Source of the DNA: Enterobacter phage vB_ExiM_F4M1E
DNA length: 64,000 bases
Direction: 5' to 3' (one strand)
Sequence record: OL744216.1
In this document: piece by piece, positions 1 through 64,000 of the stretch
Layout of the letters: each line of letters starts with the position of its first letter
How positions within the stretch are numbered: position 1 is the first letter of the stretch
Translations under genes and position numbers: made by a program
Notes under the pieces: model-generated
What the model was told of the DNA's origin: nothing
The model's input: only the letters and a program-made list of their open reading frames with translations
Databases searched by the model: none

Positions 1-1488
1 ATGTCCGCTACATTCGCACCCGCGAGTCGTAAGCAACAGATGGTTCTCGAATCCAAAGCACAGATCCTCGTAATGGGCGGCGCAGCAGGTTCAGGTAAAT
101 CATACCTGCTCCAGTTGATGCCCCTGCTGATCATCGACGATCCCCGTACAGCTTGTATCATGTTCCGCCGTACAGTGCCTCAGATTCGTGGTCAGGGCGG
201 TCTGTTCGACAAAGCGAAAGATATTTACAACCAGCTTCCCCCGGTCGTCAAGCCTAAGTTCAAAGAGAACGAGATGATTGCGACATTCCCCAACGGGGCG
301 ACGGTGAAGTGGCAGTCTATGCAGCACACCAACGACAAGTACAACATCCAGGGTCTGGAATTTACTTTCATCGGTGTGGACGAAGGAACCCAGTTCGAAT
401 GGGAACAGCTTGAGTACATGATGTCTCGTTTGCGTTCAAACTCAAAGTACCCTTCTCGCATGGTTATCTCTTGTAACCCGGACCCGGATCATGAACTCCG
501 GGAAATGATCGACTGGTATCTCGATGAGAATGGCTTCCCAATCCCGGAAAGGGATGGTGTTATTCGTTGGTTTGTTCGTATCGACGACAATTACATCTGG
601 GGTGCCTCGGAGCAAGAACTGAAAGAGCGTTTCGGAAAGAAAACTCGCCCGGTATCTTTCAGCTTTATCTCCTCCACTATTTACGACAACCCTCCGATGC
701 TGATCAACAACCCGGAATACCTTGCCCAGTTGGAAGGTCTGAACGATGTTGACCGTGCCCGTCTGCTTCACGGCAACTGGGACGCCCGCCCGGAAGGTGC
801 AAACTATTTCAAACGTGACTTCCTGAAAGAGGTGGATTGCCTCCCGTTGAATGTCACTAAAGTCCGTGCTTACGATAAGGCAGGTACGGAGCGTTCCACA
901 GCAAACAAAACCCCTGACTTTACAGCCGGGATTGGTGTGGCCCGCGATGACGACGGATTTTATTATCTGTTCGGAAATTACCACGAAGAGTTCATCGACA
1001 ACGGTGAATGGTCCACCGGGACCGCAGGCCGCTTCTGTAAGAAAGCAGGCGAGCGTGATGTTATCATCACCAAACAGGCGATGCTCGACGGTGACGACAC
1101 GATCGTCATTTTCTCCGTTGACCCCGGACAGGCAGGTATTTCTGAGTTCACAACGTCATCCCGTGATCTTATCTCTAAAGGGTACTTGGTAGAGAAAGAC
1201 CCGACGCCCGGTAACAAATCGAAGCTCACTCGCTTCTCCCCGTTTGCCCAGTTGGCACAGAACGGATTTGTCCGGATCGTCAAGAAGTCATTCCCAATGG
1301 ACACGTACAACGCATTGATGAAAGAACTTGAGTCTTTCAACGGTGAACGTTCTACCGGGTCCCGTAAGGATGACTGGGCGGATGCCGTGGCATCAGGAAT
1401 TAACTTCCTGGAGAAGACCGAGGTTGTCCGTGCCGTCGCTATCCCTCGTCCAAATGCCCCTACTCTATACGCCTCACGTCGTTATTAA
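1..1488 (+). CDS. terminase large subunit
   Basis: 495 aa; Walker A GGAAGSGKS at residues 26-34; first gene of the late operon, immediately followed by the portal-sized gene. The ATG coincides with the window start, so the true N-terminus cannot be verified. Confidence 0.85.
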   Translation: MSATFAPASRKQQMVLESKAQILVMGGAAGSGKSYLLQLMPLLIIDDPRTACIMFRRTVPQIRGQGGLFDKAKDIYNQLPPVVKPKFKENEMIATFPNGATVKWQSMQHTNDKYNIQGLEFTFIGVDEGTQFEWEQLEYMMSRLRSNSKYPSRMVISCNPDPDHELREMIDWYLDENGFPIPERDGVIRWFVRIDDNYIWGASEQELKERFGKKTRPVSFSFISSTIYDNPPMLINNPEYLAQLEGLNDVDRARLLHGNWDARPEGANYFKRDFLKEVDCLPLNVTKVRAYDKAGTERSTANKTPDFTAGIGVARDDDGFYYLFGNYHEEFIDNGEWSTGTAGRFCKKAGERDVIITKQAMLDGDDTIVIFSVDPGQAGISEFTTSSRDLISKGYLVEKDPTPGNKSKLTRFSPFAQLAQNGFVRIVKKSFPMDTYNALMKELESFNGERSTGSRKDDWADAVASGINFLEKTEVVRAVAIPRPNAPTLYASRRY

Positions 1489-1506
1489 TATCACAGGGGA
1501 TATGCC

Positions 1507-3030
1507 GTGTCAAGAAAACGTAATCGTAATCGCTCAGTGAAGGTGGTTAAGGCCACCAGTGAGCAACTTAACGTATCCCGTATGCGTATGAGTGAGCAAG
1601 GGACCTTTGCTCTGGCTAAGGTTCAGGTTGACTCTGAACGCATGAAGGCCGAAGAGATCCGCTGGCCCAACCTGATCGGTACAGTGGAGTCAATGAAGCA
1701 GGACGCCACCGTTGCGACGGGCCTTGACATGCTGTACACTTTTGTGGAGAAAGCGTTCAAGGATTTCAAAGTAATCCCCGGGGAATCTGAGGAGTCTAAA
1801 AAGGCTGCTAAGTTCATCGAGTATTGCTTGAAGAACATGGAAGGTCAAACCCTTCGTCAGTTTGCCCGTGACGCTGCAACCTTCAACGAATATGGCCTGT
1901 CTGTCGTGGAGAAAGTCTACACTCAGGTAACCGTTGGGGAATACGTCGGTAAATACAAGGTCAAGAATCTTGCTTTCCGACCACAGGCTTCTCTGAGCCG
2001 AACTAACCCGATTGTGTACAATGCTGATGGCTCTGCTATCGTAGGCATCAAACAATCCCTGTCTGCATTCCAGAACTACACGGCGACAGAAATCGGTGTT
2101 GGTGGCCTCAACACCCGAATGGGTGATGTCATCATTCCAATCAACCGTGTCATGCTGATGAACACGGGCGGGTCTTCCTCCCAAGCGCTTGGTGTATCTC
2201 CGTTGGTGGGGTGCTACCGTGCTTGGCGTGAAAAGATTCTGATTGAGAACCTGGAAGTCGTTGGTGCAACAAAGGATATGGGTGGTGTGATCGAGTTGAA
2301 GATCCCTTCCCAGATCCTGAACAAGGCTGCGATGGACCCGTCCTCCCCGGAAGCGGAGATGGTCCGTGGCCTGATGGAAGATGCAGCGAACGCCCACTCC
2401 GGTGAGCAGTCATTCTTCATGCTGCCGTCCGACACAAAGGACAACGCCCCTCAATACTCAATGACCCTGAAGGGCATCGACGGGATGGGCAAGCAGTACA
2501 GCACCGCACAGTTGATTAGTGACCGTAAGAAGTCAATCCTTGATCGTCTGGGCGCTGGCTTCATCAACGTGGGCAACGACAAGGGCGGTTCTTACAACCT
2601 GTCTGAGTCAAAGCAGACCATCCACACCCAGTTTGTTCAGCGTGTTAACGAGATCATTCTGGAAGCTCTGAACGAAAACCTGCTGCCACAGTTGCTGGCC
2701 CTGAATGACATCCGTCTTCCAGAGACCGAGATGCCATACGTTAAGGCCGGGGAAATCGTGGACGTGGACATGGAAGGATTCTCCAAGGCTATTCAGCGTA
2801 TTGGTGCCGTTGGCTACCTGCCGAAAACTCCGAAGGTTATCAACCGTGTTCTGGAAGTTCTGGGTATTGATGAGAAGATTGAGGAAGACATTTCTCAAGA
2901 GGAACTCATGAAGCTGTTGGGTGAAGATACCAGTCGGGCCGGGGACGGTATGACGAAAGGGTCTTCTGGTAACGGTACTGGCAAAATCTCTTCCACAAGA
3001 GATAATTCAGCGGCTAATTTGGATAATTAA
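1507..3030 (+). CDS. portal protein (putative)
   Basis: 507 aa directly after TerL; GTG start 7 nt after AGGGGA; the size and position are canonical for a portal. Confidence 0.65.
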   Translation: MSRKRNRNRSVKVVKATSEQLNVSRMRMSEQGTFALAKVQVDSERMKAEEIRWPNLIGTVESMKQDATVATGLDMLYTFVEKAFKDFKVIPGESEESKKAAKFIEYCLKNMEGQTLRQFARDAATFNEYGLSVVEKVYTQVTVGEYVGKYKVKNLAFRPQASLSRTNPIVYNADGSAIVGIKQSLSAFQNYTATEIGVGGLNTRMGDVIIPINRVMLMNTGGSSSQALGVSPLVGCYRAWREKILIENLEVVGATKDMGGVIELKIPSQILNKAAMDPSSPEAEMVRGLMEDAANAHSGEQSFFMLPSDTKDNAPQYSMTLKGIDGMGKQYSTAQLISDRKKSILDRLGAGFINVGNDKGGSYNLSESKQTIHTQFVQRVNEIILEALNENLLPQLLALNDIRLPETEMPYVKAGEIVDVDMEGFSKAIQRIGAVGYLPKTPKVINRVLEVLGIDEKIEEDISQEELMKLLGEDTSRAGDGMTKGSSGNGTGKISSTRDNSAANLDN

Positions 3031-3099
3031 TCCGGTCGTGAAAACAACCTGTTGCAAAACAGTCAGTTCAGTGCTAAAATAATTATCACGGGAGCAATG

Positions 3100-3675
3100 A
3101 TGGAAAACATTACCCTTTCCGACCTTCCTTCACAAACTAATCTGACTCGCATCCAAAAGAGTCGGTTTGTGAAAAAGGCCAACGACCTGCTGGCACAGGG
3201 CTTTAATAAAGCTGCTGCTATCAACGGGGCCGTTGGCTCCGTCCTTGTCCAGAAATCCGCTGATGAAGAGGAGATGATTTCTTACGAGATCATTTACGAA
3301 CCTGACACACCGGACCTTCACGGGCAATGGATGTCTAAAGAGACCTTGGTAAAGGCTCAACAAGATTTCAAAAAGGCTCAGGAACTCGGTGCTGTCACGG
3401 AGAACCTGTATCACCTTTTTGATACCGACTCTTGGAAAATCGTTGACCACTGGATTCAACCGGAGTTCGACGTAACTGTAGCTGAGACTGGCGAAATAAT
3501 CAAGGCCGGGTCTTGGGTAGCGAAAGTTCAGTACACCCCTGAGACATGGGCGTTGAAGAAGGCAGGAATTGTCGGCGGTCTCTCTGTGCAATGCGGCGGG
3601 ATGCTGAATGAGGAAACCAACGAACTTTCCAATCTTGATTTCAGTATTGCCATTGAAGAAGAGGATGCCAAATGA
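3100..3675 (+). CDS. XkdF-like prohead protease / head maturation protein (putative)
   Basis: Motif EPDTPDLHGQWMSKETLVKAQQDF resembles the D-x-H-G...A(H/Q)xF signature of XkdF-type phage proteases. Start trimmed to the ATG after GGGAG (the track ORF begins at 3052). Lies between portal and scaffold. Confidence 0.45.
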   Translation: MENITLSDLPSQTNLTRIQKSRFVKKANDLLAQGFNKAAAINGAVGSVLVQKSADEEEMISYEIIYEPDTPDLHGQWMSKETLVKAQQDFKKAQELGAVTENLYHLFDTDSWKIVDHWIQPEFDVTVAETGEIIKAGSWVAKVQYTPETWALKKAGIVGGLSVQCGGMLNEETNELSNLDFSIAIEEEDAK

Positions 3676-4778
3676 TCAAGACGTGGATCGAGAAGGGTCG
3701 CCAGATTAAATCTCGCGGCATCGCTCTCACTCACCGAGATCAGGGCTACAGCGCGAATAACCGCCACGTCAGCCTCCTGACCAAATCTGAAGTTGACCCT
3801 GACAAGCTCACGGTCGAACTCATCAAATCTCTCGAACAGGTCACTCTGTCCATCTCTATGGAAGAGTATCTGCGTCGCTTCTTCCACCTGTGGAGTGGGG
3901 ATGCGGAGTTGCTCACCAAAGTGCTGGGCATGAAGACCGAGTTCGAACAGTCCGTCGAAGACAACCCGCCGGAAGATGATTCTTGGGAAGCAGATTGGAA
4001 CGAGCGCCACCAGAAGTATCTGGAAGAAAAGCTCTCCTCTGTGTCCATCATCAAAAAGGCGAAGGCTGGCGACGAACTGTCACTGCTTGAACAGTTTGAA
4101 CTCATCAAGGCCCGTAAGGACTTCGAAGATGGTTGCCTGAAAATGGACCTCGACTTCGGTGATGTGAAAACTGTAACCGAACCCGCTGCGGAAGTCAAGC
4201 CTGCTGTGGAAACACAAAAGTCCAAGACTACTGTAGCGCCAACTGAAAGCTCCGCTGGAGCGACTATCAAACCCGACGAGGAGATTCCCGTGGAGAAAGA
4301 AGTTGATGTAACCAAATCTGCTGCTTTTATCGAAATGCAGAAAGCGTTGGCAGAGCAGACTGAATTGATGAAAGCCATGCAGGCTCAGGTAGCCGATGCA
4401 CAGGAAATCATCAAAGCTCAGAAAGCCGCTAAACGCGCTGTAGCTGTCGAGAAAGCTGCTGGCTTTACCTTCGTAGCCGCCGATCAGCGTGAAGCTATTG
4501 CTGACGTGATCGAAAACCCTGCTCAGGCAACTCTGGTAGCTGTACTGGAGAAAGCTGCTGCTGATCTGAAAGCGAAAGACGACGCTCTTGCTGCTAAAGA
4601 TCTTGAGATCGAAGAAGTCAAGAAATCCTTCGCTAATGGCAAAGAGGTCGGTGCTGATGGCACTCTGACTGAAGTAGCCAAGGGTTCCGAAGATGCGCAG
4701 GCTCGCCTGGACCGTATCATCGCCGAGAAAGTGGAACTGGCTAAAGCCAAACAAACCACTGAATTTGTTAACGCCTAA
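3672..4778 (+). CDS. scaffolding protein (putative)
   Basis: 368 aa, Ala/Glu/Lys-rich with predicted coiled coils (AKAKQ, AAKDLEIEEVKK); sits between the protease candidate and the decoration/capsid genes; start overlaps the upstream stop (ATGA). Confidence 0.55.
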   Translation: MIKTWIEKGRQIKSRGIALTHRDQGYSANNRHVSLLTKSEVDPDKLTVELIKSLEQVTLSISMEEYLRRFFHLWSGDAELLTKVLGMKTEFEQSVEDNPPEDDSWEADWNERHQKYLEEKLSSVSIIKKAKAGDELSLLEQFELIKARKDFEDGCLKMDLDFGDVKTVTEPAAEVKPAVETQKSKTTVAPTESSAGATIKPDEEIPVEKEVDVTKSAAFIEMQKALAEQTELMKAMQAQVADAQEIIKAQKAAKRAVAVEKAAGFTFVAADQREAIADVIENPAQATLVAVLEKAAADLKAKDDALAAKDLEIEEVKKSFANGKEVGADGTLTEVAKGSEDAQARLDRIIAEKVELAKAKQTTEFVNA

Positions 4779-4795
4779 TCTGGAGACCCCGAAAA

Positions 4796-5254
4796 ATGGC
4801 TAAAGCACACGTTGCTACTCTCGAAGGTAACTACTCTGACATCGTTCTGGGCCGTGTTGTTGCCTTCGGTGACACTGGTTGGAACTTCAAAGAAGTTGAC
4901 ATGACCTACATCGCATCTGATGCTGATGCAGACTCTAAAACCACCCTGTTTGCAGGGATGCTGGTTGGTGAAGACGGTACTCCGGTAGCCGCTCCTGCTG
5001 ACTCTGCCGACATTTATGGTGTTCTGGTTGACCGCAAGGTACTGCCGGGCTACGAATACTTCACTGGCGTGTTTGAGCCGGGTGAGAAGGTTCCGATGGT
5101 TCTGGCTGTTCGTGGTCTGACTCTGAACGCACTGAAAGTCAAATACGCTGACGGCACCGCGATCGACGCCGCAGGTATCAAGGTTCTGGAAGCCCAAGGT
5201 AACCAGGTAACTGATAAGATTGTCGGCACCCAGTTCATCGGTTCCGTACTGTAA
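4796..5254 (+). CDS. head decoration protein (gpD-like, putative)
   Basis: 152 aa immediately upstream of the major capsid gene, as in lambda D-E pairs; good RBS. Confidence 0.4.
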   Translation: MAKAHVATLEGNYSDIVLGRVVAFGDTGWNFKEVDMTYIASDADADSKTTLFAGMLVGEDGTPVAAPADSADIYGVLVDRKVLPGYEYFTGVFEPGEKVPMVLAVRGLTLNALKVKYADGTAIDAAGIKVLEAQGNQVTDKIVGTQFIGSVL

Positions 5255-5274
5255 TTCCAACAGGAGATATTTAA

Positions 5275-6273
5275 ATGCAAAACGGTAATTTCCAGATTCT
5301 TGATTACTCTGGCCTGATCTCCACCATGCCACGTGTGGACACTCTGCTCCAGAGCATGAACCTGTTCACCGAGCATTTCGGTCGTACCACTGTTGCCCGT
5401 ATCGAACGTGAAGACGACGGTGCTGGCGAGATCAAAGCTGTTCAGCGTGGTGGTGTGCGTCAGCACCTGGCTAACAACCGTAAGAAAATTGTTAACCTGA
5501 ACATCCCGTTCTTCCCTCTGGACCGTTCTATCGACCGTGCAGACATTCAGAACTTCCGTGAGTTCGGTACTCCGGATGCTCCTGCGACTGTAGAGGCTGA
5601 AGTTCAGCGTCACATGGCTCGTATTCGTCGTAGCCACGCGATCCTGAAGTCCAAAGCGATGTATGCGGCCCTGAAGGGCACCTCTTGGTCTCCTGATGAC
5701 CCGGTTAGCGATTACAACTACTACGAAGTTTGGGGCGCAACCCAGACTACCGCAGATGTTGACTTCACCAAGTTGGGCGTTGACCCGATCGAGGTACTGG
5801 AAGCTGAAGCACGTGCTCACATCATCGACTGGGCTGGTGACAACGGTGACAACTACGAGATCGTCGTTCTGGCATCCCGTCAGTGGTTCTCCGCTCTGAT
5901 CGCTCACCCACAGGTGACTGGTGCGTACTCTCAGTACCCATCCACTCAGGAAATGCTGCGTCGTCGTCTGGGCGGTAACGCTAACAACCGTATCTTCGAA
6001 CACAAGAACATCCTGTTCATCGAAGATATCTCCGGTAACATCCCGGCAGGTGAAGCGTACATCTTCCCACGTGGTATCTCTCGTATGTTCGAGATCTACT
6101 ACGCGCCGAGCGACACCCTGCGTGACGCTAACAAGGTGGCTCAGGAACTGTACGTGTTCTTCAAAGAGTCCGACTACCTGCGTGAAGCGAAGATCGAATC
6201 CGAGACTTCCTTCCTGACTGTAAACAACCGTCCTGAACTGGTTGTTAAGTCAACAGGTAAGTTCACCGCTTAA
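5275..6273 (+). CDS. major capsid protein (lambda gpE-like)
   Basis: 332 aa, the size class of the lambda E family; follows the decoration gene and is followed by a strong terminator; highly expressed-type codon usage. Confidence 0.7.
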   Translation: MQNGNFQILDYSGLISTMPRVDTLLQSMNLFTEHFGRTTVARIEREDDGAGEIKAVQRGGVRQHLANNRKKIVNLNIPFFPLDRSIDRADIQNFREFGTPDAPATVEAEVQRHMARIRRSHAILKSKAMYAALKGTSWSPDDPVSDYNYYEVWGATQTTADVDFTKLGVDPIEVLEAEARAHIIDWAGDNGDNYEIVVLASRQWFSALIAHPQVTGAYSQYPSTQEMLRRRLGGNANNRIFEHKNILFIEDISGNIPAGEAYIFPRGISRMFEIYYAPSDTLRDANKVAQELYVFFKESDYLREAKIESETSFLTVNNRPELVVKSTGKFTA

Positions 6274-6278
6274 TTGGA

Positions 6279-6306
6279 AAAGGTCACCTTCGGGTGGCCT
6301 TTTTTA
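6279..6306 (+). terminator. rho-independent terminator after capsid gene
   Basis: aaaaGGTCACC-ttcg-GGTGGCC followed by tttttt; UUCG tetraloop. Confidence 0.8.
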
Positions 6307-6393
6307 TTGACTGCGGTATAACTGTACATTTTAAGCAAAATAGTGTACCATTGTAAGATAGGCTTTTGATTCACAACGAAGGAGTATCCTATA

Positions 6394-7008
6394 ATGGCAC
6401 AACCTCATCTGGAAGTCTTCCAGAGCGAATACCACATGCTCAAGTTCTTCGGACAATACCTGCCGAAACTGGACGTTGACGCATCAGCCCGACTGGCCCC
6501 ATTCCTGTATTCATACGATGGTGAACTGGTAATGGGTCGTAACCTCTATGAGTTCCTGAACCAGATTGAAGCGATGACTGCCTTGGGCATCAACACTATC
6601 GCATCCGTCCAGAAAGGCGCTGCATTCCTGATCTTCTTCGATGAGACTCCTAAGTCCCCTGAGAAGTTCTTGGCTAATATCGGAGAGATCAAAGCGGCCC
6701 GTGCCAATGTGATCCCGGAAGATATTGAGACCGAGGTGGAATCCCCTCTGTCCTCTCTGGTACAAACAACTGTAATCGATCCTACCCCTGAAGTCAAGGA
6801 AGAAGTGAAGGAAGAGGAAAAAACTGCCTCTACCCGCACCGATGAGCAGAAGGCAGAGATCCTGGCTCATGCAGAAACCCTGCGTGATGACACCAAAAAG
6901 GCGGCTGCTAAGGCTGCGCTGGAATCCTACGCTTTGACTATGGAGATCTCTCTGAGCAAGGCTAAGACTTTTGACGCAATGTTGGAAGACCTGAAAGCTG
7001 CACTGTAA
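6394..7008 (+). CDS. hypothetical protein (first gene of fibre cassette)
   Basis: 204 aa with an acidic Glu/Lys-rich C-terminal half; RBS AAGGAG; first ORF after the capsid terminator. Confidence 0.5.
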   Translation: MAQPHLEVFQSEYHMLKFFGQYLPKLDVDASARLAPFLYSYDGELVMGRNLYEFLNQIEAMTALGINTIASVQKGAAFLIFFDETPKSPEKFLANIGEIKAARANVIPEDIETEVESPLSSLVQTTVIDPTPEVKEEVKEEEKTASTRTDEQKAEILAHAETLRDDTKKAAAKAALESYALTMEISLSKAKTFDAMLEDLKAAL

Positions 7009-7068
7009 TTCCCTCTGGCCCCCAAGCGGGGCCATCCTCCTCCAATCCCGCCTCCGGAGAAGCAAGTA

Positions 7069-10000
7069 ATGGCACAATATGAAGATAAGGTCGTAGAAGT
7101 TCTGGTGACTCTCCCAGAGCCGTCTGCGAGCACCTCTGGTGGTTCTGGTGCGCCGTTCACGGGCATCGAGACCCAAGACACTGTATCCACCACACTGATT
7201 GGTGACGGTACTCAATCCTCTCCTCTGCAAGCAAACATCAATATCTCCCGCCGCACTGGTAACCGCCTGCAAGTGGTTAGCTCCTCCAGCGAGCAGGGTC
7301 TGTATGTTGCTGGCTCTGACACCAAGGTGTCTGCGAAAGATGGCAACACCGTAACTTACATCTCCGCACAAGAAGCAGCTAACGCTGGCAACCCGGCGCT
7401 GGAAGGTGTATACTCCGATCCGGTAAACGTGTCAACCACATCACCGAAGAAGACTCTGGAAATCAAAGCCGATCCGACAGGTAAAGCCAAGACCCAGATC
7501 GACGTGATCGTTGACCCGGCAGCGCAGAACGCTTTGGTTGCTGGCTCTGCTGGCCTGAGCGTACCTGTTTCTGCCGCACAGGACAACACACTGGAAATTC
7601 GCCAGGGTGCTCTGTACGTTCGTCCTCAAGAGACCAAAATCTCTCAGGACCCGAACAACAAAATCGAAGTCAAGTCTGACGGTATCTATGTTGAAACCGT
7701 GAAGGGTGACAAGGGTGATACCGGAGCCACAGGCCCGGCTGGCCCGCAGGGTCCGGAAGGCCCAGAAGGTCCTCAAGGCCCAGAAGGTCCTCAAGGTCCG
7801 CAGGGTGAAAAGGGCGATAAGGGTGACACCGGGGCAACTGGTGCAACAGGCCCGGCGGGTGCTACAGGTGCTCGTGGTCCAGAAGGTCCTAAAGGCCCAG
7901 CAGGGATCGGTATCAACGTTATCGATCAACTGGACGACGTTTCTCAGCTTCCGGCTGTTGCAGAGATGGAACTGGGGGACACCTACGTTATCGGTCAGAA
8001 CTTCTGGACTGTTGTGAATGAATCCAACGTCAAGCAGTGGAAAGACATCGGTAACTTTGCAGGCCCAGAAGGTCTGTCTGCCTATGAAGTTGCAGAGGCC
8101 GCAGGTTTCGTCGGCACTGTTGACGACTGGCTAGCATCCCTGAAAGGGGCTGATGGTATCGGTCTGCAAATCCTGGGGGCATTCAGCGATCCTTCTTTCC
8201 TTCCTATGGAGGGTAACAACCCGGGTGACTGCTACATCATCAACGACCTGATGTACGTATGGACAGGTGAAGAAGATAAGTGGCAGACTGTCGGTCAGAT
8301 CGGTCCAGAAGGTAAATCTGCGTATCAGGTATGGCTGGCTAACGGTCACACCGGGTCTCAGGTTGACTTCCTGAACTCTCTGATCGGTCCTCAAGGTCCA
8401 AAAGGGGACAAGGGTGACAAAGGCGACCCTGGCGTAGACGGTAAAAACGCAAACGCCATCAATATCCTCGGTAAGGTTGCTGACGAAGCAAGCCTGCCAG
8501 CGGGTGCTGATGCAGGTGACGCATACCTCGTAGGGACGAACGTATTCGTTTCTGATGGTGCAGGCAACTGGGAAAACCTGGGTTCCTTCCAAGGTCCTAA
8601 AGGTGATACAGGGGCAACTGGTGCCACCGGGCCGCAGGGCGAGAAAGGTGACCAGGGTGATGTCGGTAAAGACAACTACGCACTGGCAGTCGAAAATGGC
8701 TTCCAAGGTTCCCTGTCTGAATACCTCGCATCCTTGAAAGGCGAGAAGGGTGATGTAGGCCCAGCGGGTCCTCGTGGTAACCCGGGTGCAACTGGTCCTC
8801 AAGGTCCTGTCGGTGAAGGTCTGACCATCCTTGGCACGAAAGCCAACGAAGGCGAACTACCTTCTGATCCAACTGTCGGTGATGCTTGGCTGATCGGTGA
8901 CGACCTGTACGTGTACAACGGAACTGCTTGGCAGAACGTTGGCCCTGTTCGAGGTCCGAAGGGTGAAACCGGGGCTACAGGCCCGGCTGGAGAGAAAGGC
9001 GACAAAGGCGACACTGGCGCTGAAGGCCCTGCTGGTCCACAAGGCCCTAAAGGTGACCAAGGTGACGTAGGTCCTAAAGGGACTGGCCTGAACCCTAAAG
9101 GTACTGTTCCTACCGAAGCAGATCTCCCAACAGAAGATAACGCCAATGGCGACTTCTGGACCACTGTTGATACAGGTGAAGGTTTTGCCTGGGACGGTCT
9201 ACAGTGGGTCAACACCGGGATGGCCCGTGGTAACACCGGACCTCAAGGTGAAAAAGGGGACAAAGGTGACAAGGGTGACCAAGGCGATAAGGGCGACAAC
9301 GGCGCGGGTCTGACCCCTAAAGCGTCTGTGGCTAACGAAGCTGCTCTGCCTACCACTGGAAACACCGTGGGTGACTTCCGTGTTGCTGAAGACACTGGCA
9401 TCGGATACTCTTGGGACGGCAGCGCTTGGATCAATATGGGCACCACTCGTGGTCCTAAAGGTGATCAGGGTGATGTTGGCCCGCAGGGTCCTAAAGGTGA
9501 TACTGGTGACGCAGGTCCTCAGGGCGAAACTGGCCCGGCAGGCCCAGACGGTCCAGAGGGTCCTCAAGGTCCTGTCGGGCCTCAAGGCGATATCGGTCCG
9601 CAAGGTCCTCAAGGTCCGCAGGGTGACATCGGGCCTGGTGTTGAGATCATGGGTAAACTCAACAGCACTTCAGAACTGCCTGCAACCGGGGAACTGGGTC
9701 AGGGATACCTGATCGACGGTGACTTCTGGGGATGGACTGGTTCTGCCTACGAGAACTTGGGTCGTATCCAAGGTCCGGTTGGGCCTGTAGGTCCAACTGG
9801 TGACCAAGGCCCTCAAGGTCCGCAGGGCGTTAAGGGTGACAAGGGTGACCAAGGTTCCTTGTGGATCGTGTTTGACCGTGACCCAGGTACAGCCGATGGT
9901 CGTGTTGGTGACTACTTCCTGAACTCCTCAACGTTGCAGTTCTTCCGTAAGACGAACGCAACCACTTGGGCACCGATGGGTTACATGGGCGGCGGTAACG

Positions 10001-10422
10001 TCTATGACTCTCCGAAAGACGGTAAGCAGTATGCCCGTATCGACGGAGATTGGACCCCGGTAGAGGTTCTGGAAGCCCCAGAAGACTCCGGCTACTACGT
10101 CCGTGTGAACGGGGCATGGCAGAAGTTGGATCGTTACGATCTGCGTGTGATGTCTGCAACTGGCGCACTGGATGCCTCTGTATCCAACGTCTTTACGGTT
10201 GACGGAACAACGTCCAAAGCAATCACCATCTCCAACCTGCCAGCAGGTCGTGCGATGACGGTGGTTGTTAAGTTCCTCGGTAAAGGTGGATCCATGACCT
10301 GGCCTAGCCCGATGGCGTGGTCTAACGGCACCCAACCAGCGCTTGGTACTACCCGTACCATCCTGACGTTCTTCTGGGACGGAACGGACCTGACTGGTGT
10401 TCAGGCGATGACTGTAGACTAA
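7069..10422 (+). CDS. collagen-like side tail fibre protein (Stf-like, Phage_fiber_2-type repeats)
   Basis: 1117 aa. At least 7 blocks of Gly-X-Y collagen triplets ([24 protein letters not shown]...) alternate with ~40-aa repeats of the form LPxxxxxGDxYxxxxxxxxWxxxGxxW typical of lambda Stf-type fibres; non-collagen C-terminal domain. Confidence 0.8.
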
Positions 10423-10462
10423 TACCCAAGGGGGCTTCGGCCCCCTTCATAAGGAGATTCAA

Positions 10463-11113
10463 ATGGCTGTAGATCCTACCAGCAAGGTTTATGCTTGGAC
10501 ACCGATGATTCGTTTGTCCGACATGAAATATCCTGTCTATCTTAGCGACTTCCTCAAAGAACATACCAACGTAAGTATCGGCTCTTACGTTTGGGAAAAG
10601 GACATGCGTGACCTGTGGGGTTATTGCATGGTCCATGATTCTGAAGTTCCTGTCGGTGATGTTGTTACCGAAGGAAAACCGGAGCTAAACGAAGAAGATG
10701 ACCTGTGGTACAAGACTTGGGTTGCTCGTGATTTCTATCCAGAAGAGATCGCAGAGAACTTGGCCCGTGCCAAGGAAGATCACCGTGTCCGAGCTTACCA
10801 ACAGTACACCTCTGACCTCACCTCCGGCGTGACCGTAGATGGGCAAGTGTTCTCTGTTGAGCCACGAGAGCTTATCAACTTGGATACCATCAAGGCATAC
10901 GCCCAAGCGCATCCTGATGACAATATCCTGATCCGCACATCTGATTTCGGAACACTTTCCCTGCCATCAGCCGAGGCGGTGGATAAGATCAATGCGATCA
11001 TGATTGCAACCGGGAAGGTTCACCAGAATCTCCTGGCTTACGTAAAAACTGTGTACGACACTGAAGTCATCACAGATATCCCTGAAGTCCCTCAAACTTT
11101 CGTAGGAGAATAA
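10463..11113 (+). CDS. hypothetical protein (possible fibre assembly/attachment)
   Basis: 216 aa between the two collagen-like genes; RBS AAGGAG; function inferred only from position. Confidence 0.45.
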   Translation: MAVDPTSKVYAWTPMIRLSDMKYPVYLSDFLKEHTNVSIGSYVWEKDMRDLWGYCMVHDSEVPVGDVVTEGKPELNEEDDLWYKTWVARDFYPEEIAENLARAKEDHRVRAYQQYTSDLTSGVTVDGQVFSVEPRELINLDTIKAYAQAHPDDNILIRTSDFGTLSLPSAEAVDKINAIMIATGKVHQNLLAYVKTVYDTEVITDIPEVPQTFVGE

Positions 11114-11114
11114 C

Positions 11115-11447
11115 ATGGCAGCAATTGGCGGCGCATCCCTTGGTGTCCTGACTGGTTACCAGATTATGGACCAAGCTACCGGAGAAAGCAAGACCATCTC
11201 CGAACTTTTCGCAGGTGGCGGCGGTACTCCGGGACCTAAAGGCGACAAAGGTGATAAGGGCGACACTGGTGATACCGGACCAGCAGGTCCAGCAGGCCCG
11301 GCTGGAGCGGCAGGTGCAGACGGCGAAGATGGTGTTGGTATCACCAACATTACGGCGGCTACCTCTGGCAACACCGTTACCCTGACCTTCACCATGTCTG
11401 ATTCTACAACGAAGACCGCATCTTTCGATCTTCCAGCATCAGCCTAA
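11115..11447 (+). CDS. small collagen-like protein
   Basis: 110 aa; ~15 Gly-X-Y triplets ([37 protein letters not shown]) followed by a short beta-rich C-terminus; start is 1 nt after the upstream stop. Confidence 0.65.
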   Translation: MAAIGGASLGVLTGYQIMDQATGESKTISELFAGGGGTPGPKGDKGDKGDTGDTGPAGPAGPAGAAGADGEDGVGITNITAATSGNTVTLTFTMSDSTTKTASFDLPASA

Positions 11448-11450
11448 TCA

Positions 11451-11478
11451 AAGCCGCCTCCGGGCGGCTTTCTTTTTG
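11451..11478 (+). terminator. rho-independent terminator closing fibre cassette
   Basis: AAGCCGCC-tccg-GGCGGCTT followed by tctttttg. Confidence 0.8.
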
Positions 11479-11485
11479 CCTGTCA

Positions 11486-11514
11486 ATGACTTTTTGTGAC
11501 CAACATGATAAAAT
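11486..11514 (+). promoter_or_regulatory. possible promoter (extended -10 TGaTAAAAT)
   Basis: aTGACt, 17 nt, TGATAAAAT, lying 19 nt upstream of the 11533 gene; only a partial match to the sigma70 consensus. Confidence 0.3.
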
Positions 11515-11532
11515 GGTTGCACTGGCTAAAGC

Positions 11533-12072
11533 ATGGAGACTATTATGACCAACGAACAAGTAATTGAGCTTGTCCGTGTCCTCCTTGGTGGGATCACCAC
11601 TGAGGAAATTTCGGACCAGACGATCATCTTCTTCTGGACCAAGTGGAAGCTGACGTATGATTTGGATAACCACCCGGAGAAGATTCCGGTGGCCCTGTAC
11701 AACACCGTTGTTGACTGTGTGCGTTGGTTGATCGTACAAGAAGTCTCCAGCGGAAATTCATCAATTCGTGAGCGATTTGAAAAGATCGGTGATGAGACCA
11801 TTTCCATCAAGGGCGGATCAAGCTGGCAATCCTGGAAAGAGTTCCTTGATTGGCTGGAACTGAACCCTGATTACATTGACCCATCTCTGAACTTCAACTC
11901 CTCCCTTGTCATCATCGGTGGTGTTCGTAAAGATGAGTTCTTCCGTGTGAAGAATAACCCTAACTCCTACAACGGCTTTATGGAGCAGGGTGTTTATCCT
12001 ACCCCAGCGATCCCTAAGCAGTCAGCATGGCCTTGCACTGCTGCCCGCCGTAGCCCTTGGATGGTCCGCTAA
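11533..12072 (+). CDS. head-tail connector / head completion protein (putative)
   Basis: 179 aa; first gene after the cassette terminator, ahead of the neck/sheath genes; position-based call. Confidence 0.4.
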   Translation: METIMTNEQVIELVRVLLGGITTEEISDQTIIFFWTKWKLTYDLDNHPEKIPVALYNTVVDCVRWLIVQEVSSGNSSIRERFEKIGDETISIKGGSSWQSWKEFLDWLELNPDYIDPSLNFNSSLVIIGGVRKDEFFRVKNNPNSYNGFMEQGVYPTPAIPKQSAWPCTAARRSPWMVR

Positions 12073-12134
12073 AGCGTTGACTTTGTTGCTTTTGCTGACC
12101 TATTGTGGTAAAATAACTTTCATGGGGAAATACC

Positions 12135-12596
12135 GTGGCAAAGAAGTCATTCACTGACATCTCTGAATTGAAGCGGTATTTCAGCCAACTCTCTGATTTA
12201 GCTGAGAAAGAAGTGGAGTCCGGTTTTTACGACGACAAACACTATTCTGGGCTGAATATGGCGACTCTTGCCGCCATCCATGAAGAAGGCTGGAATAACC
12301 TTCCTGAGCGTAACTTCATGTTCTCAACCTCCCTGCACTTCCAAGAAGGTCTCCGCAAGCATATTAAACGTATGCACAACGGGATCATCCAAGGTCGGCA
12401 TTTCAATAGCTACCTTGAGAAAATCGGAAAGGACGCAGCAGACAGTATTCGCTTCACGATCTCAACAGGTACATTCAGCAATCCAAAGGTATCAAAAGAC
12501 TGGGCGAGTTACAAGGGGTTCGATGACGCAATGATTCACTATGGTGACTTGTCGAGTGCGGCAACGTACAAGGTCGTCAAGTACCAAGGCAAATAA
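12135..12596 (+). CDS. neck/head closure protein (putative)
   Basis: 153 aa in the neck gene block; no motif recognised. Confidence 0.4.
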   Translation: MAKKSFTDISELKRYFSQLSDLAEKEVESGFYDDKHYSGLNMATLAAIHEEGWNNLPERNFMFSTSLHFQEGLRKHIKRMHNGIIQGRHFNSYLEKIGKDAADSIRFTISTGTFSNPKVSKDWASYKGFDDAMIHYGDLSSAATYKVVKYQGK

Positions 12597-12606
12597 GGGG
12601 TGACTG

Positions 12607-13053
12607 ATGGCATTGCCAAGAGCTTATTCGTTGCTCTCAAGCCGCAACAAACTCATCCCTCGTGTCGAAGTGCAATGTCGGAAACGTGAGTGGGTTAAGA
12701 CTGACCCTGATAGTCCGTTTCTGAACGGCGGGCGGGAGGTACTGTACACCCCGTTCACTGCCGTTGAATGCACCATTCAACCGATGCGTGGGAAAGCCAT
12801 TCGTGACCAGAACAACCAGTTGATGATCGGCGGTGAAGAGGATTATGATTCCTACACCGTTTACTCTGAGACTCTTCTGTTCCGAGCACGAGAGGGCACA
12901 GAACATCTTTCCGATCAGATGTTGCTGCCGGACTCCGGCGGCGGTGAGACATGGTTCACAGTGATGAAAGCGGATATGTATCCGTCTTCCGGTGTGAAGC
13001 GTTACCGCTATTATCTGATCGCTGTCCCGGTAGGGACTGAGGGAGGACTATAA
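12607..13053 (+). CDS. neck/tail completion protein (putative)
   Basis: 148 aa; RBS GGGGTG; start overlaps the next gene (TAATGG). Confidence 0.4.
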   Translation: MALPRAYSLLSSRNKLIPRVEVQCRKREWVKTDPDSPFLNGGREVLYTPFTAVECTIQPMRGKAIRDQNNQLMIGGEEDYDSYTVYSETLLFRAREGTEHLSDQMLLPDSGGGETWFTVMKADMYPSSGVKRYRYYLIAVPVGTEGGL

Positions 13054-13760
13054 TGGCCCTCCCTCTTGATTTTACAAACTCAGATGTCGTGATGGGAGCA
13101 TTGACCAAGGCTGTCGGTCGTCTCTGTCTGGACGTAACGGGATATGATGTCGTTGAAGCTGATGAGACCATTCCAAAACCGGAAGGGCCATACATCCTCG
13201 TAGACCTGTCTCTGCTTACCCCTCTCGACTGGGCAACAAACGAAGTGGTTGATGAAGATGGGGTCGTTCATACGGCTCACAACTACACTGCCAGCTATAC
13301 CCTCACCGCTTACCGTGGGAAACCTCACTGGGCATTGTCCCGGGTGCATCAGGCTTTCGGCCTGCCGTTCCTTCGTGAGAAATACTTCCCAACGGGATCT
13401 CCATATGCGTACTCCTCCACCTCAAACATTGCTCGAATGCGTGTACCGCTGAACCAGCAAATGTTCGAGAATCGAGCGCGAACCATTGTTACTTTCAATG
13501 CGACATTCGTAGAGAAAGATCTTGGGACGTTCGAGGATATCGAGCACATCATTATCGGGGTCGATGTTGACAACCCTTCAGGTCCGCCTATTGGTATTGA
13601 AGCAGACTATGACGAAGGTGTCAAGCCCGGCGGTGATGACCCTGGCCTACCACCAAAGCCTAACCCTCCGATCGTCTACCATGACGCTATCGCACAGGTT
13701 TGTATGGCAACTCCGGTTATTGATAAGCCAGCGCTTATCAGTGACAAGACGGGGGAGTAA
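13053..13760 (+). CDS. neck/tail terminator-like protein (putative)
   Basis: 235 aa immediately upstream of the sheath gene; RBS GAGGGAGGA. Confidence 0.4.
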   Translation: MALPLDFTNSDVVMGALTKAVGRLCLDVTGYDVVEADETIPKPEGPYILVDLSLLTPLDWATNEVVDEDGVVHTAHNYTASYTLTAYRGKPHWALSRVHQAFGLPFLREKYFPTGSPYAYSSTSNIARMRVPLNQQMFENRARTIVTFNATFVEKDLGTFEDIEHIIIGVDVDNPSGPPIGIEADYDEGVKPGGDDPGLPPKPNPPIVYHDAIAQVCMATPVIDKPALISDKTGE

Positions 13761-13820
13761 TCCCCCACATATTGGCACATTCGTGCTGGTCAATAATCGT
13801 TCAGAAGCAGAGGACACAAA

Positions 13821-15242
13821 ATGGCTGAATATCAAGACAAGGTTGTTGACGTTGAGGTTAGCCTTGGCACTCAACCAATCGACACCGTTGGCTTTGAAAC
13901 CCCGATGTTCCTGGCAATCCACAACAACTTCCCAGAGCGTGTCCGTTTCTACGTGTCCACTGCTGGGATGATTGCTGATGGTTTTGCAGTAGGTTCCCCG
14001 GCTTACCAGTTCGCCACTAACGCCTTCGCAGGGAACTTCGCCCCGCAGCGTGTTGGTATCGGACGTATGGCAATGGGATCTACCAAGGTGGACTTCACCG
14101 GGACCTCAAACACCGAACAGGTTGTCGTTAATATCACCTTGAATAAGATCGTCAAGGCTGTTAAAATTAACGTACTGCCTGGCAACACCCCGGCACAGAT
14201 TGCTACGGCACTGGCTGATGCGGTTACCGCAGATGCAGATCTGACTGGAAAAGTCACCGCAACCGCTACCGGAACTTATGTGACCTTCACAGCGGTATCT
14301 CCGAACGTTGTGAGTGTAGGAAAAGGCGCAGGCAACTACAAGATCGTTAACGAGTCTACAGAGACTGTTGCAACTGCACTGCCTTTCGTTATCGCAGAGA
14401 ACCACAACTGGTACTTCCTGTCCACCGAAGCCCGTGCAGATGCGGACATCGTAGCGGCGGCTGAGTTCTCCAAGGCGAACTATAAGCTGCACGTTTATAA
14501 CTCCACCGATGTGGACGCTTACGCCCCTGAGAACTCTGCGGCTTCTGTGTTTGACACGCTGAAGTCTCTGAGCTACGACTCTCTGGGAACCTCCGACGCT
14601 GGCGCTGACGTTGACTTCACTGAAGGCTCCGTTATCGGTGCGATGGCTGCGAACGATCCTTCCTACGGTGACTCCCTGCACCTGAAAACGATGCCGGGTA
14701 TGGTTCCGTTTGTTGGCTCTGACACTCAGCGTTCAAACGCTTGGTCTCGTAACGCAAACATCTACCGTAGCCTGTACGGCGGTGGTAGCTACATCGAAGG
14801 TAAAACTTCTTCCGGTCAGTACGTTGACGTGATTCGCTTCTCCCACTGGGTGAAATTCCGTATGGAAGAATCCGTGTTCGCGTACATGAAGCGCCGTTCT
14901 GACATGGGTCTGTCCATGAAGATGAGCGACGAAGACCTTCCTGTTCTGAAGTCTGTACTGATGAACAACCCGATCAACATCGGTATTCGTAATGGTGCAA
15001 TCCTGACTGGTTACGACACTGAAAACAAAGTGTCCTACGACCCGACGATCACTATTCCGAAACGTGCCGAGATCCCGACGAATGACCTTGCTGCACGTAT
15101 CCTGCGTGATGTGAAGGTAGAGCTTGTGTACAACAACTCTCTGCACTACGTCAAGATCCGCGCCGCCGTTGTTCTGGATCGTCCGGCGGGCCAGAGCACT
15201 AACGCTCAGACCCCGATGTCTTCCTCTGCTGTAGGAGTGTAA
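13821..15242 (+). CDS. tail sheath protein
   Basis: 473 aa followed by a tube-sized gene, a frameshifted chaperone and the tape measure, which is the canonical contractile-tail order. N-terminus MAEYQDKVVDVEVSL resembles the N-terminus of the collagen fibre protein. Confidence 0.6.
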   Translation: MAEYQDKVVDVEVSLGTQPIDTVGFETPMFLAIHNNFPERVRFYVSTAGMIADGFAVGSPAYQFATNAFAGNFAPQRVGIGRMAMGSTKVDFTGTSNTEQVVVNITLNKIVKAVKINVLPGNTPAQIATALADAVTADADLTGKVTATATGTYVTFTAVSPNVVSVGKGAGNYKIVNESTETVATALPFVIAENHNWYFLSTEARADADIVAAAEFSKANYKLHVYNSTDVDAYAPENSAASVFDTLKSLSYDSLGTSDAGADVDFTEGSVIGAMAANDPSYGDSLHLKTMPGMVPFVGSDTQRSNAWSRNANIYRSLYGGGSYIEGKTSSGQYVDVIRFSHWVKFRMEESVFAYMKRRSDMGLSMKMSDEDLPVLKSVLMNNPINIGIRNGAILTGYDTENKVSYDPTITIPKRAEIPTNDLAARILRDVKVELVYNNSLHYVKIRAAVVLDRPAGQSTNAQTPMSSSAVGV

Positions 15243-15245
15243 TAG

Positions 15246-15728
15246 ATGCTGAACCAATCCAAAATCCTGACGCTTCAGGCGTATGACCCGGCGAAAGTCT
15301 TGGTCTTTATTGGTGGACAGCGTGTCTCTGGATTTGCAGCGGATACGAAGATCGTTATTACTCGTAACAACGACAACATCTCCGTTCATGCGGGTGTTGA
15401 CGGCGAGATCAGTAACGCACTGTCCCGTGACAACACCGGGGTTATGACCCTCTCTCTCCAGAACACCGCCAAATGGAACGGCTATCTGGCTCAGTGGCAG
15501 CGTCAGGCTAACGTAACTGGCCTGATTTACCTGCCAGTCCAAGTCGAAGGTTCTCAGGGTCTGTCTCTGAACACTATCGGTTGGATTCAGAAACAGCCTG
15601 ACCTGAGCTACGGCTCCGAAGTCGGTCAGATGGACTGGGAGATTGGTGTACTGGACGCATGGCTGTCTCCGGACCAGATCCAAGGCGTCGCCGCTGGCCT
15701 GACCGGGCTGGTTGGTCTGGACCAATAA
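15246..15728 (+). CDS. tail tube protein (putative)
   Basis: 160 aa directly after the sheath (the 4-nt gap suggests coupling). Confidence 0.55.
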   Translation: MLNQSKILTLQAYDPAKVLVFIGGQRVSGFAADTKIVITRNNDNISVHAGVDGEISNALSRDNTGVMTLSLQNTAKWNGYLAQWQRQANVTGLIYLPVQVEGSQGLSLNTIGWIQKQPDLSYGSEVGQMDWEIGVLDAWLSPDQIQGVAAGLTGLVGLDQ

Positions 15729-15799
15729 CAACGTGAGCCACATGGATGTGGCCTTTTCTCACGGTATGGACTTTTCAACAGAAGACACAGGAGTGTATC

Positions 15800-16267
15800 A
15801 TGTTTAAGGTTAAGAAGTCAACAGACATTGTTCTGTGTGGCGGAAAGCGCTTTACTGTATATCACTGGTCACCGAGCCAAGTGATTCGAAACATGCCTAA
15901 AATTGGTCGTCTTGTGGCGGTTCCGATGGGCACAGTTGCCGGGTCTGCCCTGGCAAAAGGGGAAGGCTTCCACGATGCTCTCCCAACAGCGATCCTGTAC
16001 ATCCTTGACCAGATCGAGGACGGAGGTGAAGAGATCATCAACATGTTGCTCGAAGGTGTAGAAGTAGACAGCATGGGTGGTCCAATCGACATTGATGAAG
16101 TGTTTGATGGACACGTCGAAGACCTGATTACATTGCTCGGAAAGGTAGTTGAAATCAACTATGGCTGTTTTTTCAGCAAGAGCGGTTTCGGGACCATCGA
16201 CAGCTTCCTCAAGAGCCTGGGGCTGGCACGAGCGGTGGACAACCTGGACAACCAGACGGAAACCTGA
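15800..16267 (+). CDS. tail assembly chaperone (G-like, 0-frame product)
   Basis: Start chosen at MFKVKK after ACAGGAG (the track ORF begins at 15746). Lies immediately upstream of the tape measure and contains the slippery heptamer near its 3' end. Confidence 0.6.
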   Translation: MFKVKKSTDIVLCGGKRFTVYHWSPSQVIRNMPKIGRLVAVPMGTVAGSALAKGEGFHDALPTAILYILDQIEDGGEEIINMLLEGVEVDSMGGPIDIDEVFDGHVEDLITLLGKVVEINYGCFFSKSGFGTIDSFLKSLGLARAVDNLDNQTET

Positions 16268-16539
16268 TCCCGCTGACCACCGTAGAGAAAGCAATTGAGT
16301 ATACACGGAAGAACTCTTCTCTAAAATGGTACGACTACCTCTACTTCAGGGTAATGGAGCGGTTCAAGGGTGTCAACGAGATTTCGATCGAATCTGGTGA
16401 TATGGATGACCTTCTGAAGAAAAACGAGTATCTGGACATTCAGGACTTCGTTCAGGAGGCCAAGCAAAAGGATATCGATCAGGCTCGGAAGAATGCTGAA
16501 CAAGCGGCCCGCACAAACAAGAAGTTCAGGGGTGGATAA
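16153..16539 (+). CDS. -1 frame extension of tail assembly chaperone (GT-like fusion ORF)
   Basis: The -1 frame is open from 16153 (just after a TGA at 16150) to TAA at 16537, overlapping the last 115 nt of the chaperone ORF; T_TTT_TTC lies in the overlap. Confidence 0.55.
   Translation, partial: NQLWLFFQQERFRDHRQLPQEPGAGTSGGQPGQPDGNLIPLTTVEKAIEYTRKNSSLKWYDYLYFRVMERFKGVNEISIESGDMDDLLKKNEYLDIQDFVQEAKQKDIDQARKNAEQAARTNKKFRGG
16168..16174 (+). other. programmed -1 ribosomal frameshift slippery heptamer T_TTT_TTC
   Basis: X_XXY_YYZ motif in the 0-frame (tgt ttt ttc); after slippage reading continues cag caa gag... into the 16153-16539 ORF. Confidence 0.55.
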
Positions 16540-16576
16540 GGGCTGGAGTCGAAAGACTCTGGCCTTTTCTTTTTTC
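16540..16576 (+). terminator. hairpin + U-tract (partial terminator) before tape measure gene
   Basis: GGCTGGAGTC-gaaa-GACTCTGGCC followed by ttttcttttttc. Confidence 0.45.
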
Positions 16577-16606
16577 AGGCGATAGAATACTGCCGGAGGA
16601 GAAGCA

Positions 16607-19039
16607 ATGGCAAGTGGTAACGTAATTGTCACCAAAACAGTCAACCGTACTACGTTTGAGGTAGACAAATCATCTTATGCCAAGGCGGTCAAACAGATCC
16701 GCCAGGTGGGCAAAGAATGGGAGAAGGCATCTGATGCAGTCTCCAAACCAAAGAAGGACCCGGCTAAAGCCTACGATAAGTCGGCTCAACGTATGCGTTT
16801 GGTGAACAAGCGCCTGGCAGAAACCCGTGCCCGGGAGGAGAAACGAGCCTCTGACATCAGTATCGCAAATGCCAAGCGTGAAGCGAGAGCCAAAGAGGCC
16901 ATTGCCAAAGTCTCCGCTGCCCGTATCAAGCAACAGGTCAAGCAGATGACTGCTCCTCGCGCCGGGATGAGCGAGATGAAGAAATTCTACCAGCAGCAGG
17001 AACGTGAGGCTAAAAAGGCCAACCGCAAGGCCACCACTGGCATGAACGCTGCATCTCGTCCAATGAACGTCACCCGGATCAACTCTGTTCAGCTTCCTCC
17101 TCGTGGTGGTACTGGCACAGGAATGGTAGGTGATCCGAACAAAATTTACAACCCTGAATTGATTGCTGCCCAAAACCGTGCGATGGCAGGCCGTATCCGT
17201 AGTCAGTCTCAGGCCCAAGATCGTAAGACAAAAGCGGAGACTCGTCAACGAGCAGCCGCCGCAGCACGTGCTGCCCGCATTGATGATGTGATGGCCCAGC
17301 AACGTATCCGCCTGTCTTCCAAATATGGTCGCAGCTATGAGGGCCGTCTTGGTAGAGATAGTGCAGGTCAGGGCATTCAGGACTTGAACCGCCAGTTCCG
17401 TGCTGGTACACTGTCAGCAGGTCAGTATCGCCAGAGTATTCAAGCTCTGGAACGCCAGTTCCGTTCCGCACAGGCAAGTGCAGGCGGGTTTGGGGCGGTC
17501 CTCGGAGATATTCGGTCCCAGTTGTTGGGTGCCGGGGCAGCATACGGTGTATTTGCCGCAGGCGCAAGTGTTCTTCAACAGGGTCAGTTCTTCCAGGGTA
17601 TGGATGCAACAATGACAATGGTTTCTGATTCATCAGAAGAAGCTGCAAAACGAATCCAGTTCTTGAAGGATCAGGCTTACCGTCTCGGCCTGGACCTGAA
17701 AATCGCCTCTCAGGGCTACGTGCAGATGTCCGTCAACTCCGACGGAATCCTGAACAAGGCTCAGAACGATGAACTGTTCAAAGGTTTCTCTGAGTACGCA
17801 ACGGCCCTTCAGGTTGACCCGGTTAAGTTCCAGCGTGGTATCACCGCGATCGGGCAGATGATGGGTAAAGGCCAGATCATGGCTGAAGAATTGAAAGGTC
17901 AGTTGGCTGAAGGTATTCCCGGCTCCCTGCAAGTGTTCGTGAAGGCATCTCAGGAAGCGTTCAACGACACCACCATTGACGTTGAAAAACTGATGGACAT
18001 GATGCAGAAGGGTGAACTGAAAGCTGCCAAGGTTCTGCCATTCGTAGCCAAATACTTCGCTGAAGCAGCCCGTAACGGCGGCGCGTTGGACAAGGCGTTG
18101 CACAGTAACCGTGTTGCTATGCAGCAGATGCAGCAGACTTGGGTTAACTTCCAGAATGCCATCTTTGAAGGTGGGTTCGGTGAGCAAATGACTCGTGTGT
18201 TCCGCGACTTGGCAACCATCCTCGACAGTAACGGCGAACTGGCAACCAATCTTGGTAAGTTCTTCGGATCTGTGATCGAAGGATTCTGGGACATGGTGAC
18301 AGAGATCCACGATGACTTCGTTCTCTTGGACCGTATCGTCAGCTACTACGCTGAGAAGCTCGGCTACCAAGGCGACGTGTTGAAAGACGTGTTCAACTGG
18401 GCGGGTTATGCAATCGGCATGGCAGTGTTTGTCGGTGGTCTGTACAAGATCTTCGGTATTCTGTCAAAGATTGCCGGACTCCGTGGCGCTCTGAAGGACA
18501 TCCGTGGCACAATGGGTGGAGACCTCGGAGGCGGCGGTCGTGGAGGTCGTGCTGGCCCGAACAGTGGCCCTCAACGTGGTCCTTGGGGCGGTGGCCCACG
18601 AGGATTTAAGCTCCCGGTAATGCCTGGCCCTTGGCCTATGATTGCAGGGATTATGGGGTGGAACTACCTCAATGATGAGGAAAGAAACGCATCTGCGGAG
18701 GCCCGTAACCAAGCACTGGCCCCTGCTCGTGCAACTCAGGACACCATCCAGCAAGCTGTGGCTGGAGACATGGGTCTGATGTTGAAGACGGCATTCTTCT
18801 CCTTGTTCGGTTCCAAAGCTGAAGCTCCGAGCACAACCATTGACCCTGAACGTTTGGTTACCGCAGGCATGAGTGGCCCTTACCCTGGTCCATTCCCTCT
18901 GAACCAACCTCCTCAGAAGGTCGAGGGTAACGTGACTATCGAGATCAAGGCTGGCGAATTGAAGAACATGATTCGTGCCGTTGTTGACGAGAACAACCAG
19001 TTCAACTTCAACATGCTCATCCAAGGTGGGCCTAACTAA
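16607..19039 (+). CDS. tail tape measure protein
   Basis: 810 aa; Ala/Gln/Arg/Lys-rich coiled-coil N-terminal half, hydrophobic segment, and a Gly-rich C-terminus (GGDLGGGGRGGRAGPNSGPQRGPWGGGPRG); follows the chaperone frameshift pair. Confidence 0.8.
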   Translation: MASGNVIVTKTVNRTTFEVDKSSYAKAVKQIRQVGKEWEKASDAVSKPKKDPAKAYDKSAQRMRLVNKRLAETRAREEKRASDISIANAKREARAKEAIAKVSAARIKQQVKQMTAPRAGMSEMKKFYQQQEREAKKANRKATTGMNAASRPMNVTRINSVQLPPRGGTGTGMVGDPNKIYNPELIAAQNRAMAGRIRSQSQAQDRKTKAETRQRAAAAARAARIDDVMAQQRIRLSSKYGRSYEGRLGRDSAGQGIQDLNRQFRAGTLSAGQYRQSIQALERQFRSAQASAGGFGAVLGDIRSQLLGAGAAYGVFAAGASVLQQGQFFQGMDATMTMVSDSSEEAAKRIQFLKDQAYRLGLDLKIASQGYVQMSVNSDGILNKAQNDELFKGFSEYATALQVDPVKFQRGITAIGQMMGKGQIMAEELKGQLAEGIPGSLQVFVKASQEAFNDTTIDVEKLMDMMQKGELKAAKVLPFVAKYFAEAARNGGALDKALHSNRVAMQQMQQTWVNFQNAIFEGGFGEQMTRVFRDLATILDSNGELATNLGKFFGSVIEGFWDMVTEIHDDFVLLDRIVSYYAEKLGYQGDVLKDVFNWAGYAIGMAVFVGGLYKIFGILSKIAGLRGALKDIRGTMGGDLGGGGRGGRAGPNSGPQRGPWGGGPRGFKLPVMPGPWPMIAGIMGWNYLNDEERNASAEARNQALAPARATQDTIQQAVAGDMGLMLKTAFFSLFGSKAEAPSTTIDPERLVTAGMSGPYPGPFPLNQPPQKVEGNVTIEIKAGELKNMIRAVVDENNQFNFNMLIQGGPN

Positions 19040-19040
19040 T

Positions 19041-19066
19041 CAAGGGGCTTCGGCCCCTTTTTTATT
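19041..19066 (+). terminator. rho-independent terminator after tape measure gene
   Basis: AAGGGGC-ttcg-GCCCCTT followed by tttttt. Confidence 0.75.
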
Positions 19067-19105
19067 GCCTGTATTCATGCTAAAATACTATCACAGGAGG
19101 ACTTT

Positions 19106-19960
19106 ATGGCTGTGAACAACAATTTTATTTCGCCTGCCCAGCAGGCTCAGGCAGATAAGCGGGCACGAGACGCTGCCGCTGCCAAGAGAAAGCAGGATAC
19201 GGAAGTCAGTAACGCCAAGTCTCGTGAAGACATTCAGTACACGATGTTCGTTTCTGGCCTGCGCCGTGGTCGCCTTAACGAGTTCGAGAGTAAAAACCAG
19301 ACCGATGATCTGGCAATCCTCTTCGACTCCGTTACCAACCATACTTACACAAAGGACTACAACAAGTCAAGTTATGCGGTGGAATCAAAGGCAAAAGCCT
19401 CTGACCACGTAACAACGCAGGATGGCAAGTTCACGTTCTCCGGTACAGTTACCGACTCCCCTTATCTTATCGACCCTCGCAACATGATCGACAGGGATAC
19501 GGATAAGGACAACCCAATGCTCGCCCGCCGCCCGGCGAAGGCGATTGAGATTCTGGAACTCATTGCTGACTCACATCAGCTTGTAACTCTCGTCACTGAA
19601 GACAATATCCTGACTAACTATGTCATTACCAACTTCCAGATTGATCGTAATGACCAGACAGGATCTTCAATCGGCGTCCAAGTGACTCTCGAAGAGTTCC
19701 GTTTCAAGAATGCCAATAAAACTGTCTTGGCCCGAACTGCCGATCCAAAAAAGGCTGGCAATGCCAACTCCGGGACTAAACAGACGGCTGAAGGCGGTGC
19801 TGTGGATGATAGCGCCAAACAGAAGCGTCAAACCCCGTACATTGGGAAAAATGCTGCAATAAAAGAACGTTGGGAAAATGCCGCTGTCGGCACAACGGAC
19901 TTCTCCGGTAAGCCGGGGGCGAAGCTGCCATTTGACCCTAACTCACTCAAGAGGCCGTAA
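19106..19960 (+). CDS. tail/baseplate protein (DNA-circulation-like position)
   Basis: 284 aa; first gene after the tape measure, as in the Mu gp43 position; RBS AGGAGG. Confidence 0.4.
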   Translation: MAVNNNFISPAQQAQADKRARDAAAAKRKQDTEVSNAKSREDIQYTMFVSGLRRGRLNEFESKNQTDDLAILFDSVTNHTYTKDYNKSSYAVESKAKASDHVTTQDGKFTFSGTVTDSPYLIDPRNMIDRDTDKDNPMLARRPAKAIEILELIADSHQLVTLVTEDNILTNYVITNFQIDRNDQTGSSIGVQVTLEEFRFKNANKTVLARTADPKKAGNANSGTKQTAEGGAVDDSAKQKRQTPYIGKNAAIKERWENAAVGTTDFSGKPGAKLPFDPNSLKRP

Positions 19961-19962
19961 CA

Positions 19963-20349
19963 ATGTCTGATATCACTGCGGATCTGCCCGCCTCTACTGT
20001 TGTCCGAACGTTCGACTTTGAACTCAGTGGATACCCGGATGAAACATTCCGTGTGGTTCTGGATTCAGTTACTTACGAACTCCGTTTCATGTGGAACGAG
20101 CGCGATGAGTCTTGGTTCATGTCCTTTGGGGATGTCGGTGCCCAGCGCCCTACCATCACCACGAAACTGACCTGCTATTCAGACATTCTAGCGCCTTATC
20201 GTTACCTTGACAACATCCCGGACGGAAACCTTTATCTGTGGCCTCTTGCGGACATCAGAACCCGCGCCGGGCGCTTCAACATTGGACCTTTGAAAGGGGT
20301 CCATATGACTTATTCATCCCGTATTGAGGATGTGGAGGACCTTGAATAA
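19963..20349 (+). CDS. small tail/baseplate protein
   Basis: 128 aa, coupled to its neighbours (3-nt gap; ATGA-type overlap at 20349). Confidence 0.4.
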   Translation: MSDITADLPASTVVRTFDFELSGYPDETFRVVLDSVTYELRFMWNERDESWFMSFGDVGAQRPTITTKLTCYSDILAPYRYLDNIPDGNLYLWPLADIRTRAGRFNIGPLKGVHMTYSSRIEDVEDLE

Positions 20350-21329
20350 TGCGAGCTATGGAGAGGACTTACACCCTGGTGATTGGTCGCCCGGTTATCA
20401 TTGGTGAAAAGCCTGTGAACATCGAGAAGTTTGCCAACACCAGTAAGGGCGATGCCTACGAGATCAAGGACCTTCATATTGATTTCAACATCAAGAAGGA
20501 CAACTCGAAGGAGCCTAACAAGGGCTACGTCACCGTGTTCAACTTGTCAGACGAGGTGGTCAACTACCTTTCTGTCAACCAGCGTGAATCTCTTGCTGTT
20601 ATGCTTCATGCTGGGTACAATGGGGACGAGAAGCTGATCTTCTCTGGTACGGTGGAGTACGTTGAGGATAACTTCCCGCAAGAGACCAGAGAGACCAAAT
20701 TCATCTTGGGAGACGGCACGTTGAATCTGACCACCGCCACCACGGCCCGTTCATATCGCAAAGGCACGTCACTGAACAGCGTCCTTAACGACCTGATCGC
20801 CGACCTGAAGTTGCCCAAAGGTCGTGTCATCGACTTTGGCAATCAAACACTTCAGACCTCTATGGCCTTCACCGGAACTGCATCACAAAACCTTGCCAAC
20901 TTGGCTAAGAATACCGGATCTACGTTCTCAGTGCAAGATGGTGCGGTATATTGGACCCGTGAAGGTTCTCGTTTCAACAACGTCATGTTCGAGATTTCAG
21001 AAGAGGGCGGCATGGTCGGGACACCAACCCCGAAACAGCCGTCGTCATCCAAGAAACTGATCAAGGCAAAGGCAAAAGAGAAGGCCGGGGAGAAGCCGAA
21101 AGCTCCTTCCAAGAAGCAGAAGGAGCATGACATCAAGGAGGATGTGGGTATGACTGTTTCCACCCTTCTTAATGGTGCCATCCTGCCTGAGTCCACTGTA
21201 TACCTGAATACCCGTTACCACAAGGGTTTTTACAAGGTTGCGGAACTTACCCACCGGGGCGGTTACGAAACCGGAGAATGGGTGACCGAACTGGGACTCG
21301 TCGAAACACGTGGCGAATTGATCAAATAA
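20349..21329 (+). CDS. baseplate hub protein (gpD/Mu gp44-like, putative)
   Basis: 326 aa located before the spike gene; Lys-rich linker KKLIKAKAKEKAGEKPKAPSKKQKE; position-based call. Confidence 0.45.
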   Translation: MRAMERTYTLVIGRPVIIGEKPVNIEKFANTSKGDAYEIKDLHIDFNIKKDNSKEPNKGYVTVFNLSDEVVNYLSVNQRESLAVMLHAGYNGDEKLIFSGTVEYVEDNFPQETRETKFILGDGTLNLTTATTARSYRKGTSLNSVLNDLIADLKLPKGRVIDFGNQTLQTSMAFTGTASQNLANLAKNTGSTFSVQDGAVYWTREGSRFNNVMFEISEEGGMVGTPTPKQPSSSKKLIKAKAKEKAGEKPKAPSKKQKEHDIKEDVGMTVSTLLNGAILPESTVYLNTRYHKGFYKVAELTHRGGYETGEWVTELGLVETRGELIK

Positions 21330-21338
21330 GGAGTTGAC

Positions 21339-22031
21339 GTGGCATACACAGATCGTTATGATGCTGCTTTCGGGATTTACATTTCCCGGTTCCTGCGTAA
21401 CAACGTCCACACGAATATCCGTGGGAAAGTGGTAGGGGTGAATTACAGTGTGCCATCAGTTGATGTCCAACCGATGGCCTACACAGAGTTCCCTTCTGGC
21501 ACGACGGACCGTTACCCGGTCATTTACGATGTCCCCGTCCTGTTGCCGTCCGGAGCAGGGGGAAAGGCCCGGCTTACAATGCCGATCAAGGCGGGGGATG
21601 TCGTCGGGTTGTCATTCTCAGAGAGGAACGAGGGTGACAACAACGACCAGAACACACACCAGCTATTTGCCGGGTGGGCCGTTACTCAGATCTTCACAGA
21701 TGGGAATGCTAAGGCCATTGATCCAAACAACGTTGTCTTGGAGAATGACAAGGCGATCGTGACATTGAAGCCCAATGGTGACACATCCCTAAAAAACCCG
21801 AAGGTCTCCGTGGAGGCTCTTGCAGATGGGAACGTGAAGATCAACAACGGTTCAGGCAATTTCGTGATGGACCCTTCAGGATTGGTTACTGTGAACGGTG
21901 CCCGGATTACGCCCGCCGGGCGAGTAATCACCAAGAACGGCATCGATCTCGATTCTTTCTATCAGGAATACACGTCACACACCCACGGTGGTGTTGAGCG
22001 CGGTGGTTCCAACACCAACCCGCCGAACTAA
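21339..22031 (+). CDS. baseplate spike protein (gpV-like)
   Basis: 230 aa with a C-terminal HTHG(G) apex-like His motif, as seen in gpV/gp5-type spikes; sits between the hub and gpW-like genes. Confidence 0.5.
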   Translation: MAYTDRYDAAFGIYISRFLRNNVHTNIRGKVVGVNYSVPSVDVQPMAYTEFPSGTTDRYPVIYDVPVLLPSGAGGKARLTMPIKAGDVVGLSFSERNEGDNNDQNTHQLFAGWAVTQIFTDGNAKAIDPNNVVLENDKAIVTLKPNGDTSLKNPKVSVEALADGNVKINNGSGNFVMDPSGLVTVNGARITPAGRVITKNGIDLDSFYQEYTSHTHGGVERGGSNTNPPN

Positions 22032-22039
22032 GGAGAAAC

Positions 22040-22573
22040 ATGGCTACTCAGTTCAAAGACCTGCTCCTCGATCCCCTTACGGGGGATCTGGACTTCGGCA
22101 CCCCGGGTGACCGGGGGATGAGACTGGCCCTTACCAACCAGTTGTCCCTGCGCCAGCGTCTCTATCTCCGATTCGCTATTTGGTCAGGTGACTGGTACTT
22201 CGATGAGACCTTTGGTTTCCCTTATCGAACTTTCGTGGGGAAGAAAACCGTCAAAGCTGTTCTCGACGGCAGGATCAAATCAGAGGTACGGCAAGAGCCT
22301 GACGTTCTTCAGATCACAGACTTCCAATCCACGATGGACGTTGTGGCCCGTTCTTACAAATGCTTCTTCACAGTCGTCACAGCCGAAGGTGAAGAGATCA
22401 ACCTAGCGTTTGTTGGTGAGGACGAGTACCAATATCCTACACCACCGGAGAGCAACGTGCAACTCTGTGGTGACGAGGGAGTCATCATCAACTTCAAGAA
22501 CAAATTGTATTACCTCATCAACTTCCGCCTGCCTAAATATGGCGACAGTACATGGGTCAATACTTGGAAATGA
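22040..22573 (+). CDS. baseplate wedge protein (gpW/gp25-like, putative)
   Basis: 177 aa in the order V-W-J-I; no sequence motif recognised; call rests on position and size. Confidence 0.45.
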   Translation: MATQFKDLLLDPLTGDLDFGTPGDRGMRLALTNQLSLRQRLYLRFAIWSGDWYFDETFGFPYRTFVGKKTVKAVLDGRIKSEVRQEPDVLQITDFQSTMDVVARSYKCFFTVVTAEGEEINLAFVGEDEYQYPTPPESNVQLCGDEGVIINFKNKLYYLINFRLPKYGDSTWVNTWK

Positions 22574-22574
22574 C

Positions 22575-22604
22575 AAAGGGAGCCTCTGGCTCCCTTTTCT
22601 TTTA
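22575..22604 (+). terminator. rho-independent terminator
   Basis: AAGGGAGCC-tct-GGCTCCCTT followed by ttctttt. Confidence 0.7.
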
Positions 22605-22662
22605 ATTCTCAGTGGAATATGATAAAATACGCTTATCGCCTAATTTAAGCGCAGGAGGAGTA

Positions 22663-24147
22663 ATGGCGGAGAATTACGGTTTGACAGGCAGCGGATTTAA
22701 CCTCCCGCCGATGGATGACCTTGTTCAGGAAACGAAGAAGACTTTCAAGTCCGCCTTTGGTGAAGATTTCAACACCGAGAGCAACTCCGTTGCCGACAAG
22801 CTGATTCAGATTTTTAACGAGCGAGAGTATCAACTCTGGCTTTTGATGGGGTCTGTTTACTACGCCCAGACCATGCAGGGTGCAGAAGGCATCTACCTGG
22901 ATGACCTTTTGGGCAAGCGCGGTATCTACCGCCTCGGAAAGACCCGCAGTACAGGGTCCGTCGTAATGACGATCGACTCTTCAGTACCGTACAACATGAT
23001 TTACTCTGCCTCCACCTACACGATCGATACCGATTATGAACTGTCTTCTGACGTTCAGGTGGCAGGTAACATTGTGGCCCAGCTTATCAAGGGCACTGAC
23101 CTGACAGTTGGGACTTACCGACTTCAGATCCAGAACACAACAGACCAGTCTGTAAAGACTCTCTCTCTGAACCTGACAGCGACATCTGGTCAGCCCCTGA
23201 TGACATTCTTCGGGCAAATCAAGGACTTCATCGTCAACAATACGATTCTGTCCAACCAAGATCGCATCTGGATCGACTCCACAGAGGGCGCTATCTACAT
23301 CGGTTATGATACTAACAAGAACATGATCGGCTTGTCAAGTCGCGTGGACTTCCGTACAAACCCGATGGCAGGCACAAGAAGCATCTCTATAGACGTCCGC
23401 TCTATCGAGCCTGGGTACATCTCCCGTGACGTTCACTCTGTCCGCAGCATCAACCCAACCCCGGGCGGATTTGTTGACATTGACAACCTGACGGCCTTCA
23501 TTGATGGCTCCGATGTTGAATCTGACAACGAGTACCGCATCCGCGCCACTCAGTCAATCAATGAGGGGAAAGCCACCCGCCCAGCGATCCTTGCAGCACT
23601 GCTGAATAAGGTGGAAGGGATCGAAAAGGTCAGGATCTTCAATAACAACACGGACAAGACCAACAGCCTTGGAATCCCTCCTTACCGATTCATGACTGTA
23701 TGCTATGGTGGCGGAACCGCAGAGATTAGTCAAGTCCTTTATGACACGATCGCCGCATCCAACAACACCTATGGCGATACCTTCTACGACATCACGACGG
23801 AAGACGACCAAGTGGAGCGTATTTGGCACACTAAGGCCACGGCCCGCCAGTTGGCTATCCGGGTTCGCTACCGTGGTCGCCCATTGTCTGTTACGGAAGA
23901 GACTGCAATCGCAAATGGATTGGCAACAGCCGTTAACGGAACGATGATTGCCGGGACGCTGTATAACGTCCGTTTGGTTGGTACGGTAATGAGTTCAACC
24001 TCCCCAGATCGATTCACCCAAGTGTTTGTGGACATCAAGAACAAAGGGCAACCAGACTCAGCCTACGTCAACACTGACGTTACGGCGGGAACCACCCAAG
24101 TGTTCTCCCTCGAACCCGAAGACGTGATCTTCAGCCAGATCGTATAA
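22663..24147 (+). CDS. baseplate protein J-like (putative)
   Basis: 494 aa; start chosen at MAENYG after AGGAGGAG (the track ORF begins at 22612); follows the W-like gene. Confidence 0.5.
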   Translation: MAENYGLTGSGFNLPPMDDLVQETKKTFKSAFGEDFNTESNSVADKLIQIFNEREYQLWLLMGSVYYAQTMQGAEGIYLDDLLGKRGIYRLGKTRSTGSVVMTIDSSVPYNMIYSASTYTIDTDYELSSDVQVAGNIVAQLIKGTDLTVGTYRLQIQNTTDQSVKTLSLNLTATSGQPLMTFFGQIKDFIVNNTILSNQDRIWIDSTEGAIYIGYDTNKNMIGLSSRVDFRTNPMAGTRSISIDVRSIEPGYISRDVHSVRSINPTPGGFVDIDNLTAFIDGSDVESDNEYRIRATQSINEGKATRPAILAALLNKVEGIEKVRIFNNNTDKTNSLGIPPYRFMTVCYGGGTAEISQVLYDTIAASNNTYGDTFYDITTEDDQVERIWHTKATARQLAIRVRYRGRPLSVTEETAIANGLATAVNGTMIAGTLYNVRLVGTVMSSTSPDRFTQVFVDIKNKGQPDSAYVNTDVTAGTTQVFSLEPEDVIFSQIV

Positions 24148-24156
24148 GGAGTTAAA

Positions 24157-24801
24157 ATGGCAGAGGAAGTTGTACTGAAGGATGTTAACCACATCCACCC
24201 TCTGCCGGATTTCGTGGAAGGGGGTTTCAATTATATCCCTTCCGATATCTTCAAGGACAAAGAGAACTTCGAGACAACCCTCCGAATCTTGCTCGAACGC
24301 CTTGAATTTATCGACCAAAAGATGGTTGAGCTTGCAGAGTTGCGTACCACTCTCAACGCAGAAGACGCCATCCTCGACGAAATCGGCAGACAGTTGGGCA
24401 TCTACCGGAACGGCCTGAATGACCCCGAATACCGCGCTGTGATCATGATCCTGACCGGGAACAACTCCAAGAGTGGAACCCGTTCTGAAATCATTGCAAC
24501 CCTGAAACAACTCTTCGGGGAAGATGGTGTAACAACCTACAAAGGCTACAACTACCGTCTTGATATTAACATTTTCAACACGTGTATGGAAGTCTCTGAC
24601 ATTCTCCCTGAGATTATCGACATGTTGCCTCTGGTGACCCATCTTCGCGTGGTTGAGAACCAAGGATACCCCTTCGGTTTCAATGGTGATGCTCAGGCAT
24701 TTGGTTTCGCATCGGTCTATGACTCGGAGCGTACCGGGGCAGGTGGTATGTCCACCCTAATTTATGTATCGGACGACGAGGAAGACTGGTCGTTCACGTG
24801 A
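24157..24801 (+). CDS. baseplate/tail protein I-like (putative)
   Basis: 214 aa between the J-like gene and the tail fibre. Confidence 0.4.
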   Translation: MAEEVVLKDVNHIHPLPDFVEGGFNYIPSDIFKDKENFETTLRILLERLEFIDQKMVELAELRTTLNAEDAILDEIGRQLGIYRNGLNDPEYRAVIMILTGNNSKSGTRSEIIATLKQLFGEDGVTTYKGYNYRLDINIFNTCMEVSDILPEIIDMLPLVTHLRVVENQGYPFGFNGDAQAFGFASVYDSERTGAGGMSTLIYVSDDEEDWSFT

Positions 24802-24811
24802 GGAGATTTTC

Positions 24812-26575
24812 ATGGCTAAACCAAAGGACCCTATTTACGTTTGGGCCGCTGCTGACGTAAACCTTCCAGGCACGGGTCGTCCTAACAAATCAAAGCCTAT
24901 TGACGACTTGCTCGCCAAAGGTTATGATAAAGGGCAAAAGCCAGCGGCAGAAGAGTTCAACTATATTCTGAACATGTCCTCTGCGTGGGTAGCTTGGATC
25001 GTTAACGAAAAGTTCCCGGAACTGGAAGCAGAAATTGCCCGTCTTCTGGCTGAACTGGAAGCCCGGATCAATCAGCAGTTGGATGTTATCCGTCAGGATA
25101 TTGCAAAGGTCAAGCAGGACCTTGCGGACCTGAAGCGTTACGTTGACCAACAGGTGGCCTTGCTGAAGCAAGAGATCCAAGGTGTTCGTAACGATCTCAA
25201 CAAGCTGCGTCAAGATTTTGATGCTGCCATCGCGCAGGTTAATGGTCGTATTGATGACCTCGAACCTCGTCTCGTGCCAATTGGTGCAGTAATCCCTTGG
25301 CCCGGTGCCACACCGCCGAACGGCTGGTTGGAATGTAACGGTCAGGTATTCAACACAGGAACAAACCCTAAACTCTACGGCGTTCTTGGACGAAATACCG
25401 TACCTGATTACCGTGGCCTGTTCCTGCGTGGATGGGCACATGGTTCTGGTGCTAACGATCCTGATGCTGGACGTGCTCTCGGCTCTGTTCAGGGGGACGC
25501 AATCCGAAACATCACGGGTTACTTCCCTGCGGATATCGGTCAGTCCGGGTGGATCGGTCGTTACGTCGGCGGTGCTTTCCGTGATGATGGTGGGCTGACC
25601 TCTGGTGACCAAGGTTCCCGTTCCAACGAAGTGCGTAAGTATAGCTTCGACGCTTCTCGTGAAGTCCCGGTAGCTGCTGAAAACCGTCCGAAGAACATCG
25701 CAGTGATGTACATCATCAAGACGGACCAAGCTCAGTCTTCCGGTGGTAACTCCCCGACAGCGATCGTGGTATCTCCTGACACAATCACCAACCGTGTTGG
25801 ATACACCGTCAAGGCGACAGCCAGTGTACTTCCTTCTTCCATTGCAGGTCAATACCCTGTATCATGGGCAACCCAGAACGCCTCTGTGGCGACGGTTGAC
25901 GGATCTGGTAACATCCGCCTTGTTGGGCCGGGTGAAACCAACATCATCGCTTCCATCTCAACCGGGATGAACGTGGCGATTCGTGTGACGAGCTACTCTG
26001 TACTGACCAGCATCTCCATTGCTGATCCGGGACAGATTCAGGTCGGTGATTCCAAGATGCTCGTGGTTACTAAAAACCCGGGTTCTGCAAACGAACCACT
26101 GCAATACCTGTCCAACAACTCAGGTGTGGCAACGGTTAACGATGCAGGTTACGTAACTGGTGTCAGTGCTGGTTCTGCGACCATCACGGTACGAGGTACG
26201 CTATCTGGAGTCTCCAGCACTCGTGCAGTAACGATTATCCCAGAGGTTGTCGCTCAGACTATCGAAGACGTTCGCCTCGGTGTTGAGCAGCAAACACCTC
26301 ATAACGGCGATAATTACACGACTCCGCTATCTGGAGTCTCCAGCACTCGTGCAGTAACGATTATCCCAGAGGTTGTCGCTCAGACTATCGAAGACGTTCG
26401 CCTCGGTGTTGAGCAGCAAACACCTCATAACGGCGATAATTACACGACTCCGGTCCGCGCCCCTGCGGGTTGTGCGATCACCGGGATGATGTCAATCGGC
26501 TTGGGTCTGGATTACGGTTACTATAAAGCCATCCAGAAGAAAGTCAATGGCGTGTGGGTAACAGTCGAGGGATAA
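24812..26575 (+). CDS. tail fibre protein (coiled-coil N-terminus, collar domain, Big_2 Ig-like domains)
   Basis: Start at MAKPKD after GAGGAG. Collar-type motif PWPGATPPNGWLECNGQ...YRGLFLRGW. Two Big_2-like segments (VKATASVLP...; ISIADPGQIQVGDSKMLVV...). Contains an exact 42-aa tandem duplication. Confidence 0.8.
   Translation: MAKPKDPIYVWAAADVNLPGTGRPNKSKPIDDLLAKGYDKGQKPAAEEFNYILNMSSAWVAWIVNEKFPELEAEIARLLAELEARINQQLDVIRQDIAKVKQDLADLKRYVDQQVALLKQEIQGVRNDLNKLRQDFDAAIAQVNGRIDDLEPRLVPIGAVIPWPGATPPNGWLECNGQVFNTGTNPKLYGVLGRNTVPDYRGLFLRGWAHGSGANDPDAGRALGSVQGDAIRNITGYFPADIGQSGWIGRYVGGAFRDDGGLTSGDQGSRSNEVRKYSFDASREVPVAAENRPKNIAVMYIIKTDQAQSSGGNSPTAIVVSPDTITNRVGYTVKATASVLPSSIAGQYPVSWATQNASVATVDGSGNIRLVGPGETNIIASISTGMNVAIRVTSYSVLTSISIADPGQIQVGDSKMLVVTKNPGSANEPLQYLSNNSGVATVNDAGYVTGVSAGSATITVRGTLSGVSSTRAVTIIPEVVAQTIEDVRLGVEQQTPHNGDNYTTPLSGVSSTRAVTIIPEVVAQTIEDVRLGVEQQTPHNGDNYTTPVRAPAGCAITGMMSIGLGLDYGYYKAIQKKVNGVWVTVEG
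26201..26452 (+). repeat. perfect tandem direct repeat 2 x 126 bp inside tail fibre gene
   Basis: 26201-26326 is identical to 26327-26452 (ctatctggagtctccagcactcgtgcag...acgactccg); encodes LSGVSSTRAVTIIPEVVAQTIEDVRLGVEQQTPHNGDNYTTP twice, in frame. Confidence 0.95.
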
Positions 26576-26577
26576 TT

Positions 26578-27090
26578 ATGCGGATGAACAACTTTGTAAC
26601 ATACACCCCGGAGGTGAAAGCCTTTGGGGAGGGTGTCCAGTATTTTCAGGATGACAAGGGCCGAGACTTTTACGACTCTCGTGAACTTTTCAAAAAGAAA
26701 TACGTGGTATTCTTCGATGATCACGGGGTCATTCGTGGTTGGGCGAAGAGGGATGAGGTAACTCGCCTACATCCGGGAGGTCTTTCTGTGGTGGATATCA
26801 ACGCCCTTCCGAAAGACTTTTCCTTGGAGAGCACGTGGATCTTCAATGGCAAACAGATTGTTAAGGCAGATTTAGACCCTGCCTTTACAACCAAGGCAAG
26901 GAAGGCTGGCATTCTAAGGGTCCTCAACCCGATGATTGTTCCCCTGCAAGATGCTGTTGAAATGGGGGATGCTACGGAAGAGGAGATTGAGAAATACAAT
27001 ACCCTCCGTAAGCTCCGTGTCAAACTAAATCGGATCTCTGATGACACGCCCCCGGGTGATGTTGATTGGTCTGAGTTCACCGCTGCATAA
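26578..27090 (+). CDS. tail fibre assembly protein (Tfa-like, putative)
   Basis: 171 aa immediately downstream of the fibre gene (RBS GAGGGA). The Tfa position is typical; sequence support is weak. Confidence 0.4.
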   Translation: MRMNNFVTYTPEVKAFGEGVQYFQDDKGRDFYDSRELFKKKYVVFFDDHGVIRGWAKRDEVTRLHPGGLSVVDINALPKDFSLESTWIFNGKQIVKADLDPAFTTKARKAGILRVLNPMIVPLQDAVEMGDATEEEIEKYNTLRKLRVKLNRISDDTPPGDVDWSEFTAA

Positions 27091-27131
27091 CCTTTAGGCC
27101 GGGCGCTTTGCCCGGCCCCAGGAGAACACAC

Positions 27132-27470
27132 ATGGCTCTTGATATTATGTTGATTCTGAAGTCTCTTTGGGGTTTGGTGACTTTCCTATTGTTGGGGGTA
27201 CTCAAAATCTTTTACTCTGACTTCAAGAAAATGCAGGAGAAGCAGGACGCTCTTGAAAAAGATCTGATCCGGCTTCGGGGTGATATGGTTAGCAAAGATA
27301 GTATTGATGACATTCTGGATCGTAAGATCAAGCATATCACCGACACTATCAGCGATATCCGTGGAGACATTACGGATATGCGGAGAGAAGCCAAAGAAGA
27401 GACCAATGCTCTTCAAAAGGACATCCGCTCTGTTCTCAACGTCATGCTGGAGAGCCGTCGCAACAAATGA
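27132..27470 (+). CDS. type-II membrane protein with long coiled coil (i-spanin-like or holin-associated)
   Basis: 112 aa: N-terminal TM segment LILKSLWGLVTFLLLGVLKIF followed by a heptad-rich coiled coil; preceded by a hairpin at 27096-27116; this region is AT-richer than its flanks. Confidence 0.45.
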   Translation: MALDIMLILKSLWGLVTFLLLGVLKIFYSDFKKMQEKQDALEKDLIRLRGDMVSKDSIDDILDRKIKHITDTISDIRGDITDMRREAKEETNALQKDIRSVLNVMLESRRNK

Positions 27471-27925
27471 TCACGTCCATTCTATTTGGACTCTGCTTCG
27501 TCATCCTGGCAACCCGCCCGGATGCCGGGGCCAAGATCATGGCGGGGCTATGCCTCGCCTATCTTGTTCTCGAAAACCTGATCTTTTGGTTTTTCAGCGG
27601 AGCCGAGTTCTTCGACATTACGCTGTACTTTACCACAGCTTGGGCATTGGATTCAATACTTTTATTCACCGTGGCACTCTTTGTCCGTGGTTATCGTCAG
27701 ATAGCCATTCTGGCAATGGCCTTGCCGCTCATGCTGGTACAAGTATTCGCAATCCAATACCCAATCTTATTTCCAGATTGGATTTATTCCTTCGCCGTAC
27801 AGGATGCACACAGGTACTTCATCGAGGTGTTTATCTTCGTCTATTCCTGGAAGGACAATACAGTGTCTGAGTGGCTCAGGACAGGAACGGTTCTGGCCCT
27901 TGTTATTGTTGCCCATCTGGTGTGA
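27467..27925 (+). CDS. polytopic membrane protein
   Basis: 152 aa with ~4 predicted TM helices; ATGA overlap with the upstream gene. Confidence 0.5.
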   Translation: MITSILFGLCFVILATRPDAGAKIMAGLCLAYLVLENLIFWFFSGAEFFDITLYFTTAWALDSILLFTVALFVRGYRQIAILAMALPLMLVQVFAIQYPILFPDWIYSFAVQDAHRYFIEVFIFVYSWKDNTVSEWLRTGTVLALVIVAHLV

Positions 27926-27948
27926 CGCATTGATAATGAAGGTGTTCT

Positions 27949-28212
27949 ATGCTAAAATTCTTCAAAGACCTCGTAACTTCCCCCATCGAACCCGACAAGG
28001 CTTCTCACACGAAGTTCTGGTCAAACGTGGGAATGGCGGCTATGACGGCAGTTTTCCTCTGGTACGGCTTTAACAACACCCTCCCGGAGTGGTATGTATG
28101 GGTCTATGCACCCACAGTAGTAGCACCTCACCTTCTGAGTGACCTCATCAATCTTCGTTGGGGAATTGCAAAGAAAGAAGTTGAAGTTTCCAAGAACGAA
28201 GATTCCAAATAA
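27949..28212 (+). CDS. small membrane protein (holin-like)
   Basis: 87 aa, two hydrophobic segments followed by a charged C-terminus (KKEVEVSKNEDSK). Confidence 0.4.
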   Translation: MLKFFKDLVTSPIEPDKASHTKFWSNVGMAAMTAVFLWYGFNNTLPEWYVWVYAPTVVAPHLLSDLINLRWGIAKKEVEVSKNEDSK

Positions 28213-28224
28213 GAGGAGATTCGC

Positions 28225-31200
28225 GTGTCATCCAATACCGATATCATTGCCCTGTTGAGCAGCGATGCCGACAAGGCAGTTGACCAGATCATTGAGGACT
28301 CCAAACGTCTTCACATCGTGGTCAACGGGACGGGCACCGAGCAGGCCGTCGCAGAGGATGGGAGCTTGCTCCCGTCTGTTCGCAAAGCACTGATCGATAA
28401 CCTGTACTTCAAAACTCCCCCGCTGCCTTGGCGTAATGGCGGGTCTGTCAACGAGTTCAATCAGCTTTACTCCTTCACGGATGTGAGCGGGAATACCACG
28501 TGGTGGTATGCGCCGGGCGCTACGGTCTCTAATCCTGTGGTTATGCGAGACAGCCCGATCAATGACGGCAAGTTCAAGGTGTTCTTGGATAAGACGAACA
28601 TTGCGGACATTTATGCGCCTTTGAACTCTCCTAACTTCGTTGGCAACCCCCGTGTCCCAACCCCGGCCCCGGGTGACAACACTAACACCATCCCAACTAC
28701 AGGATGGGTCCAGAGTGAGATGAAGGATCTTGAGGATCTGATCATTTCCTCTATGAAGGGCGAGTTCGAGAATATCACTGTCCGTAACGATGCGATCCTC
28801 CAGGACACTTACATCAACGGCGAGTTCATCGTCACAAGCCCTAAACTCTCTGCTGCGTCCACAGAGGCCACTTTCCACCGTATCCGTGTGGTTGGCACTG
28901 ACACGGCGACGGAGATTGCATTCGAGCAAAACAGCGCACCTCCTGCCGGGGCGAGCACAAAGACTAACATCAAACCGTACACGATGTCAACTGGTATTCT
29001 TACCCTTGACCAAATCAAAGGTAAAGCGGCCCAGATTGGTGATGTGGCAGTTGCTACGGATTCCCTGAACGTAGATGGTTACATGCGTGGTGACTATCTG
29101 CACTTGGAAGGTAACAACCGAAACACGACAGACCGACCTCAACTGATCGTGGATGGGATCGCCGAGATCGAGACTCTACGGGTGACCGGGACGATCGAGG
29201 GTGTAAAGGCTGACGTTGATGGCTTGGATATTCATCCTCGTAGTGCTATCATTGATGAAGGTCTTACTGTCGGTAAAGATACCTCCTTGGCAGGCAAACT
29301 GACGGTTGCTGGGACCACCAAGGTAAAAGACCTTGAGGTGACAGGAACCCTTACGGGTGTGGCTATCAGTGTTGATGGCAAAGACATCAAGCCTCGTTCT
29401 GTGAACACAGGGAACCTGGTTGCCACAGGTAACGTTCAGATCACCGGGACAACGACTGCTACCGGGAAGATCACCACGCAGGACTTGGAAGTCTTGGGGA
29501 CCCTGACTGCCAACTTGGACCTTTCCGGGTCTGACCTGACGGTTGATAACATGACTGTGGCCCAGACGGCGACAATCAAGGACCTGGTTGTTACTGGCAC
29601 AACTACCGGGGTCAAGGGGGATGTTAACGGTACAGACATTGCTCCGGCGAAAGTGGATGCAACAGGTCCGGTAACAGCGCCTTCTGTAACCACAACAGGT
29701 AACGTTACTGTTGGTAACGACTTGACGGTTGCTGGGACCTTCCGCCCGGCGTCTATCGACAGCCCCGGAGAGATCGAAGCTGGTAATTTTACCTCTAATG
29801 GTGACATCACCCAGACAACTGGGACTACCCGCCTTGTCAACCTGGTTGTTACCGGGACGACAACTGGCGTGACTGCGGATGTCAACGGTGACGATATTAC
29901 TCCACGATCAGTCACCACGACTGCGGGTGTTAATGTCGGAACGACCCTGAACGTAACTGGAAAGACTACCCTCGGGGACGTTGATTTCACTGGGACTGTG
30001 ACCGGGCTTGACTTGGATCTTTCTCAAAAGAACATTACGGTTAAGTCAATTGCGGCGGCCGATCCTTCTGCTTTTGGCAACGTCACCACTGACAATCTGA
30101 CCAACAGTGCCAAGATTACCACTCAGGACATTCAGGTCTTGGGCGATATTCTCGATGCAGACGGCAATCCTGTCAACACGTTTGACGTGACCGGGAAAGA
30201 TATTCTTCCGAACAGTGTTCAGTCTGCAACGTTTATTCGTGGCAAGACGTTGGATATCTCTGAAGGATCTACCCTTCGTGGCCCTGTTGAGTTCCGAAAC
30301 GGCCTGACTGTGACCTTGGGCGACATCATGTCCCCACAAGGTAAGGCAACGTTCAACGATGTTCAGGTGAATGGTGCGCTGACGGATGCAAACGGCAATG
30401 CCATCGGTTCTGTAGAGAGCATCAAGGGCAAGGACATTGAGCCTCGCTCTGTTGTGGCAACGGTGTCTGTACAGGCCCCTCGCCTGCAATCCACCGGGGA
30501 TGTCCTGGGTCTGAGCGCTACGATTACGGAAAACCTGGCGGCTGGATCACTGAATGTCAGCGGATTGTCCTCACTGCAAGAAACTCGTGTAAATGGTAAG
30601 TTGACGGGTCACGAAACTGAACTCGACACGCTGTTGTTGAAGCGTGTTGCTGGTCAAGACACCCCTCGCTTGGTTGTTCAAGGTGACTCTGATCTCCAAG
30701 GGGATCTGAATGTCTCTGGAACCATCACCGGGGTTATTGACTTGACGGCGCAAGACATTAACATGAACAGCCTCGGGCTGGCTCAGGGTCTTACTGCCGG
30801 GGGGAGTATTACTTCTTCCTCTACCGTGAAAGGCGTCAACGGTGTCTTTGGTGAAGGTTCAACGGCCCCTGGTGCCATCGGTCTTCAGTCCATGACTAAT
30901 GCGAAGGTTGCAACAGATCTTCTTGTTGGTGAAGACCTTCGTGTAGACGGTGACACAAACCTGCTTGGCAACTTGTCTGTGACAGGAACCATTACGGGGA
31001 ACATGGACTTCGCAGGTAAAACAATCGCTCCAGCAACGGTTAACGCGACTACGGTCACGGCTACTAACCTGACAGTCACTGGAACCATTGACCTGCCTGA
31101 CAGTCCTATCGTGGCTCAAGAAATTACCGCGACAAACGTCGAAGCAACTGGTAAAATGGTTGCAGGTAAGTATTCTACCACGCCAAAGACTGCCAATGCA

Positions 31201-31485
31201 ACAGCCGCGACGTTTACCCCGGATGGAACCACGAGCATCTACAACGTCAACGTGCAGGCAGACACAGAGGTTCAGGCCCCTACCGGGTTGCTGTCTTCAG
31301 GTAAAGGAGAGTCAATCTTCATTTACTTCGAGCAAGATACGACTGGACATGCGGTAACGTTCAGCAGCGCCTTCGTTGTTCACAACGATGCGACTGTCAG
31401 CAACGCTGCAAACTCCATTACGATCGCCAACCTCGTATATCGTGGAACTGGCCCACTGATCGACGTGTTCTTGACCGGACGCTAA
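28225..31485 (+). CDS. large tail fibre / tailspike-like protein with beta-helical repeats
   Basis: 1086 aa; GTG start after GAGGAG; many ~40-aa repeats of the form L.VTGT.TGV..DV.G.DI.PRSV; Gly/Thr/Val-rich. Confidence 0.7.
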   Translation: MSSNTDIIALLSSDADKAVDQIIEDSKRLHIVVNGTGTEQAVAEDGSLLPSVRKALIDNLYFKTPPLPWRNGGSVNEFNQLYSFTDVSGNTTWWYAPGATVSNPVVMRDSPINDGKFKVFLDKTNIADIYAPLNSPNFVGNPRVPTPAPGDNTNTIPTTGWVQSEMKDLEDLIISSMKGEFENITVRNDAILQDTYINGEFIVTSPKLSAASTEATFHRIRVVGTDTATEIAFEQNSAPPAGASTKTNIKPYTMSTGILTLDQIKGKAAQIGDVAVATDSLNVDGYMRGDYLHLEGNNRNTTDRPQLIVDGIAEIETLRVTGTIEGVKADVDGLDIHPRSAIIDEGLTVGKDTSLAGKLTVAGTTKVKDLEVTGTLTGVAISVDGKDIKPRSVNTGNLVATGNVQITGTTTATGKITTQDLEVLGTLTANLDLSGSDLTVDNMTVAQTATIKDLVVTGTTTGVKGDVNGTDIAPAKVDATGPVTAPSVTTTGNVTVGNDLTVAGTFRPASIDSPGEIEAGNFTSNGDITQTTGTTRLVNLVVTGTTTGVTADVNGDDITPRSVTTTAGVNVGTTLNVTGKTTLGDVDFTGTVTGLDLDLSQKNITVKSIAAADPSAFGNVTTDNLTNSAKITTQDIQVLGDILDADGNPVNTFDVTGKDILPNSVQSATFIRGKTLDISEGSTLRGPVEFRNGLTVTLGDIMSPQGKATFNDVQVNGALTDANGNAIGSVESIKGKDIEPRSVVATVSVQAPRLQSTGDVLGLSATITENLAAGSLNVSGLSSLQETRVNGKLTGHETELDTLLLKRVAGQDTPRLVVQGDSDLQGDLNVSGTITGVIDLTAQDINMNSLGLAQGLTAGGSITSSSTVKGVNGVFGEGSTAPGAIGLQSMTNAKVATDLLVGEDLRVDGDTNLLGNLSVTGTITGNMDFAGKTIAPATVNATTVTATNLTVTGTIDLPDSPIVAQEITATNVEATGKMVAGKYSTTPKTANATAATFTPDGTTSIYNVNVQADTEVQAPTGLLSSGKGESIFIYFEQDTTGHAVTFSSAFVVHNDATVSNAANSITIANLVYRGTGPLIDVFLTGR

Positions 31486-31487
31486 CA

Positions 31488-31515
31488 CAAGGCCCTTCGG
31501 GGCCTTTTCTTTTTG
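31488..31515 (+). terminator. rho-independent terminator
   Basis: AAGGCCC-ttcg-GGGCCTT followed by ttctttttgg. Confidence 0.8.
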
Positions 31516-31523
31516 GAGGTTCA

Positions 31524-32765
31524 ATGATTCCTTTTGCGATTATCGGCTTTGGAGGGGGTGTTACCCCTGTCCCGTATGCCATCAAAAAATTGACGAAAGC
31601 TGGTAATGACGAGGGCCAGTTGTGGGCACTTATGACAAACGGGGATCTTTATGTTACCGGATCTGCCGCCTGTACCGGACTTGGTAAAGATGGATCTGGG
31701 AACAATATCCAACCCGACGGCTGGACGCTGACAAACACGGGAGTTATCGACGTATACCCAGCCCAATCCCGTGGTGCAATGGTCAAAAAAGGCCCGGGTC
31801 AGTACGAGTTCTGCTATGCAGGTGCCGGGGGACCTTGGCAATGGCCTGAAGTTGATGTGTCCCTTCAGAACAGTTGGAACCCGATGCCGGAATCAGCGAT
31901 GACGGCTGACGGAAAGAACGTATATGACGGCGCTATTAAAGTGGCGGGTATTTACTTGATGCAAGCCGACGGGTCTGTTTACCAGATGCGTTCAACAACC
32001 CCAACCTTGGCTTTCCCTGAGAAGGTCAAAGACATCTATTCCCAAGTCTCTGGTCCAGCGGTCCGTGTTGATTTGGATGGTACGCTGAAATACACAGGTG
32101 TCAATGGTAACGCTGCCGTTGTTTCCACGTCTGCTGCACAGAATACCAACTACACTTGGGCCACTGTAGGGACCCCGGGCGTTGTTTATGAGAGAGCCAA
32201 AGCTGTCAACGGACAGATTAGAGATCCAAACAGTGCGGGTGCTCTTCAGGTTGCTGCCTTGGTTGCACAAACCGCCGACGGAAAATGGTGGGGTAGTGGT
32301 TCTCTCTCTATGCTGGGCGCTAGTAGTTCTGATGCTGCCGGACCTTCACTGCAACCGTTGGATAGTATCCCGGTCGGTTGTGAATTGTACGTCTCTCAGA
32401 TGGTCAGTCAGAACATCCCTGGCATTAGTTGGCGTAGAGGTTTGCAGTCGTTCATTGTAGACAAACAGGCGGGAATTTACAAGTCAGCGGGAACTCAAGG
32501 AGGGGCATACTCTCTGTTCAGGAATTTGGCAACCTCTTCCAGTTCTACTGTTTATACGGATGTTGACCAAGCGATCCTTGATGATGGCGGTATTGATTAC
32601 GTTGTCGAGGGATATGGGGACCAATTCACTGCCTTGGTTACAAACGGCGGGCACATCTTCTGGTGTGGTCGTGGATACACAGGCACTCAGTGGCCTGTGC
32701 CATTCCGTGTTGCAAGTGCATACAATGGTCGTCTGGACGATGAAAAACTCCTTCCACCGGAGTAA
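31524..32765 (+). CDS. hypothetical protein with RCC1-like beta-propeller-type repeats
   Basis: 413 aa; recurring G-x-(L/I/V)-(W/Y/F)-x-x-G-x-x-x-x-G patterns (GQLWALMTNGDLYVTGSAACTGLG; GGHIFWCGRGYTGTQW); stand-alone unit between two terminators. Confidence 0.35.
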   Translation: MIPFAIIGFGGGVTPVPYAIKKLTKAGNDEGQLWALMTNGDLYVTGSAACTGLGKDGSGNNIQPDGWTLTNTGVIDVYPAQSRGAMVKKGPGQYEFCYAGAGGPWQWPEVDVSLQNSWNPMPESAMTADGKNVYDGAIKVAGIYLMQADGSVYQMRSTTPTLAFPEKVKDIYSQVSGPAVRVDLDGTLKYTGVNGNAAVVSTSAAQNTNYTWATVGTPGVVYERAKAVNGQIRDPNSAGALQVAALVAQTADGKWWGSGSLSMLGASSSDAAGPSLQPLDSIPVGCELYVSQMVSQNIPGISWRRGLQSFIVDKQAGIYKSAGTQGGAYSLFRNLATSSSSTVYTDVDQAILDDGGIDYVVEGYGDQFTALVTNGGHIFWCGRGYTGTQWPVPFRVASAYNGRLDDEKLLPPE

Positions 32766-32799
32766 TAAAAAAGGCACCCGATTGGGTGCCTTTTCTTTT
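32766..32799. terminator. bidirectional terminator between convergent late (+) and early (-) transcription
   Basis: aaaaaa-GGCACCC-gatt-GGGTGCC-ttttctttt lying between the stop codons at 32765 (+) and 32808 (-). Confidence 0.75.
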
Positions 32800-32807
32800 A
32801 TCACAAC

Positions 32808-34034
32808 TTAAAACGGAATATCGTCATCGAAATCAACGTCCGGAGGGGTCATGTCAATGTGACCATTGTTGACCACCGGAGCCTGCGGGGTTTCAACTTT
32901 AGGTTGCGGATCAGGTGCAGTCTGAGACTGAGTCGTCTGAACCGTGTTATTACCAGAAGGTTGTTCGCCCTTGACGTATGCGGATACCCCGGGAACAACT
33001 TCACTCATCAGTCCACGGGCATAAGCCAGCAGCTTACCAGTAATCTCTTCTGGGTTGTCATTCTCGCCAACCTGAATATCACGAGTGGCGTTCAGAACCG
33101 CATGGCCTACCATCGCACCCAGATCGTAATCAGACATACCTTTGTTAGCCGGATCATTCGCAGCATCCAGTTTCAGATGCTTGGTAACATCATGAACAAC
33201 CTTGGCTACTTCCACAACCGGAGGGATAGTCAGACCGCTACGGCGCAGGTTCAGGGCACCGTTCAGTGCATGGCCCGTTTCCATACCGGAGTTGTCCTTC
33301 TTGAAACCCCCTTTGGAACCACCCGCGCCTGAACCCGCAGAACCTTTTGGCCCGTAGGCTTTGAAACCGGACAGCGTACCGTCTTCAGCACGTTGGCCCG
33401 CCAAGCGACCACCGACCTGAACCTGAGCAATCTGCTCTTTGTTCAGAACAACAGAGACTTCATTACCGTTCTCATCCTTCACCACAGCGCCTGTATCGCC
33501 CAGGGAGAGGATTTCTCCGTAAACCTTAGTGGTTTTGCCACCTGAAGCGTTGGACGTCGCAGAGGACGTCTGAGAGCCTCCTGCATTGCCTGCCGGGGCA
33601 GCATCACGGGCACCGGACTTGTCGGTAATAACGATCTTGGATTTCTTACCTTCTGGTGCAGATCGCTCGTTTCCGTCAGCGTCGGTCCACTTACGGATCT
33701 GAACAGGAACACGAATAGCCATACCCGGCTTCAGATCAATCCACACGTCACCTTCTTTCACCTGATACTGATTTTCGTACTTCGGATTCTTAACTTCGTG
33801 GGTTCCGAAGCTGATCCACACTTGATCTTCCCCGTTTTTAACGAGCAGGGACGCCTTGTGTGTTGCCACGATAGTTTTACCCTTGTTAGGACCCTTGTTG
33901 ATAGGGGTAATTTTAGGGCTACCGTCCTCGTTCAGGCGTTTAATGTTGATACGCTCAATAGTACCAACAGCCAGGCTTACCGTAGAGTTGTCGATCGGGT
34001 TAACTACTTCGGTAATTACTTTAACATCAGACAT
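32808..34034 (-). CDS. ssb: single-stranded DNA-binding protein
   Basis: 408 aa; N-terminal OB-fold-like region, Gly/Ser/Ala-rich flexible linker, and a C-terminal ...MTPPDVDFDDDIPF matching the canonical acidic DDDIPF SSB tail. Confidence 0.85.
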   Translation of the reverse strand: MSDVKVITEVVNPIDNSTVSLAVGTIERINIKRLNEDGSPKITPINKGPNKGKTIVATHKASLLVKNGEDQVWISFGTHEVKNPKYENQYQVKEGDVWIDLKPGMAIRVPVQIRKWTDADGNERSAPEGKKSKIVITDKSGARDAAPAGNAGGSQTSSATSNASGGKTTKVYGEILSLGDTGAVVKDENGNEVSVVLNKEQIAQVQVGGRLAGQRAEDGTLSGFKAYGPKGSAGSGAGGSKGGFKKDNSGMETGHALNGALNLRRSGLTIPPVVEVAKVVHDVTKHLKLDAANDPANKGMSDYDLGAMVGHAVLNATRDIQVGENDNPEEITGKLLAYARGLMSEVVPGVSAYVKGEQPSGNNTVQTTQSQTAPDPQPKVETPQAPVVNNGHIDMTPPDVDFDDDIPF

Positions 34035-34119
34035 TCACTTCTCCTTCGAGGATAAACAAGGCCCCAGAATTGAGGCCAGAACAACAGGTTACCACATTTA
34101 CTCAGAGTTGCAAGGTGCC

Positions 34120-34305
34120 TTACCAGACACCGAACCAAACACCAATGCCGTGGACAACACCGATCGGGGCGAAGATAGCGCCAGCAATCAGGAACAGCCA
34201 AGATGCAGTTTTGATACACACCACAACGTGGGTGAACCATGCAACGATGGATGCGATTACCAGTGCCAGCCAACCCAGACCTAAACCTGCCAGTAGCTTG
34301 TTCAT
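34120..34305 (-). CDS. small membrane protein
   Basis: 61 aa with two hydrophobic helices; RBS AGGAGAGGAAATG. Confidence 0.45.
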   Translation of the reverse strand: MNKLLAGLGLGWLALVIASIVAWFTHVVVCIKTASWLFLIAGAIFAPIGVVHGIGVWFGVW

Positions 34306-34317
34306 TTCCTCTCCTTT

Positions 34318-34695
34318 TTACAAATAAACGCGCTGCACCTCTTTGTCTGCTTGATCAAACATCAAGTTTGCAGCATTAATGTCCTTAATCATCTCCTCCG
34401 TCATCTGATCCGGGCGGAAGGCCCGCAGTGAACGTTTGAAGAGGACTTTCGGATCTTCAGTTACATCTCCCGACACATCGAACATCTTGATGATCATCTT
34501 CACCGGAACCTCACGAGAAATCTGCCCGCCGACGTTGATGGCATATGTCGCCCCTACTTCAACTTGACGGTGGTCCAGTTCGTACATCAGGTTCAGGTTA
34601 ACGTATTTGTATTCGTCGCAGCGAGTAATGTTCTTCTGTGCCTGAACACAAACCCAGCCCGGCTCAACAAAAGTGTTATCGAAAATGCTCATCAT
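34318..34695 (-). CDS. hypothetical protein
   Basis: 125 aa; RBS GAGGAAG; first gene downstream of the 34724-34751 promoter. Confidence 0.5.
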   Translation of the reverse strand: MMSIFDNTFVEPGWVCVQAQKNITRCDEYKYVNLNLMYELDHRQVEVGATYAINVGGQISREVPVKMIIKMFDVSGDVTEDPKVLFKRSLRAFRPDQMTEEMIKDINAANLMFDQADKEVQRVYL

Positions 34696-34723
34696 GTCTT
34701 CCTCATCAGTTAATGTTGTGACC

Positions 34724-34751
34724 AGTATACCTACATTCCCGCAGAAGTCAA
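34724..34751 (-). promoter_or_regulatory. sigma70-like early promoter (minus strand) TTGACTTC-N16-TATACT
   Basis: The + strand shows gaagtcaa (34744-34751) and agtata (34724-34729); same extended -35 as the promoters at 41120-41148 and 45692-45719. Confidence 0.5.
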
Positions 34752-35401
34752 CTTACTTTTGAAATTACCAGTTTTTGAACGTAGCCCTGCAACAGGGCGT
34801 AAGTTACACCACCTACATAACTACCGCCGACAGAGAGTCTCTCCCCGGCACCGAACCAATTGGGCACAGAAAAGTTCTGAACTTCCCCGCTCACCATATT
34901 TCTCACACGGATCTGCCGAGAGTCCGGGTAAGTTTCGATTCGCAGATTAAAAACTTGGCCCTGATTACCATTGATCGAGCAACGAACATAATTTCCGCTG
35001 TTGTCTGTTGGGAACAATTGGTGCCCTCCAACCCCGACCATTCCATAATGCGCCAGTCCGGCGACGATCCTTGTGGCGTAGTCGCCAGAACACCACACCA
35101 TCTGGGTTGCAGAAGGACTAAGGCTTTGGAAAACAACCTCAATCACCATAGGATCTGTGGACAGATCCACTGAAGACTGAGTTTGGAAATACCCTTGGCC
35201 TTGGGCAGGTATGAACTGCATGACCCTTCCAATCCCTGCAACATCGACTATCCTTGGGCCTGTGCCGACCAAAGAGAAGGTGTGGTTTTCAGACCAGTCC
35301 TTCAAGACAGTCTCGCCGAGAGATTGCCGTGTGGCATCCACATAGAGAATGGCGTCCTCTTTGCGAGATGACTTCCCTATAATCATTATCTCGTTCATCA
35401 A
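34748..35401 (-). CDS. LamG/ConA-like jelly-roll domain protein (paralog A)
   Basis: 217 aa. Its Gly-rich beta-strand patterning and a C-terminus of the form hydrophobic-x-x-hydrophobic-ISKV are shared with the 217-aa 50142-50795 ORF (WAHIAIVSKGG...FRISKVARYD). Confidence 0.4.
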   Translation of the reverse strand: MMNEIMIIGKSSRKEDAILYVDATRQSLGETVLKDWSENHTFSLVGTGPRIVDVAGIGRVMQFIPAQGQGYFQTQSSVDLSTDPMVIEVVFQSLSPSATQMVWCSGDYATRIVAGLAHYGMVGVGGHQLFPTDNSGNYVRCSINGNQGQVFNLRIETYPDSRQIRVRNMVSGEVQNFSVPNWFGAGERLSVGGSYVGGVTYALLQGYVQKLVISKVS

Positions 35402-35769
35402 TTTCTCCGAGGTTTTAAAACACCTGATTTTGAAAGAGGAATCTCATCGGCATCTCTGCCTTTCTCTCCATCTTTCCCATCCTTTCCGGCCTTTCCTGGT
35501 TTGCCCTCCGGGCCTGCCGGACCCGCTGGACCTGGCACATAAACATACTGCGGTTCAGTCAACGCTGCAATAAACAGTAGTATTGCCCAAGCAACACCAT
35601 TGACCCACAATGCAGGCCACATCGAAAAGAATACAGACAGGGCCAAGATCAATGTCGCATTGCGATGATCTCTTCGCCGAGCGATCAAGTACGGGGCCAT
35701 CCAGAACAACACGAACAGCCATGCAGAACCTGTGAACAAAGACCACATCAGATCAACAAACTCTGTCAT
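35398..35769 (-). CDS. membrane protein with C-terminal collagen-like (Gly-X-Y) segment
   Basis: 123 aa: three hydrophobic helices followed by PGPAGPAGPEGKPGKAGKDGKDGEKG (9 GXY triplets) and a short basic tail. Confidence 0.6.
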   Translation of the reverse strand: MTEFVDLMWSLFTGSAWLFVLFWMAPYLIARRRDHRNATLILALSVFFSMWPALWVNGVAWAILLFIAALTEPQYVYVPGPAGPAGPEGKPGKAGKDGKDGEKGRDADEIPLSKSGVLKPRRN

Positions 35770-36062
35770 TTCAGACCCTCCTGAATCTTAATGCGGAGTA
35801 CCTCTGCGTCAACAGCGTATGTGTTCTTTACCACTGCGTCCGAATCCCGGTATCGGCACATAACGCCCTTGGCCTCTCCGTTACGAGAAATAACCCAACT
35901 CATGTCATAATTGGGTTGGCTCCTGCATACCTTGTGCAACTCAACAACCTCTGTGGGAAAGAGGGACTTCTTCATACTGTAATGGTCAGGCTTTCCGTCA
36001 TCGAACAGGTCACAACCGCTAACCAAAAGCGCTGCCAGTAGAATTAATTTCTTCACATCCAC
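35766..36062 (-). CDS. lipoprotein (possible superinfection-exclusion / receptor-blocking type)
   Basis: A likely GTG start gives MKKLILLAALLVSGC, with lipobox LVSG|C; 98 aa; analogy to small phage lipoproteins such as T5 Llp is inference only. Confidence 0.5.
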   Translation of the reverse strand: MDVKKLILLAALLVSGCDLFDDGKPDHYSMKKSLFPTEVVELHKVCRSQPNYDMSWVISRNGEAKGVMCRYRDSDAVVKNTYAVDAEVLRIKIQEGLK

Positions 36063-36065
36063 CCC

Positions 36066-36221
36066 GCAAATTTAGAAATTTCTGTGGAGATCATGATCCC
36101 CAAGATATACGTCATAGAGAAGGCGACAGTCCAGTACATAAATCGGGTTCCCGCCATCGCTACCAGAATGAACAATATAACAAAAGTTTCAGGCGATATC
36201 AACATTTTGTTGCCCCCATGC
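36066..36221 (-). CDS. small membrane peptide (51 aa, below ORF-track cutoff)
   Basis: MLISPETFVILFILVAMAGTRFMYWTVAFSMTYILGIMISTEISKFAGWM; stop overlaps the lipoprotein start; weak RBS. Confidence 0.3.
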
Positions 36222-36621
36222 GGAGTTTCTCCTCTTCCTCATCAACCTCATCCTCTGCCCGGGCCATGATTTGATAAATCGTCTCGGGATTGTCGAGAAA
36301 CTCGGTATACTTCTTGATCCTGACTGCCAGTTTGCCGCGAACCTTACGCTCTCGCATCTGCTGGTTTTGCATGAAGCCTTTTTGGAACAGGATGAAGTAG
36401 TAGACCTGTTTTGCCCTGTTACGATCACAACCGAGTGCGATGGCGAAGTCATTGAAGCAGTCACTCTCGTGTTTGACCATAAAAATGTCCCAGAACACCT
36501 CACGAGCCTTCGCAAGCTCTTCCGGGGTAACTCGGGGCCACTCAGGACTACCGTACTTAACACCTTTTGACACCCCGGTGCGGTTCGGCGCTTTAGGGTA
36601 AACTTTTCTTGTATTGCTCAT
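36199..36621 (-). CDS. hypothetical protein
   Basis: ~140 aa from MSNTRKVYPK; acidic C-terminus EDEVDEEEEK; preceded by the GGGGGC-ttcg-GCCCCC hairpin at 36646-36668. Confidence 0.45.
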   Translation of the reverse strand: MSNTRKVYPKAPNRTGVSKGVKYGSPEWPRVTPEELAKAREVFWDIFMVKHESDCFNDFAIALGCDRNRAKQVYYFILFQKGFMQNQQMRERKVRGKLAVRIKKYTEFLDNPETIYQIMARAEDEVDEEEEKLRMGATKC

Positions 36622-36684
36622 TTCATCACTCCTCAAGGTAAAACGTTATTCCACTGGATGGGGGCCGAAGCCCCCGGATATTAC

Positions 36685-37353
36685 TTAGTCGCAGGACGAG
36701 GAACTTGAACCACTGTCATACGAACTGGAGTCGTAAGAACTGCTGGAAGAAGAACCATAGCTCGAACTGCTGTAGCTGTCGTCAGAAGACGAGTAGCTTG
36801 AACTGTACGTTGAGGTCGCAGCGGAACTGCGGCACTCTTCCACCGGGGCAGGCTGCGCCGCCGGGGTGTCATCACTCAGGATCGCTCCGGCTGCATAGCC
36901 ATACAGCGCTGCGTTTACCGGATCAATACCGTGAGAAACGACATGACCACCTGTGCTGTGCGGAGTATCGTCCAGTCGGCGGGCAGGTGCCGGAGAACCG
37001 GACACTTTAGCCTGCTTAATGAACTGACGCTTCGCTTTTGGCGGCAAGGTTTTACCCTTCGCATAGCTTGGAAGTTCCACACCTTTAAGCTGCTCGTTCA
37101 GAGGCTTAGGTGGGGTCTTTTCCACCGGGACTTTTACCCCAGCGGCCTTCAGGTCTGCTTCAACCTGCGCCACGCTCTCCTGAGTAGACGGCTCAACGGT
37201 CACATTAACAACGGGACGTTCATAGCTGCGAGACTCCACAGTCACAACACGTTTAGTCTGTGATTGCTTGGCGATGTATTCGTCAACCTTCACGTCATCA
37301 ATCTTCGCCGGGGCGAACAGGGCTTTTACCCACGCTACAAACCTCTTGATCAT
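36685..37353 (-). CDS. hypothetical protein with Ser/Tyr-rich low-complexity C-terminal tail
   Basis: 222 aa; the last ~50 residues are STYSSSYSSSDDSYSSSSYGSSSSSSYDSSSYDSGSSSSSCD. Confidence 0.5.
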   Translation of the reverse strand: MIKRFVAWVKALFAPAKIDDVKVDEYIAKQSQTKRVVTVESRSYERPVVNVTVEPSTQESVAQVEADLKAAGVKVPVEKTPPKPLNEQLKGVELPSYAKGKTLPPKAKRQFIKQAKVSGSPAPARRLDDTPHSTGGHVVSHGIDPVNAALYGYAAGAILSDDTPAAQPAPVEECRSSAATSTYSSSYSSSDDSYSSSSYGSSSSSSYDSSSYDSGSSSSSCD

Positions 37354-37565
37354 ACTTCCTCTCCTTCTTCGTTGAGAACAGTCAGCAAATTGGTGCCCAG
37401 CAGGCCAGCGGAGATCAGATCATCAATACCTGCCTGCCCGGTGAGTCCATCTTCAAAACAGTCAGCCAGATTTTCGTTCTCCAGCATCCAGTTATTAGCG
37501 GCCTTTTCGGAGGTGAACAACAAGCCTTCATGACCGATGTCCCACTCACAGAAAATCTCAAACAT
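37350..37565 (-). CDS. small highly acidic protein
   Basis: 71 aa, Asp/Glu-rich (ENENLADCFEDG...NEEGEEV); ATGA coupling with its neighbours. Confidence 0.45.
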   Translation of the reverse strand: MFEIFCEWDIGHEGLLFTSEKAANNWMLENENLADCFEDGLTGQAGIDDLISAGLLGTNLLTVLNEEGEEV

Positions 37566-37894
37566 TATCCTCTCCTCTTATTGTAAACTTCCCTCGCCCA
37601 TTTCACAGCCGCTTCAAGTACGTCTCCGTGACATGGATGGGGATGACAGAAGCATACCAGATCTTTACCTTCCAAAGCAAGAAGATCTTCAATGGTAATT
37701 TTCCCGGACCTGATCTGTTCCCACAACCAAACACGGTATCGTTCAATTGTGGCCCCTCTCGGCTCTTCTTTCGACAGCTTAAAGGGGTTGGCGAACTTAG
37801 ACTGCTTTAGCCCGAAGTGGGGCATGGCGCGGCCTATGTACACAGCATTATCCGGGATTACTTTACTCAGGTGGTAAAAGTTAAGGACCGCCAT
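37565..37894 (-). CDS. DUF4326-like Cys/His-motif protein
   Basis: 109 aa; VCFCHPHPCHGDVL fits the C-x-C-x4-C-H-G-D-x-L signature that I recall for DUF4326-family proteins; the assignment is tentative. Confidence 0.45.
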   Translation of the reverse strand: MAVLNFYHLSKVIPDNAVYIGRAMPHFGLKQSKFANPFKLSKEEPRGATIERYRVWLWEQIRSGKITIEDLLALEGKDLVCFCHPHPCHGDVLEAAVKWAREVYNKRRG

Positions 37895-38184
37895 TATCGG
37901 TCGGCCTTTAACTTCTTGTCAACCTCCGCCACCATACGGTTCAGTTCAGCCATTTCTTCGTCCAGCTTCTTGTTGATAGGTTTCCCAAACAACCAGAATT
38001 TATCCTTCGCAAAGTCCACCTTGTCGGCTGTCCACTGGCAAAGGTCTTCCAACTTTCCCGCCAGGAAACTGCCAAAGGCAGCGAGCAGGCTGAACGGGAT
38101 CAGTACGGCACGATGTGGGTTAAGCACAATGAGCACTGTCAGCAGAAGAATGACTTTACCAAACTTCGTTAGCACCTTCAACAT
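37894..38184 (-). CDS. membrane protein
   Basis: 96 aa; two hydrophobic helices followed by a coiled-coil tail. Confidence 0.45.
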   Translation of the reverse strand: MLKVLTKFGKVILLLTVLIVLNPHRAVLIPFSLLAAFGSFLAGKLEDLCQWTADKVDFAKDKFWLFGKPINKKLDEEMAELNRMVAEVDKKLKADR

Positions 38185-38586
38185 TTAATTCCCCTCCAAA
38201 CGAACATGTGGGTCAGCAAGATCATCCAACCCGTAATCCCAGAGGTCCATCCCAAAGTGACGAACACCATCCTCTGGCTCGTAGCCCGGTCGGGTGCATG
38301 GAGACACCCAAATACCTTCGACATTTGCTTCGACAAGCCCCTCTACACCAATACGGCTGTATGTCAGATAAGGGACCAACACCGGATCTTTTTCGCCGCA
38401 ACCGCAGTCACAGACCCATGCTTTTCCTTCCCCGACATACGGAAGTTTCTCTGCCGGGATGAAATTTAACTGCGCCAGAGGGAATCTTTGGATCATCGCC
38501 GCTTGGTAGTCCGGGCCTACCAACCCGGATACGAAAGCATTGACTTCTTCAGATTGCTTCTCAACGAGTTCGCCGTTATTTAGCAT
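38185..38586 (-). CDS. hypothetical protein (CDCGCG motif)
   Basis: 133 aa; WVCDCGCGEK Cys cluster. Confidence 0.45.
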   Translation of the reverse strand: MLNNGELVEKQSEEVNAFVSGLVGPDYQAAMIQRFPLAQLNFIPAEKLPYVGEGKAWVCDCGCGEKDPVLVPYLTYSRIGVEGLVEANVEGIWVSPCTRPGYEPEDGVRHFGMDLWDYGLDDLADPHVRLEGN

Positions 38587-38923
38587 CCAAAAGCTCCTTC
38601 TTGGTTTTGATTTCCTGATTAACTTTCACGTAAACATCCTTGGCGATCGGCTTGTAACAACGATCGTCAGAGAAGATGTACCCGGCCTGCTTGGCTTCAT
38701 ACTTCTCGCATGTCGCATAGTGGCGCTTATAGTCGCCGTAGTCCATACGGATAATCAGCGGAGACAAAATGAATCCCCAGAAGATAACACCGACCCCAAC
38801 ACCCGCCAGTTTATACTTCCATGACTCACCAAGACCCTGTACAAACCCAAAAAGCGCGCCCGCAATCACAAACACCAGAACCATGTCTGCATTTTTAAAC
38901 AAAAACTCAAAGAAACCGATCAT
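38576..38923 (-). CDS. membrane protein
   Basis: 115 aa with three hydrophobic segments. Confidence 0.45.
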   Translation of the reverse strand: MIGFFEFLFKNADMVLVFVIAGALFGFVQGLGESWKYKLAGVGVGVIFWGFILSPLIIRMDYGDYKRHYATCEKYEAKQAGYIFSDDRCYKPIAKDVYVKVNQEIKTKKELLDAK

Positions 38924-38934
38924 ATGTACTTCCC

Positions 38935-39120
38935 CTATTTTAAATTTTTCTGAAGGTTGTCAACTTGATTTTCAAGTTCCTTGGCAAGGGCCAGTGCCTT
39001 GTTGTGGTACTTGTCTTTGAACGCCTGCTTGGTCGTCCATTTCAGCCCGGGAGTTGTGATAATCGCCATCATCAGCGAAATACCAAATAACTTAACGGCT
39101 TTTGAAAATAAACCTTTCAT
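38935..39120 (-). CDS. small membrane protein
   Basis: 61 aa with one TM segment and a coiled-coil tail. Confidence 0.4.
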   Translation of the reverse strand: MKGLFSKAVKLFGISLMMAIITTPGLKWTTKQAFKDKYHNKALALAKELENQVDNLQKNLK

Positions 39121-39128
39121 GATCCTCC

Positions 39129-39350
39129 TTAAAAATCAAACTGTTTAGTTAACTTTTTCATCGTGCCTTGATATGACGGGTGCAGTTTGTAATTGCACCC
39201 CTTCTCAACACACCAATCCGAAGCCGGGTTACGAAGCGCCACCAAACCACACCAGGCACAGACTTGCTTGCCTGCGTGTTTGTCCAGATAGAAGTGGTGA
39301 CGCTCATAATGATACTCTTCTTTCTGCCCCTTGTCTACCTTTTTCACCAT
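39129..39350 (-). CDS. zinc-ribbon protein
   Basis: 73 aa; CAWCG...WCVEKGC four-Cys arrangement; His-rich N-terminus. Confidence 0.45.
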   Translation of the reverse strand: MVKKVDKGQKEEYHYERHHFYLDKHAGKQVCAWCGLVALRNPASDWCVEKGCNYKLHPSYQGTMKKLTKQFDF

Positions 39351-40018
39351 CCGAATTTCTCCGTTGGAAGATAAACTTGCTGCTGGTTACGAAGTACCAG
39401 TCGCAGATCTTTTTGTGGCTCAAGATAGTCAGTCTCGGTCACACGAATAAGGTATCGCCAGCCCGGCGCACGGGCCTGTTGTGCGGTGTGCAGTTCCCAC
39501 CAGTCCCATTCAACCACCTGACCGTCCGGCGCGTCGTAGGTGTCAAGGAGGCCCTTGTTATCCATCTCACAAACCTGGCTGGAGATCCCGGCGTACAGAT
39601 TCGGGAGGTTCTCCGTGACCAAGTTGATATTGCGTGAGGCAATGAACTTCGTCGGGCAATCCCCACCGACAACCAGCAGATGGTAGCGAGGGGACTCAGT
39701 GCCTTCCTGCATGTGGATGTGCGGAGCGCCAGAGGCTGGGGACAGAGACTTCCCACCACGAGGAACGCCATCCGTGTGCCAACCAGGGATCGCAGGGATC
39801 ATGCCCGACATCAGCATGTGGGTTTTCACATCAACCACGATATGCTTTTTATCGCCACGCAGGTTAATAGCCTGGAGGGCCGCACGGGTTACGTCCCCGC
39901 CGAAGCGGAAAGCATCATCGAACGATGCGTTCCACAGACCCTGTGTGTTCTTGATGTCGTCCTGAGACGGCTTCTCGATCTTATTGCCAAACTGTACTTC
40001 GCCACGGTTAAATTTCAT
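39344..40018 (-). CDS. 2OG-Fe(II) oxygenase superfamily-like protein (putative)
   Basis: 224 aa; PGWHTDGVP gives an H-x-D iron-binding dyad; candidate distal His and Arg in ELHTAQQARAPGWRYLIR; fold assignment by motif only. Confidence 0.35.
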   Translation of the reverse strand: MKFNRGEVQFGNKIEKPSQDDIKNTQGLWNASFDDAFRFGGDVTRAALQAINLRGDKKHIVVDVKTHMLMSGMIPAIPGWHTDGVPRGGKSLSPASGAPHIHMQEGTESPRYHLLVVGGDCPTKFIASRNINLVTENLPNLYAGISSQVCEMDNKGLLDTYDAPDGQVVEWDWWELHTAQQARAPGWRYLIRVTETDYLEPQKDLRLVLRNQQQVYLPTEKFGW

Positions 40019-40027
40019 TTCGTCACC

Positions 40028-40273
40028 TCATTGATATTGGGCTTTCCAGGTAATTCGTCCGGTCTTGCACACAAACTTATCTTCAACCACCAATCCGCTG
40101 AACGCCCCGTCCGGGGCATTGACAACGGAGTTGACCATTCTCTGCTCCCCGGTCTTTACGCAACCGTCTTGGTAGTCCTGATACTCTTGCATTCCGTAAC
40201 TGACAAGAGAGATTATAATCAAACAGCCGATTAAAGTAAACCACAATTTGAACCAAATGCTGCTGTTTTTCAT
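40028..40273 (-). CDS. small membrane/lipoprotein-like protein
   Basis: 81 aa; N-terminal hydrophobic segment FKLWFTLIGCLIIISLV. Confidence 0.4.
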   Translation of the reverse strand: MKNSSIWFKLWFTLIGCLIIISLVSYGMQEYQDYQDGCVKTGEQRMVNSVVNAPDGAFSGLVVEDKFVCKTGRITWKAQYQ

Positions 40274-40503
40274 GATAATACCCCTGCATAAATGTCGATA
40301 GCTTCCTCTTTCGAGATGTGCCCATTTACCGTGTGTACTTCCTGTTTCAGGCAGTATTTACACACCCTCGACACCTGAGTTTCATGGCTCTGTGGGACCA
40401 CATATGTCGGGGTGTCGTGATGCCGGGTGATCTGAAGGGCCTCTGTTACTCTCCAGTTGTGCATGACACATTCGTCTTTCTTTTTTGTCGTGAACCAACC
40501 CAT
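40270..40503 (-). CDS. hypothetical protein (Cys/His-rich)
   Basis: Start at MGWFTT; CVMH...CKYC pattern; track N-terminal extension removed. Confidence 0.4.
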   Translation of the reverse strand: MGWFTTKKKDECVMHNWRVTEALQITRHHDTPTYVVPQSHETQVSRVCKYCLKQEVHTVNGHISKEEAIDIYAGVLS

Positions 40504-40504
40504 G

Positions 40505-40723
40505 TTACACCTCCGGTGGTAAGGTAACGCCGCCAACGCTGCGGCAACGTGACAGGTATGCGGTGTTGGCCCGAGTAGCCTGATCCCTAAGCTCGTCGTT
40601 CTCTTTGGCCTGGTATTCGATGAACTTTAGCATTTCCCACAACTTGTCAATAAGTACATCCTTCTTCAAGGATTTCCAGTGTTTACGGAAGGCGATCTCG
40701 TCTTCACTCATCAGCCTTTTCAT
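40505..40723 (-). CDS. hypothetical protein
   Basis: Start at MKRLMSED with ATGA overlap to the upstream gene; the 28-aa track N-terminal extension was removed as unsupported. Confidence 0.4.
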   Translation of the reverse strand: MKRLMSEDEIAFRKHWKSLKKDVLIDKLWEMLKFIEYQAKENDELRDQATRANTAYLSRCRSVGGVTLPPEV

Positions 40724-41091
40724 TACAGTTTCCTCATTTTCTTGATGTTTTTTGGGGACACGTAAGAGATATTGTTGAAAATCTTCATCTCTTCTGTGGT
40801 TACGCATACATTATCTGTTTCTGCACAGAACGTGCTGCCAAGCCATACGTACATGCAGCGTACATCACCGATGCCGAAGCATGGCTTATCCCGGAGGTCA
40901 CCGAAGATAAAGTTTTCATCCTTGCCCATCGGTTTTCCGTCGATAAAGATAATATACCCCTCGTCCTTGAGTTGCTGAATCTCAAAGGCCCGGTCAAAAC
41001 CCTTCATGAAGCGACGGTATGAAGACTTATTCATGAAATCACTTTCGTGAATGATTGCAGAACTTACCTGCGTGATTTTGGTGTTGTTCAT
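40723..41091 (-). CDS. hypothetical protein
   Basis: 122 aa; first gene after the 41120-41148 promoter. Confidence 0.45.
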   Translation of the reverse strand: MNNTKITQVSSAIIHESDFMNKSSYRRFMKGFDRAFEIQQLKDEGYIIFIDGKPMGKDENFIFGDLRDKPCFGIGDVRCMYVWLGSTFCAETDNVCVTTEEMKIFNNISYVSPKNIKKMRKL

Positions 41092-41119
41092 GTCTTTTCC
41101 TCTTTGTTGTCGATGAGAG

Positions 41120-41148
41120 GATTATGCGGGAAATCAGGAGGGAAGTCA
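41120..41148 (-). promoter_or_regulatory. sigma70-like early promoter (minus strand) TTGACTTC-N17-CATAAT
   Basis: The + strand shows attatg (41120-41125) and agtcaa (41143-41148), 17-nt spacer. Confidence 0.55.
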
Positions 41149-41160
41149 ACAATTTTGTGC

Positions 41161-41186
41161 AAATAAAAAGGCCACCCGAAGGTGGC
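41161..41186 (-). terminator. rho-independent terminator (minus strand)
   Basis: Minus strand: GGCCACC-ttcg-GGTGGCC followed by tttttatt. Confidence 0.7.
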
Positions 41187-41193
41187 CTCAATC

Positions 41194-41592
41194 TTATTCA
41201 GCGTCCAGCGCCGCCAGTTCCGCACGAAGCTCTTCTGGGGTCTTGGACTGAACTTCACGCTGCTCGGCTTCCGCCAGAGCGTTGATCAGTTTCTGACGCT
41301 GCGCCGCCTTGGTCTGTGCAGCCACGCGCTCTGCCGCTTCGGTCTCTTTCACGCCGATCACGTGCTTAACGATCTCCAGCTTCAGTTCCAGATCTTTACG
41401 CACAGCGTTTTTGTTCTGGGACAGGAAGGACTCTTCCTTCTCTGCATTGATCTGGCGGTTGATACCCTTCGCCACTTCGTCCAGTTGGGTCAGAGACAGA
41501 TCGAACAGGTCTTCAGTCGCCAGTGACGCGAAGCGTGGGGAAGCGAAACGGATTTTGGAACGTGCTGCGATTTCAAAAATGTTGGTAGACAT
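41194..41592 (-). CDS. coiled-coil protein (hypothetical)
   Basis: Start at MSTNIF after GAGGAG; Ala/Glu/Lys/Gln-rich heptads (ETEAAERVAAQTKAAQRQKLINALAEAEQ). Confidence 0.45.
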   Translation of the reverse strand: MSTNIFEIAARSKIRFASPRFASLATEDLFDLSLTQLDEVAKGINRQINAEKEESFLSQNKNAVRKDLELKLEIVKHVIGVKETEAAERVAAQTKAAQRQKLINALAEAEQREVQSKTPEELRAELAALDAE

Positions 41593-41652
41593 TGTATTCT
41601 CCTCAGTAATTAAGTTCGGGTTCATTATGGGGCCTTCCGGCCCCGTTGTCAA

Positions 41653-43656
41653 TCAGAAAATCACTTTCAGTGTGCGGGTGAATGCACCAGTCACTTTCAC
41701 CGTCAGTTCGTTGCGCTGGGTATCAGAGAAGCCCAGGCCAGACAGTTGTTCGTCAGAGGCCGGAACCTTCATCTTACCTGCCAGATGCTCGAACACTTTA
41801 CGGTGCTCGTTCAGTTCGTTACGCAGATACTCGTTGTAGAAACCGCGAGTAGTGCCCGGCTGTTTTGCGCCTTCCAGCATGAAGAAGTAATGCTTGTTAC
41901 CAATCGCCTGACCGTCCCAGTGGTTCGGAGAGTTCATGATCACAGACACCTTCTGGAACTGCTCAGTCGCAACACCCCACACATCTTTGGACTGCTTGGT
42001 GTGCGGCAGTGATTCGATGACTTCCACGCCACCTTTACGGGTGTAACGGAAGGTGATCACATCCACATTGCTACCACGAGCCATCGCCTGTGGGCGGTTG
42101 AACTCCAGCGTTGTATTGCCATGTTCCAGTTGCAGGGTAAAGCCGATACGGTCACGAGATCGGACATTGTACTGATTCACCCACACCTTGTAAATACCTT
42201 CCTGAATCTGATCTTCACGTTCGAAGATGATGTTCTCAACCGGGTTCAGATCGTCATGTTTGTCCATGCCGTTCATATCCAGGTCCAGATACGCACCTGA
42301 CCCGCGACGGTTTCCGTAGTACAGATGGTCACCACGAGGTGTACGCATGTGGAGGTCGAGATCATCACCGTTGCTCCACGCAAGAGAGATACGCAGCGCA
42401 CCCTCCACCTTACCACCTGCCGCTTTCACACGCTCTTTGATGGAGTCAGTAACTTCACCGTTGTAAGACCAAGAGAAGTTGTTGTCCCACTTCAGCATGT
42501 TCGGAGCGTCCGGATATACCGGGGCCACCAGAGAAACCAGGTTACCAGTGTGGCGGTTTTCAACCATCGCTTCGATGCTTGTCGCCGTCGGCAGAACTTC
42601 ACGGATGAATTTCTCGATGGAGATCTCTTCCACGTTAGCCGGGCCTTTGACAGGTTTCTTCGCGCCTTTCAGCAGGTCACCGAACACATCTGTGGCCTTC
42701 TGGGTGTTACGGTCAGCAAACAGCACGTTGTTAACGGTCAGGTCTTCCAGTACAGCGTAGCGGCGAGGCAGAGAGTCCATCAGACCCAGTTCCTGAACCT
42801 TCTCCTGTGCCTTCTTGATCATCGCTTCGGTAACCAGCGCGGTTGGGCGCTTGTAGTTTGCCGGGGCCATAACCTTTTCCCAACGCTTAACCGCAGATTC
42901 AATATCCATACCACCGGACAGATCTTCCAGCAGGGTGCCGATCGCAGTATTACGGAACTTACCGCGCTCACCCAGCTTCAGGCCGTTTGTCCACACGAAC
43001 GCTTCTTTACCTGCGGCATCCAGAGCATCGTATTTGTTCTTCAGATCGAGGAACAGGTTGACGCTGGCGATCTGCTCGTTCCCACGGTACAGGGAACCCT
43101 GTGCGTTCAGTTCGATGATCGTTTCTGCTGCGTCGGCAGTCAGTTCGATCAGGCTGCGCTCCAGAACCTGCACGTTGCTACGAGAGCGGCTCAGGGCAGT
43201 TGCGATGTCTGAGTTTGGCTTCACGAAGTTCTGTGGCAGAACGGCGTGGAAGTGGTTATACGTCACGACCTGATCGTTTTCCAGAACGTTGCTTTGCGCC
43301 GTACCCACCTTAGTGGTGAAGTGCAGGAACTCGTCAGCGATCGGTGCTGCATGGATCATTTTGGACAGTGCGTCAACAACGGTCTGGTAGTAACCCGGCA
43401 CTTTGATGTCCCAGATAGAGACACGTTTACCATCCACAAAGGTCACCACACGACCCACATCACGGATGAACTGCTTGCAGCAGTTGCAGTCGTACTCACG
43501 GCGCTCACGGAACACGAGGTTGGTGCCCGCCGGGAATGAATCCAGATAGTGGTTCCACACCGCATCTTTGTCAGCAGCCACTTCAAACAGGCCAGTTTTA
43601 GCCATTTTGGTCAGTTGTTTCTGGATAGCCAGTACGAAGTTATGATAGTTGTTCAT
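41653..43656 (-). CDS. large orphan early protein (667 aa, function unknown)
   Basis: Long clean ORF with coding-type composition; Cys cluster YDCNCCKQF near the N-terminus; no family recognised by eye. Confidence 0.6.
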   Translation of the reverse strand: MNNYHNFVLAIQKQLTKMAKTGLFEVAADKDAVWNHYLDSFPAGTNLVFRERREYDCNCCKQFIRDVGRVVTFVDGKRVSIWDIKVPGYYQTVVDALSKMIHAAPIADEFLHFTTKVGTAQSNVLENDQVVTYNHFHAVLPQNFVKPNSDIATALSRSRSNVQVLERSLIELTADAAETIIELNAQGSLYRGNEQIASVNLFLDLKNKYDALDAAGKEAFVWTNGLKLGERGKFRNTAIGTLLEDLSGGMDIESAVKRWEKVMAPANYKRPTALVTEAMIKKAQEKVQELGLMDSLPRRYAVLEDLTVNNVLFADRNTQKATDVFGDLLKGAKKPVKGPANVEEISIEKFIREVLPTATSIEAMVENRHTGNLVSLVAPVYPDAPNMLKWDNNFSWSYNGEVTDSIKERVKAAGGKVEGALRISLAWSNGDDLDLHMRTPRGDHLYYGNRRGSGAYLDLDMNGMDKHDDLNPVENIIFEREDQIQEGIYKVWVNQYNVRSRDRIGFTLQLEHGNTTLEFNRPQAMARGSNVDVITFRYTRKGGVEVIESLPHTKQSKDVWGVATEQFQKVSVIMNSPNHWDGQAIGNKHYFFMLEGAKQPGTTRGFYNEYLRNELNEHRKVFEHLAGKMKVPASDEQLSGLGFSDTQRNELTVKVTGAFTRTLKVIF

Positions 43657-43665
43657 TTAAATCTC

Positions 43666-44352
43666 CTATTTGGAATTAATCAGGTTAGTTAAACATTTTT
43701 TAACAGAATGCGGCAGTTGTTGATGAACCTTGGGTATATCACTATCCTTTACTACCCTGATGGTTTTCACGTCAGCGCCGGATGACATAAGAGTATCCTC
43801 TATAATACTTTCAGTCAACTCCTTTATTACATTGTCCGTAGGATTTATACCCATAGAGGAGAAAACTTTCAAAATGTCTTCTTTCTTTATCACCAAGGAG
43901 AGGTCCCTCCGTCTTTCTGCGGCAGGTGTAACCTCCAAGACGGGCTTTTGAGGTGAAGTGAAAACCTGCCCCGATTGCCCCCTTATCATATCCTTGGCAA
44001 GATCGTCAAAATGTTTTGCAGACCGCAAGAGAAAATCTGAAACACCTTTTGAGTTCAGGAAGGTTTTATCTCTCTGAGCAAAAGACCGTATATCATCAAC
44101 CTTTGAAAACAAAGAGTTGGTTGGGATGTTCTTCCAGACAATATTAAAATAACTTGCCTTCCGACAGATCATCGCTGATCTGAACCCAAGCCCGGAGAAT
44201 AGGTTAGCCGCGCAACTCTTACCTCGGCTCTTGAGGGCAGAAAATACATCTGCATTCCTAACCCACACCTTACCACCACTCACAACAAATGTGAAAATAA
44301 CCCCGTTGAAATCCTTCTTGAAACAAAGGTCTCTTCCGATATTGTCATTCAT
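43666..44352 (-). CDS. Bro-N-like domain protein (putative)
   Basis: N-terminal DFNGVIFTFVVSGGKVWVRNADVFSALK resembles the Bro-N / antirepressor N-terminal beta-hairpin-helix pattern; 228 aa. Confidence 0.35.
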   Translation of the reverse strand: MNDNIGRDLCFKKDFNGVIFTFVVSGGKVWVRNADVFSALKSRGKSCAANLFSGLGFRSAMICRKASYFNIVWKNIPTNSLFSKVDDIRSFAQRDKTFLNSKGVSDFLLRSAKHFDDLAKDMIRGQSGQVFTSPQKPVLEVTPAAERRRDLSLVIKKEDILKVFSSMGINPTDNVIKELTESIIEDTLMSSGADVKTIRVVKDSDIPKVHQQLPHSVKKCLTNLINSK

Positions 44353-44368
44353 TTTTCAGCCTCATTGC

Positions 44369-44680
44369 TTAGTTAACTGTTACGAAGTCTACACCAGCTT
44401 GCTCAAGGATGTCAATACGTAATTGACGCTCTTTTTTACGGTAGTCGTTTTTCAGAGACTCCCGCTGTCTGTTAAGGGTATTGTACTGATCATCCGGGAA
44501 AATACGGATTACCGACTCGGCGGAGAAAATGCCAAGACCTTCAGCCCGGACCCCTCCATTATTGAGCAGTTTGCCCTTGGCGACAACATAGTATGGGAAT
44601 ACATCATACTTCACAATTGCCGTCACTGACGGCAGCAGGTCATCAGGATTCATCAGACTTGCCCTCCACTTTTCCAACAT
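44369..44680 (-). CDS. hypothetical protein
   Basis: 103 aa ORF with RBS. Confidence 0.45.
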   Translation of the reverse strand: MLEKWRASLMNPDDLLPSVTAIVKYDVFPYYVVAKGKLLNNGGVRAEGLGIFSAESVIRIFPDDQYNTLNRQRESLKNDYRKKERQLRIDILEQAGVDFVTVN

Positions 44681-44834
44681 ATGTCATATCCAGCTTGCTG
44701 CTGAATGTTTCGAGTCCGAGTTCATAAACCCCGTTCTCAACCAGACCAACACCCGGGATTTCGTGATTAATAACTTTTCCAGTGATGGTCCCGTCAGGGT
44801 GAATAGTCACTTGGGCCAGTGCTTTAAATGACAT
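44643..44834 (-). CDS. hypothetical protein
   Basis: 63 aa; overlaps its neighbours by ~10-40 nt; start uncertain. Confidence 0.35.
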   Translation of the reverse strand: MSFKALAQVTIHPDGTITGKVINHEIPGVGLVENGVYELGLETFSSKLDMTYVGKVEGKSDES

Positions 44835-45060
44835 AATCCGTCTCCTTTATCTTCGTCAGATCTTTTATCAGTTGTGCCAGCGAATAGTTCTTTGCCACCC
44901 ACGTGTTGTCTTTGCCAACTCGTTCCGGGTCACCAAGATATTGCACTATTTCTTCCAGCGTGTCAAACGATTTGTTGTCACGGGTTTTCATTTTTCCACT
45001 CCTGAAACTCTTCCCATTCATCGAACCAGCGACGGTACTTGGCAATAGCCTTGTCCGCAC
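44824..45060 (-). CDS. hypothetical protein
   Basis: 78 aa. Confidence 0.4.
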   Translation of the reverse strand: MRTRLLPSTVAGSMNGKSFRSGKMKTRDNKSFDTLEEIVQYLGDPERVGKDNTWVAKNYSLAQLIKDLTKIKETDYVI

Positions 45061-45274
45061 GGTCCTTTGACTTAATTTTTCCCTTTACAGGATAGATGTC
45101 TGTTGCCATCACAAGGCTCGGATCAATACTTCCCGGCCCGACCACCCAGATCTTGTAGTGGAGATCGTAATAGTCGTTGTAATATTCCAGGCGCAGACCT
45201 GCCGGGGAATAATTCTTCTTGGCGAAAAGATCCTTGGCCCGGTCCAAGAGGTCGAAGAAGTCTTCCTTATTCAC
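44978..45274 (-). CDS. hypothetical protein (GTG start)
   Basis: 98 aa starting at GTG, 7 nt after GAGGAG (cGTGAATAA overlap with the upstream stop). The track's 133-aa version begins at a TTG inside the upstream gene. Confidence 0.4.
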   Translation of the reverse strand: MNKEDFFDLLDRAKDLFAKKNYSPAGLRLEYYNDYYDLHYKIWVVGPGSIDPSLVMATDIYPVKGKIKSKDRADKAIAKYRRWFDEWEEFQEWKNENP

Positions 45275-45434
45275 GGATGAACTCCTCAATAAGTCCCAGA
45301 AGCTGTTTAGCTTGTTCCTTGTCGAGGATGACAGAGTCTTCTCCGTGGTAAATCTCAATAGTGTCGGAGAACAGGACAACTTCTTTTTCGTCCCAGTCCT
45401 CTGTCCCCTTCAAGAATTTTTTGGTCTCTTTCAT
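45267..45434 (-). CDS. hypothetical protein (55 aa, below ORF-track cutoff)
   Basis: MKETKKFLKGTEDWDEKEVVLFSDTIEIYHGEDSVILDKEQAKQLLGLIEEFIRE; RBS AAGGAG 5 nt upstream. Confidence 0.4.
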   Translation of the reverse strand: MKETKKFLKGTEDWDEKEVVLFSDTIEIYHGEDSVILDKEQAKQLLGLIEEFIRE

Positions 45435-45443
45435 GATTGCTCC

Positions 45444-45665
45444 TTAATGACCGTAGTTGCAGCCGATGATGTACTTGACACCCTTGTACTCAAACTTATG
45501 GTCGAACTGACCGCAGCAGCCGCGCTGTACCAGACGGGCATACTCCGCCATTTCTTCTTCGTTATCCACACGGGCATAACGGAAGTTGTCTGCATAATCC
45601 AGACCACAACGTGCGATATGGTAGGACAACTCTTCGTGCAGGAACATTTTAATTTCAGGTATCAT
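45444..45665 (-). CDS. Cys-rich small protein
   Basis: Start at MIPEIK after AGGAGG; RGCCGQFDHKFEYKGVKYIIGCNYGH; first gene after the 45692-45719 promoter. Confidence 0.45.
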   Translation of the reverse strand: MIPEIKMFLHEELSYHIARCGLDYADNFRYARVDNEEEMAEYARLVQRGCCGQFDHKFEYKGVKYIIGCNYGH

Positions 45666-45691
45666 ATGACCTCCTTTGTTTCGATGGGTGC

Positions 45692-45719
45692 ATATTACCA
45701 GAATGAATCTGGAAGTCAA
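45692..45719 (-). promoter_or_regulatory. sigma70-like early promoter (minus strand) TTGACTTC-N16-TAATAT
   Basis: The + strand shows atatta (45692-45697) and agtcaa (45714-45719). Confidence 0.55.
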
Positions 45720-45732
45720 CACTTTTCTTCAG

Positions 45733-45760
45733 ATAATAAAAAACCGCCCCGAAGGGCGGT
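45733..45760 (-). terminator. rho-independent terminator after DNA polymerase gene (minus strand)
   Basis: Minus strand: ACCGCCC-ttcg-GGGCGGT followed by tttttatt. Confidence 0.7.
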
Positions 45761-45765
45761 TCTGA

Positions 45766-48402
45766 TCAGTGACAATCTCCCCAACTTGTCCCTGTCAGGT
45801 ATTCACCTGTGATGTGGACTGGTGACTTCATCATCTTGGCTGCCTGCTCTACGCATTTGACCACCATCTGCCCCACCGGGCAATGAATAATCGTGTACAC
45901 GCCGTTCTCGTCCGGATCACACTTGAACTTACCTTCTTTCACACAGTGACCATCCAGAACCAGACCTTTCGCCAGGCACTGTTCAACAAAGGCTTTTGCA
46001 GTCGCCTCGTCGTTGAACTTCCATTCCTTCTTGAACTTGTGCGGCACCTCAAGCTGGTATTCATCGTGGTAGTAGATGATACGGCGGACGCCTTCATCAT
46101 ACCAGCCTCGTTTAACCAACTGCCAGTGCAACAGGATACCAACCAAGTCGAACAGTGCGGCACCGCCGTTCTGCTGGTATGCGTTCAGCAGGGAGTGTTT
46201 GGATCGGGTGTAGATCTTACGACCATCAAGACCGTAGATAAACCGTTTCCCAGTCAACTCCCAGAACTTCTCAAGGGCTTCTTTACGACCTTTCAAGCCG
46301 ATGTTGCTATCCCAGAATGCGTCGATTACCGCCTGTGCTTTGTCGAGGGAAATACCCAACATAGAGGCGATCTTCGCCGCTTGGGCACCGTACATGATGC
46401 CATATGTTACACCCTTACCTTCGCCACGGGAAACCTTCTTGCCCGCCGCCTTGGTATACGCCTCGGCGTTTCGGCTGTGGGCGTCACCAGACTCCATGAT
46501 GCGGAGATAAGCGCCACCATCGAACTCATAAGCACCCCATGCCGCGATCATACCTTCGAGGTTTGACCCGTCAATACCCACCTGATACTTCCCTTCCGAC
46601 GCCTTGAACAGCGCTCGCATTTCCTTGCCCAGCAGAACCTTCTCGTCTGGTTTAGGAACGTTAGCCACGATCGTGTGCTTACGGCGTCCGGTGTTGGTAA
46701 TACCAGAATAACGCGCCGGGAGCTTCCCGTCAATACGCAGTCGTGGATGGTTCAACCACCCCGTGTCAACCTTGTCTTCCTTGAGTGGGTCAAGTACAGA
46801 ACGGCGGTTTCGCAGGGAGAGCCATTTCACGATCTGCTTCGCCATATGACCATCAACCTTCTCAAGGTTAGGGCACAGGCCGCTCATATCCTTCAGCTGA
46901 GGCGATGTTGGCAGACCACGGGCTTTACGGCGGAGGAGTTTATACATCTTCTCCTTATCCTGCCACGCCTTCAGGGTGATCCCGAGGTACTCCAAGATCA
47001 GATCCCGGTACTCAACCTGGTCCAACTGCTCGATGTACTCACGCACAAGGCCGTCAACCTCGTTGTCAGGACGCTGTTTCTTAAACTGGTCCTTGGTAAC
47101 ATCTTTGCTGCGCCACAGCGTAGGCTTCCATCCTGCATCACGGATCAGGAACTTCTTCACGTCGTCCTGGTTACCGATTCGCATCGGGATCATGATGTCC
47201 GGCATCGTCTGATTCTTCAGGTCCAACATTGCTCGTGCCATGTCCTCTGGTGAGAGAGGGATCAGGGTCGTTTGCTTGTTGTTCTGGTCCCGGATAAACT
47301 GTGGCATCGCTGCCTCATCCTCGACACCATGCTCATTGCAATACTTGATTGCTGCCGCCGTCAGGCTACCGTCTGCCTTGAAAGACTTCGCCGGAGGGCC
47401 TTTGAAATCAAGGGCCTCCCAGTTGATGTTATATCCCAACTTCTCAAGCCACTTCCACCCGGTCCCGGACAGAGATCCGTCACCCTTGAAAGGTTTAGAT
47501 GGGAACGTGGGCTGTGCCGACTTAGCCATCTCTTTCTTGGGCAGGTGTGGTTCAACATCGCCCTCGATGTCCCGCATCATTGTGTCGATACGGTCACGAA
47601 GTTTCAGCGCCGCCTCTTCGTCGAAGGTTACGCCTTGGATCTCTTGCTCGATCATCAGGTAGTCGGTGAGCATCCCCCGGCGCAGGCCATTCTTCCAGTT
47701 GATCAGTTTGTACTTTTTGGCGTCCTTATCCTTATCTTCATCCTTGTACATGAAGCGTTTGTCATCTACCAGCTTGCCGTCGCAGGCGATCTCCTCCATG
47801 AGGGCCGTCCACACCATTTCGTTGATGATGACGTCTTCGATGATACGATCGCAATACTTCCACAGCGGCAATCCGCGCCAGTCCTCGATTGCCACCTTCT
47901 GGTTGGCAACACGCATACCCCAGGCTTCCAAACCGTGAGGGCCGACAGGTTTCATCTTCCCGGTCACCGGGTTCTTCACCATCTCAGGACAGCCACGGGG
48001 CAGCGGGCGGTCCGGGTAAAGAGTTCGAGACATTGATAAAGTGTCGAACAGGTTAACCTGTTTGCCGTTCAGGGTGCCCATGCACTTGGGATCACCGAAC
48101 ATATCATACTGAGTCCCCAGCATCTTTTTGAACAGACGCAGGTCGTAGCCGAACAGGTTGTGGATCGCAATTGAGCGAGGCTCAGTCTTGAACCAATCGT
48201 TCAACTCCTCAAAGGTGCGGATCTTGAAGTTCTTCCCCTTCGACTCGATGAATTTGATGGCCTGATCGTACCCTTCCCGATTGGGATCGAGGAAGATATT
48301 CCAGTTATCGACCTTATACTCCTTGAACAGGATCACGTGAAGCTGGTCTACCTCATCGAGCAGACCGTTGGCTTCAGCATCTCCTACAAACAACCCTTTC
48401 AT
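45766..48402 (-). CDS. DNA polymerase, family A (Pol I / T7-like) with 3'-5' exonuclease motifs
   Basis: Exo I VGDAEANGL; pol motif B K..YGIMYGAQAAKIA; motif C YYHDEYQLE; start at the in-frame ATG (MKGLF) after AAAGGAGAGAG, giving 878 aa (the track's GTG start at 48429 gives 887 aa). Confidence 0.9.
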   Translation of the reverse strand: MKGLFVGDAEANGLLDEVDQLHVILFKEYKVDNWNIFLDPNREGYDQAIKFIESKGKNFKIRTFEELNDWFKTEPRSIAIHNLFGYDLRLFKKMLGTQYDMFGDPKCMGTLNGKQVNLFDTLSMSRTLYPDRPLPRGCPEMVKNPVTGKMKPVGPHGLEAWGMRVANQKVAIEDWRGLPLWKYCDRIIEDVIINEMVWTALMEEIACDGKLVDDKRFMYKDEDKDKDAKKYKLINWKNGLRRGMLTDYLMIEQEIQGVTFDEEAALKLRDRIDTMMRDIEGDVEPHLPKKEMAKSAQPTFPSKPFKGDGSLSGTGWKWLEKLGYNINWEALDFKGPPAKSFKADGSLTAAAIKYCNEHGVEDEAAMPQFIRDQNNKQTTLIPLSPEDMARAMLDLKNQTMPDIMIPMRIGNQDDVKKFLIRDAGWKPTLWRSKDVTKDQFKKQRPDNEVDGLVREYIEQLDQVEYRDLILEYLGITLKAWQDKEKMYKLLRRKARGLPTSPQLKDMSGLCPNLEKVDGHMAKQIVKWLSLRNRRSVLDPLKEDKVDTGWLNHPRLRIDGKLPARYSGITNTGRRKHTIVANVPKPDEKVLLGKEMRALFKASEGKYQVGIDGSNLEGMIAAWGAYEFDGGAYLRIMESGDAHSRNAEAYTKAAGKKVSRGEGKGVTYGIMYGAQAAKIASMLGISLDKAQAVIDAFWDSNIGLKGRKEALEKFWELTGKRFIYGLDGRKIYTRSKHSLLNAYQQNGGAALFDLVGILLHWQLVKRGWYDEGVRRIIYYHDEYQLEVPHKFKKEWKFNDEATAKAFVEQCLAKGLVLDGHCVKEGKFKCDPDENGVYTIIHCPVGQMVVKCVEQAAKMMKSPVHITGEYLTGTSWGDCH

Positions 48403-48464
48403 ACTCTCTCCTTTTTGGCATACCTCCACTCAGGATATCCCAATGCCTCGTAAAGATCAACCTA

Positions 48465-48644
48465 TCAATCCGGCAGCTTGACCATGCAATTCCCATCTTT
48501 CCACTTGCTGATGGTGCCCAAGACCTCGACCTTGGCCTTCCTGCCTTTTATTTGGCGGATAATTCCGCCCTGAAGCTCATTGTAGCCCCAATAAATAGCC
48601 ACCTTGTCGCCCTCTTTAAGAGGGGTCCCGCGATAATCAGTCAT
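48465..48644 (-). CDS. small KOW-like protein (59 aa, below cutoff)
   Basis: MTDYRGTPLKEGDKVAIYWGYNELQGGIIRQIKGRKAKVEVLG...; ATGACTGA coupling with the upstream peptide. Confidence 0.35.
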   Translation of the reverse strand: MTDYRGTPLKEGDKVAIYWGYNELQGGIIRQIKGRKAKVEVLGTISKWKDGNCMVKLPD

Positions 48645-48729
48645 TGTGATTCCTTATGTCCAGAATGTACATGACAACACAGAGGAGGCCCACGGCCCCC
48701 AAGAACGCCAATCCAACCCAATCCGGCAT
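48637..48729 (-). CDS. membrane peptide (30 aa)
   Basis: MPDWVGLAFLGAVGLLCVVMYILDIRNHND; TAATG overlap with the upstream gene; very short, speculative. Confidence 0.25.
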   Translation of the reverse strand: MPDWVGLAFLGAVGLLCVVMYILDIRNHND

Positions 48730-49196
48730 TAGTTCACCTCGACAGGCTCAATGAAGTAGTTCTGTCCCTTCTTAACCTGCATGAAGGTCCCCTCTACCCA
48801 AGTCCCTGAACCTTGAATACGGGTTTCAGAGATGTCATACTTCGTGTTTGGATCACGTTTTCGGTGAAGCAGTTGGAGAATCAACTCCAGACTGTTGAAG
48901 GAGATTTTATACTCAAACCCCTCTTTGTCTTCAAACACGGCTACCGCAGAACTTCTTCCTTTTTCAGTGTGCGAGAATTGGAGAGACATTTTACGAACTT
49001 CGTGCTCAATCTCCTCAACACGTTTGCTTTCCCCACCTGGCCGAAACAGATGATCAAAATCGCAGAGGGGAAATCGGGCAGCATATGCCGCCTCCGCCTT
49101 TTCTGTAAAGGCAAAACCTTCCCAGCCTGTGAACCACTTCCCGCCTGATCCGGCTTCTGCCAAGGCAGGGTATGAACGCTTTTTCAGCTTCCTCAT
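48729..49196 (-). CDS. hypothetical protein
   Basis: 155 aa. Confidence 0.45.
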   Translation of the reverse strand: MRKLKKRSYPALAEAGSGGKWFTGWEGFAFTEKAEAAYAARFPLCDFDHLFRPGGESKRVEEIEHEVRKMSLQFSHTEKGRSSAVAVFEDKEGFEYKISFNSLELILQLLHRKRDPNTKYDISETRIQGSGTWVEGTFMQVKKGQNYFIEPVEVN

Positions 49197-49396
49197 TGGG
49201 GAACCTCCCGATAATCCAGTAGTGGGTATCGTTTAGGGTAAATCTCCATCCGGGCGCACACATTGCAATAGTGCGGATACTTCGGAGGGGAGGTTAAGAA
49301 AGCCTCCCCGTTGTTCATCATTTCCCCGGTGCAACCGTTAAACCCGCAATCCATGTGGACTCTGACCTGGACTACCGGAACGACACGCTCAGTCAT
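49193..49396 (-). CDS. zinc-ribbon protein
   Basis: Start at MTERVV; CGFNGC...CNVC four-Cys motif. Confidence 0.4.
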   Translation of the reverse strand: MTERVVPVVQVRVHMDCGFNGCTGEMMNNGEAFLTSPPKYPHYCNVCARMEIYPKRYPLLDYREVPQ

Positions 49397-49763
49397 CTGT
49401 CCACTCCTTTTCATAACCCGCTTGTTGCTGGGTGATGGCAATATGCGGCGCATCGCAGCCGTCGTACCAGTTATCGACAAACATTTTCTCGGACCCTTCT
49501 ACGATGAACAGTCCCGCCAGCCGTAATTCCTCTTGCAGGTTGCCAAACATATTATCGTTCTGGTCGAAGATCACCAAGCCTGCATCATACGACGGGCCGT
49601 CCTCGTGGCGGTAAACGACCATATCACCGCCGTAAGTGATCTTCAGCTTGGAATCGATCTCGTCAAGCCTGTCGGAAACCTCTTGCCAAGAATCCGTGTG
49701 TAGATTGCCCAGTGGTGGGTCTAACAGTGCAATAACGCCTACAGTTACACGTTGTTCGCTCAT
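49389..49763 (-). CDS. hypothetical protein
   Basis: Start at MSEQRV with ATGA overlap to the upstream gene. Confidence 0.4.
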   Translation of the reverse strand: MSEQRVTVGVIALLDPPLGNLHTDSWQEVSDRLDEIDSKLKITYGGDMVVYRHEDGPSYDAGLVIFDQNDNMFGNLQEELRLAGLFIVEGSEKMFVDNWYDGCDAPHIAITQQQAGYEKEWTDD

Positions 49764-50038
49764 TTCTCCACTCCCCATATCTCGTAGCTTGGCTCGAAGC
49801 ACAATGCCACTTTACATTTGAAGACGACTTCTCCGTTTGCCGGGTTGAACAGTTCAAGCTCTGCATCTCCCCGGTTCCAAGTCTCCCAGCCATCGTGATT
49901 ATCACGGAAATCCGCACATGCTTCTTCCGCTGCTATCTCAAGGTCCCATTCGTCACTTACGTCAAACAACGGATGACTTGGCTTGAAAGTGTACTCGTAA
50001 GGCCCGCAAGGCCCAATACTTATCCGATAACCGATCAT
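49760..50038 (-). CDS. hypothetical protein
   Basis: 92 aa; RBS AAGGAGTAAGA. Confidence 0.45.
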   Translation of the reverse strand: MIGYRISIGPCGPYEYTFKPSHPLFDVSDEWDLEIAAEEACADFRDNHDGWETWNRGDAELELFNPANGEVVFKCKVALCFEPSYEIWGVEK

Positions 50039-50141
50039 TCTTACTCCTTACTTGCTGCAATATACAGCATGTGAATAGTTTTCTTTAACTCACGAACGGG
50101 CCAGTGCCTTCGTAAATTGGGGGAGTGCTCCCCCGTCATAG

Positions 50142-50795
50142 TTAGTCAAGAACAAATGGTGCCGTCGGCACCGAGAAATTACCGTCGTAACGGGCTACTT
50201 TGCTGATACGGAATTGGTCAAGCCCACCAAACATCGTTTGTTCGCCGAACCCGATCCTTGCGAAACGGCTTACGTCACTCCACCCTCCAGAAACAAAGGA
50301 TGTGGTGGTTGGTGCCACTTTACCGTTAATATATAACTTCGTGACCCCTCCTTTGCTCACAATGGCGATATGTGCCCAGTTGGAAAGAGGCCAGTAGTTG
50401 GTACTAAAGCTCAAATAATTCTTCTGGTCCTGAAGATAAACCACGCTTTGGTAAACCTTGAGGCAACTCTGCGTACCTGTTCCAAAGTACATCCACCAAG
50501 AAGAGGCAACTGAAGAGTTTCTTGACCAAAATTCAATAGTGAACTCGTCCTCTGGTTTGAAGACGAGATCTGTTTTCTCTGTCGCCACCATCTCAAAATA
50601 GCTGGTAGCGGTAGTACAGTCAAAGTATTTGTTGTTGAATTTTCCGTAACTTCCGGTGCCTACTGTGGCTACCTTGGAAAATTGCCGGGTAGGCTTGGCA
50701 ACATCAATACCACCCTTGTCTGCTTGCAGGAGAAGGAGAGTCTTATCTCCCTTCACGCCGCCGCTTGCACCAGCCGCCAAAAGAATTTCCTGCAC
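50142..50795 (-). CDS. LamG/ConA-like jelly-roll domain protein (paralog B)
   Basis: 217 aa; WAHIAIVSKGGVTKLYINGK and FGGLDQFRISKVARYD resemble the LamG consensus (H.A.V.DG..LY.DG...FxGxLDEVRI). Confidence 0.45.
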   Translation of the reverse strand: MQEILLAAGASGGVKGDKTLLLLQADKGGIDVAKPTRQFSKVATVGTGSYGKFNNKYFDCTTATSYFEMVATEKTDLVFKPEDEFTIEFWSRNSSVASSWWMYFGTGTQSCLKVYQSVVYLQDQKNYLSFSTNYWPLSNWAHIAIVSKGGVTKLYINGKVAPTTTSFVSGGWSDVSRFARIGFGEQTMFGGLDQFRISKVARYDGNFSVPTAPFVLD

Positions 50796-50805
50796 TTTTT
50801 ACTCC

Positions 50806-51477
50806 TTAATGATTGAAGTGGTAAACAGCCCGGGCAAACCCTTCGGGGGTCAGCGATCGTAACTGTTTGGTCCTCTCCGACTTACCGCCTAAAAACTTCC
50901 ACCCCCAGAAGCAGCCTATATGAGGTACAGGCTTCTTGTCGGGCATCACAAAGCCATTCCCTACCCAGAGGCAAGTTTTCTTTGTGTAGGCGTTCCTGTA
51001 CGGCATTTTTGGGTGATACGAGCCTTCAATCTGGCTCAGGTATCCGCCATACTCGTAAGGGTCGAAGTAATGGTCCGGCTTACGCCAGAGCGTACTCATT
51101 TTCCCAACCGGATTTTCAACCATCCACGGGCAGTCGAAAACGTTGGCAACACGCTCTACCATTTTAGCATTATCTATCGACTCCATCAACTCTGATTTTG
51201 TCCGGGTGTGTTTGGCCCCGGCAACTGACAGGTTGGTGCAGCTTGGGAATGCGAAGATGATGTCCGGCTTAGGGATGCCCGCACCCATCGCAAAGGCCAA
51301 GAAATCTTCGTCGATCCAGCAATTAACATACTGGATGTTTGGATGCTCCCGGCGCAGTTCATACTGCCCATGATCGGCGGTGTCTGCATTGAAGCAGAAC
51401 ACCTTCCAACCATTGAGGGCGTACTCGTACCCCATGAAGCCGGAGCCATCAAAGAGGCTCCAGACGACTTTAGACAT
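50806..51477 (-). CDS. DNA (cytosine-5)-methyltransferase-like protein, short and divergent
   Basis: Motif I SLFDGSG; motif IV-like PDIIFAFPSCTNLSVAG (PSC instead of PC); motif VI-like MVENPVG (ENP instead of ENV); only ~223 aa with no obvious target-recognition domain. Confidence 0.5.
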   Translation of the reverse strand: MSKVVWSLFDGSGFMGYEYALNGWKVFCFNADTADHGQYELRREHPNIQYVNCWIDEDFLAFAMGAGIPKPDIIFAFPSCTNLSVAGAKHTRTKSELMESIDNAKMVERVANVFDCPWMVENPVGKMSTLWRKPDHYFDPYEYGGYLSQIEGSYHPKMPYRNAYTKKTCLWVGNGFVMPDKKPVPHIGCFWGWKFLGGKSERTKQLRSLTPEGFARAVYHFNH

Positions 51478-51478
51478 A

Positions 51479-51733
51479 TTATTCCTCACAAACAGGGGCG
51501 ATGATGATACACGGGGTGTATACGGATCGGCCCTGACTATCTGTCAGGTTTACCTGACTCTGCCCATGAAGGATGTCTTCTTCATCCGCTGAGAAAGTAC
51601 CTGCACCATACTGAATCAGAAAACGAAGTTGAAGGATCAGGTAGATCGAATCCATACCGGAAGAGTCCAGCAGATCTTCCATATCGAAATCCACCATGAT
51701 TCGCTCTTTGTCCAAACGTACCCAATATTTCAT
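51479..51733 (-). CDS. hypothetical protein
   Basis: Start at MKYWVR with ATGA overlap. Confidence 0.4.
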   Translation of the reverse strand: MKYWVRLDKERIMVDFDMEDLLDSSGMDSIYLILQLRFLIQYGAGTFSADEEDILHGQSQVNLTDSQGRSVYTPCIIIAPVCEE

Positions 51734-51963
51734 AAATTTTCCCCTTCGATGTTTACGACCCGATCGTGATGAGATACTACGTACCCTGATGCCCGGCAGT
51801 TCCACGCCTCCAGGGCAGACATCGGTTTATATGTCCCCTCTATTTCTGCGAAGCACTCAAGGCACATAACCCGATCATTCATCCGAGTCTCTTTATTCCC
51901 CTTCGTCCAAGTCGCCGGGCTGGCGCAGAACGGACAGCCTTTGAGGATCATCTTCTTAGCCAT
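51730..51963 (-). CDS. Lar-family restriction alleviation-like zinc-ribbon protein
   Basis: MAKKMILKGCPFCASPATW...VMCLECFAEIEG...ALEAWNCRA matches the Lar signature (LKPCPFCG ... C..C ... EAIEAWNRR); RBS GGAGAG. Confidence 0.55.
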   Translation of the reverse strand: MAKKMILKGCPFCASPATWTKGNKETRMNDRVMCLECFAEIEGTYKPMSALEAWNCRASGYVVSHHDRVVNIEGENL

Positions 51964-52138
51964 GAAGTCTCTCCAGTACGATCCCTGCTTCTTTTGCCTC
52001 TTTGACCGGAACATAACCGCCGTACCAATCGAGGATGAACTCTTTCCCACCACGGACGAACACTTGGTATCGCCCGTTCACCGTCAGCGCCGGGACCTTG
52101 CGGGTGGTGCTTACCACCCTTACTGTACCGCCCATCAT
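51956..52138 (-). CDS. hypothetical protein
   Basis: 60 aa. Confidence 0.35.
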   Translation of the reverse strand: MMGGTVRVVSTTRKVPALTVNGRYQVFVRGGKEFILDWYGGYVPVKEAKEAGIVLERLHG

Positions 52139-52311
52139 AGCACACCCCTCGACACCAGTCCACCAAAAGTCATCATGACCGCGATGAAGTTGACAGTGAA
52201 CACTATCCGGCTCCAGATCCCATCCCCGAACACTTGGGGCCAGTACACTGCAATCAGCATAAAGGCACCATTGGTGACGAGGGCAAGCATATCGAAATGG
52301 TCTTTACTCAC
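52135..52311 (-). CDS. small membrane protein (58 aa, GTG start, below cutoff)
   Basis: (M)SKDHFDMLALVTNGAFMLIAVYWPQVFGDGIWSRIVFTVNFIAVMMTFGG...; RBS GGAG; ATGA overlap downstream. Confidence 0.3.
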   Translation of the reverse strand: MSKDHFDMLALVTNGAFMLIAVYWPQVFGDGIWSRIVFTVNFIAVMMTFGGLVSRGVL

Positions 52312-52660
52312 GGTTAACTCCTTCCACAGAAATGACTACCAACACCCTCAAAGCACACAAAAGTAGTGCCAGGCCAAAGGTGGATACTACGGCAACAACC
52401 AACACAGGAAGCATGTATAAGCAGCCTGTCATTATTGCACCTGCAAGCGCGGCAATCACAAGCTCAGGACCTTCCAGTTCAAAAGCTGCATCCCCGTACT
52501 TTTTGTAGTCATTCCTCAGCATTAAGAACAGGAAAATAAACGACCAAACCACAATACTGGTAACAACCCAATTGGCGTTGCAAACTGGCTCGATAAATGC
52601 CATCCACTTATCAAAGACGACACCAAAATTGTGGGCAATCCATTCAAACATAGCGATCAT
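52304..52660 (-). CDS. membrane protein
   Basis: 118 aa with 3-4 hydrophobic helices. Confidence 0.45.
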   Translation of the reverse strand: MIAMFEWIAHNFGVVFDKWMAFIEPVCNANWVVTSIVVWSFIFLFLMLRNDYKKYGDAAFELEGPELVIAALAGAIMTGCLYMLPVLVVAVVSTFGLALLLCALRVLVVISVEGVNRE

Positions 52661-52929
52661 GATCCGTACCTCACCTCATATAAAAACGTATCCAAGTCGG
52701 TCTTATCGTCCCAACCTTCAATTGACAGTGGCATCAGGCAGTTGGCATCAACAACCAACATGTCTCCGGCCCGGTCAATGCTCTCCCACCACCCGAACTT
52801 ATCTTTCTCGACAAGGAACACCACCTTGCCTAAGAACTCCGGCTGACCGCCGTGAATAAGGGCGTACCCACCCGAGAAGAGTTCACCTTCCGGGGGCAGG
52901 CACTTGTCCTTCCGTCCCAAATCACTCAT
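52657..52929 (-). CDS. hypothetical protein
   Basis: Start at MSDLGRK. Confidence 0.4.
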   Translation of the reverse strand: MSDLGRKDKCLPPEGELFSGGYALIHGGQPEFLGKVVFLVEKDKFGWWESIDRAGDMLVVDANCLMPLSIEGWDDKTDLDTFLYEVRYGS

Positions 52930-53116
52930 TCTCGTCAACCTCTGTAAAAGTTCCAAAGATCGAGTGCTTCGCCCCTACGAACGTCACGTCCCCGGGGAAA
53001 CGCTCAACGTTCCAAGCCTTGCCATTTGGAGCCGTGGCGAGGATTTTGTATTTCTTACCCGAGGTAAATACTTCCTCAAACCCCTTGTTTACCCGGCAGC
53101 ACATCAGCATTTTCAT
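52922..53116 (-). CDS. hypothetical protein
   Basis: 64 aa. Confidence 0.4.
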   Translation of the reverse strand: MKMLMCCRVNKGFEEVFTSGKKYKILATAPNGKAWNVERFPGDVTFVGAKHSIFGTFTEVDENE

Positions 53117-53322
53117 TTCTTTGCTTTCCTCTTTGATTGTGGCTCACATACCCGCGCCCGATAAGCATTGTACTCAACATAGCGCCAAGTCTTCTTTAAG
53201 TGCTCTACCAGTTCCTTCAGGTTCTCTTCATCCCTTGCCCAGCCGCAGACGTAATAACAGTCGCCAACTGACATTCGACACTTAACACTGTAATGGGTTT
53301 CAAAATCCTTGTCAAGCATCAT
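53113..53322 (-). CDS. hypothetical Cys-containing protein
   Basis: 69 aa; CRMSVGDCYYVCGW. Confidence 0.4.
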   Translation of the reverse strand: MMLDKDFETHYSVKCRMSVGDCYYVCGWARDEENLKELVEHLKKTWRYVEYNAYRARVCEPQSKRKAKK

Positions 53323-53494
53323 ATCTCCCCACTATCTCATCCCCAAGCCGGGCAGTCTGCTTAATCTCTTCGAGAATGTAAGAGGCATGTTCCTTACTGA
53401 TCGCCATAATGCTGAAGGAGAACTTCCGGCCCTCTACATCGTTCCACTCGATCGAGTATTCTTTCCACTCCCGTCCCTCCACGATAACACTCAT
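53312..53494 (-). CDS. hypothetical protein
   Basis: 60 aa. Confidence 0.4.
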   Translation of the reverse strand: MSVIVEGREWKEYSIEWNDVEGRKFSFSIMAISKEHASYILEEIKQTARLGDEIVGRYDA

Positions 53495-53631
53495 TTGAGC
53501 ATCTCTCCGATCATTAGTCCTGTTATCATGATCTCTAATGCACCGAGCATCATCACAATGATCCAGATAACCTCGTCAACAGGTCGTCTTCCGAAGCAAT
53601 GGGCCATCAATGTCGTCAAGAAAGTGATCAT
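53491..53631 (-). CDS. small membrane peptide (46 aa, below cutoff)
   Basis: MITFLTTLMAHCFGRRPVDEVIWIIVMMLGALEIMITGLMIGEMLK; RBS GGAGG; ATGA overlaps at both ends. Confidence 0.3.
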   Translation of the reverse strand: MITFLTTLMAHCFGRRPVDEVIWIIVMMLGALEIMITGLMIGEMLK

Positions 53632-53924
53632 AATCCCAGTTCCTCCGCCGAGTAGATGTCGTTTCCGGCGTAGCCTTGGAACAGTACCATCACTGGGTCA
53701 CAGCGACCCTTGGTGGACATGAAACGGGACTTCTCGGCATTCACCAGATAGACATCTTTGTTCACCGGGAAGGTCTTTGGCTGACCCATGCCGGGCGTTG
53801 ACACCGTGATACGGCTGTGCTTAGGGATCTTTTTGACGACTTCTACCTGCTTTCCGACCAGCGATTCGATCCCTTCACGTTCTGCTACCATATCCCGCAC
53901 TACAGGGACCATTAATTTTACCAT
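53628..53924 (-). CDS. hypothetical protein
   Basis: 98 aa; very strong RBS GAGGAGGAGGA; first gene after the 53944-53972 promoter. Confidence 0.45.
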   Translation of the reverse strand: MVKLMVPVVRDMVAEREGIESLVGKQVEVVKKIPKHSRITVSTPGMGQPKTFPVNKDVYLVNAEKSRFMSTKGRCDPVMVLFQGYAGNDIYSAEELGL

Positions 53925-53943
53925 GATATCCTCCTCCTCTTGG

Positions 53944-53972
53944 GTAATACTTGAAGTCTACAGAAGTTATTG
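53944..53972 (-). promoter_or_regulatory. possible sigma70-like promoter (minus strand) TTGACA-N17-TAGACT
   Basis: The + strand shows tgtcaa (53967-53972) and agtcta (53944-53949). Confidence 0.35.
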
Positions 53973-53974
53973 CG

Positions 53975-53998
53975 GGGTGTCAAACGAAAAAAGGCCCC
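53975..53998 (-). terminator. rho-independent terminator (minus strand)
   Basis: Minus strand: AGGTCCC-ttcg-GGGGCCT (one G.U pair) followed by tttttt. Confidence 0.6.
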
Positions 53999-54013
53999 CG
54001 AAGGGACCTTTTA

Positions 54014-54538
54014 TTATTCTGCCGCTGCTTCCGGCATTGCTTCAGCAACTTCCGGCTCCGGAGTGAATACACGGAAAGAGGTTTCTGTCTCGATAGAGAA
54101 ACGGTCATTGTGCCGACGCAGGAATGCGTATACCGAACGGGCCTGCGTGTTTGCGTACATGATCATATCTGCCGGATGGAACTCCAAACAGGAGTGGCCT
54201 GACGCCTGCACACGCTGAATAACGTTATTCGCCTGCACGGTGATCACTTGGGCGATAAAGTTACGCAGTTCGGTAGATGCTGTTCCGGTACGAACAAACT
54301 CCGACAGATGCGGATAGAGATATTGTGGCACATTCCGATCCAGCGGGTAGAACTGCGAGTCGTTCGGCACAGACGTCGAGAAGGTCACCTTCACCGAGTT
54401 ACCAAGATTCTGCAAGATCGCATTCTCAAAAGCGGTTGTCACAATGTCAGTGATGTCCACAACCGCACCATTTTTCATCGGTGGGATGTCAAAATCGTTA
54501 CGTTCGCCACCACGTTGACGTTCAATAATCATAAACAC
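54014..54538 (-). CDS. hypothetical protein
   Basis: 174 aa downstream of the primase-helicase, after the GGGGC-ttcg-GCCCC hairpin at 54548-54565. Confidence 0.45.
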   Translation of the reverse strand: MFMIIERQRGGERNDFDIPPMKNGAVVDITDIVTTAFENAILQNLGNSVKVTFSTSVPNDSQFYPLDRNVPQYLYPHLSEFVRTGTASTELRNFIAQVITVQANNVIQRVQASGHSCLEFHPADMIMYANTQARSVYAFLRRHNDRFSIETETSFRVFTPEPEVAEAMPEAAAE

Positions 54539-54568
54539 CTCAAGTTAAATGGGGCCGAAGCCCCGTTA

Positions 54569-56641
54569 TCAGAACGGACACTCATCATCCATGTCATCTT
54601 CAGGCATGTCCGGAACATCCGGGATGTCTGGTATTGCAGAAGTTACTGGCTGAATAGGTTCAGGGGTTTCCTCCTTTACCTCTTCAACGGGTTCGTCCAG
54701 GTTCAGGTCTTGCTGCTCAACCTGCTGTTCCTTGGCCTCTTCCTGTGCTGCCAAGAACTGCTCGTCCGCCGGAGGGATGTCATCATCCGTCAGGTCAGAT
54801 CCGGTCTTATCTTGGTTCTCCGGAGAGAGCGGTTGTGCTGCACTTCCCGTCGGCTCCTGATAAGAAGCGTTGCTCGGATCATGTTCCGGGTGGACCGCAT
54901 ACCACTCACGGAGAGTTTCGTATGGACTGTCCAAGAACCCTTCAGGCGGCTCCAGATAATCTCCCGTATCAATGTCATAAAACACCGGGAACTTACCAGC
55001 ACGACCGTGTTTACGGTCATCCAGGATAACGAACCACGACGTGTTACGCTGCTTCATCGGCAACTCTGGGTCTTTGTTACGCTCGATGCCCCACATGTAG
55101 TAGGTGTTACGCATCATTGCACGGGACCCGGCGAACTGTGCCGACTGCACCTGACCGCCGAACTCGTGCGGCTTACCCGCTTCCGGTTTGTTCAGGTGAC
55201 AGAAGCAATAATACGTGAAGCCCAGTTCTTTTGCAAGTTTGGAGATCTCATCCGAGAAACGCTCCAGTTCCTGGTTTGCCTCAGATGCCGACATACCCTG
55301 TACCAGACGGGTGATCGGGTCGATGAAGATGTCCTCACAACCTTCCACGATGACGGCATGTCGGATTGCACCTTTCAGTTCATCCCATACTGCACGACCG
55401 TAGTTGTTGTAGTAGATGACAGAATCACCAACTTCATCCGTTGCTGCGATCAGTTCTTCCTGTTTGAAGTAACCGCGCTGGCCCTCGAACACCTCGTTGC
55501 CCCAGATGTCACGATAGGTTCCATCTTCCTGCGGGATCATCACCTTCTCTGCGTTAACAAAGTCCTTGTGATAACGCTTCCCGGCAATCTTCTTACAAGT
55601 GATCTCGTTCTCTTCCTCGAACTTGAACACTGCGGCCTTGGCCTTCTCCACCCCGGTGATGTATTCGACCATCTGGTTGAGGAGTTCACTCTTACCCATC
55701 TTAACGCCTGCGCCGATGAAGTAACCTTCACCTTTACGACGGCCCAGTGTCAGGCGGGTCATAGTAGGCCACGGGAATTTCTTCCCGAGCTTAGGGATCT
55801 CGTGGGCCTTATCTCGGAACTGGCTGTACGTAGAGAACCCGTCCGGCACATATTCCTTCGGCTTCATCGCGGCCCAGAAAAGCTGCTGCGCCAGGCCCTT
55901 GTTGTACATGTCACAAGGGTCCATGTCTTCAGGGATATCGACCACTTTCATCTGCGGGATAACGGAATACACCGCTGCCACAGCGTCTTTACCCTTCATG
56001 ATCCCCTTGGCTTTCTCAGTTTCGTTCGCCCGGTCGGCGTCGAAAGCCACAATGATCTCTTCGAACTTACTCAGGAGCTTATAGTTGTTCTTCTGAGACA
56101 GGTTCTGTACTGCGTTGGATGTGCCGTTGGAGATTGACACAACCGTGAAGTTAGGCTTACGGGAATTGCCGTCCTTCGATTTGTAGTTCTCGCGGAGAAC
56201 TTGCCACAGAATCGCTGCATCGTACTCACCTTCGGTGATGAAGATCATACGCTTGGACGACTTGTTGGCACCCTCCAGGCCAAACAGATCACAGGCTACC
56301 GATTGGAAGCCGATGGTGCTGAAATGGCCCTTCTGCTGCTTAGGGATGGTCAGATCGCGCTTCTTAAAGCCAACGATCTTTCCTTCCAAAGTATATGGAA
56401 AATAATGCGCTTCCGGCGTCATACCGTCCTTAGCAGACAGTTTTGTGCGAATACCGAAGCGTTCAGCCGTCTTCTCATCAATCCCGCGCTCCGGGATCGC
56501 CTTGAAGGGATACGTCTTTACATCTTCAACTGTCTCTTCAACTCGCTGCACTCCGCCTCCAAAACCCCGTGTGGTTGACGCCTTCGGGTTGGTGTACCCC
56601 GTCTTGTAGCCACCGAACAATCCTTCACCAAATGTGCTCAC
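54569..56641 (-). CDS. bifunctional DNA primase-helicase (T7 gp4-like: TOPRIM + DnaB-type helicase)
   Basis: 690 aa; TOPRIM acidic motif ITEGEYDA and VAFDAD; Walker A GAGVKMGKS; acidic C-terminal tail ending DDMDDECPF; GTG start coupled to the upstream small ORF. Confidence 0.85.
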   Translation of the reverse strand: MSTFGEGLFGGYKTGYTNPKASTTRGFGGGVQRVEETVEDVKTYPFKAIPERGIDEKTAERFGIRTKLSAKDGMTPEAHYFPYTLEGKIVGFKKRDLTIPKQQKGHFSTIGFQSVACDLFGLEGANKSSKRMIFITEGEYDAAILWQVLRENYKSKDGNSRKPNFTVVSISNGTSNAVQNLSQKNNYKLLSKFEEIIVAFDADRANETEKAKGIMKGKDAVAAVYSVIPQMKVVDIPEDMDPCDMYNKGLAQQLFWAAMKPKEYVPDGFSTYSQFRDKAHEIPKLGKKFPWPTMTRLTLGRRKGEGYFIGAGVKMGKSELLNQMVEYITGVEKAKAAVFKFEEENEITCKKIAGKRYHKDFVNAEKVMIPQEDGTYRDIWGNEVFEGQRGYFKQEELIAATDEVGDSVIYYNNYGRAVWDELKGAIRHAVIVEGCEDIFIDPITRLVQGMSASEANQELERFSDEISKLAKELGFTYYCFCHLNKPEAGKPHEFGGQVQSAQFAGSRAMMRNTYYMWGIERNKDPELPMKQRNTSWFVILDDRKHGRAGKFPVFYDIDTGDYLEPPEGFLDSPYETLREWYAVHPEHDPSNASYQEPTGSAAQPLSPENQDKTGSDLTDDDIPPADEQFLAAQEEAKEQQVEQQDLNLDEPVEEVKEETPEPIQPVTSAIPDIPDVPDMPEDDMDDECPF

Positions 56642-56802
56642 ACTTCCCCCTTAGTCAACGTTGCAACGTAAATCGTATTGCCGTGCATGTTGACACCAAC
56701 AGTGACCGGGCCTTTGAGTGAATAATCAAACTCATTGACCCACTTCTTGATGTTGGTTTGCAACTCAATCGGGTTTGTGTAAACCAGAATCTTAACTTCC
56801 AT
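56638..56802 (-). CDS. hypothetical protein (54 aa, below cutoff)
   Basis: MEVKILVYTNPIELQTNIKKWVNEFDYSLKGPVTVGVNMHGNTIYVATLTKGEV; GTGTGA coupling to the primase start. Confidence 0.3.
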   Translation of the reverse strand: MEVKILVYTNPIELQTNIKKWVNEFDYSLKGPVTVGVNMHGNTIYVATLTKGEV

Positions 56803-57077
56803 CAAAAACCCCCGTCTTCTTCCAAAAACGCACGTGACATTTCGGCATCACGAATTTGAGCCGAGATCTCAGCATAAATCACTTGACGGGGAATGTCAAT
56901 GTCCAGCACATCACCTTCGAAGTAGACGGCAACCGAAATGATGTCGAGGTAATCCTCAGCATCCCAGTCGCTTGCGGCATTAGGAATGCCCTTATACAGC
57001 ATCACTTCGGCTTCGACTACAACTTCCTGACCGAAATCCTTGTGAAAATATGGGAACTCTACAGTTGTGCTACGCAT
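56802..57077 (-). CDS. acidic protein
   Basis: 91 aa, Asp/Glu-rich (DWDAEDYLDIIS...EGDVLDIDIP...EEDGGF). Confidence 0.45.
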   Translation of the reverse strand: MRSTTVEFPYFHKDFGQEVVVEAEVMLYKGIPNAASDWDAEDYLDIISVAVYFEGDVLDIDIPRQVIYAEISAQIRDAEMSRAFLEEDGGF

Positions 57078-57112
57078 GATAACTCCTTATTGATGATTTC
57101 TTAACTGATCTG

Positions 57113-57319
57113 TTACTTCTTGCCGGAAATTTGGTCTTCTCTGACCTGTGTTTTAACTCCATCCGGCATTTCGACCAGATAAGCATTGCAGGTCAGGTAT
57201 TCCTGTTGAAGCAGGACCTTACCTTCCCCGCGATAATCCCAGCGCTGATTGCCCTGGTCAAAGAGAACAACGTCGTTGATCTCATACGCAAAAACAGGTT
57301 TCACCAGATATGCTCCCAA
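57113..57319 (-). CDS. hypothetical protein
   Basis: 68 aa. Confidence 0.4.
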   Translation of the reverse strand: MGAYLVKPVFAYEINDVVLFDQGNQRWDYRGEGKVLLQQEYLTCNAYLVEMPDGVKTQVREDQISGKK

Positions 57320-57480
57320 TACCTACCATCGTTAGTAACGATGTGTGAATAACCAACCCGGACACACACCACCCGGCGAGCGTCGATATTCTTGGCAGTG
57401 ATCACCCTGATGTACGGCAAACCGACAATAAGAATGAACAAGGATACCATGAATATTGCCAAAGGAATAAGCATAATCAT
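57301..57480 (-). CDS. small membrane protein (59 aa, below cutoff)
   Basis: MIMLIPLAIFMVSLFILIVGLPYIRVITAKNIDARRVVCVRVGYSHIVTNDGRYWEHIW; ATGA overlap with the upstream stop; a better candidate than the overlapping track ORF 57332-57514. Confidence 0.3.
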   Translation of the reverse strand: MIMLIPLAIFMVSLFILIVGLPYIRVITAKNIDARRVVCVRVGYSHIVTNDGRYWEHIW

Positions 57481-57692
57481 CGGAACTCCACCGCAGATAC
57501 CTTTTCGAAACCATCCTCTGCGAGGTGCTTTTCGAACAGCTTCAGTAAACGTTCAGGGGTCGTACAGGCGCTCCCCGGGTAAATCAACCACATATAACCC
57601 TCAGCACAGTTCAGGTTGATGGCGTACCCAAGGCCAGCGGCCCGATCAAAATCCCCTTCACCCTTCTTCACCAAACAACGGACATCTTTCAT
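57477..57692 (-). CDS. hypothetical protein
   Basis: 71 aa. Confidence 0.4.
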   Translation of the reverse strand: MKDVRCLVKKGEGDFDRAAGLGYAINLNCAEGYMWLIYPGSACTTPERLLKLFEKHLAEDGFEKVSAVEFR

Positions 57693-57958
57693 GTTGGCCT
57701 CGTGTGTGGATGATCAGGGGCAACATACCCGGAGATAATCTGCACGAGGTGGGTACGCATCTGTTGCGTGGCCCCGTACTTATTCATCGCCGACATGATG
57801 TCGATGATCATTTGGTTGAACAAATGAGGCTTCAGTCGAGGAGTTTCACGCTCACGCTGTAAAAGCTCCTCAATCGCGCTCTCAGCGATTTCTGCCATTT
57901 GCTGGGCGTTTCCATGACATGCCTCGTCAAAACGCTCCCAGTGGCGATCTGCGGTCAT
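57689..57958 (-). CDS. hypothetical protein
   Basis: Start at MTADRHW (weak RBS); alternative GTG start at 57988. Confidence 0.35.
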   Translation of the reverse strand: MTADRHWERFDEACHGNAQQMAEIAESAIEELLQRERETPRLKPHLFNQMIIDIMSAMNKYGATQQMRTHLVQIISGYVAPDHPHTRPT

Positions 57959-57965
57959 TCTGACC

Positions 57966-58130
57966 CTATTCTGCTGCTCGCTTCCCACGGATCTCGATCT
58001 CCAGCTTAATGTTGATCAACATCTGTTCCAAGTCTGCCTTTTGCTTCTCTACACGGCGAAGATCATCACGGCCCAGATCACGCAGGGCCAGAAGGTGACT
58101 CATGGACAGATTGCTCAGGTCTTTAGTCAT
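57966..58130 (-). CDS. small coiled-coil protein
   Basis: 54 aa from MTKDLS after GAGGAG; ATGACTAA overlap with the upstream stop; the track's 104-aa version is a spurious extension. Confidence 0.4.
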   Translation of the reverse strand: MTKDLSNLSMSHLLALRDLGRDDLRRVEKQKADLEQMLINIKLEIEIRGKRAAE

Positions 58131-58551
58131 TGAGAGACTCCTCATATTTTTCCACCAAAGCATCAACAAAGTGGGCATGGTGAATACATGCAGATGCACA
58201 TCCGTCTTTGTGAAGCTCTTCAGAGATTTCTCTACGAAGTTCTGCCGCAGGACCAACAATATTGCGGACGTGTTTGTCAAACGACTCCCAAGCGTTGGCC
58301 CGGCCCTCTTTGCCGGGGTCTCGTTTCGCCGTGTCGATTACGAAACAACCCTCGCCCCGGCGAAGCTCGTCGGAAGAAGAACGGTACATGGACCCGGTTT
58401 TACCGGAGAAGAAAACGGATTTCTCCGTCATCTTCGTAATCACCGCCATCTCGAACGGCTTGGCTCCGGCGTTACCCCGGGAAAAGGCGATGTGGTCACC
58501 CACACGCGCCTCAATTCCGAAACAGTCCTTAATCACCACACACCTCGACAT
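58123..58551 (-). CDS. hypothetical protein (Cys/His cluster)
   Basis: Start at MSRCVV; DGCASACIHHAHF. Confidence 0.4.
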   Translation of the reverse strand: MSRCVVIKDCFGIEARVGDHIAFSRGNAGAKPFEMAVITKMTEKSVFFSGKTGSMYRSSSDELRRGEGCFVIDTAKRDPGKEGRANAWESFDKHVRNIVGPAAELRREISEELHKDGCASACIHHAHFVDALVEKYEESLND

Positions 58552-58747
58552 CAGTTTCGAAACAGAAGAAGCCCTCGCATACCGTGCCGTCTTGGCGGGT
58601 AAAGTTGACGATGACCTCATCGTCGTCGGCGTCAATAGAGACTACGACGCCCTTATCCCCCGGATTAACCCCGTCGAGGCTGTAATCTTGCAGGTTTTCC
58701 GGATTGAAGATAACCTTTTCGCCTACCGCTACCAGTTTGTTGCTCAT
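58529..58747 (-). CDS. hypothetical protein
   Basis: 72 aa; ATGA overlap with the helicase stop. Confidence 0.4.
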   Translation of the reverse strand: MSNKLVAVGEKVIFNPENLQDYSLDGVNPGDKGVVVSIDADDDEVIVNFTRQDGTVCEGFFCFETDVEVCGD

Positions 58748-60105
58748 ACCTCACCTCCAAAAATTTCAGGGAACGTTTCATGATAGAACTTACGGACACC
58801 CTGGTCAACAATAATGTCCTTCACACGCAGGCGCTTCATCAGGCGAAGACCTTCAGTGCTCGTTGCTCGGGACAGCATAACATAGGCTTGGCCCGGCGTG
58901 AAGGTGCCGAAACCTAAATCAATGTTCACTTTGCCCAGCGTCAGGCCCTGTGCTTTGTGTCCGGTGATAGCATAGCCCAATTTGAACGGGAATTGCAAGT
59001 ATTTCCCGATCTCTTTGTCAACCAGAACGGTTTGCTTCTCCATCACCTTGACAGTCTGCTTGGTGCCGTCTTCCAGTTCGATCTCTTTTTCAACCTGAAC
59101 CATCTTTTCTTCCGGGACCTGTGTCACGTTGGTCCACTCGTACTTGCCGATATGGATCGGCTTGCCGTCAATGTCCACGATGACGAAGGTCTTGGCGATT
59201 TTCTTGATGATCCCTACCGTACCGTTAACGTAATCTGGCTCCTTTTTCTTCTGGTCATTGTCGTTCACAACGATCATGACCTTCAGACCTTCTTTCAGGT
59301 TCAGAACTTCGTTGACCGGGCGCTCCGGGAACTCACCTGAGATCTTGGCTTCGAAAACATGAGGCTCGGCCTTGATCTTCTCAAACTCGCGCTGATTGAT
59401 TTGCTCTGCCAGTTTGTTGGTGGTTGTCAGAGTGACAGCACCTGGCAACGCCGGGCCGAAGCACTTCTCGTTGAAGTAATCAACTGCCGCACCAACATTA
59501 TTACCCACACGAATGTTGTTCAGGTGTTCAGCAAACACCGGGTCGGTCTGTCGGTGGACCTTCGGCAGATACGCATTCGTGAAATTCAGTTCGTTCCAGA
59601 TATCGCAGCCGAACGGGATTTCATTACCATGCAATTCACGGAACATCGCCGTTTCTTCACGCTTCAGCACAGGCTTGATCTGGAAGCCGTCGCCAAACAT
59701 GATGACCTGAAGACCACCAAAAGGCTTATTTACCTTACGATGATAGCGCAGTTTCATGTCGATCTCACGCAGCTTGTCACTACGGGTCATAGAGATCTCG
59801 TCAAAGACGATAGCATCTAACGCATCTGACGCCATCAGCATCGCAGGCTTCTTAGACTTCGCTTTGTAGTCTTCCTTGGTTGTAACACCAAAGGTAAGGC
59901 CAAATGCCTTATGGGTGGTAATGCCGTTAATATTCAGCGCCGCAATCCCGGTTGGTGCAACAAACAGGAAGCTGTCGGCAAAGAACTCACGCAGAGTGGC
60001 GATCATCAAACTCTTGCCCGAACCACCCGGGCCTGTGATGAACACGTTTTCACCTGCCATGATGGCTCGCATTGCTTCTTCGTTACCAATTACTGTCTTA
60101 CCCAT
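58744..60105 (-). CDS. SF1B DNA helicase (Dda / Pif1 / RecD-like)
   Basis: 453 aa; Walker A GPGGSGKS at residue ~25; motif II-like region VFDEISM. Confidence 0.85.
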   Translation of the reverse strand: MGKTVIGNEEAMRAIMAGENVFITGPGGSGKSLMIATLREFFADSFLFVAPTGIAALNINGITTHKAFGLTFGVTTKEDYKAKSKKPAMLMASDALDAIVFDEISMTRSDKLREIDMKLRYHRKVNKPFGGLQVIMFGDGFQIKPVLKREETAMFRELHGNEIPFGCDIWNELNFTNAYLPKVHRQTDPVFAEHLNNIRVGNNVGAAVDYFNEKCFGPALPGAVTLTTTNKLAEQINQREFEKIKAEPHVFEAKISGEFPERPVNEVLNLKEGLKVMIVVNDNDQKKKEPDYVNGTVGIIKKIAKTFVIVDIDGKPIHIGKYEWTNVTQVPEEKMVQVEKEIELEDGTKQTVKVMEKQTVLVDKEIGKYLQFPFKLGYAITGHKAQGLTLGKVNIDLGFGTFTPGQAYVMLSRATSTEGLRLMKRLRVKDIIVDQGVRKFYHETFPEIFGGEV

Positions 60106-60290
60106 TACGCCTCTGCCTCAAATTTTGTGGTACTGATGATTTTGGCCTCACTGATTTCAATATTCGTGTGACCTTTCTTCGCCAAACGGCTGGCCTTCAG
60201 TGTTGCCGCCTGCGGATCGTCAACCTTGGCGCGAACGCTTTGACCATAGCCCGCATCGGATGATACCAGAAAAACAGACTTCTCTTCCAT
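60105..60290 (-). CDS. hypothetical protein
   Basis: 61 aa; TAATG coupling to the helicase. Confidence 0.4.
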   Translation of the reverse strand: MEEKSVFLVSSDAGYGQSVRAKVDDPQAATLKASRLAKKGHTNIEISEAKIISTTKFEAEA

Positions 60291-60299
60291 AAAACCCCC

Positions 60300-60497
60300 T
60301 TATTCGTTACCCACGGTATGGATAAATAGGTTTAAAACTATTGCCACGCCAGTTAACAGCCCGCCGAAGAACATGACCAGCGGAACCTCATTGGCAAAAG
60401 GAGAGGCCATGAGTTCAGGGAACATCTTTTCAACACCCCATTTTCCCAAGCCGATCCAAATCAAGGCATTTACCACCACTGCAATAAGAAATCTCAT
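60300..60497 (-). CDS. holin-like small membrane protein
   Basis: 65 aa with two TM helices; start overlaps the hydrolase stop (ATGA); RBS AAGGAG. Confidence 0.45.
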   Translation of the reverse strand: MRFLIAVVVNALIWIGLGKWGVEKMFPELMASPFANEVPLVMFFGGLLTGVAIVLNLFIHTVGNE

Positions 60498-61024
60498 GCT
60501 TTCATCTCCTTGGGTTTATAAAATACATGGTAGCCGATAGTGGCTGTCTTCGTAAAGAACTTTCTCCAGTATGGTTTGACCTTCTTCGTGTGGAAGTGAG
60601 TTGCGCCATGTGTTGGGTCCAGCTTGTTATACAATACATCATTGTTCCGGATCTTGTAAAGGAATTTCGCAATATCCTGTGCAACCATCCAAGACTCTTT
60701 ATCACGAACGGCGTACCCGCTACGGATCATCGTCCAAGAGAATTGAGAGGATTGATATACGACTTTCCTCACTGACTCCGGATAACCGTCATGTTTCAGC
60801 CTGTTCAGAGTAACAAATCCAACCGCCATCTGTCCACTGATATTTTCCCCACGCGACTCGAAATAAATATTGCAGGCCAAGGCATTGACCGACGAGTCAT
60901 TCTTTTTGCACACATGAACAACCGGGGCGAGCTTTTTCTTCGGTGTATTCTCTTTAGCTAAGGCGGATGCCGGGGCTAAAGAAAGTACGCTGGCTGCAAT
61001 GAGGGCAGCGGTGCTCTTTCTCAT
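60494..61024 (-). CDS. SleB/Hydrolase_2-family cell wall hydrolase with Sec signal peptide (endolysin candidate)
   Basis: Start at MRKSTAALIAASVLSLAPASALA (AxA cleavage site); ALACNIYFESRGE...GQMAVGFVTLNRL matches the SleB-type lytic domain. Confidence 0.7.
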   Translation of the reverse strand: MRKSTAALIAASVLSLAPASALAKENTPKKKLAPVVHVCKKNDSSVNALACNIYFESRGENISGQMAVGFVTLNRLKHDGYPESVRKVVYQSSQFSWTMIRSGYAVRDKESWMVAQDIAKFLYKIRNNDVLYNKLDPTHGATHFHTKKVKPYWRKFFTKTATIGYHVFYKPKEMKA

Positions 61025-61073
61025 ACAAACTCCTAAATAAGAAAGGCCCAGTTTATCACTGAGCCTTTGGAAG

Positions 61074-61454
61074 TCAAGCCTTTTTGGAGGCTTGAGCGAG
61101 GACGCCCTTCTTAACATCTTCCCAAAGGGAATTGAGGAAAGGGTCGTTCTTGATCACATCCGGATACCAAGGCCCGTAGATACGGTATACGGAATCCACA
61201 GTGATCGCATACAACTGCCCGCCATTAACTGCGAGGCCAGTTACGTAGCCCGTTCGGACTTGGGTGCCATCTTTGCCAGTCTTCCGGCGCTTCGCCTCAT
61301 TGAACTCGATATAGCCCGTCAATGTAACGATCTTCTCGGGGACTTGCAGGTCGGGCAGCTTTTCATGATTGATTAGCTGATTACCGGACTTGCTGCCCTC
61401 CAGGCAAAGATTACCCCCGTACTTCTTGCCGTACTTCCTGGCAAACTCAGCCAT
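61074..61454 (-). CDS. hypothetical protein
   Basis: Start at MAEFARK, 1 nt after the macrodomain stop. Confidence 0.4.
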   Translation of the reverse strand: MAEFARKYGKKYGGNLCLEGSKSGNQLINHEKLPDLQVPEKIVTLTGYIEFNEAKRRKTGKDGTQVRTGYVTGLAVNGGQLYAITVDSVYRIYGPWYPDVIKNDPFLNSLWEDVKKGVLAQASKKA

Positions 61455-61455
61455 T

Positions 61456-61977
61456 TTAGTCGTGGACAATTTCACTCTCCTTCAGAACATAGATGGTCAC
61501 ATCGAAGTCTCGCAGGCGACCCTCGATCATCCGGGAGATGATACCCCAATCACCCCCGGCAAGTCCAGCCCCGATTTTAGGCAGACCGATCTTCAGATCG
61601 TGGGTTGGCATGTCAAGAATACGACACTTGGCATGAAGAGACACCGCCATCGCTGACAGCGCCGAACGCAGTGCCCAGTAATCGAGGTCCATCTTACCCT
61701 CTTTGCGACCCGTGAAGGTGTACTGGCTGTACAGGTTGTACACCAGCAGACCATTCTCGGAGAACGCGCAGGATAATGTCCCCAACTTTGCCTTATCTCC
61801 CCGTACTGTCATCTGGTCCGCCGTCCATGCCTCTGGGAACGCCTCGGCTATCTTCGGGGCAATACCAGACTTCATTGTATTCATGCAGTTGCAGCCGTGG
61901 GCGATGACATTCACCTCCCCGGCCTTTGCAGCCGTGATCAGGTTGCCTACCTTGTACCGTATTTTACCACATGGCAT
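61456..61977 (-). CDS. TARG1/DarG-type macrodomain protein (ADP-ribosyl hydrolase candidate)
   Basis: VNVIAHGCNCMNTMKSGIAPKIAEAF and DLKIGLPKIGAGLAGGDWGIISRMIE parallel the TARG1 motifs AHCISEDCRMGAGIA and MPRIGCGLDRLQWENV; start at MPCGK directly after the upstream stop (TAAGATG). Confidence 0.7.
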   Translation of the reverse strand: MPCGKIRYKVGNLITAAKAGEVNVIAHGCNCMNTMKSGIAPKIAEAFPEAWTADQMTVRGDKAKLGTLSCAFSENGLLVYNLYSQYTFTGRKEGKMDLDYWALRSALSAMAVSLHAKCRILDMPTHDLKIGLPKIGAGLAGGDWGIISRMIEGRLRDFDVTIYVLKESEIVHD

Positions 61978-61978
61978 C

Positions 61979-62191
61979 TTAAAGTTCACCTCGCTTCGCT
62001 CTCTGGCAGATCTGGAGAACATCGTAGCACGACTGCTTCACAATCCAAGGCTCCCCACGATACAGGGTGATGAGGGTCCCTTTACGATCTGTCCCCTCGA
62101 TCTGTGTCACTTGTGGGTGAAACTCCCGGATATTTGCAACATCGAGGCAGATCGATTCCTCAGAAGCCAGTTGATTGAGATATACAAACAT
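61979..62191 (-). CDS. hypothetical protein
   Basis: 70 aa. Confidence 0.4.
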   Translation of the reverse strand: MFVYLNQLASEESICLDVANIREFHPQVTQIEGTDRKGTLITLYRGEPWIVKQSCYDVLQICQRAKRGEL

Positions 62192-62199
62192 GAACCCTC

Positions 62200-62466
62200 C
62201 TACAGGTATTGGCTTTCAAGCCACTGCGCCGCCTCGTCAGGTGACTTACAGTCTCGCTTTTCGTTGATGGTAAACCAGCCGTCGATGCAATTACACGCCC
62301 AGTCTTCCTCGTCCTCTTCCTCCGCACGTTCTTGAACCTCAACATGCCAAGTGCCGTCCCAGCTCTGGTCGATAATTACCTGAACCTCATTGTGGAGTTC
62401 TTTTTCCACACGGTCAGCAACCTCATTGAACTGGTCCATAATATCAATTTCATTTTCCACTTTCAA
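62200..62466 (-). CDS. acidic protein
   Basis: 88 aa; EEEDEEDWACNCIDGW. Confidence 0.4.
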   Translation of the reverse strand: MKVENEIDIMDQFNEVADRVEKELHNEVQVIIDQSWDGTWHVEVQERAEEEDEEDWACNCIDGWFTINEKRDCKSPDEAAQWLESQYL

Positions 62467-62827
62467 TCTCCTTCAGTTTGAGAGACAGAGCCTCAACCTC
62501 ACGCTTGAGGTCTTCAGCCTTCAACACTGTTCGGGACCACTCTTGGGCTTTATCCATGAGTTGCCTACCAATAGCGATCGCCTCTGTAGCGCACACAATT
62601 TCGCCTTTACTATAGCGAACCTTGACAGTCCTGTTGTATGGCACAGCACACCAACCCACCGCACCAAGGTTAGTGTAGTGGCTGAATTTGTACGGCCCCC
62701 AAACTTTACCCGTCTTTTGGTTGAAGACCCAAAAGTCATCACCCCATTTCAGTTGTGGGTTCCAACTTTTATCGATCTCGTCCTGATATCGGTAGTCACT
62801 CGGTTTGTATTCCGGTCGTCTGCTCAT
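62450..62827 (-). CDS. hypothetical protein
   Basis: 125 aa. Confidence 0.4.
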   Translation of the reverse strand: MSRRPEYKPSDYRYQDEIDKSWNPQLKWGDDFWVFNQKTGKVWGPYKFSHYTNLGAVGWCAVPYNRTVKVRYSKGEIVCATEAIAIGRQLMDKAQEWSRTVLKAEDLKREVEALSLKLKEIESGK

Positions 62828-63270
62828 TCTTCAGACCCCATCATGTTGAGTTTACGGCCCGCCCGCATCTCTAAAAATGCTTTCAGGTCCCCAAACTTCC
62901 CTGTCGCCACCGCTCCCGCTGGCGCTCGGTTGTAGTCCCAGGCTTCCTTCGCCTCCTCGATATCACCAACACGGGCTTCGATCTGCTTTCTCAGAGAATA
63001 CGCAGAATAGCCAGAACGGATGACTCTGGGCGGAACATAGCGAATAATACCTGCATCAATTGCACGTTGGGACATTGCGACCTTGTTCCTGTGCATCTTG
63101 ATACATTTCACTACGTACTCCTCGAACTCTTTCTTGAACGCCGGATGGATCAGTGCCTCCGGGGCATAGAAATGCACCACACGATATTGACCATCCTCAC
63201 CTTTGAGGTACTGAATCTCTGGACGACCAAATTGCACTGTCACATCAAAATCTTCAATCGTAAATTTCAT
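62824..63270 (-). CDS. hypothetical protein
   Basis: 148 aa. Confidence 0.4.
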   Translation of the reverse strand: MKFTIEDFDVTVQFGRPEIQYLKGEDGQYRVVHFYAPEALIHPAFKKEFEEYVVKCIKMHRNKVAMSQRAIDAGIIRYVPPRVIRSGYSAYSLRKQIEARVGDIEEAKEAWDYNRAPAGAVATGKFGDLKAFLEMRAGRKLNMMGSEE

Positions 63271-63276
63271 CTAAAA

Positions 63277-63305
63277 AGCCCTCTCTGTTTCCAATGAGGG
63301 CAGAT
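63277..63305 (-). terminator. possible terminator (minus strand)
   Basis: Minus strand: GCCCTC-attggaaaca-GAGGGC followed by ttttt. Confidence 0.4.
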
Positions 63306-63313
63306 TACATGAC

Positions 63314-63505
63314 TTACTCTTCGGTGTCAACCTTTTCGACGAACACAATGTCGCCATATTTCAGCTTACGACGAGAGTCATCGTCATTTTCAACACGGTT
63401 CACGTTGAAAGAACCCTTGGCATTAGAGCGTCGCCAGCCGGACGCGCCGCCAAACTGAGTGCATAAAGCACGAAAGTCTTCGCTGGACACTTCGATCTTG
63501 TGCAT
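63314..63505 (-). CDS. hypothetical protein
   Basis: 63 aa. Confidence 0.35.
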   Translation of the reverse strand: MHKIEVSSEDFRALCTQFGGASGWRRSNAKGSFNVNRVENDDDSRRKLKYGDIVFVEKVDTEE

Positions 63506-63828
63506 TACAGGCTCCCCGGCAGTACCAGTTTAGGACCTTCACCTTTCTTCGACTCACGGATACGTTCACGGACGTAAACCTCGATGTCGGTAGGACGCCA
63601 CAGTTCAACCGCAACAACCTGGAAGCGACCAATGTGGGCACCCGGCTGCTTGTCCATGTGACTCGCCATCAGCTTCGCACTGTCTTCATCAGCGAAGACT
63701 GCCTTGACCGTGATCGCATGACCGTCATCCGTCTGACCGAGGCTCATGGAGGGCACATTGTGCCCGGCGGCAGTATCATCAATCGCAAACATGAGGGTAG
63801 TCCCGCAAACGGTATTAGTCAGTTCCAT
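63505..63828 (-). CDS. hypothetical protein
   Basis: Start at MELTNT after GGAGAAAATTG; the track's N-terminal extension overlaps the upstream partial gene. Confidence 0.4.
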   Translation of the reverse strand: MELTNTVCGTTLMFAIDDTAAGHNVPSMSLGQTDDGHAITVKAVFADEDSAKLMASHMDKQPGAHIGRFQVVAVELWRPTDIEVYVRERIRESKKGEGPKLVLPGSL

Positions 63829-64000
63829 CAATTTTCTCCACTTTGTCGCCAAAACAGGCCATGAAAGTACGGCCTTCATCACCACCGAACGGGATCATTA
63901 CCTGAGTCCCGATCACAATTGCATCATCGCTTGCCAAAATAGGCTGGCTCATGATGGCTTTTCCGAGTATATCCCAGTCACATGCGTACCGGAAAGTGTC
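63815..64000 (-). CDS. partial ORF running off the window end
   Basis: Open minus-strand frame ...MIPFGGDEGRTFMACFGDKVEKIDGTD*; its stop is 10 nt downstream (ACTAA 1-nt overlap) of the next gene's ATG; 5' end lies outside the window. Confidence 0.3.
   Translation of the reverse strand, partial: DTFRYACDWDILGKAIMSQPILASDDAIVIGTQVMIPFGGDEGRTFMACFGDKVEKIDGTD

Follow-up and report, generated by a model that had tools for sequence, protein, structure and literature searches.

A lambda G/GT-type -1 programmed frameshift very likely joins the tail assembly chaperone gene to a downstream extension in Enterobacter phage vB_ExiM_F4M1E

In the 64,000-nucleotide stretch of Enterobacter phage vB_ExiM_F4M1E DNA analyzed here (OL744216.1, hereafter the window), the gene for the tail assembly chaperone is followed by a second, overlapping reading frame that is very likely joined to it by a genuine -1 programmed frameshift of the phage lambda G/GT type. 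We refer to the chaperone as G, to the -1-frame extension as T, and to the fused product as GT. This reading rests on comparative evidence, i.e., a slippery heptamer that is conserved among relatives, its replacement by other heptamers, a switch in the frame whose third codon positions take up substitutions, and the lack of a conserved start codon for T. An earlier sequence-only reading had called the arrangement a 'textbook' -1 programmed frameshift. That description was fair; the elements of a G/GT system that can be tested on sequence were found.

Frame structure and slip site

The features of the region, by position in the window, are as follows.

13821..15242, plus strand: tail sheath gene (phrog_205 tail sheath, 2e-110; annotated so in the CR3 and phiTE RefSeq records)
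15246..15728, plus strand: tail tube gene (PF11681 KPP10_Orf10, 5.6e-07; phrog_280, 3e-39)
15737..15752, plus strand: terminator-like hairpin with a T-run, between the tube and chaperone genes (consensus scan, direct read)
15790..15793, plus strand: GGAG ribosome-binding site for the start at 15800 (sequence)
15800..16267, plus strand: G, tail assembly chaperone, 0 frame, 155 aa (PF21822, 5e-20; phrog_3840, 7e-64)
16150..16152, plus strand: final -1-frame stop (TGA) before the slip site (frame scan)
16168..16174, plus strand: slippery heptamer T_TTT_TTC in the 0-frame register (sequence; identical in 28 distinct contexts)
16174..16539, plus strand: T, -1-frame extension, 121 aa plus TAA (translation; phrog_10409 and phrog_8811; codon-position signature)
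16175..16264, plus strand: dual-coding overlap, read in the 0 frame as the last 30 aa of G, which GT lacks, and in the -1 frame as the Gly/Pro/Gln-rich GT linker
16354..16356, plus strand: ATG that opens a separate 61-aa gene in the ORF track and in the KaOmega record (start not conserved)
16538..16567, plus strand: terminator-like 13-bp hairpin with a T-run, directly 3' of the T stop (consensus scan)
16607..19039, plus strand: tape measure protein gene, 810 aa (PF20155 TMP_3, 2e-16; phrog_5255, E=0)

The gene order is therefore sheath, tube, G/T and tape measure, and both the assignment of the upstream ORF as a tail assembly chaperone and its placement in a G/GT arrangement upstream of the tape measure gene, as proposed in the sequence-only reading, were upheld. 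The match of G to PF21822 (Phage_TAC_15) scored 72.7 bits, above the gathering threshold of 22 bits, and aligned residues 14-131 with profile positions 1-127 of 127. The name tail tube is used for homologues of 15246-15728 in the records of several relatives, and a terminator is annotated in the phiTE record at the position equivalent to that of the hairpin following T. The start of the chaperone had to be moved. The ORF track, and with it the earlier reading, begins the gene at ATG 15746, which sits within the terminator-like hairpin at 15737-15752; the start is very probably ATG 15800, since it is preceded by the GGAG at 15790-15793 and opens an N-terminus, MFKVKK, that is homologous to that of the relatives' CDSs.

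Direct reading of the sequence and a frame-scan script both placed TTTTTTC at 16168-16174. The 0-frame codons there are TGT TTT TTC, so the heptamer has the register T_TTT_TTC and is a perfect X_XXY_YYZ site, as had been claimed; it is the sole in-register X_XXY_YYZ heptamer in the chaperone gene and lies 97 nt 5' of the G stop (TGA 16265-16267). In E. coli, heptamers of the form H_HH.U_UU.Y rank with the most efficient sites for -1 shifting (PMC4066793), and TTT is the minor Phe codon in the structural module (40 TTT vs 152 TTC). The -1 frame has stops 5' of the heptamer at 16006, 16027, 16093, 16096, 16105 and 16150, six stops being counted in the 150 nt before the heptamer and not one over the 387 nt that follow 16152, and it stays open from 16153 through the 0-frame stop to TAA 16537-16539, shortly 5' of the tape measure gene. 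The earlier account of this open frame held apart from two small figures: it opens 15 nt rather than 16 nt upstream of the heptamer, and the extension, at 366 nt, encodes 121 aa and a stop rather than 122 aa.

In the proposed mechanism, translation of 15800-16267 by most ribosomes would end with the release of G, the 155-aa chaperone. A minority would move back by one base on U_UUU_UUC while the P site holds tRNA-Phe paired with UUU and the A site tRNA-Phe paired with UUC; after re-pairing of both tRNAs with UUU, decoding would resume at 16174 in the -1 frame until TAA 16537. The predicted GT protein of 246 aa would comprise the first 125 residues of G, a Gly/Pro/Gln linker of ~35 aa encoded by the overlap region, and a conserved C-terminal domain of ~85 aa. 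Simulation of the shift gave the junction ...NYGCFF|QQERFRDHRQLPQEPG, the same peptide as in the sequence-only reading, such that the fusion reads …CFFQQER… across the junction. The predicted tryptic peptides at this position are VVEINYGCFFQQER for GT and VVEINYGCFFSK for the 0-frame product G.

The chance of such an open frame is ~0.003, calculated as (61/64)^122. Across the window, the -1 frame behind 8 of 96 in-register heptamers stays open for 150 nt or more beyond the 0-frame stop, and at most of those eight sites a neighbouring gene happens to occupy the -1 frame. Because the window holds several such combinations of a heptamer and a long -1 frame, the pattern alone is indecisive and the comparative evidence decides.

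Conservation of the site and coding selection in the -1 frame

The window is ~99.5% identical to Klebsiella phage KaOmega (Certrevirus, Vequintavirinae), and of the 496 phage records found by tblastn with the fusion, 358 contain both frame pieces. The comparison with homologous phages that the sequence-only reading had asked for showed a heptamer and a -1 ORF kept in every relative examined. In-register T_TTT_TTC followed by a -1 ORF of 108-141 codons was present in all 28 distinct contexts (~55 loci), which come from the genera Certrevirus, Vequintavirus, Seunavirus, Mydovirus, Henunavirus and Avunavirus, from the phi92 and nieznany clade, an Aeromonas phage, PsgM04F and 05F01, and from 35 of 35 IMG/VR loci, the latter being pre-selected for Phe-Phe, with codon choice free, by a scan anchored on the peptide NYGCFF. 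Protein identity in this set goes down to 26%. The synonymous sites beside the heptamer vary (TAC/TAT, GGC/GGT/GGA), as does the residue before the Phe pair (Cys, Pro or Ser), the codon for which always ends in T. In the relatives, the last -1-frame stop lies 2-92 nt 5' of the heptamer, and at most 35 nt 5' of it except in Rheinheimera phage Barba19A.

In two relatives the heptamer is replaced. Barba19A carries G_GGA_AAG and Vibrio phage 249E41-1 carries A_AAT_TTT, each in register and close to the equivalent position (61-91 nt ahead of the G stop), with a -1 ORF of 122-126 codons behind it. At the level of sequence, the analysis thus shows the site, the frame structure, the identity of G as a chaperone, and the conservation of an in-register heptamer with replacement in two lineages.

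The same data bear on the quality of the sequence. Homopolymer runs are error-prone on some sequencing platforms, and a true run of T7 misread or misassembled as T6 would leave a single 246-aa protein encoded in one frame. This is almost certainly not the explanation: ~55 independent loci all have exactly T6 and then C, and past the heptamer the 0-frame tail (GFG…L…G…V…D) and the stop that closes it are both conserved. In addition, a search of a 5.8-billion-protein set returned 48 homologues of G, all of 152-162 aa, all with PF21822 and all G-only, with no in-frame G-T fusion protein among them. Sequencing error is thus effectively refuted by the comparative data.

We further analyzed the distribution of variable sites over codon positions 1/2/3. 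Counted in the 0 frame, the G-only part gave 27/11/77. Counted in the -1 frame, the 86 nt from the G stop to ATG 16354 gave 7/3/14 (p=0.005), and the sequence 3' of ATG 16354 gave 8/6/44 (p=1e-16). Substitutions therefore move from 0-frame to -1-frame third positions, and do so in the stretch before ATG 16354 as well. Variation is suppressed in the dual-coding overlap, where 16 of 90 sites are variable vs 115 of 368 in the G-only part (p=0.013). Within the overlap, a block at 16176-16200 (0-frame GFG, -1-frame RFR) is identical in seven Certrevirus sequences and differs at one base in LTH01. The amino acids of the T extension are conserved across genera, and so are the ~25 residues that precede ATG 16354 (EKAIEYxRKNSSLKWYDYL). 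No ATG, GTG or TTG start was present in the -1 frame between 16153 and 16353. As judged from these substitution patterns, the -1 frame is under protein-coding selection and has no usable start codon.

In profile searches, phrog_10409 aligned to extension residues 39-117 and phrog_8811 to residues 61-121. The T extension matched no Pfam family, and neither G nor T matched an NCBIfam family. A PDB sequence search with the fusion gave chance-level talin matches alone (E above 0.3), and a single-sequence AlphaFold2 model of the 246-aa fusion was unusable (mean pLDDT 37, pTM 0.26).

These measurements address the view that the 61-aa ORF at 16354-16539 is a gene translated on its own, with the heptamer and the open -1 frame being incidental. 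In its favor, the window shares the ATG at 16354 with its Certrevirus relatives and LTH01, the annotated records of 23 of 23 relatives give either a separate small ORF or an empty region, and the combination of a heptamer and a long -1 frame does arise by chance elsewhere in the window. However, outside the close relatives the ATG is replaced, its position being Leu, Val or Ala in most other genera; the annotated 'starts' vary between records, giving ORFs of 43-82 aa; and only a weak AGGG stands 2 nt before the ATG. Moreover, the 86 nt upstream show -1 coding selection and conserved residues with no start codon, and the phrog_10409 match begins before the ATG. Taken together, this makes a separately translated gene very improbable, and the G/GT reading is preferred.

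Stimulatory signals and the nature of the slip

The sequence-only reading had suggested a check for a stem-loop or other RNA structure 3' of the heptamer, and this check was negative. The 126 nt 3' of the heptamer folded no better than shuffled sequences (z=0.19), and the first 61 nt folded worse than shuffles (z=+2.09). Pseudoknot-free folding with RNAalifold on 12 relatives predicted no pairs 3' of the heptamer, and minimum-free-energy folds of each relative gave nothing significant or conserved in that region. The conserved structure 5-9 nt 3' of the heptamer that marks sites of the IS3/IS911 and dnaX type was thus not found. A marginal 4-bp hairpin (GGUU…RRCC), located 9 nt 3' of the heptamer, recurs in the Vequintavirinae; it is not claimed here, because the genera line up on it only with a shift in the alignment and because the dual coding of GFG and RFR is a confounder. 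A stimulatory RNA structure therefore appears to be uninvolved in this phage. Since lambda G/GT needs no RNA structure, its lack here is no mark against the G/GT reading. An SD-like element (GGAGG or GAGG) is located 13-14 nt 5' of the heptamer in most other genera and is missing in the window. Without this element, the efficiency of frameshifting may be low.

We infer that the event is ribosomal rather than transcriptional. In transcriptional slippage, the polymerase would add an extra U on the T6 run, so that some mRNAs would encode G and T in one frame; the product would be the same fusion protein (…CFFQQER…). Folds and RNAalifold on the 12 relatives did not find a ribosomal stimulator, which is in keeping with such an event, and a route other than frameshifting is proposed for T4-like chaperones in the title of Vladimirov et al. 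2022, as cited in the Adele paper. Against it, the run is only 6 nt long, whereas documented bacterial cases have ~9 A or T (PMC5009743), and by this run-length measure for programmed transcriptional slippage (~9 nt) T6 falls short. The heptamers G_GGA_AAG and A_AAT_TTT in the two distant relatives are good sites for tandem slippage and poor ones for polymerase slippage, and 28 of 28 contexts in the clade keep the exact X_XXY_YYZ register with the final C. Polymerase slippage is accordingly improbable as the source of GT, with one further observation, from the Pakpunavirus chaperone, on its side.

A TAC-N / TAC-NC -1 frameshift at an invariant GTTTTT was proposed in 2025 for the tail chaperone genes of two related families, Vandenendeviridae (Pakpunavirus) and Andersonviridae (Felix O1-like phages, Moogle) (PMC12846349; PMC4319497). 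Vequintavirinae do not figure in the analysis of this site in the part of PMC12846349 consulted. The GTTTTT motif also occurs within the window's TGTTTTTTC. The product of orf063 of Pakpunavirus Zigelbrucke resembles the window's G, with a PF21822 match at 1.7e-23 and 31% identity (E=5e-9), and its gene has a T6 run at the homologous position, just 5' of a conserved GGTTTCG, followed by a -1 ORF of 116 codons; in Pakpunavirus this ORF is routinely annotated as a separate hypothetical gene. Homology between the T domains of the window and Pakpunavirus was not significant (E=0.14) and is not claimed. The run in Pakpunavirus reads tcG GTT TTT TCT (G_GUU_UUU), which is not a canonical X_XXY_YYZ, whereas the examined Vequintavirinae and Stephanstirmvirinae all have a perfect tandem-slippage heptamer. 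A shared T6 run in another codon register is what a register-independent mechanism such as polymerase slippage predicts. It also means that the element conserved across families may be the U-run rather than the tandem-slippage heptamer. We give a small but real chance to the possibility that the U6 run is itself the conserved signal and that GT arises in this chaperone family by an unconventional route or one that needs no stimulator. Such a route could be a single-tRNA slip on the U-run, low-level polymerase slippage, or an unrecognised linear mRNA or nascent-peptide stimulator in the 16176-16200 block.

Comparison with known chaperone systems and consequences for annotation

The lambda G/GT mechanism has been reviewed (PMC5009743). 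The window resembles lambda in having overlapping ORFs between the tail tube and tape measure genes, a -1 shift predicted at an in-register X_XXY_YYZ that would yield mostly the short protein and a minority of the long fusion, no need for RNA structure, and an expected absence of both products from the virion. In addition, lambda's own heptamer, G_GGA_AAG, is present in Barba19A, a distant relative of the window. The slip site of lambda lies near the end of G. The window differs in its heptamer, T_TTT_TTC, and in the position of this site 97 nt before the G stop, so that G would have a private 30-aa tail and GT a linker of ~35 aa from the overlap. Unlike lambda, the tail here is contractile, and the window's G and T showed no detectable resemblance in sequence to their lambda counterparts. 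Lambda G/GT frameshifting was reportedly studied by Levin et al. in 1993 and by Xu, Hendrix and Duda in 2004, 2013 and 2014; the 2004 definition of a G/GT chaperone system is the one applied here.

Closer in tail type is phage P2, where the E and E+E' proteins of the FETUD operon are likewise found in a contractile-tail module of sheath, tube, chaperone pair and tape measure, with a -1 shift on a T-rich heptamer, although its chaperones belong to a different protein family. The P2 heptamer is T_TTT_TTG. The P2 E/E+E' frameshift is said to have been described by Christie et al. in 2002. Its efficiency is reported to be 2-3x that of lambda (PMC5009743, where Christie et al. is cited).

For the present phage, we infer both the efficiency of the shift and what G and T bind. 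Following the lambda model, the tape measure protein (16607-19039), as presumed client of G and GT, would be covered by the G parts of both proteins, and the T domain would recruit the tube protein (15246-15728), its presumed partner, and thereby start polymerisation; both chaperones would then depart and be missing from the virion. Consistent with this, mass spectrometry of virions of a different phage, the close relative CB7 (Certrevirus), detected the sheath (CB7_17), the tube (CB7_18) and the tape measure protein (CB7_23); the part of its virion table consulted (PMC7344957) gives none of CB7_19 to CB7_22 and neither of the two proteins encoded between tube and tape measure, an indirect and negative result. 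A literature search found no direct protein or RNA evidence of the frameshift in this phage or in any of the Vequintavirinae.

The ORF track gives 15746-16267 and 16354-16539 as separate ORFs, in line with the earlier remark that the two pieces are listed as unrelated, and the KaOmega record likewise has them as two hypothetical genes, with the 61-aa ORF as gp18. The expectation that naive annotation would miss the fusion proved correct: none of the 23 GenBank/RefSeq records of relatives that were inspected, which span Vequintavirinae, Stephanstirmvirinae, Barbavirus, Plateaulakevirus, Pakpunavirus and unclassified relatives, joins G and T. The downstream piece is annotated as 'hypothetical' ORFs of 43-82 aa, and PHROGs 8811, 10409 and 16039 are labelled 'unknown function'. 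This type of mechanism is well known; the case in the Vequintavirinae is apparently unreported, the literature search having found no report of a frameshift for rV5, phi92, Certrevirus or Vequintavirinae.

The chief value of the result is for annotation, its biological value being smaller. Since both pieces are present in no fewer than 358 phage records, many of these probably lack a tail-assembly protein of ~246 aa that is presumably essential. Complete annotation is expected of phages meant for therapy or biocontrol, and several in this group are candidates for such use against Klebsiella, Cronobacter, Pectobacterium and E. coli. The G/GT rule would also be extended to a further large clade of phages with contractile tails. 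Finally, the relatives provide a natural series of heptamers at one homologous site, namely T_TTT_TTC, C_CCT_TTT_TTC, G_GGA_AAG, A_AAT_TTT and the off-register G_GUU_UUU, and this series, with and without the upstream SD-like element, could be used to test the determinants of G:GT ratios.

The slip site and its gene neighborhood

The stretch TTTTTTC at 16168-16174 is read in the 0 frame as TGT TTT TTC, which places it in the register T_TTT_TTC, and a frame scan shows no other in-register X_XXY_YYZ heptamer in the tail assembly chaperone gene (G). TGA 16265-16267 ends the 0 frame. In the −1 frame, stops lie at 16006, 16027, 16093, 16096, 16105 and 16150, and there is none from 16153 up to TAA 16537-16539. 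The slip site and the −1 frame running open past the 0-frame stop are thus as the sequence-only reading had described them, with two corrections: the extension (T) is 121 aa plus stop rather than 122 aa, and its frame opens 15 nt, not 16 nt, before the heptamer. A simulated tandem −1 slip yielded a 246-aa product and reproduced the proposed junction, …NYGCFF followed by QQERFRDHRQLPQEPG…; the two pieces are indeed separate entries (15746-16267 and 16354-16539) in the ORF list.

Features of the chaperone locus (coordinates on the given strand)
13821-15242, tail sheath gene, upstream flank
15246-15728, tail tube gene, upstream flank
15737-15752, terminator-like hairpin after the tube gene, GCCACATGGATGTGGC plus T-run
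15800 (ATG, probable start) to 16265-16267 (stop), chaperone G, matching PF21822 Phage_TAC_15 (5e-20) and phrog_3840 (7e-64)
16538-16567, 13-bp hairpin plus T-run, immediately 3' of the T stop codon
16607-19039, tape measure protein, 810 aa, downstream flank

The Pfam and PHROG matches and the gene order bear out the placing of a chaperone upstream of the tape measure gene, as in a G/GT arrangement. For the −1 extension there are matches to two PHROGs, both of unknown function: phrog_8811 (residues 61-121) and phrog_10409 (residues 39-117, a match that therefore begins upstream of ATG 16354). Pfam and NCBIfam gave none.

The region is 99.8% identical to Enterobacter phage ENT3 and 99.5% to Klebsiella phage vB_KaeM_KaOmega (MN013077; Certrevirus, Vequintavirinae), whose record carries gp17 and gp18 as two hypothetical proteins. 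G very probably starts at ATG 15800, which is preceded by GGAG at 15790 and gives an N-terminus, MFKVKK, common to relatives; ATG 15746, the start in the ORF track and the KaOmega record, lies inside the upstream hairpin. The annotated 173-aa gp17 of KaOmega is therefore probably ~18 aa overlong. Terminator-like hairpins flank the locus on both sides, and the phiTE record has a terminator annotated at the equivalent of the downstream one; termination at this point, ahead of the tape measure gene, would reduce tape measure transcription relative to G. The sole other + strand TTTTTTC, at 16570, lies within the T-tail of this hairpin. The interval from the T stop to the start of the tape measure gene, only 67 nt in the window (16540-16606), is a hot spot for insertions among relatives: phiTE (L003 2392-3492) and DU_PP_I (L019 1221-1477) have two additional ORFs there, and Barba19A (L009 1405-2043) has an HNH endonuclease encoded on the other strand.

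By chance alone, a frame would stay open for 122 codons with a probability of ~0.003. Across the window, 8 of 96 in-register heptamers precede a −1 frame that extends 150 nt or more beyond the 0-frame stop, usually because the next gene happens to sit in that frame, so the pattern by itself is not decisive and comparative evidence was sought. Further in-register heptamers at 35419 (-), 5275 (-), 62890 (+) and 1177 (+), with −1 frames open for 101-221 codons, most likely just have neighboring genes in the −1 frame.

Conservation of the heptamer and coding in the −1 frame

With the simulated fusion as tblastn query, 358 of 496 phage records had the two frame pieces next to each other. None of the 23 annotated records of relatives that were inspected joins them, so the fusion has been missed by annotation, as had been anticipated. 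In clade representatives we mapped the chaperone ORF together with all in-register heptamers and the adjacent frames. All of the groups below, down to 26% protein identity to the window, have T_TTT_TTC at the homologous position with a −1 ORF of 117-141 codons after it.

Carriers of T_TTT_TTC
Certrevirus, Vequintavirus (rV5 group), Seunavirus, Mydovirus, Henunavirus, Avunavirus
phi92 and nieznany clade, in the extended form C_CCT_TTT_TTC
Aeromonas phage 2L372X, Pseudomonas phage PsgM04F, Klebsiella phage 05F01

An IMG/VR scan, anchored on the peptide NYGCFF so that Phe-Phe was pre-selected and codon choice left free, added 35 loci, all with T_TTT_TTC and a −1 ORF of 108-141 codons. Homologous phages thus conserve the heptamer in 28 distinct sequence contexts. 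Synonymous sites around it differ among these (TAC/TAT; GGC/GGT/GGA), and the residue before Phe-Phe is Cys, Pro or Ser, with a codon that ends in T every time; TTT TTC is invariant, although TTT is the minor Phe codon of the phage, with 40 TTT vs 152 TTC in its structural module. A homopolymer sequencing error, which would make the frame change an artifact, has a negligible probability given exactly T6-C in ~55 independent loci and homologues of G length; in a search of 5.8 billion proteins, none of 48 homologues, all 152-162 aa, was a natural in-frame fusion.

Other canonical heptamers stand in register at nearly the same place in two distant lineages: that of lambda, G_GGA_AAG, in Rheinheimera phage Barba19A, and A_AAT_TTT in Vibrio phage 249E41-1. 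After both, a −1 ORF extends for 122-126 codons. Judged from these sequences, the swap of one slippery heptamer for another is the outcome that selection for the shift itself would be expected to give. Transcriptional slippage on the T run would make the same protein, but we consider it unlikely: the run is of six T only, against about nine in documented bacterial cases (PMC5009743), and the heptamers of these two relatives are poor sites for the polymerase route. Among the database entries, PQ520352.1 (2,019 nt, labeled 'Enterococcus phage IME_EF3') shares 99.9% identity with the present Klebsiella/Enterobacter phage region, and several 'Campylobacter phage' records (MG0656xx) hold genomes of coliphages that resemble rV5 or phi92; wrong labels or contamination are the probable cause.

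Variable sites at codon positions 1/2/3 (locus alignment of seven Certrevirus genomes, window included)
G-only part, 0 frame: 27/11/77, p=6e-20
G stop to ATG 16354 (86 nt), −1 frame: 7/3/14, p=0.005
After ATG 16354, −1 frame: 8/6/44, p=1e-16

In the fusion-protein alignment, ~25 conserved residues (EKAIEYxRKNSSLKWYDYL) precede the window's Met 16354, and the −1 frame has no ATG, GTG or TTG in 16153-16353, which puts a conserved domain out of reach of ordinary initiation. Independent translation of the 61-aa ORF is thus very improbable, since coding selection and conservation extend upstream of its ATG and the ATG itself is not conserved, most other genera having Leu, Val or Ala instead; annotated 'starts' of the downstream piece vary among relatives, with ORF lengths of 43-82 aa as a result. 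The overlap (16175-16264) varies less than the G-only part: 16 of 90 sites are variable in the former and 115 of 368 in the latter (p=0.013). Such suppression is expected of dual coding; the 0-frame tail of G is conserved there, and read in the −1 frame the overlap gives a linker rich in Gly, Pro and Gln. The 25 nt at 16176-16200 are identical in the seven Certrevirus sequences and differ by one base in the far more divergent LTH01; GGTTTCG within them, read as G-F-G (0 frame) or R-F-R (−1 frame), is kept in nearly all clades. Either dual coding or an RNA element would account for this.

Stimulators and proposed mechanism

The downstream stem-loop or pseudoknot proposed as a check did not appear: compared with shuffles, folding was no better for the 126 nt after the heptamer (z=0.19) and worse for the first 61 nt (z=+2.09), and RNAalifold predicted no pairs across 12 relatives. 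In Vequinta-, Seuna-, Avuna- and Henunavirus and the phi92 clade, the heptamer is preceded at 13-14 nt by an SD-like motif (GGAGG, GAGG or GGAG); at this spacing it is absent in Mydovirus, the Aeromonas phage and Certrevirus, which, including the window (16144-16167), has GTTGAAATC or GTTGAAGTC in its place. In dnaX, an SD-like element at 13-14 nt spacing stimulates −1 shifting. The element here may be a lineage-specific stimulator, a reading confounded by Leu-Glu-Val coding. The H_HH.U_UU.Y class is among the most efficient in E. coli, and U_UU.U_UU.C without any stimulator gives >0.1% (PMC4066793). Lambda works at ~3%, with a G/GT ratio of 30:1 (PMC5009743), so that a strong stimulator is unnecessary.

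In the mechanism we propose, most ribosomes would make the 155-aa G, and a minority would slip −1 on U_UUU_UUC, both tRNA-Phe re-pairing with UUU, to make the 246-aa fusion GT. If lambda is a guide (PMC5009743), the tape measure protein would be coated by G and by the G part of GT, the T domain would recruit tube protein, and both chaperones would depart the finished tail. These binding partners are inferred, as are the efficiency of the event and its assignment to the ribosome. For the close relative CB7, the part of the virion mass spectrometry table covered here (PMC7344957) lists sheath, tube and tape measure, and the proteins encoded between tube and tape measure are absent; this negative result from another phage is consistent with chaperones leaving the tail.

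Relation to known frameshift sites

The site is real and conserved, and the interpretation as a −1 programmed frameshift of the G/GT kind is correct, supported by the conserved heptamer, coding selection in the −1 frame and the identity of the chaperone. The recoding is of the same type as lambda G/GT and P2 E/E+E′. A literature search yielded no report of the site for rV5, phi92, Certrevirus or Vequintavirinae. The closest published case is the conserved −1 frameshift at an invariant GTTTTT proposed for the chaperone of Vandenendeviridae (Pakpunavirus) and Andersonviridae (PMC12846349, December 2025); the Moogle genome announcement also mentions a chaperone −1 frameshift (PMC4319497). The chaperone of Pakpunavirus Zigelbrucke belongs to the same family (PF21822, 1.7e-23), is 31% identical to the window's G and, as in the window, has a T6 run at the homologous position (L058 4821-4829) followed by a 116-codon −1 ORF. 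Its run is one register off, tcG GTT TTT TCT or G_GUU_UUU, whereas the window has a canonical heptamer; the published GTTTTT site of Pakpunavirus is therefore not a canonical X_XXY_YYZ. The chief value of these results is annotation correction across a large phage clade, and the natural series that heptamers and registers form at this homologous site is of minor mechanistic interest.

Elsewhere in the window, 7069-10422 encodes a 1,117-aa tail fiber protein. Collagen triple-helix repeats are extensive in it (Pfam Collagen 9.5e-34, six stretches), and its end is weakly fibritin-C-like.

What the first reader, a model, noticed from the sequence alone, without database searches (positions are those of the whole stretch)
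61456..61977. Phage-encoded TARG1/DarG-type macrodomain in the early operon: candidate counter-defence against DNA ADP-ribosylation
The two signature stretches (VIAHGCNC..MKSGIA and KIGAGLAGGDW) are those of the TARG1/OARD1 macrodomain clade, not of the YmdB/MacroD clade. This is the same clade as the macrodomain of the DarG antitoxin, which removes ADP-ribose from thymidine in ssDNA and neutralises the DarT abortive-infection toxin. A free-standing copy expressed from a phage early operon, next to the replication genes, is what one would expect from an anti-DarTG (or anti-ADP-ribosyltransferase) factor. I know of no standard annotation of this as a phage anti-defence class.
Basis: partly seen in the sequence, partly recalled or inferred. 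Interest (0 to 1): 0.8.

Follow-up and report, generated by a model that had tools for sequence, protein, structure and literature searches.

The report
Phage AdfM-type macrodomain, likely anti-DarT2
This is a real, well-conserved phage gene for a small ADP-ribose-removing enzyme related to phage T4 Tk.4/AdfM, which lets T4 escape the bacterial DarTG2 defence, so it is a new member of a recently described counter-defence class, not a new class.

Summary
The ORF at 61456-61977 (minus strand, 173 aa) and both motifs are there as described. The window is a Certrevirus (Vequintavirinae), 98.6% identical to Klebsiella phage KaOmega, where the gene is labelled "putative hydrolase" or "putative phosphatase".

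An AlphaFold2 model (pLDDT 93.5) matches TARG1, BT1257, DarG, Poa1p and SCO6735 ahead of MacroD-type domains. DarG is the only PADLOC and NCBIfam hit. The clade assignment is correct.

The gene is not a DarG:
- It has no DarT-binding domain and no darT neighbour.
- The catalytic Lys (TARG1 K84, DarG K80) is an invariant Gln (Q85), as in SCO6735, BT1257 and T4 Tk.4.
- Eighty bacterial relatives are about 150 aa, stand-alone, keep the Gln, and are not DarT-linked.

The class is already published. T4 Tk.4 (30% identical, E 4e-21, same PHROG 335) was named AdfM after its knockout sensitised T4 to DarTG2 (bioRxiv, Nov 2025). PhiKZ gp104 AdfM followed (Cell Rep 2026). SCO6735, also Gln-type, removes ADP-ribose from thymidine in DNA.

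The most likely function is enzymatic removal of DarT2-type ADP-ribose from phage ssDNA. This is inferred, not shown. Early expression is not demonstrated. Homologues occur in 2968 of 50,697 phage records. Verdict: new member of a known kind, modest interest.

The parts
61456..61977 (-). CDS of the stand-alone ALC1-like (TARG1/DarG/SCO6735-class) macrodomain protein. It is 173 aa, 18.9 kDa, pI 8.6, and an orthologue-level relative of T4 Tk.4/AdfM.
   Evidence: ORF. PHROG 335 at 2.1e-61. AF2 pLDDT 93.5. Foldseek PDB hits. BLASTP against T4 Tk.4 gives E 4e-21. dN/dS 0.058.
61858..61908 (-). Residues 24-40, VIAHGCNCMNTMKSGIA: the first ADP-ribose-binding loop. H27 corresponds to SCO6735 H24 and TARG1 H32. 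N30 corresponds to DarG N22, PhiKZ AdfM N23 and SCO6735 N27.
   Evidence: Alignment A2. H27 and N30 are invariant in 56/56 phage-side homologues and 80/80 bacterial relatives. Residue roles come from PMC9411070 and PMC13309987.
61723..61725 (-). Codon of Gln85, in the column of the catalytic Lys of TARG1 (K84), DarG (K80) and PhiKZ AdfM (K78). SCO6735 Q85, BT1257 and T4 Tk.4 also have Gln here.
   Evidence: Alignment A2. Q85 is found in 56/56 and 80/80 sequences. SCO6735 Q85A and Q85E are inactive (PMC9411070).
61696..61722 (-). Residues 86-94, YTFTGRKEG: a longer 'mobile loop' with basic residues, including R91 (50/56 conserved). It is as long as the loop in SCO6735 and BT1257, and longer than in DarG, TARG1 and T4 Tk.4.
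   Evidence: Alignment A2 and column counts. In SCO6735 this loop is proposed to clamp DNA (PMC9411070). That role is inferred here.
61546..61581 (-). Residues 133-144, PKIGAGLAGGDW: the Gly-rich diphosphate-binding loop. A140 occupies the position of TARG1 D125.
   Evidence: P133, G142 and W144 are invariant; G136 and G138 are found in 54/56.
61989..61992 (-). GAGG Shine-Dalgarno-like motif, 11 nt upstream of the ATG at 61977. It overlaps the alternative GTG start at 61989 used in the KaOmega annotation.
   Evidence: Sequence read; KaOmega annotation.
61979..62191 (-). Upstream 70-aa ORF (PHROG 12235, unknown function). Its TAA stop lies 1 nt before the macro ATG, suggesting translational coupling. 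This is context only; it is not shown to be functionally linked.
61074..61454 (-). Downstream ORF (PHROG 12555, unknown function). The likely start is the ATG at 61454, 1 nt after the macro TAA stop. This is context only.
   Evidence: The PHROG alignment begins at residue 8 of the longest ORF. No Pfam hit.
61042..61068 (-). Terminator-like hairpin (11-bp stem plus a T-rich tail) just after the downstream ORF. It may mark the end of the transcription unit that holds the macro gene.
   Evidence: Consensus scan. The overall count of such sites is not above the shuffle expectation.

Best explanation
The gene encodes a free-standing, catalytically competent ADP-ribosyl hydrolase of the ALC1-like macrodomain class. 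It belongs to the Gln-type subfamily typified by Streptomyces SCO6735, Bacteroides BT1257 and phage T4 Tk.4 (AdfM).

Proposed mechanism. During infection the enzyme removes the ADP-ribose that a host DarT2-type toxin attaches to thymidine in single-stranded phage DNA. That keeps phage replication going in DarTG2-carrying hosts.

By analogy with SCO6735, catalysis would not use the Lys of TARG1 or DarG. Gln85, together with the H27-G28-C29-N30 loop, would position the distal ribose and a water molecule. The basic loop after Gln85 and the Gly-rich loop would hold the DNA and the diphosphate.

Shown here: the ORF, fold, class, motif conservation, purifying selection, homology to T4 AdfM, and the lack of a DarT partner.

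Inferred: enzymatic activity, DNA-thymidine substrate, DarT2 as the target, and early expression.
For: Fold and class:
- The AF2 model has pLDDT 93.5.
- Foldseek's top PDB hits are TARG1, BT1257, DarG, Poa1p and SCO6735.
- phmmer against PDB gives BT1257 6e-8, SCO6735 2e-6 and DarG 5e-4.
- DarG is the only PADLOC hit (1.2e-7) and the only NCBIfam hit (2.7e-6).

Homology to an experimentally tested anti-DarTG2 factor:
- T4 Tk.4 matches by BLASTP at 30% identity, E 4e-21.
- The family profile matches Tk.4 at 99.9% probability, E 3e-31.
- Both fall in PHROG 335.
- tk.4 was the single hit of a transposon screen on DarTG2, and a clean knockout sensitised T4 (10.1101/2025.11.20.689424).

Biochemistry of the same Gln-type active site:
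- SCO6735 removes thymidine-linked ADP-ribose more efficiently than DarG or TARG1.
- It rescues cells from DarT, and Q85A/E mutants are dead (PMC9411070).
- The family profile matches SCO6735 at 98.8%, E 1e-16.

Active-site conservation and selection:
- H27, N30, Q85, P133, G142 and W144 are invariant in 56 phage-side and 80 bacterial homologues.
- dN/dS is 0.058.

A second, independent phage macrodomain, PhiKZ AdfM, does the same job (PMC13309987).
Against: - No experiment exists on this protein or on any Vequintavirinae orthologue.
- Identity to T4 Tk.4 is only 30%.
- Macrodomains of this class also act on proteins (SCO6735, TARG1) and on small molecules (Poa1p). Poa1p is structurally as close as DarG.
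- A survey of viral NAD/ADPr systems argued that phage macrodomains mainly target soluble ADP-ribose derivatives (PMC9503650).
- The same genome carries a DUF4326 gene that the survey links to such chemistry.
- The bacterial relatives are not DarT-linked, so the family did not obviously arise as a DarT antidote.
- I did not check whether this phage's hosts carry DarTG2.
- Timing of expression is unknown.
Confidence: 0.6

Rival explanations
1. It processes soluble ADP-ribose derivatives, not DNA adducts. Candidates are ADP-ribose-1''-phosphate (Poa1p-like 'phosphatase', the historical annotation), O-acetyl-ADP-ribose, or ADP-ribose-based immune signals or toxins made by TIR, SIR2 or RES defence systems. 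It might act together with the DUF4326 protein of the same phage.
For: - Poa1p structures are among the top fold matches, at 1.9e-9, and phmmer gives 2.5e-6.
- PHROG 335, GenBank and RefSeq all call it 'phosphatase'.
- The viral NAD/ADPr survey proposes that phage Macro, NADAR and DUF4326 proteins mainly counter diffusible ADPr derivatives (PMC9503650).
- A DUF4326 protein is encoded at 37565-37894.
- One of 80 bacterial relatives sits next to a ThsB-like TIR gene.
Against: - The only genetic phenotype known for a member of this family, T4 Tk.4, is DarTG2 sensitivity.
- Gln-type SCO6735 is a DNA and protein hydrolase.
- The DUF4326 gene lies 24 kb away, not adjacent.
- The TIR neighbour is a single case.
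Confidence: 0.15
2. It is a broad ADP-ribose eraser whose main targets are proteins or RNA. It would reverse ADP-ribosylation of phage or host proteins by host ARTs, or trim modifications laid down by a phage-encoded ART, or remove ADP-ribose from RNA or phosphorylated nucleic-acid ends.
For: - TARG1 is the top structural match.
- SCO6735 hydrolyses protein-ADPr as well as DNA-ADPr (PMC9411070).
- RNA-targeting ART defences exist, such as CmdTAC (PMC11618068).
- The family is very widespread in phages, with 2968 records, which suggests a general need.
Against: - The TARG1 Lys/Asp dyad used for protein Glu/Asp-ADPr hydrolysis is absent: Q85 and A140.
- Pfam found no ART among the 70 minus-strand-block ORFs scanned at E <= 1e-4 to 1e-2. 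The structural block and small ORFs were not scanned.
- T4 carrying Tk.4 is still restricted by CmdTAC.
Confidence: 0.15
3. It neutralises DarT mainly by binding it (interaction-inhibition or decoy), not by catalysis.
For: Catalytically dead SCO6735 Q85A still inhibits DarT in vitro, more strongly than DarG or TARG1 mutants do (PMC9411070).
Against: - Strict invariance of the active-site residues H27, N30, Q85 and the Gly loop across phage and bacterial homologues argues for catalysis.
- The DarT-binding C-terminal domain of DarG is absent. The NCBIfam match covers only profile positions 1-146 of 338.
Confidence: 0.05

Closest known systems
T4 Tk.4 = AdfM (anti-DarT factor Macrodomain; bioRxiv 10.1101/2025.11.20.689424)
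   Same: Both are phage-encoded, stand-alone proteins of about 155-173 aa in PHROG 335. They share the IAHGCNC, NLY[ST]Q and P[KR]IGAG..G.W motifs, including Gln in place of the catalytic Lys. BLASTP gives 30% identity, E 4e-21, and hhalign gives 99.9%.
   Different: Identity is only 30%. T4 Tk.4 lacks the longer basic loop after the Gln and the insertion before the Gly-rich loop. The phage lineages differ (Straboviridae versus Vequintavirinae). The DarTG2 phenotype has been shown for T4 only.
Streptomyces coelicolor SCO6735 (PDB 5E3B) and Bacteroides BT1257 (PDB 2AFC/2FG1)
   Same: They are the best sequence matches among solved structures, at 2e-6 and 6e-8. All are stand-alone and share Gln at the Lys position, the H-x-C-N motif, a long basic mobile loop and the PRIGxGLAGGxW loop. 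SCO6735 cleaves thymidine-ADPr on DNA and rescues cells from DarT.
   Different: These are cellular proteins at 28-29% identity. SCO6735 Val25 is Gly28 here, and its Lys34 has no exact counterpart: K36 is one column off and only 28/56 conserved.
DarG antitoxin of DarTG2 (PDB 5M31/5M3E/5M3I; NCBIfam NF048014)
   Same: Same macrodomain class and fold. It is the only defence-library hit. Asn30 corresponds to DarG N22.
   Different: Differences:
- There is no FPTK catalytic Lys; Gln85 takes its place.
- There is no C-terminal DarT-binding domain.
- There is no adjacent darT.
- The NCBIfam score is 26.9 bits against a cut-off of 250.
PhiKZ gp104 AdfM (Cell Rep 2026, PMC13309987)
   Same: It is a phage stand-alone macrodomain in PHROG 335 with demonstrated removal of DarT2 ADP-ribose from DNA. 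The functional analogy is the closest.
   Different: It is a true DarG-type sequence: FPTK Lys78, and E 9e-25 to Mtb DarG. Similarity to the window protein is barely detectable, with BLASTP E 0.027 and hhalign at 45%. It is imported into a phage nucleus, which Certreviruses are not known to form.
Human TARG1/OARD1 (PDB 4J5Q-S)
   Same: It is the top Foldseek match (3e-11, TM about 0.8 on the target) and shares the PRIGCGL-type loop and the His of the first loop.
   Different: The K84/D125 catalytic dyad is replaced by Q85/A140. Sequence E-value is only 0.75.

Membership tests
Macrodomain superfamily (Pfam PF01661 Macro) | Sequence match to the Pfam Macro model above the gathering score | tested here: not met
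   17.7 bits against a gathering score of 22, E 0.0035, covering residues 27-145. The family is too divergent for this model; only some homologues carry PF01661.
Macrodomain superfamily (Pfam PF01661 Macro) | Three-layer alpha/beta/alpha macro fold | tested here: met
   AF2 pLDDT 93.5, pTM 0.89. 175 PDB matches at E <= 1e-3. All of the top 45, and all but one of the 50 listed, are macrodomains; rank 46 is a designed serine hydrolase.
ALC1-like / TARG1-like macrodomain class | Closest structural and sequence neighbours are TARG1, DarG, SCO6735, BT1257 and Poa1p, not MacroD/YmdB or viral Mac1 types | tested here: met
   Foldseek ranks 1-18 are all of this class; alphavirus and MacroD-type domains follow. 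phmmer against PDB lists only this class below E 0.01. There was no YmdB/MacroD NCBIfam hit.
ALC1-like / TARG1-like macrodomain class | Gly-rich diphosphate loop P-x-[IL]-G-x-G-(L/N)-x-G-G/L-x-W | tested here: met
   PKIGAGLAGGDW at residues 133-144. P133, G142 and W144 are invariant.
TARG1 (OARD1) | Catalytic Lys84/Asp125 dyad | tested here: not met
   Q85 and A140 occupy those columns.
DarG antitoxin (DarTG2) | Catalytic Lys80 in the FPTK motif | tested here: not met
   NLYSQ replaces FPTK. Gln is invariant in the family.
DarG antitoxin (DarTG2) | C-terminal DarT-binding domain (full length about 340 aa) | tested here: not met
   The protein is 173 aa and single-domain. The NCBIfam NF048014 match covers profile positions 1-146 of 338, at 26.9 bits against a cut-off of 250. 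The PADLOC DarG match covers 2-143 of 329.
DarG antitoxin (DarTG2) | Encoded next to a darT toxin gene | tested here: not met
   The flanking ORFs have no Pfam hit and belong to unknown lineage-specific PHROGs. Pfam found no DarT in the 70 minus-strand ORFs scanned.
AdfM, T4 Tk.4 type | Homology to T4 Tk.4 over the full length with the same active-site motifs | tested here: met
   BLASTP E 4e-21 at 30% identity. hhalign 99.9%, E 3e-31. Same PHROG 335. Shared HGCNC, NLY[ST]Q and IGAG motifs.
AdfM, T4 Tk.4 type | Phage-encoded, stand-alone macrodomain | tested here: met
   The window is a Certrevirus genome. The ORF is 173 aa and single-domain.
AdfM, T4 Tk.4 type | Protects the phage against DarTG2 | not testable with these tools
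   This has been shown only for T4 and for PhiKZ gp104.
AdfM, PhiKZ gp104 type (DarG2-like) | DarG-like sequence with the Asn23/Lys78 active site | tested here: not met
   Asn is conserved (N30) but Lys is Gln. BLASTP E 0.027 and hhalign at 44.9%. PhiKZ gp104 itself hits Mtb DarG at 9e-25.
SCO6735/BT1257-type (Gln-type) ALC1-like hydrolases | Gln at the catalytic-Lys position, H-x-C-N first loop, extended basic mobile loop, stand-alone | tested here: met
   Alignment A2. hhalign to SCO6735 at 98.8%, E 1e-16. The best PDB sequence hits are BT1257 and SCO6735. Eighty bacterial relatives of about 150 aa carry the same invariant residues.
SCO6735/BT1257-type (Gln-type) ALC1-like hydrolases | Hydrolysis of thymidine-linked ADP-ribose on ssDNA | not testable with these tools
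   Shown biochemically for SCO6735 only (PMC9411070).
Poa1p-like ADP-ribose-1''-phosphate phosphatase | Fold similarity plus the Poa1p catalytic residues (the PDB mutants are H23, S30 and F152) | tested here: inconclusive
   Fold similarity is met, at 1.9e-9, and phmmer gives 2.5e-6. A His is present in the first loop (H27). I did not align the S30 and F152 equivalents.
MacroD / YmdB type | N-x6-GG-[VLI]-D and G-[VIA]-[YF]-G signature motifs and closest fold neighbours | tested here: not met
   The motifs are absent from the sequence. These structures rank below all ALC1-like ones. There was no YmdB-type NCBIfam hit.

The most novel reading that the evidence does not exclude
The Gln-type stand-alone macrodomains (this protein, T4 Tk.4, SCO6735, BT1257, and hundreds of about 150-aa bacterial genes never linked to DarT) may form a separate, ancient 'genome guardian' lineage with a Lys-independent, water- and backbone-mediated mechanism. 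In phages they would act as broad-spectrum erasers, not as a DarG-derived orphan antitoxin. They would remove ADP-ribose from DNA thymidine and also from proteins, RNA or soluble derivatives, possibly together with the DUF4326 enzyme. One gene would then disarm several ADP-ribosyltransferase-based defences.
Probability: 0.2. Interest if true: 0.5.

Novelty: new member of a known kind. Interest (0 to 1): 0.3.

Why it matters
The result gives a functional label, AdfM-type anti-DarT2 candidate, to a gene annotated only as "hydrolase" or "phosphatase". That label could extend to the roughly 6% of sequenced phages that carry a homologue, many of them Klebsiella, Enterobacter, Cronobacter and Pectobacterium phages of therapeutic or biocontrol interest.

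It also sharpens a point the AdfM papers do not make. There are two sequence types of phage AdfM:
- PhiKZ gp104 is a true DarG-type enzyme with the catalytic Lys.
- T4 Tk.4 and this protein have Gln instead, and group with SCO6735 and BT1257. The bacterial members of that group are not DarT-linked.

This matters for how the enzyme works, for what else it might erase, and for where phages acquired it. It is not a new class of counter-defence.

Tried and rejected
- **Pfam alone.** The Macro model scores below threshold, so Pfam could not settle the family. Structure and other libraries were needed.
- **PhiKZ AdfM subtype.** I tested whether the protein belongs with PhiKZ gp104. It does not: BLASTP E 0.027 and hhalign at 45%.
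- **DarG membership.** Rejected on three defining features.
- **Partner genes.** I scanned 70 minus-strand-block ORFs against Pfam for darT, ART, NADAR or Nudix. Only a DUF4326 protein turned up, 24 kb away. The CR8 RefSeq annotation names no NADAR. The plus-strand structural block, the small ORFs and the last 32 kb of the phage genome were not scanned.
- **Promoters and terminators.** The scan to support 'early operon' gave 11 promoter-like sites against 6.6 +/- 2.3 expected, which is not convincing. Expression timing stays unproven.
- **DarT linkage in bacteria.** Among 111 flanking ORFs of 80 loci there were 97 different Pfam families, mostly housekeeping. No DarT appeared among the families listed. 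Only the first 25 families of each table are shown, so at most a single DarT neighbour could have been missed.
- **Literature searches that were empty or noisy.** 'Phage-encoded macrodomain' returned 0 papers. 'AdfM' was swamped by journal DOIs. One paper reading failed on a term that was too short.
- **Neighbouring ORFs.** PHROG lookups returned only families of unknown function.
Full report
**1. Observation**

The minus strand carries an ORF at 61456..62022. VIAHGCNCMNTMKSGIA is residues 24-40 and KIGAGLAGGDW is residues 134-144.

The ATG at 61977 is the most likely start. The upstream 70-aa ORF ends with TAA one base before it, and a GAGG lies 11 nt upstream. The KaOmega annotators chose the GTG at 61989. 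The downstream ORF starts one base after the macro stop codon, at the ATG at 61454, and its PHROG alignment begins at that Met. The gene therefore sits in a tightly packed, probably translationally coupled string of ORFs.

**2. Where the window comes from**

Region 60000-63000 is 98.6% identical to Klebsiella phage vB_KaeM_KaOmega (Vequintavirinae, Certrevirus). It is 80-86% identical to Cronobacter phages CR3, CR8, CR9 and PBES02 and to Pectobacterium phages phiTE, CB7 and others.

The gene is annotated "putative hydrolase" (KaOmega gp97) or "putative phosphatase" (CR8 gp092). All 21 close relatives keep it at more than 60% protein identity. Against the CR8 orthologue dN/dS is 0.058, although dS of 1.2 is near saturation.

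**3. What the protein is**

- Pfam's Macro model scores below threshold, at 17.7 bits against 22.
- PHROG 335 ('phosphatase') matches at 2.1e-61.
- The only hit in PADLOC and in NCBIfam is the macrodomain part of DarG, at 1.2e-7 and 2.7e-6.
- An AlphaFold2 model built on 56 homologues is confident, with pLDDT 93.5 and pTM 0.89.
- Its best Foldseek matches among solved structures are TARG1 (3e-11), BT1257, Thermus and M. tuberculosis DarG (7.5e-10, 2.3e-9), yeast Poa1p and SCO6735. Alphavirus, coronavirus and MacroD-type macrodomains come after them.
- phmmer against PDB sequences gives the same set: BT1257 6e-8, SCO6735 2e-6, Poa1p 2.5e-6, DarG 5e-4, TARG1 0.75.

**4.

I aligned the window protein with T4 Tk.4, BT1257, SCO6735, TARG1, two DarG macrodomains and PhiKZ gp104. 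The DarG, BT1257 and SCO6735 sequences were rebuilt from the HMMER alignments.

| Position | Window protein | Same residue in | Different in |
|---|---|---|---|
| Catalytic Lys column | Gln85 | T4 Tk.4, BT1257, SCO6735 (Gln) | TARG1 K84, DarG K80, PhiKZ K78 |
| TARG1 Asp125 column | Ala140 | – | TARG1 D125 |
| DarG N22 column | Asn30 | DarG N22, PhiKZ N23, SCO6735 N27 | – |
| SCO6735 H24 column | His27 | SCO6735 H24, TARG1 H32 | – |

Gln85, His27, Asn30, Pro133, Gly142 and Trp144 are invariant in 56 of 56 phage-side homologues.

The absent Lys does not argue against activity. For SCO6735 the literature shows the following (PMC9411070):
- It removes thymidine-linked ADP-ribose from DNA faster than DarG or TARG1.
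- It rescues cells from DarT.
- It loses all activity when Gln85 is changed to Ala or Glu.
- A water- and backbone-mediated mechanism was proposed.

The window protein also shares SCO6735's longer, basic loop after the Gln (R91, 50/56 conserved). T4 Tk.4, DarG and TARG1 lack that extension.

**5. Relation to known phage counter-defence proteins**

Two reports have already named this class AdfM (anti-DarT factor macro).
- In T4, tk.4 was the single significant hit of a transposon screen on a DarTG2 host, and a clean knockout made T4 sensitive (bioRxiv 10.1101/2025.11.20.689424, Nov 2025).
- In chimalliviruses, PhiKZ gp104 removes DarT2 ADP-ribose from DNA and is needed on DarTG2 hosts (Cell Rep 2026, PMC13309987).

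I fetched both proteins.
- The window protein is clearly homologous to T4 Tk.4. BLASTP gives 30% identity, E 4e-21. The family profile gives 99.9% probability, E 3e-31. The motifs are the same, including the Gln.
- It is barely similar to PhiKZ gp104 (E 0.027; hhalign 45%). PhiKZ gp104 is a true DarG-type sequence with the FPTK lysine and E 9e-25 to Mtb DarG.
- Profile comparisons rank the relatives Tk.4 > SCO6735 (1e-16) > Thermus DarG (4.5e-10) > PhiKZ AdfM.

The name AdfM thus covers two sequence types, and this gene belongs to the T4 Gln type.

**6. It is not a DarG**

- It has no C-terminal DarT-binding domain. The NCBIfam match covers profile positions 1-146 of 338, at 26.9 bits against a cut-off of 250.
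- It has no catalytic Lys.
- It has no darT neighbour. The flanking ORFs have no Pfam hit and fall in unknown PHROGs.

**7. Relatives outside phages**

A scan of one genome per prokaryotic species found 338 relatives. The best 80 (39-49% identity) come from many phyla, are mostly about 150 aa, and all keep H27, N30, N81, Y83, Q85, P133, G138, G142 and W144.

Their 111 nearest flanking ORFs fall into 97 different Pfam families, mostly housekeeping. No DarT appears among the families listed by Pfam or PADLOC. One neighbour is a ThsB-like TIR protein and one is an ADP-ribosylglycohydrolase. Only the first 25 families of each table are shown, so at most a single DarT neighbour could have been missed.

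The Gln-type subfamily is therefore a stand-alone lineage like SCO6735 and BT1257. It is not visibly a domesticated DarG.

**8. Distribution in phages**

tblastn finds a homologue in 2968 of 50,697 phage records. These include T4-like phages (gene tk.4), Vequintavirinae, Pakpunavirus, Felixounavirus-like, Vi1-like and jumbo phages. A published survey found Macro domains in 41% of myoviruses (PMC9503650). A 2023 Klebsiella phage paper already listed such a gene under 'TA system' from an HHpred-type hit to DarG (PMC10100988).

**9. Genomic context and the 'early operon' claim**

The gene lies in a long minus-strand block from about 32.8 kb to beyond 64 kb. Within that block are:
- a family A DNA polymerase (45766-48429) and a DnaB-like helicase (54569-56641), assigned by ORF size and the related-phage annotations;
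- a PIF1-like helicase (58744-60105) and a SleB-type cell-wall hydrolase (60494-61117).

In CR8 this block starts at a divergent junction about 7 kb upstream of the macro gene.

The promoter and terminator scan is not above background. It does show a terminator-like hairpin at 61042-61068, right after the ORF downstream of the macro gene. Early expression is plausible but not shown.

**10. Most likely mechanism and alternatives**

Best explanation (confidence about 0.6): an AdfM-type enzyme that strips DarT2-type ADP-ribose from thymidine in single-stranded phage DNA, using a SCO6735-like Gln-dependent active site.

Rivals:
- Processing of soluble ADP-ribose derivatives. Support comes from the similarity to Poa1p, the survey's argument, and a DUF4326 gene at 37565-37894.
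- Erasing protein or RNA ADP-ribosylation.
- Non-catalytic sequestration of DarT.

None is excluded by computation. The T4 genetics and the SCO6735 biochemistry favour the DNA explanation.

**11. Verdict**

The clade assignment and the functional idea are right in substance. However, the class is already described, the presumed catalytic Lys is a Gln, and the link to DarG is one of class, not descent. This is a new member of a known kind, of modest interest.

Noticed in passing
window 37565-37894 (-): A 109-aa protein matches Pfam DUF4326 (E 5.8e-22). A published survey proposes that this domain processes phosphate-bearing ADP-ribose breakdown products and notes that it is often fused to Macro, NADAR or SLOG domains in viruses. 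The phage may therefore carry a second ADP-ribose-related enzyme, 24 kb from the macro gene.
   Followed up: partly
window 61042-61068 (-) and 60494-61117 (-): A terminator-like hairpin (11-bp stem, T-rich tail) lies between the ORF downstream of the macro gene and the SleB-type cell-wall hydrolase. The hydrolase's real start is probably the internal Met (MRKSTAALIAASVLSLAPASALA..., signal-peptide-like) near 61024, as in the shorter CR8 annotation, not the 207-aa ORF.
   Followed up: partly
window 61975-61981 and 61452-61458 (-): Stop and start codons of three consecutive genes are separated by a single base (TAAGATG and TAAAATG). This suggests translational coupling of the macro gene with two small genes of unknown function (PHROGs 12235 and 12555).
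   Followed up: partly
window 36685-37353 (-): A 222-aa ORF ends in a long Ser/Tyr/Asp-rich low-complexity tail (…SSTYSSSYSSSDDSYSSSSYGSSSSSSYDSSSYDSGSSSSSCD). No family was assigned.
   Followed up: no
window 35398-35769 (-): A 123-aa predicted membrane protein has a short collagen-like G-x-y stretch (GPAGPAGPEGKPGKAGKDGKDGEKG). It is probably the source of the Pfam Collagen hit in the batch scan.
   Followed up: no
window 50806-51489 (-) and 50142-50795 (-): A 227-aa ORF has DNA-cytosine-methyltransferase-like motifs (LFDGSG…, PSC…) but no Pfam hit at 1e-3. Next to it, inside the replication-gene block, is a ConA-like lectin/glucanase (Laminin_G_3, 2.8e-10) protein.
   Followed up: no
loci L007-L086 (bacterial relatives): One of 80 bacterial Gln-type macrodomain genes has a ThsB-like TIR neighbour (PADLOC 5e-40). 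Another has an ADP-ribosylglycohydrolase neighbour, and another a NAPRTase neighbour. Five loci have a Uma2-family neighbour and five a CbiJ neighbour. I did not trace which loci these are.
   Followed up: no
L006 48062-48655 (-) (CR8 gp211, outside the window): The related phage CR8 annotates a 'DprA-like DNA recombination-mediator protein' of about 197 aa. This may be a SLOG-type domain of the NAD/ADP-ribose network. No NADAR is named in the first 117 kb of the CR8 annotation that I read, although other Vequintavirinae (Bas60-62) are reported to encode an anti-DarT1 NADAR.
   Followed up: no
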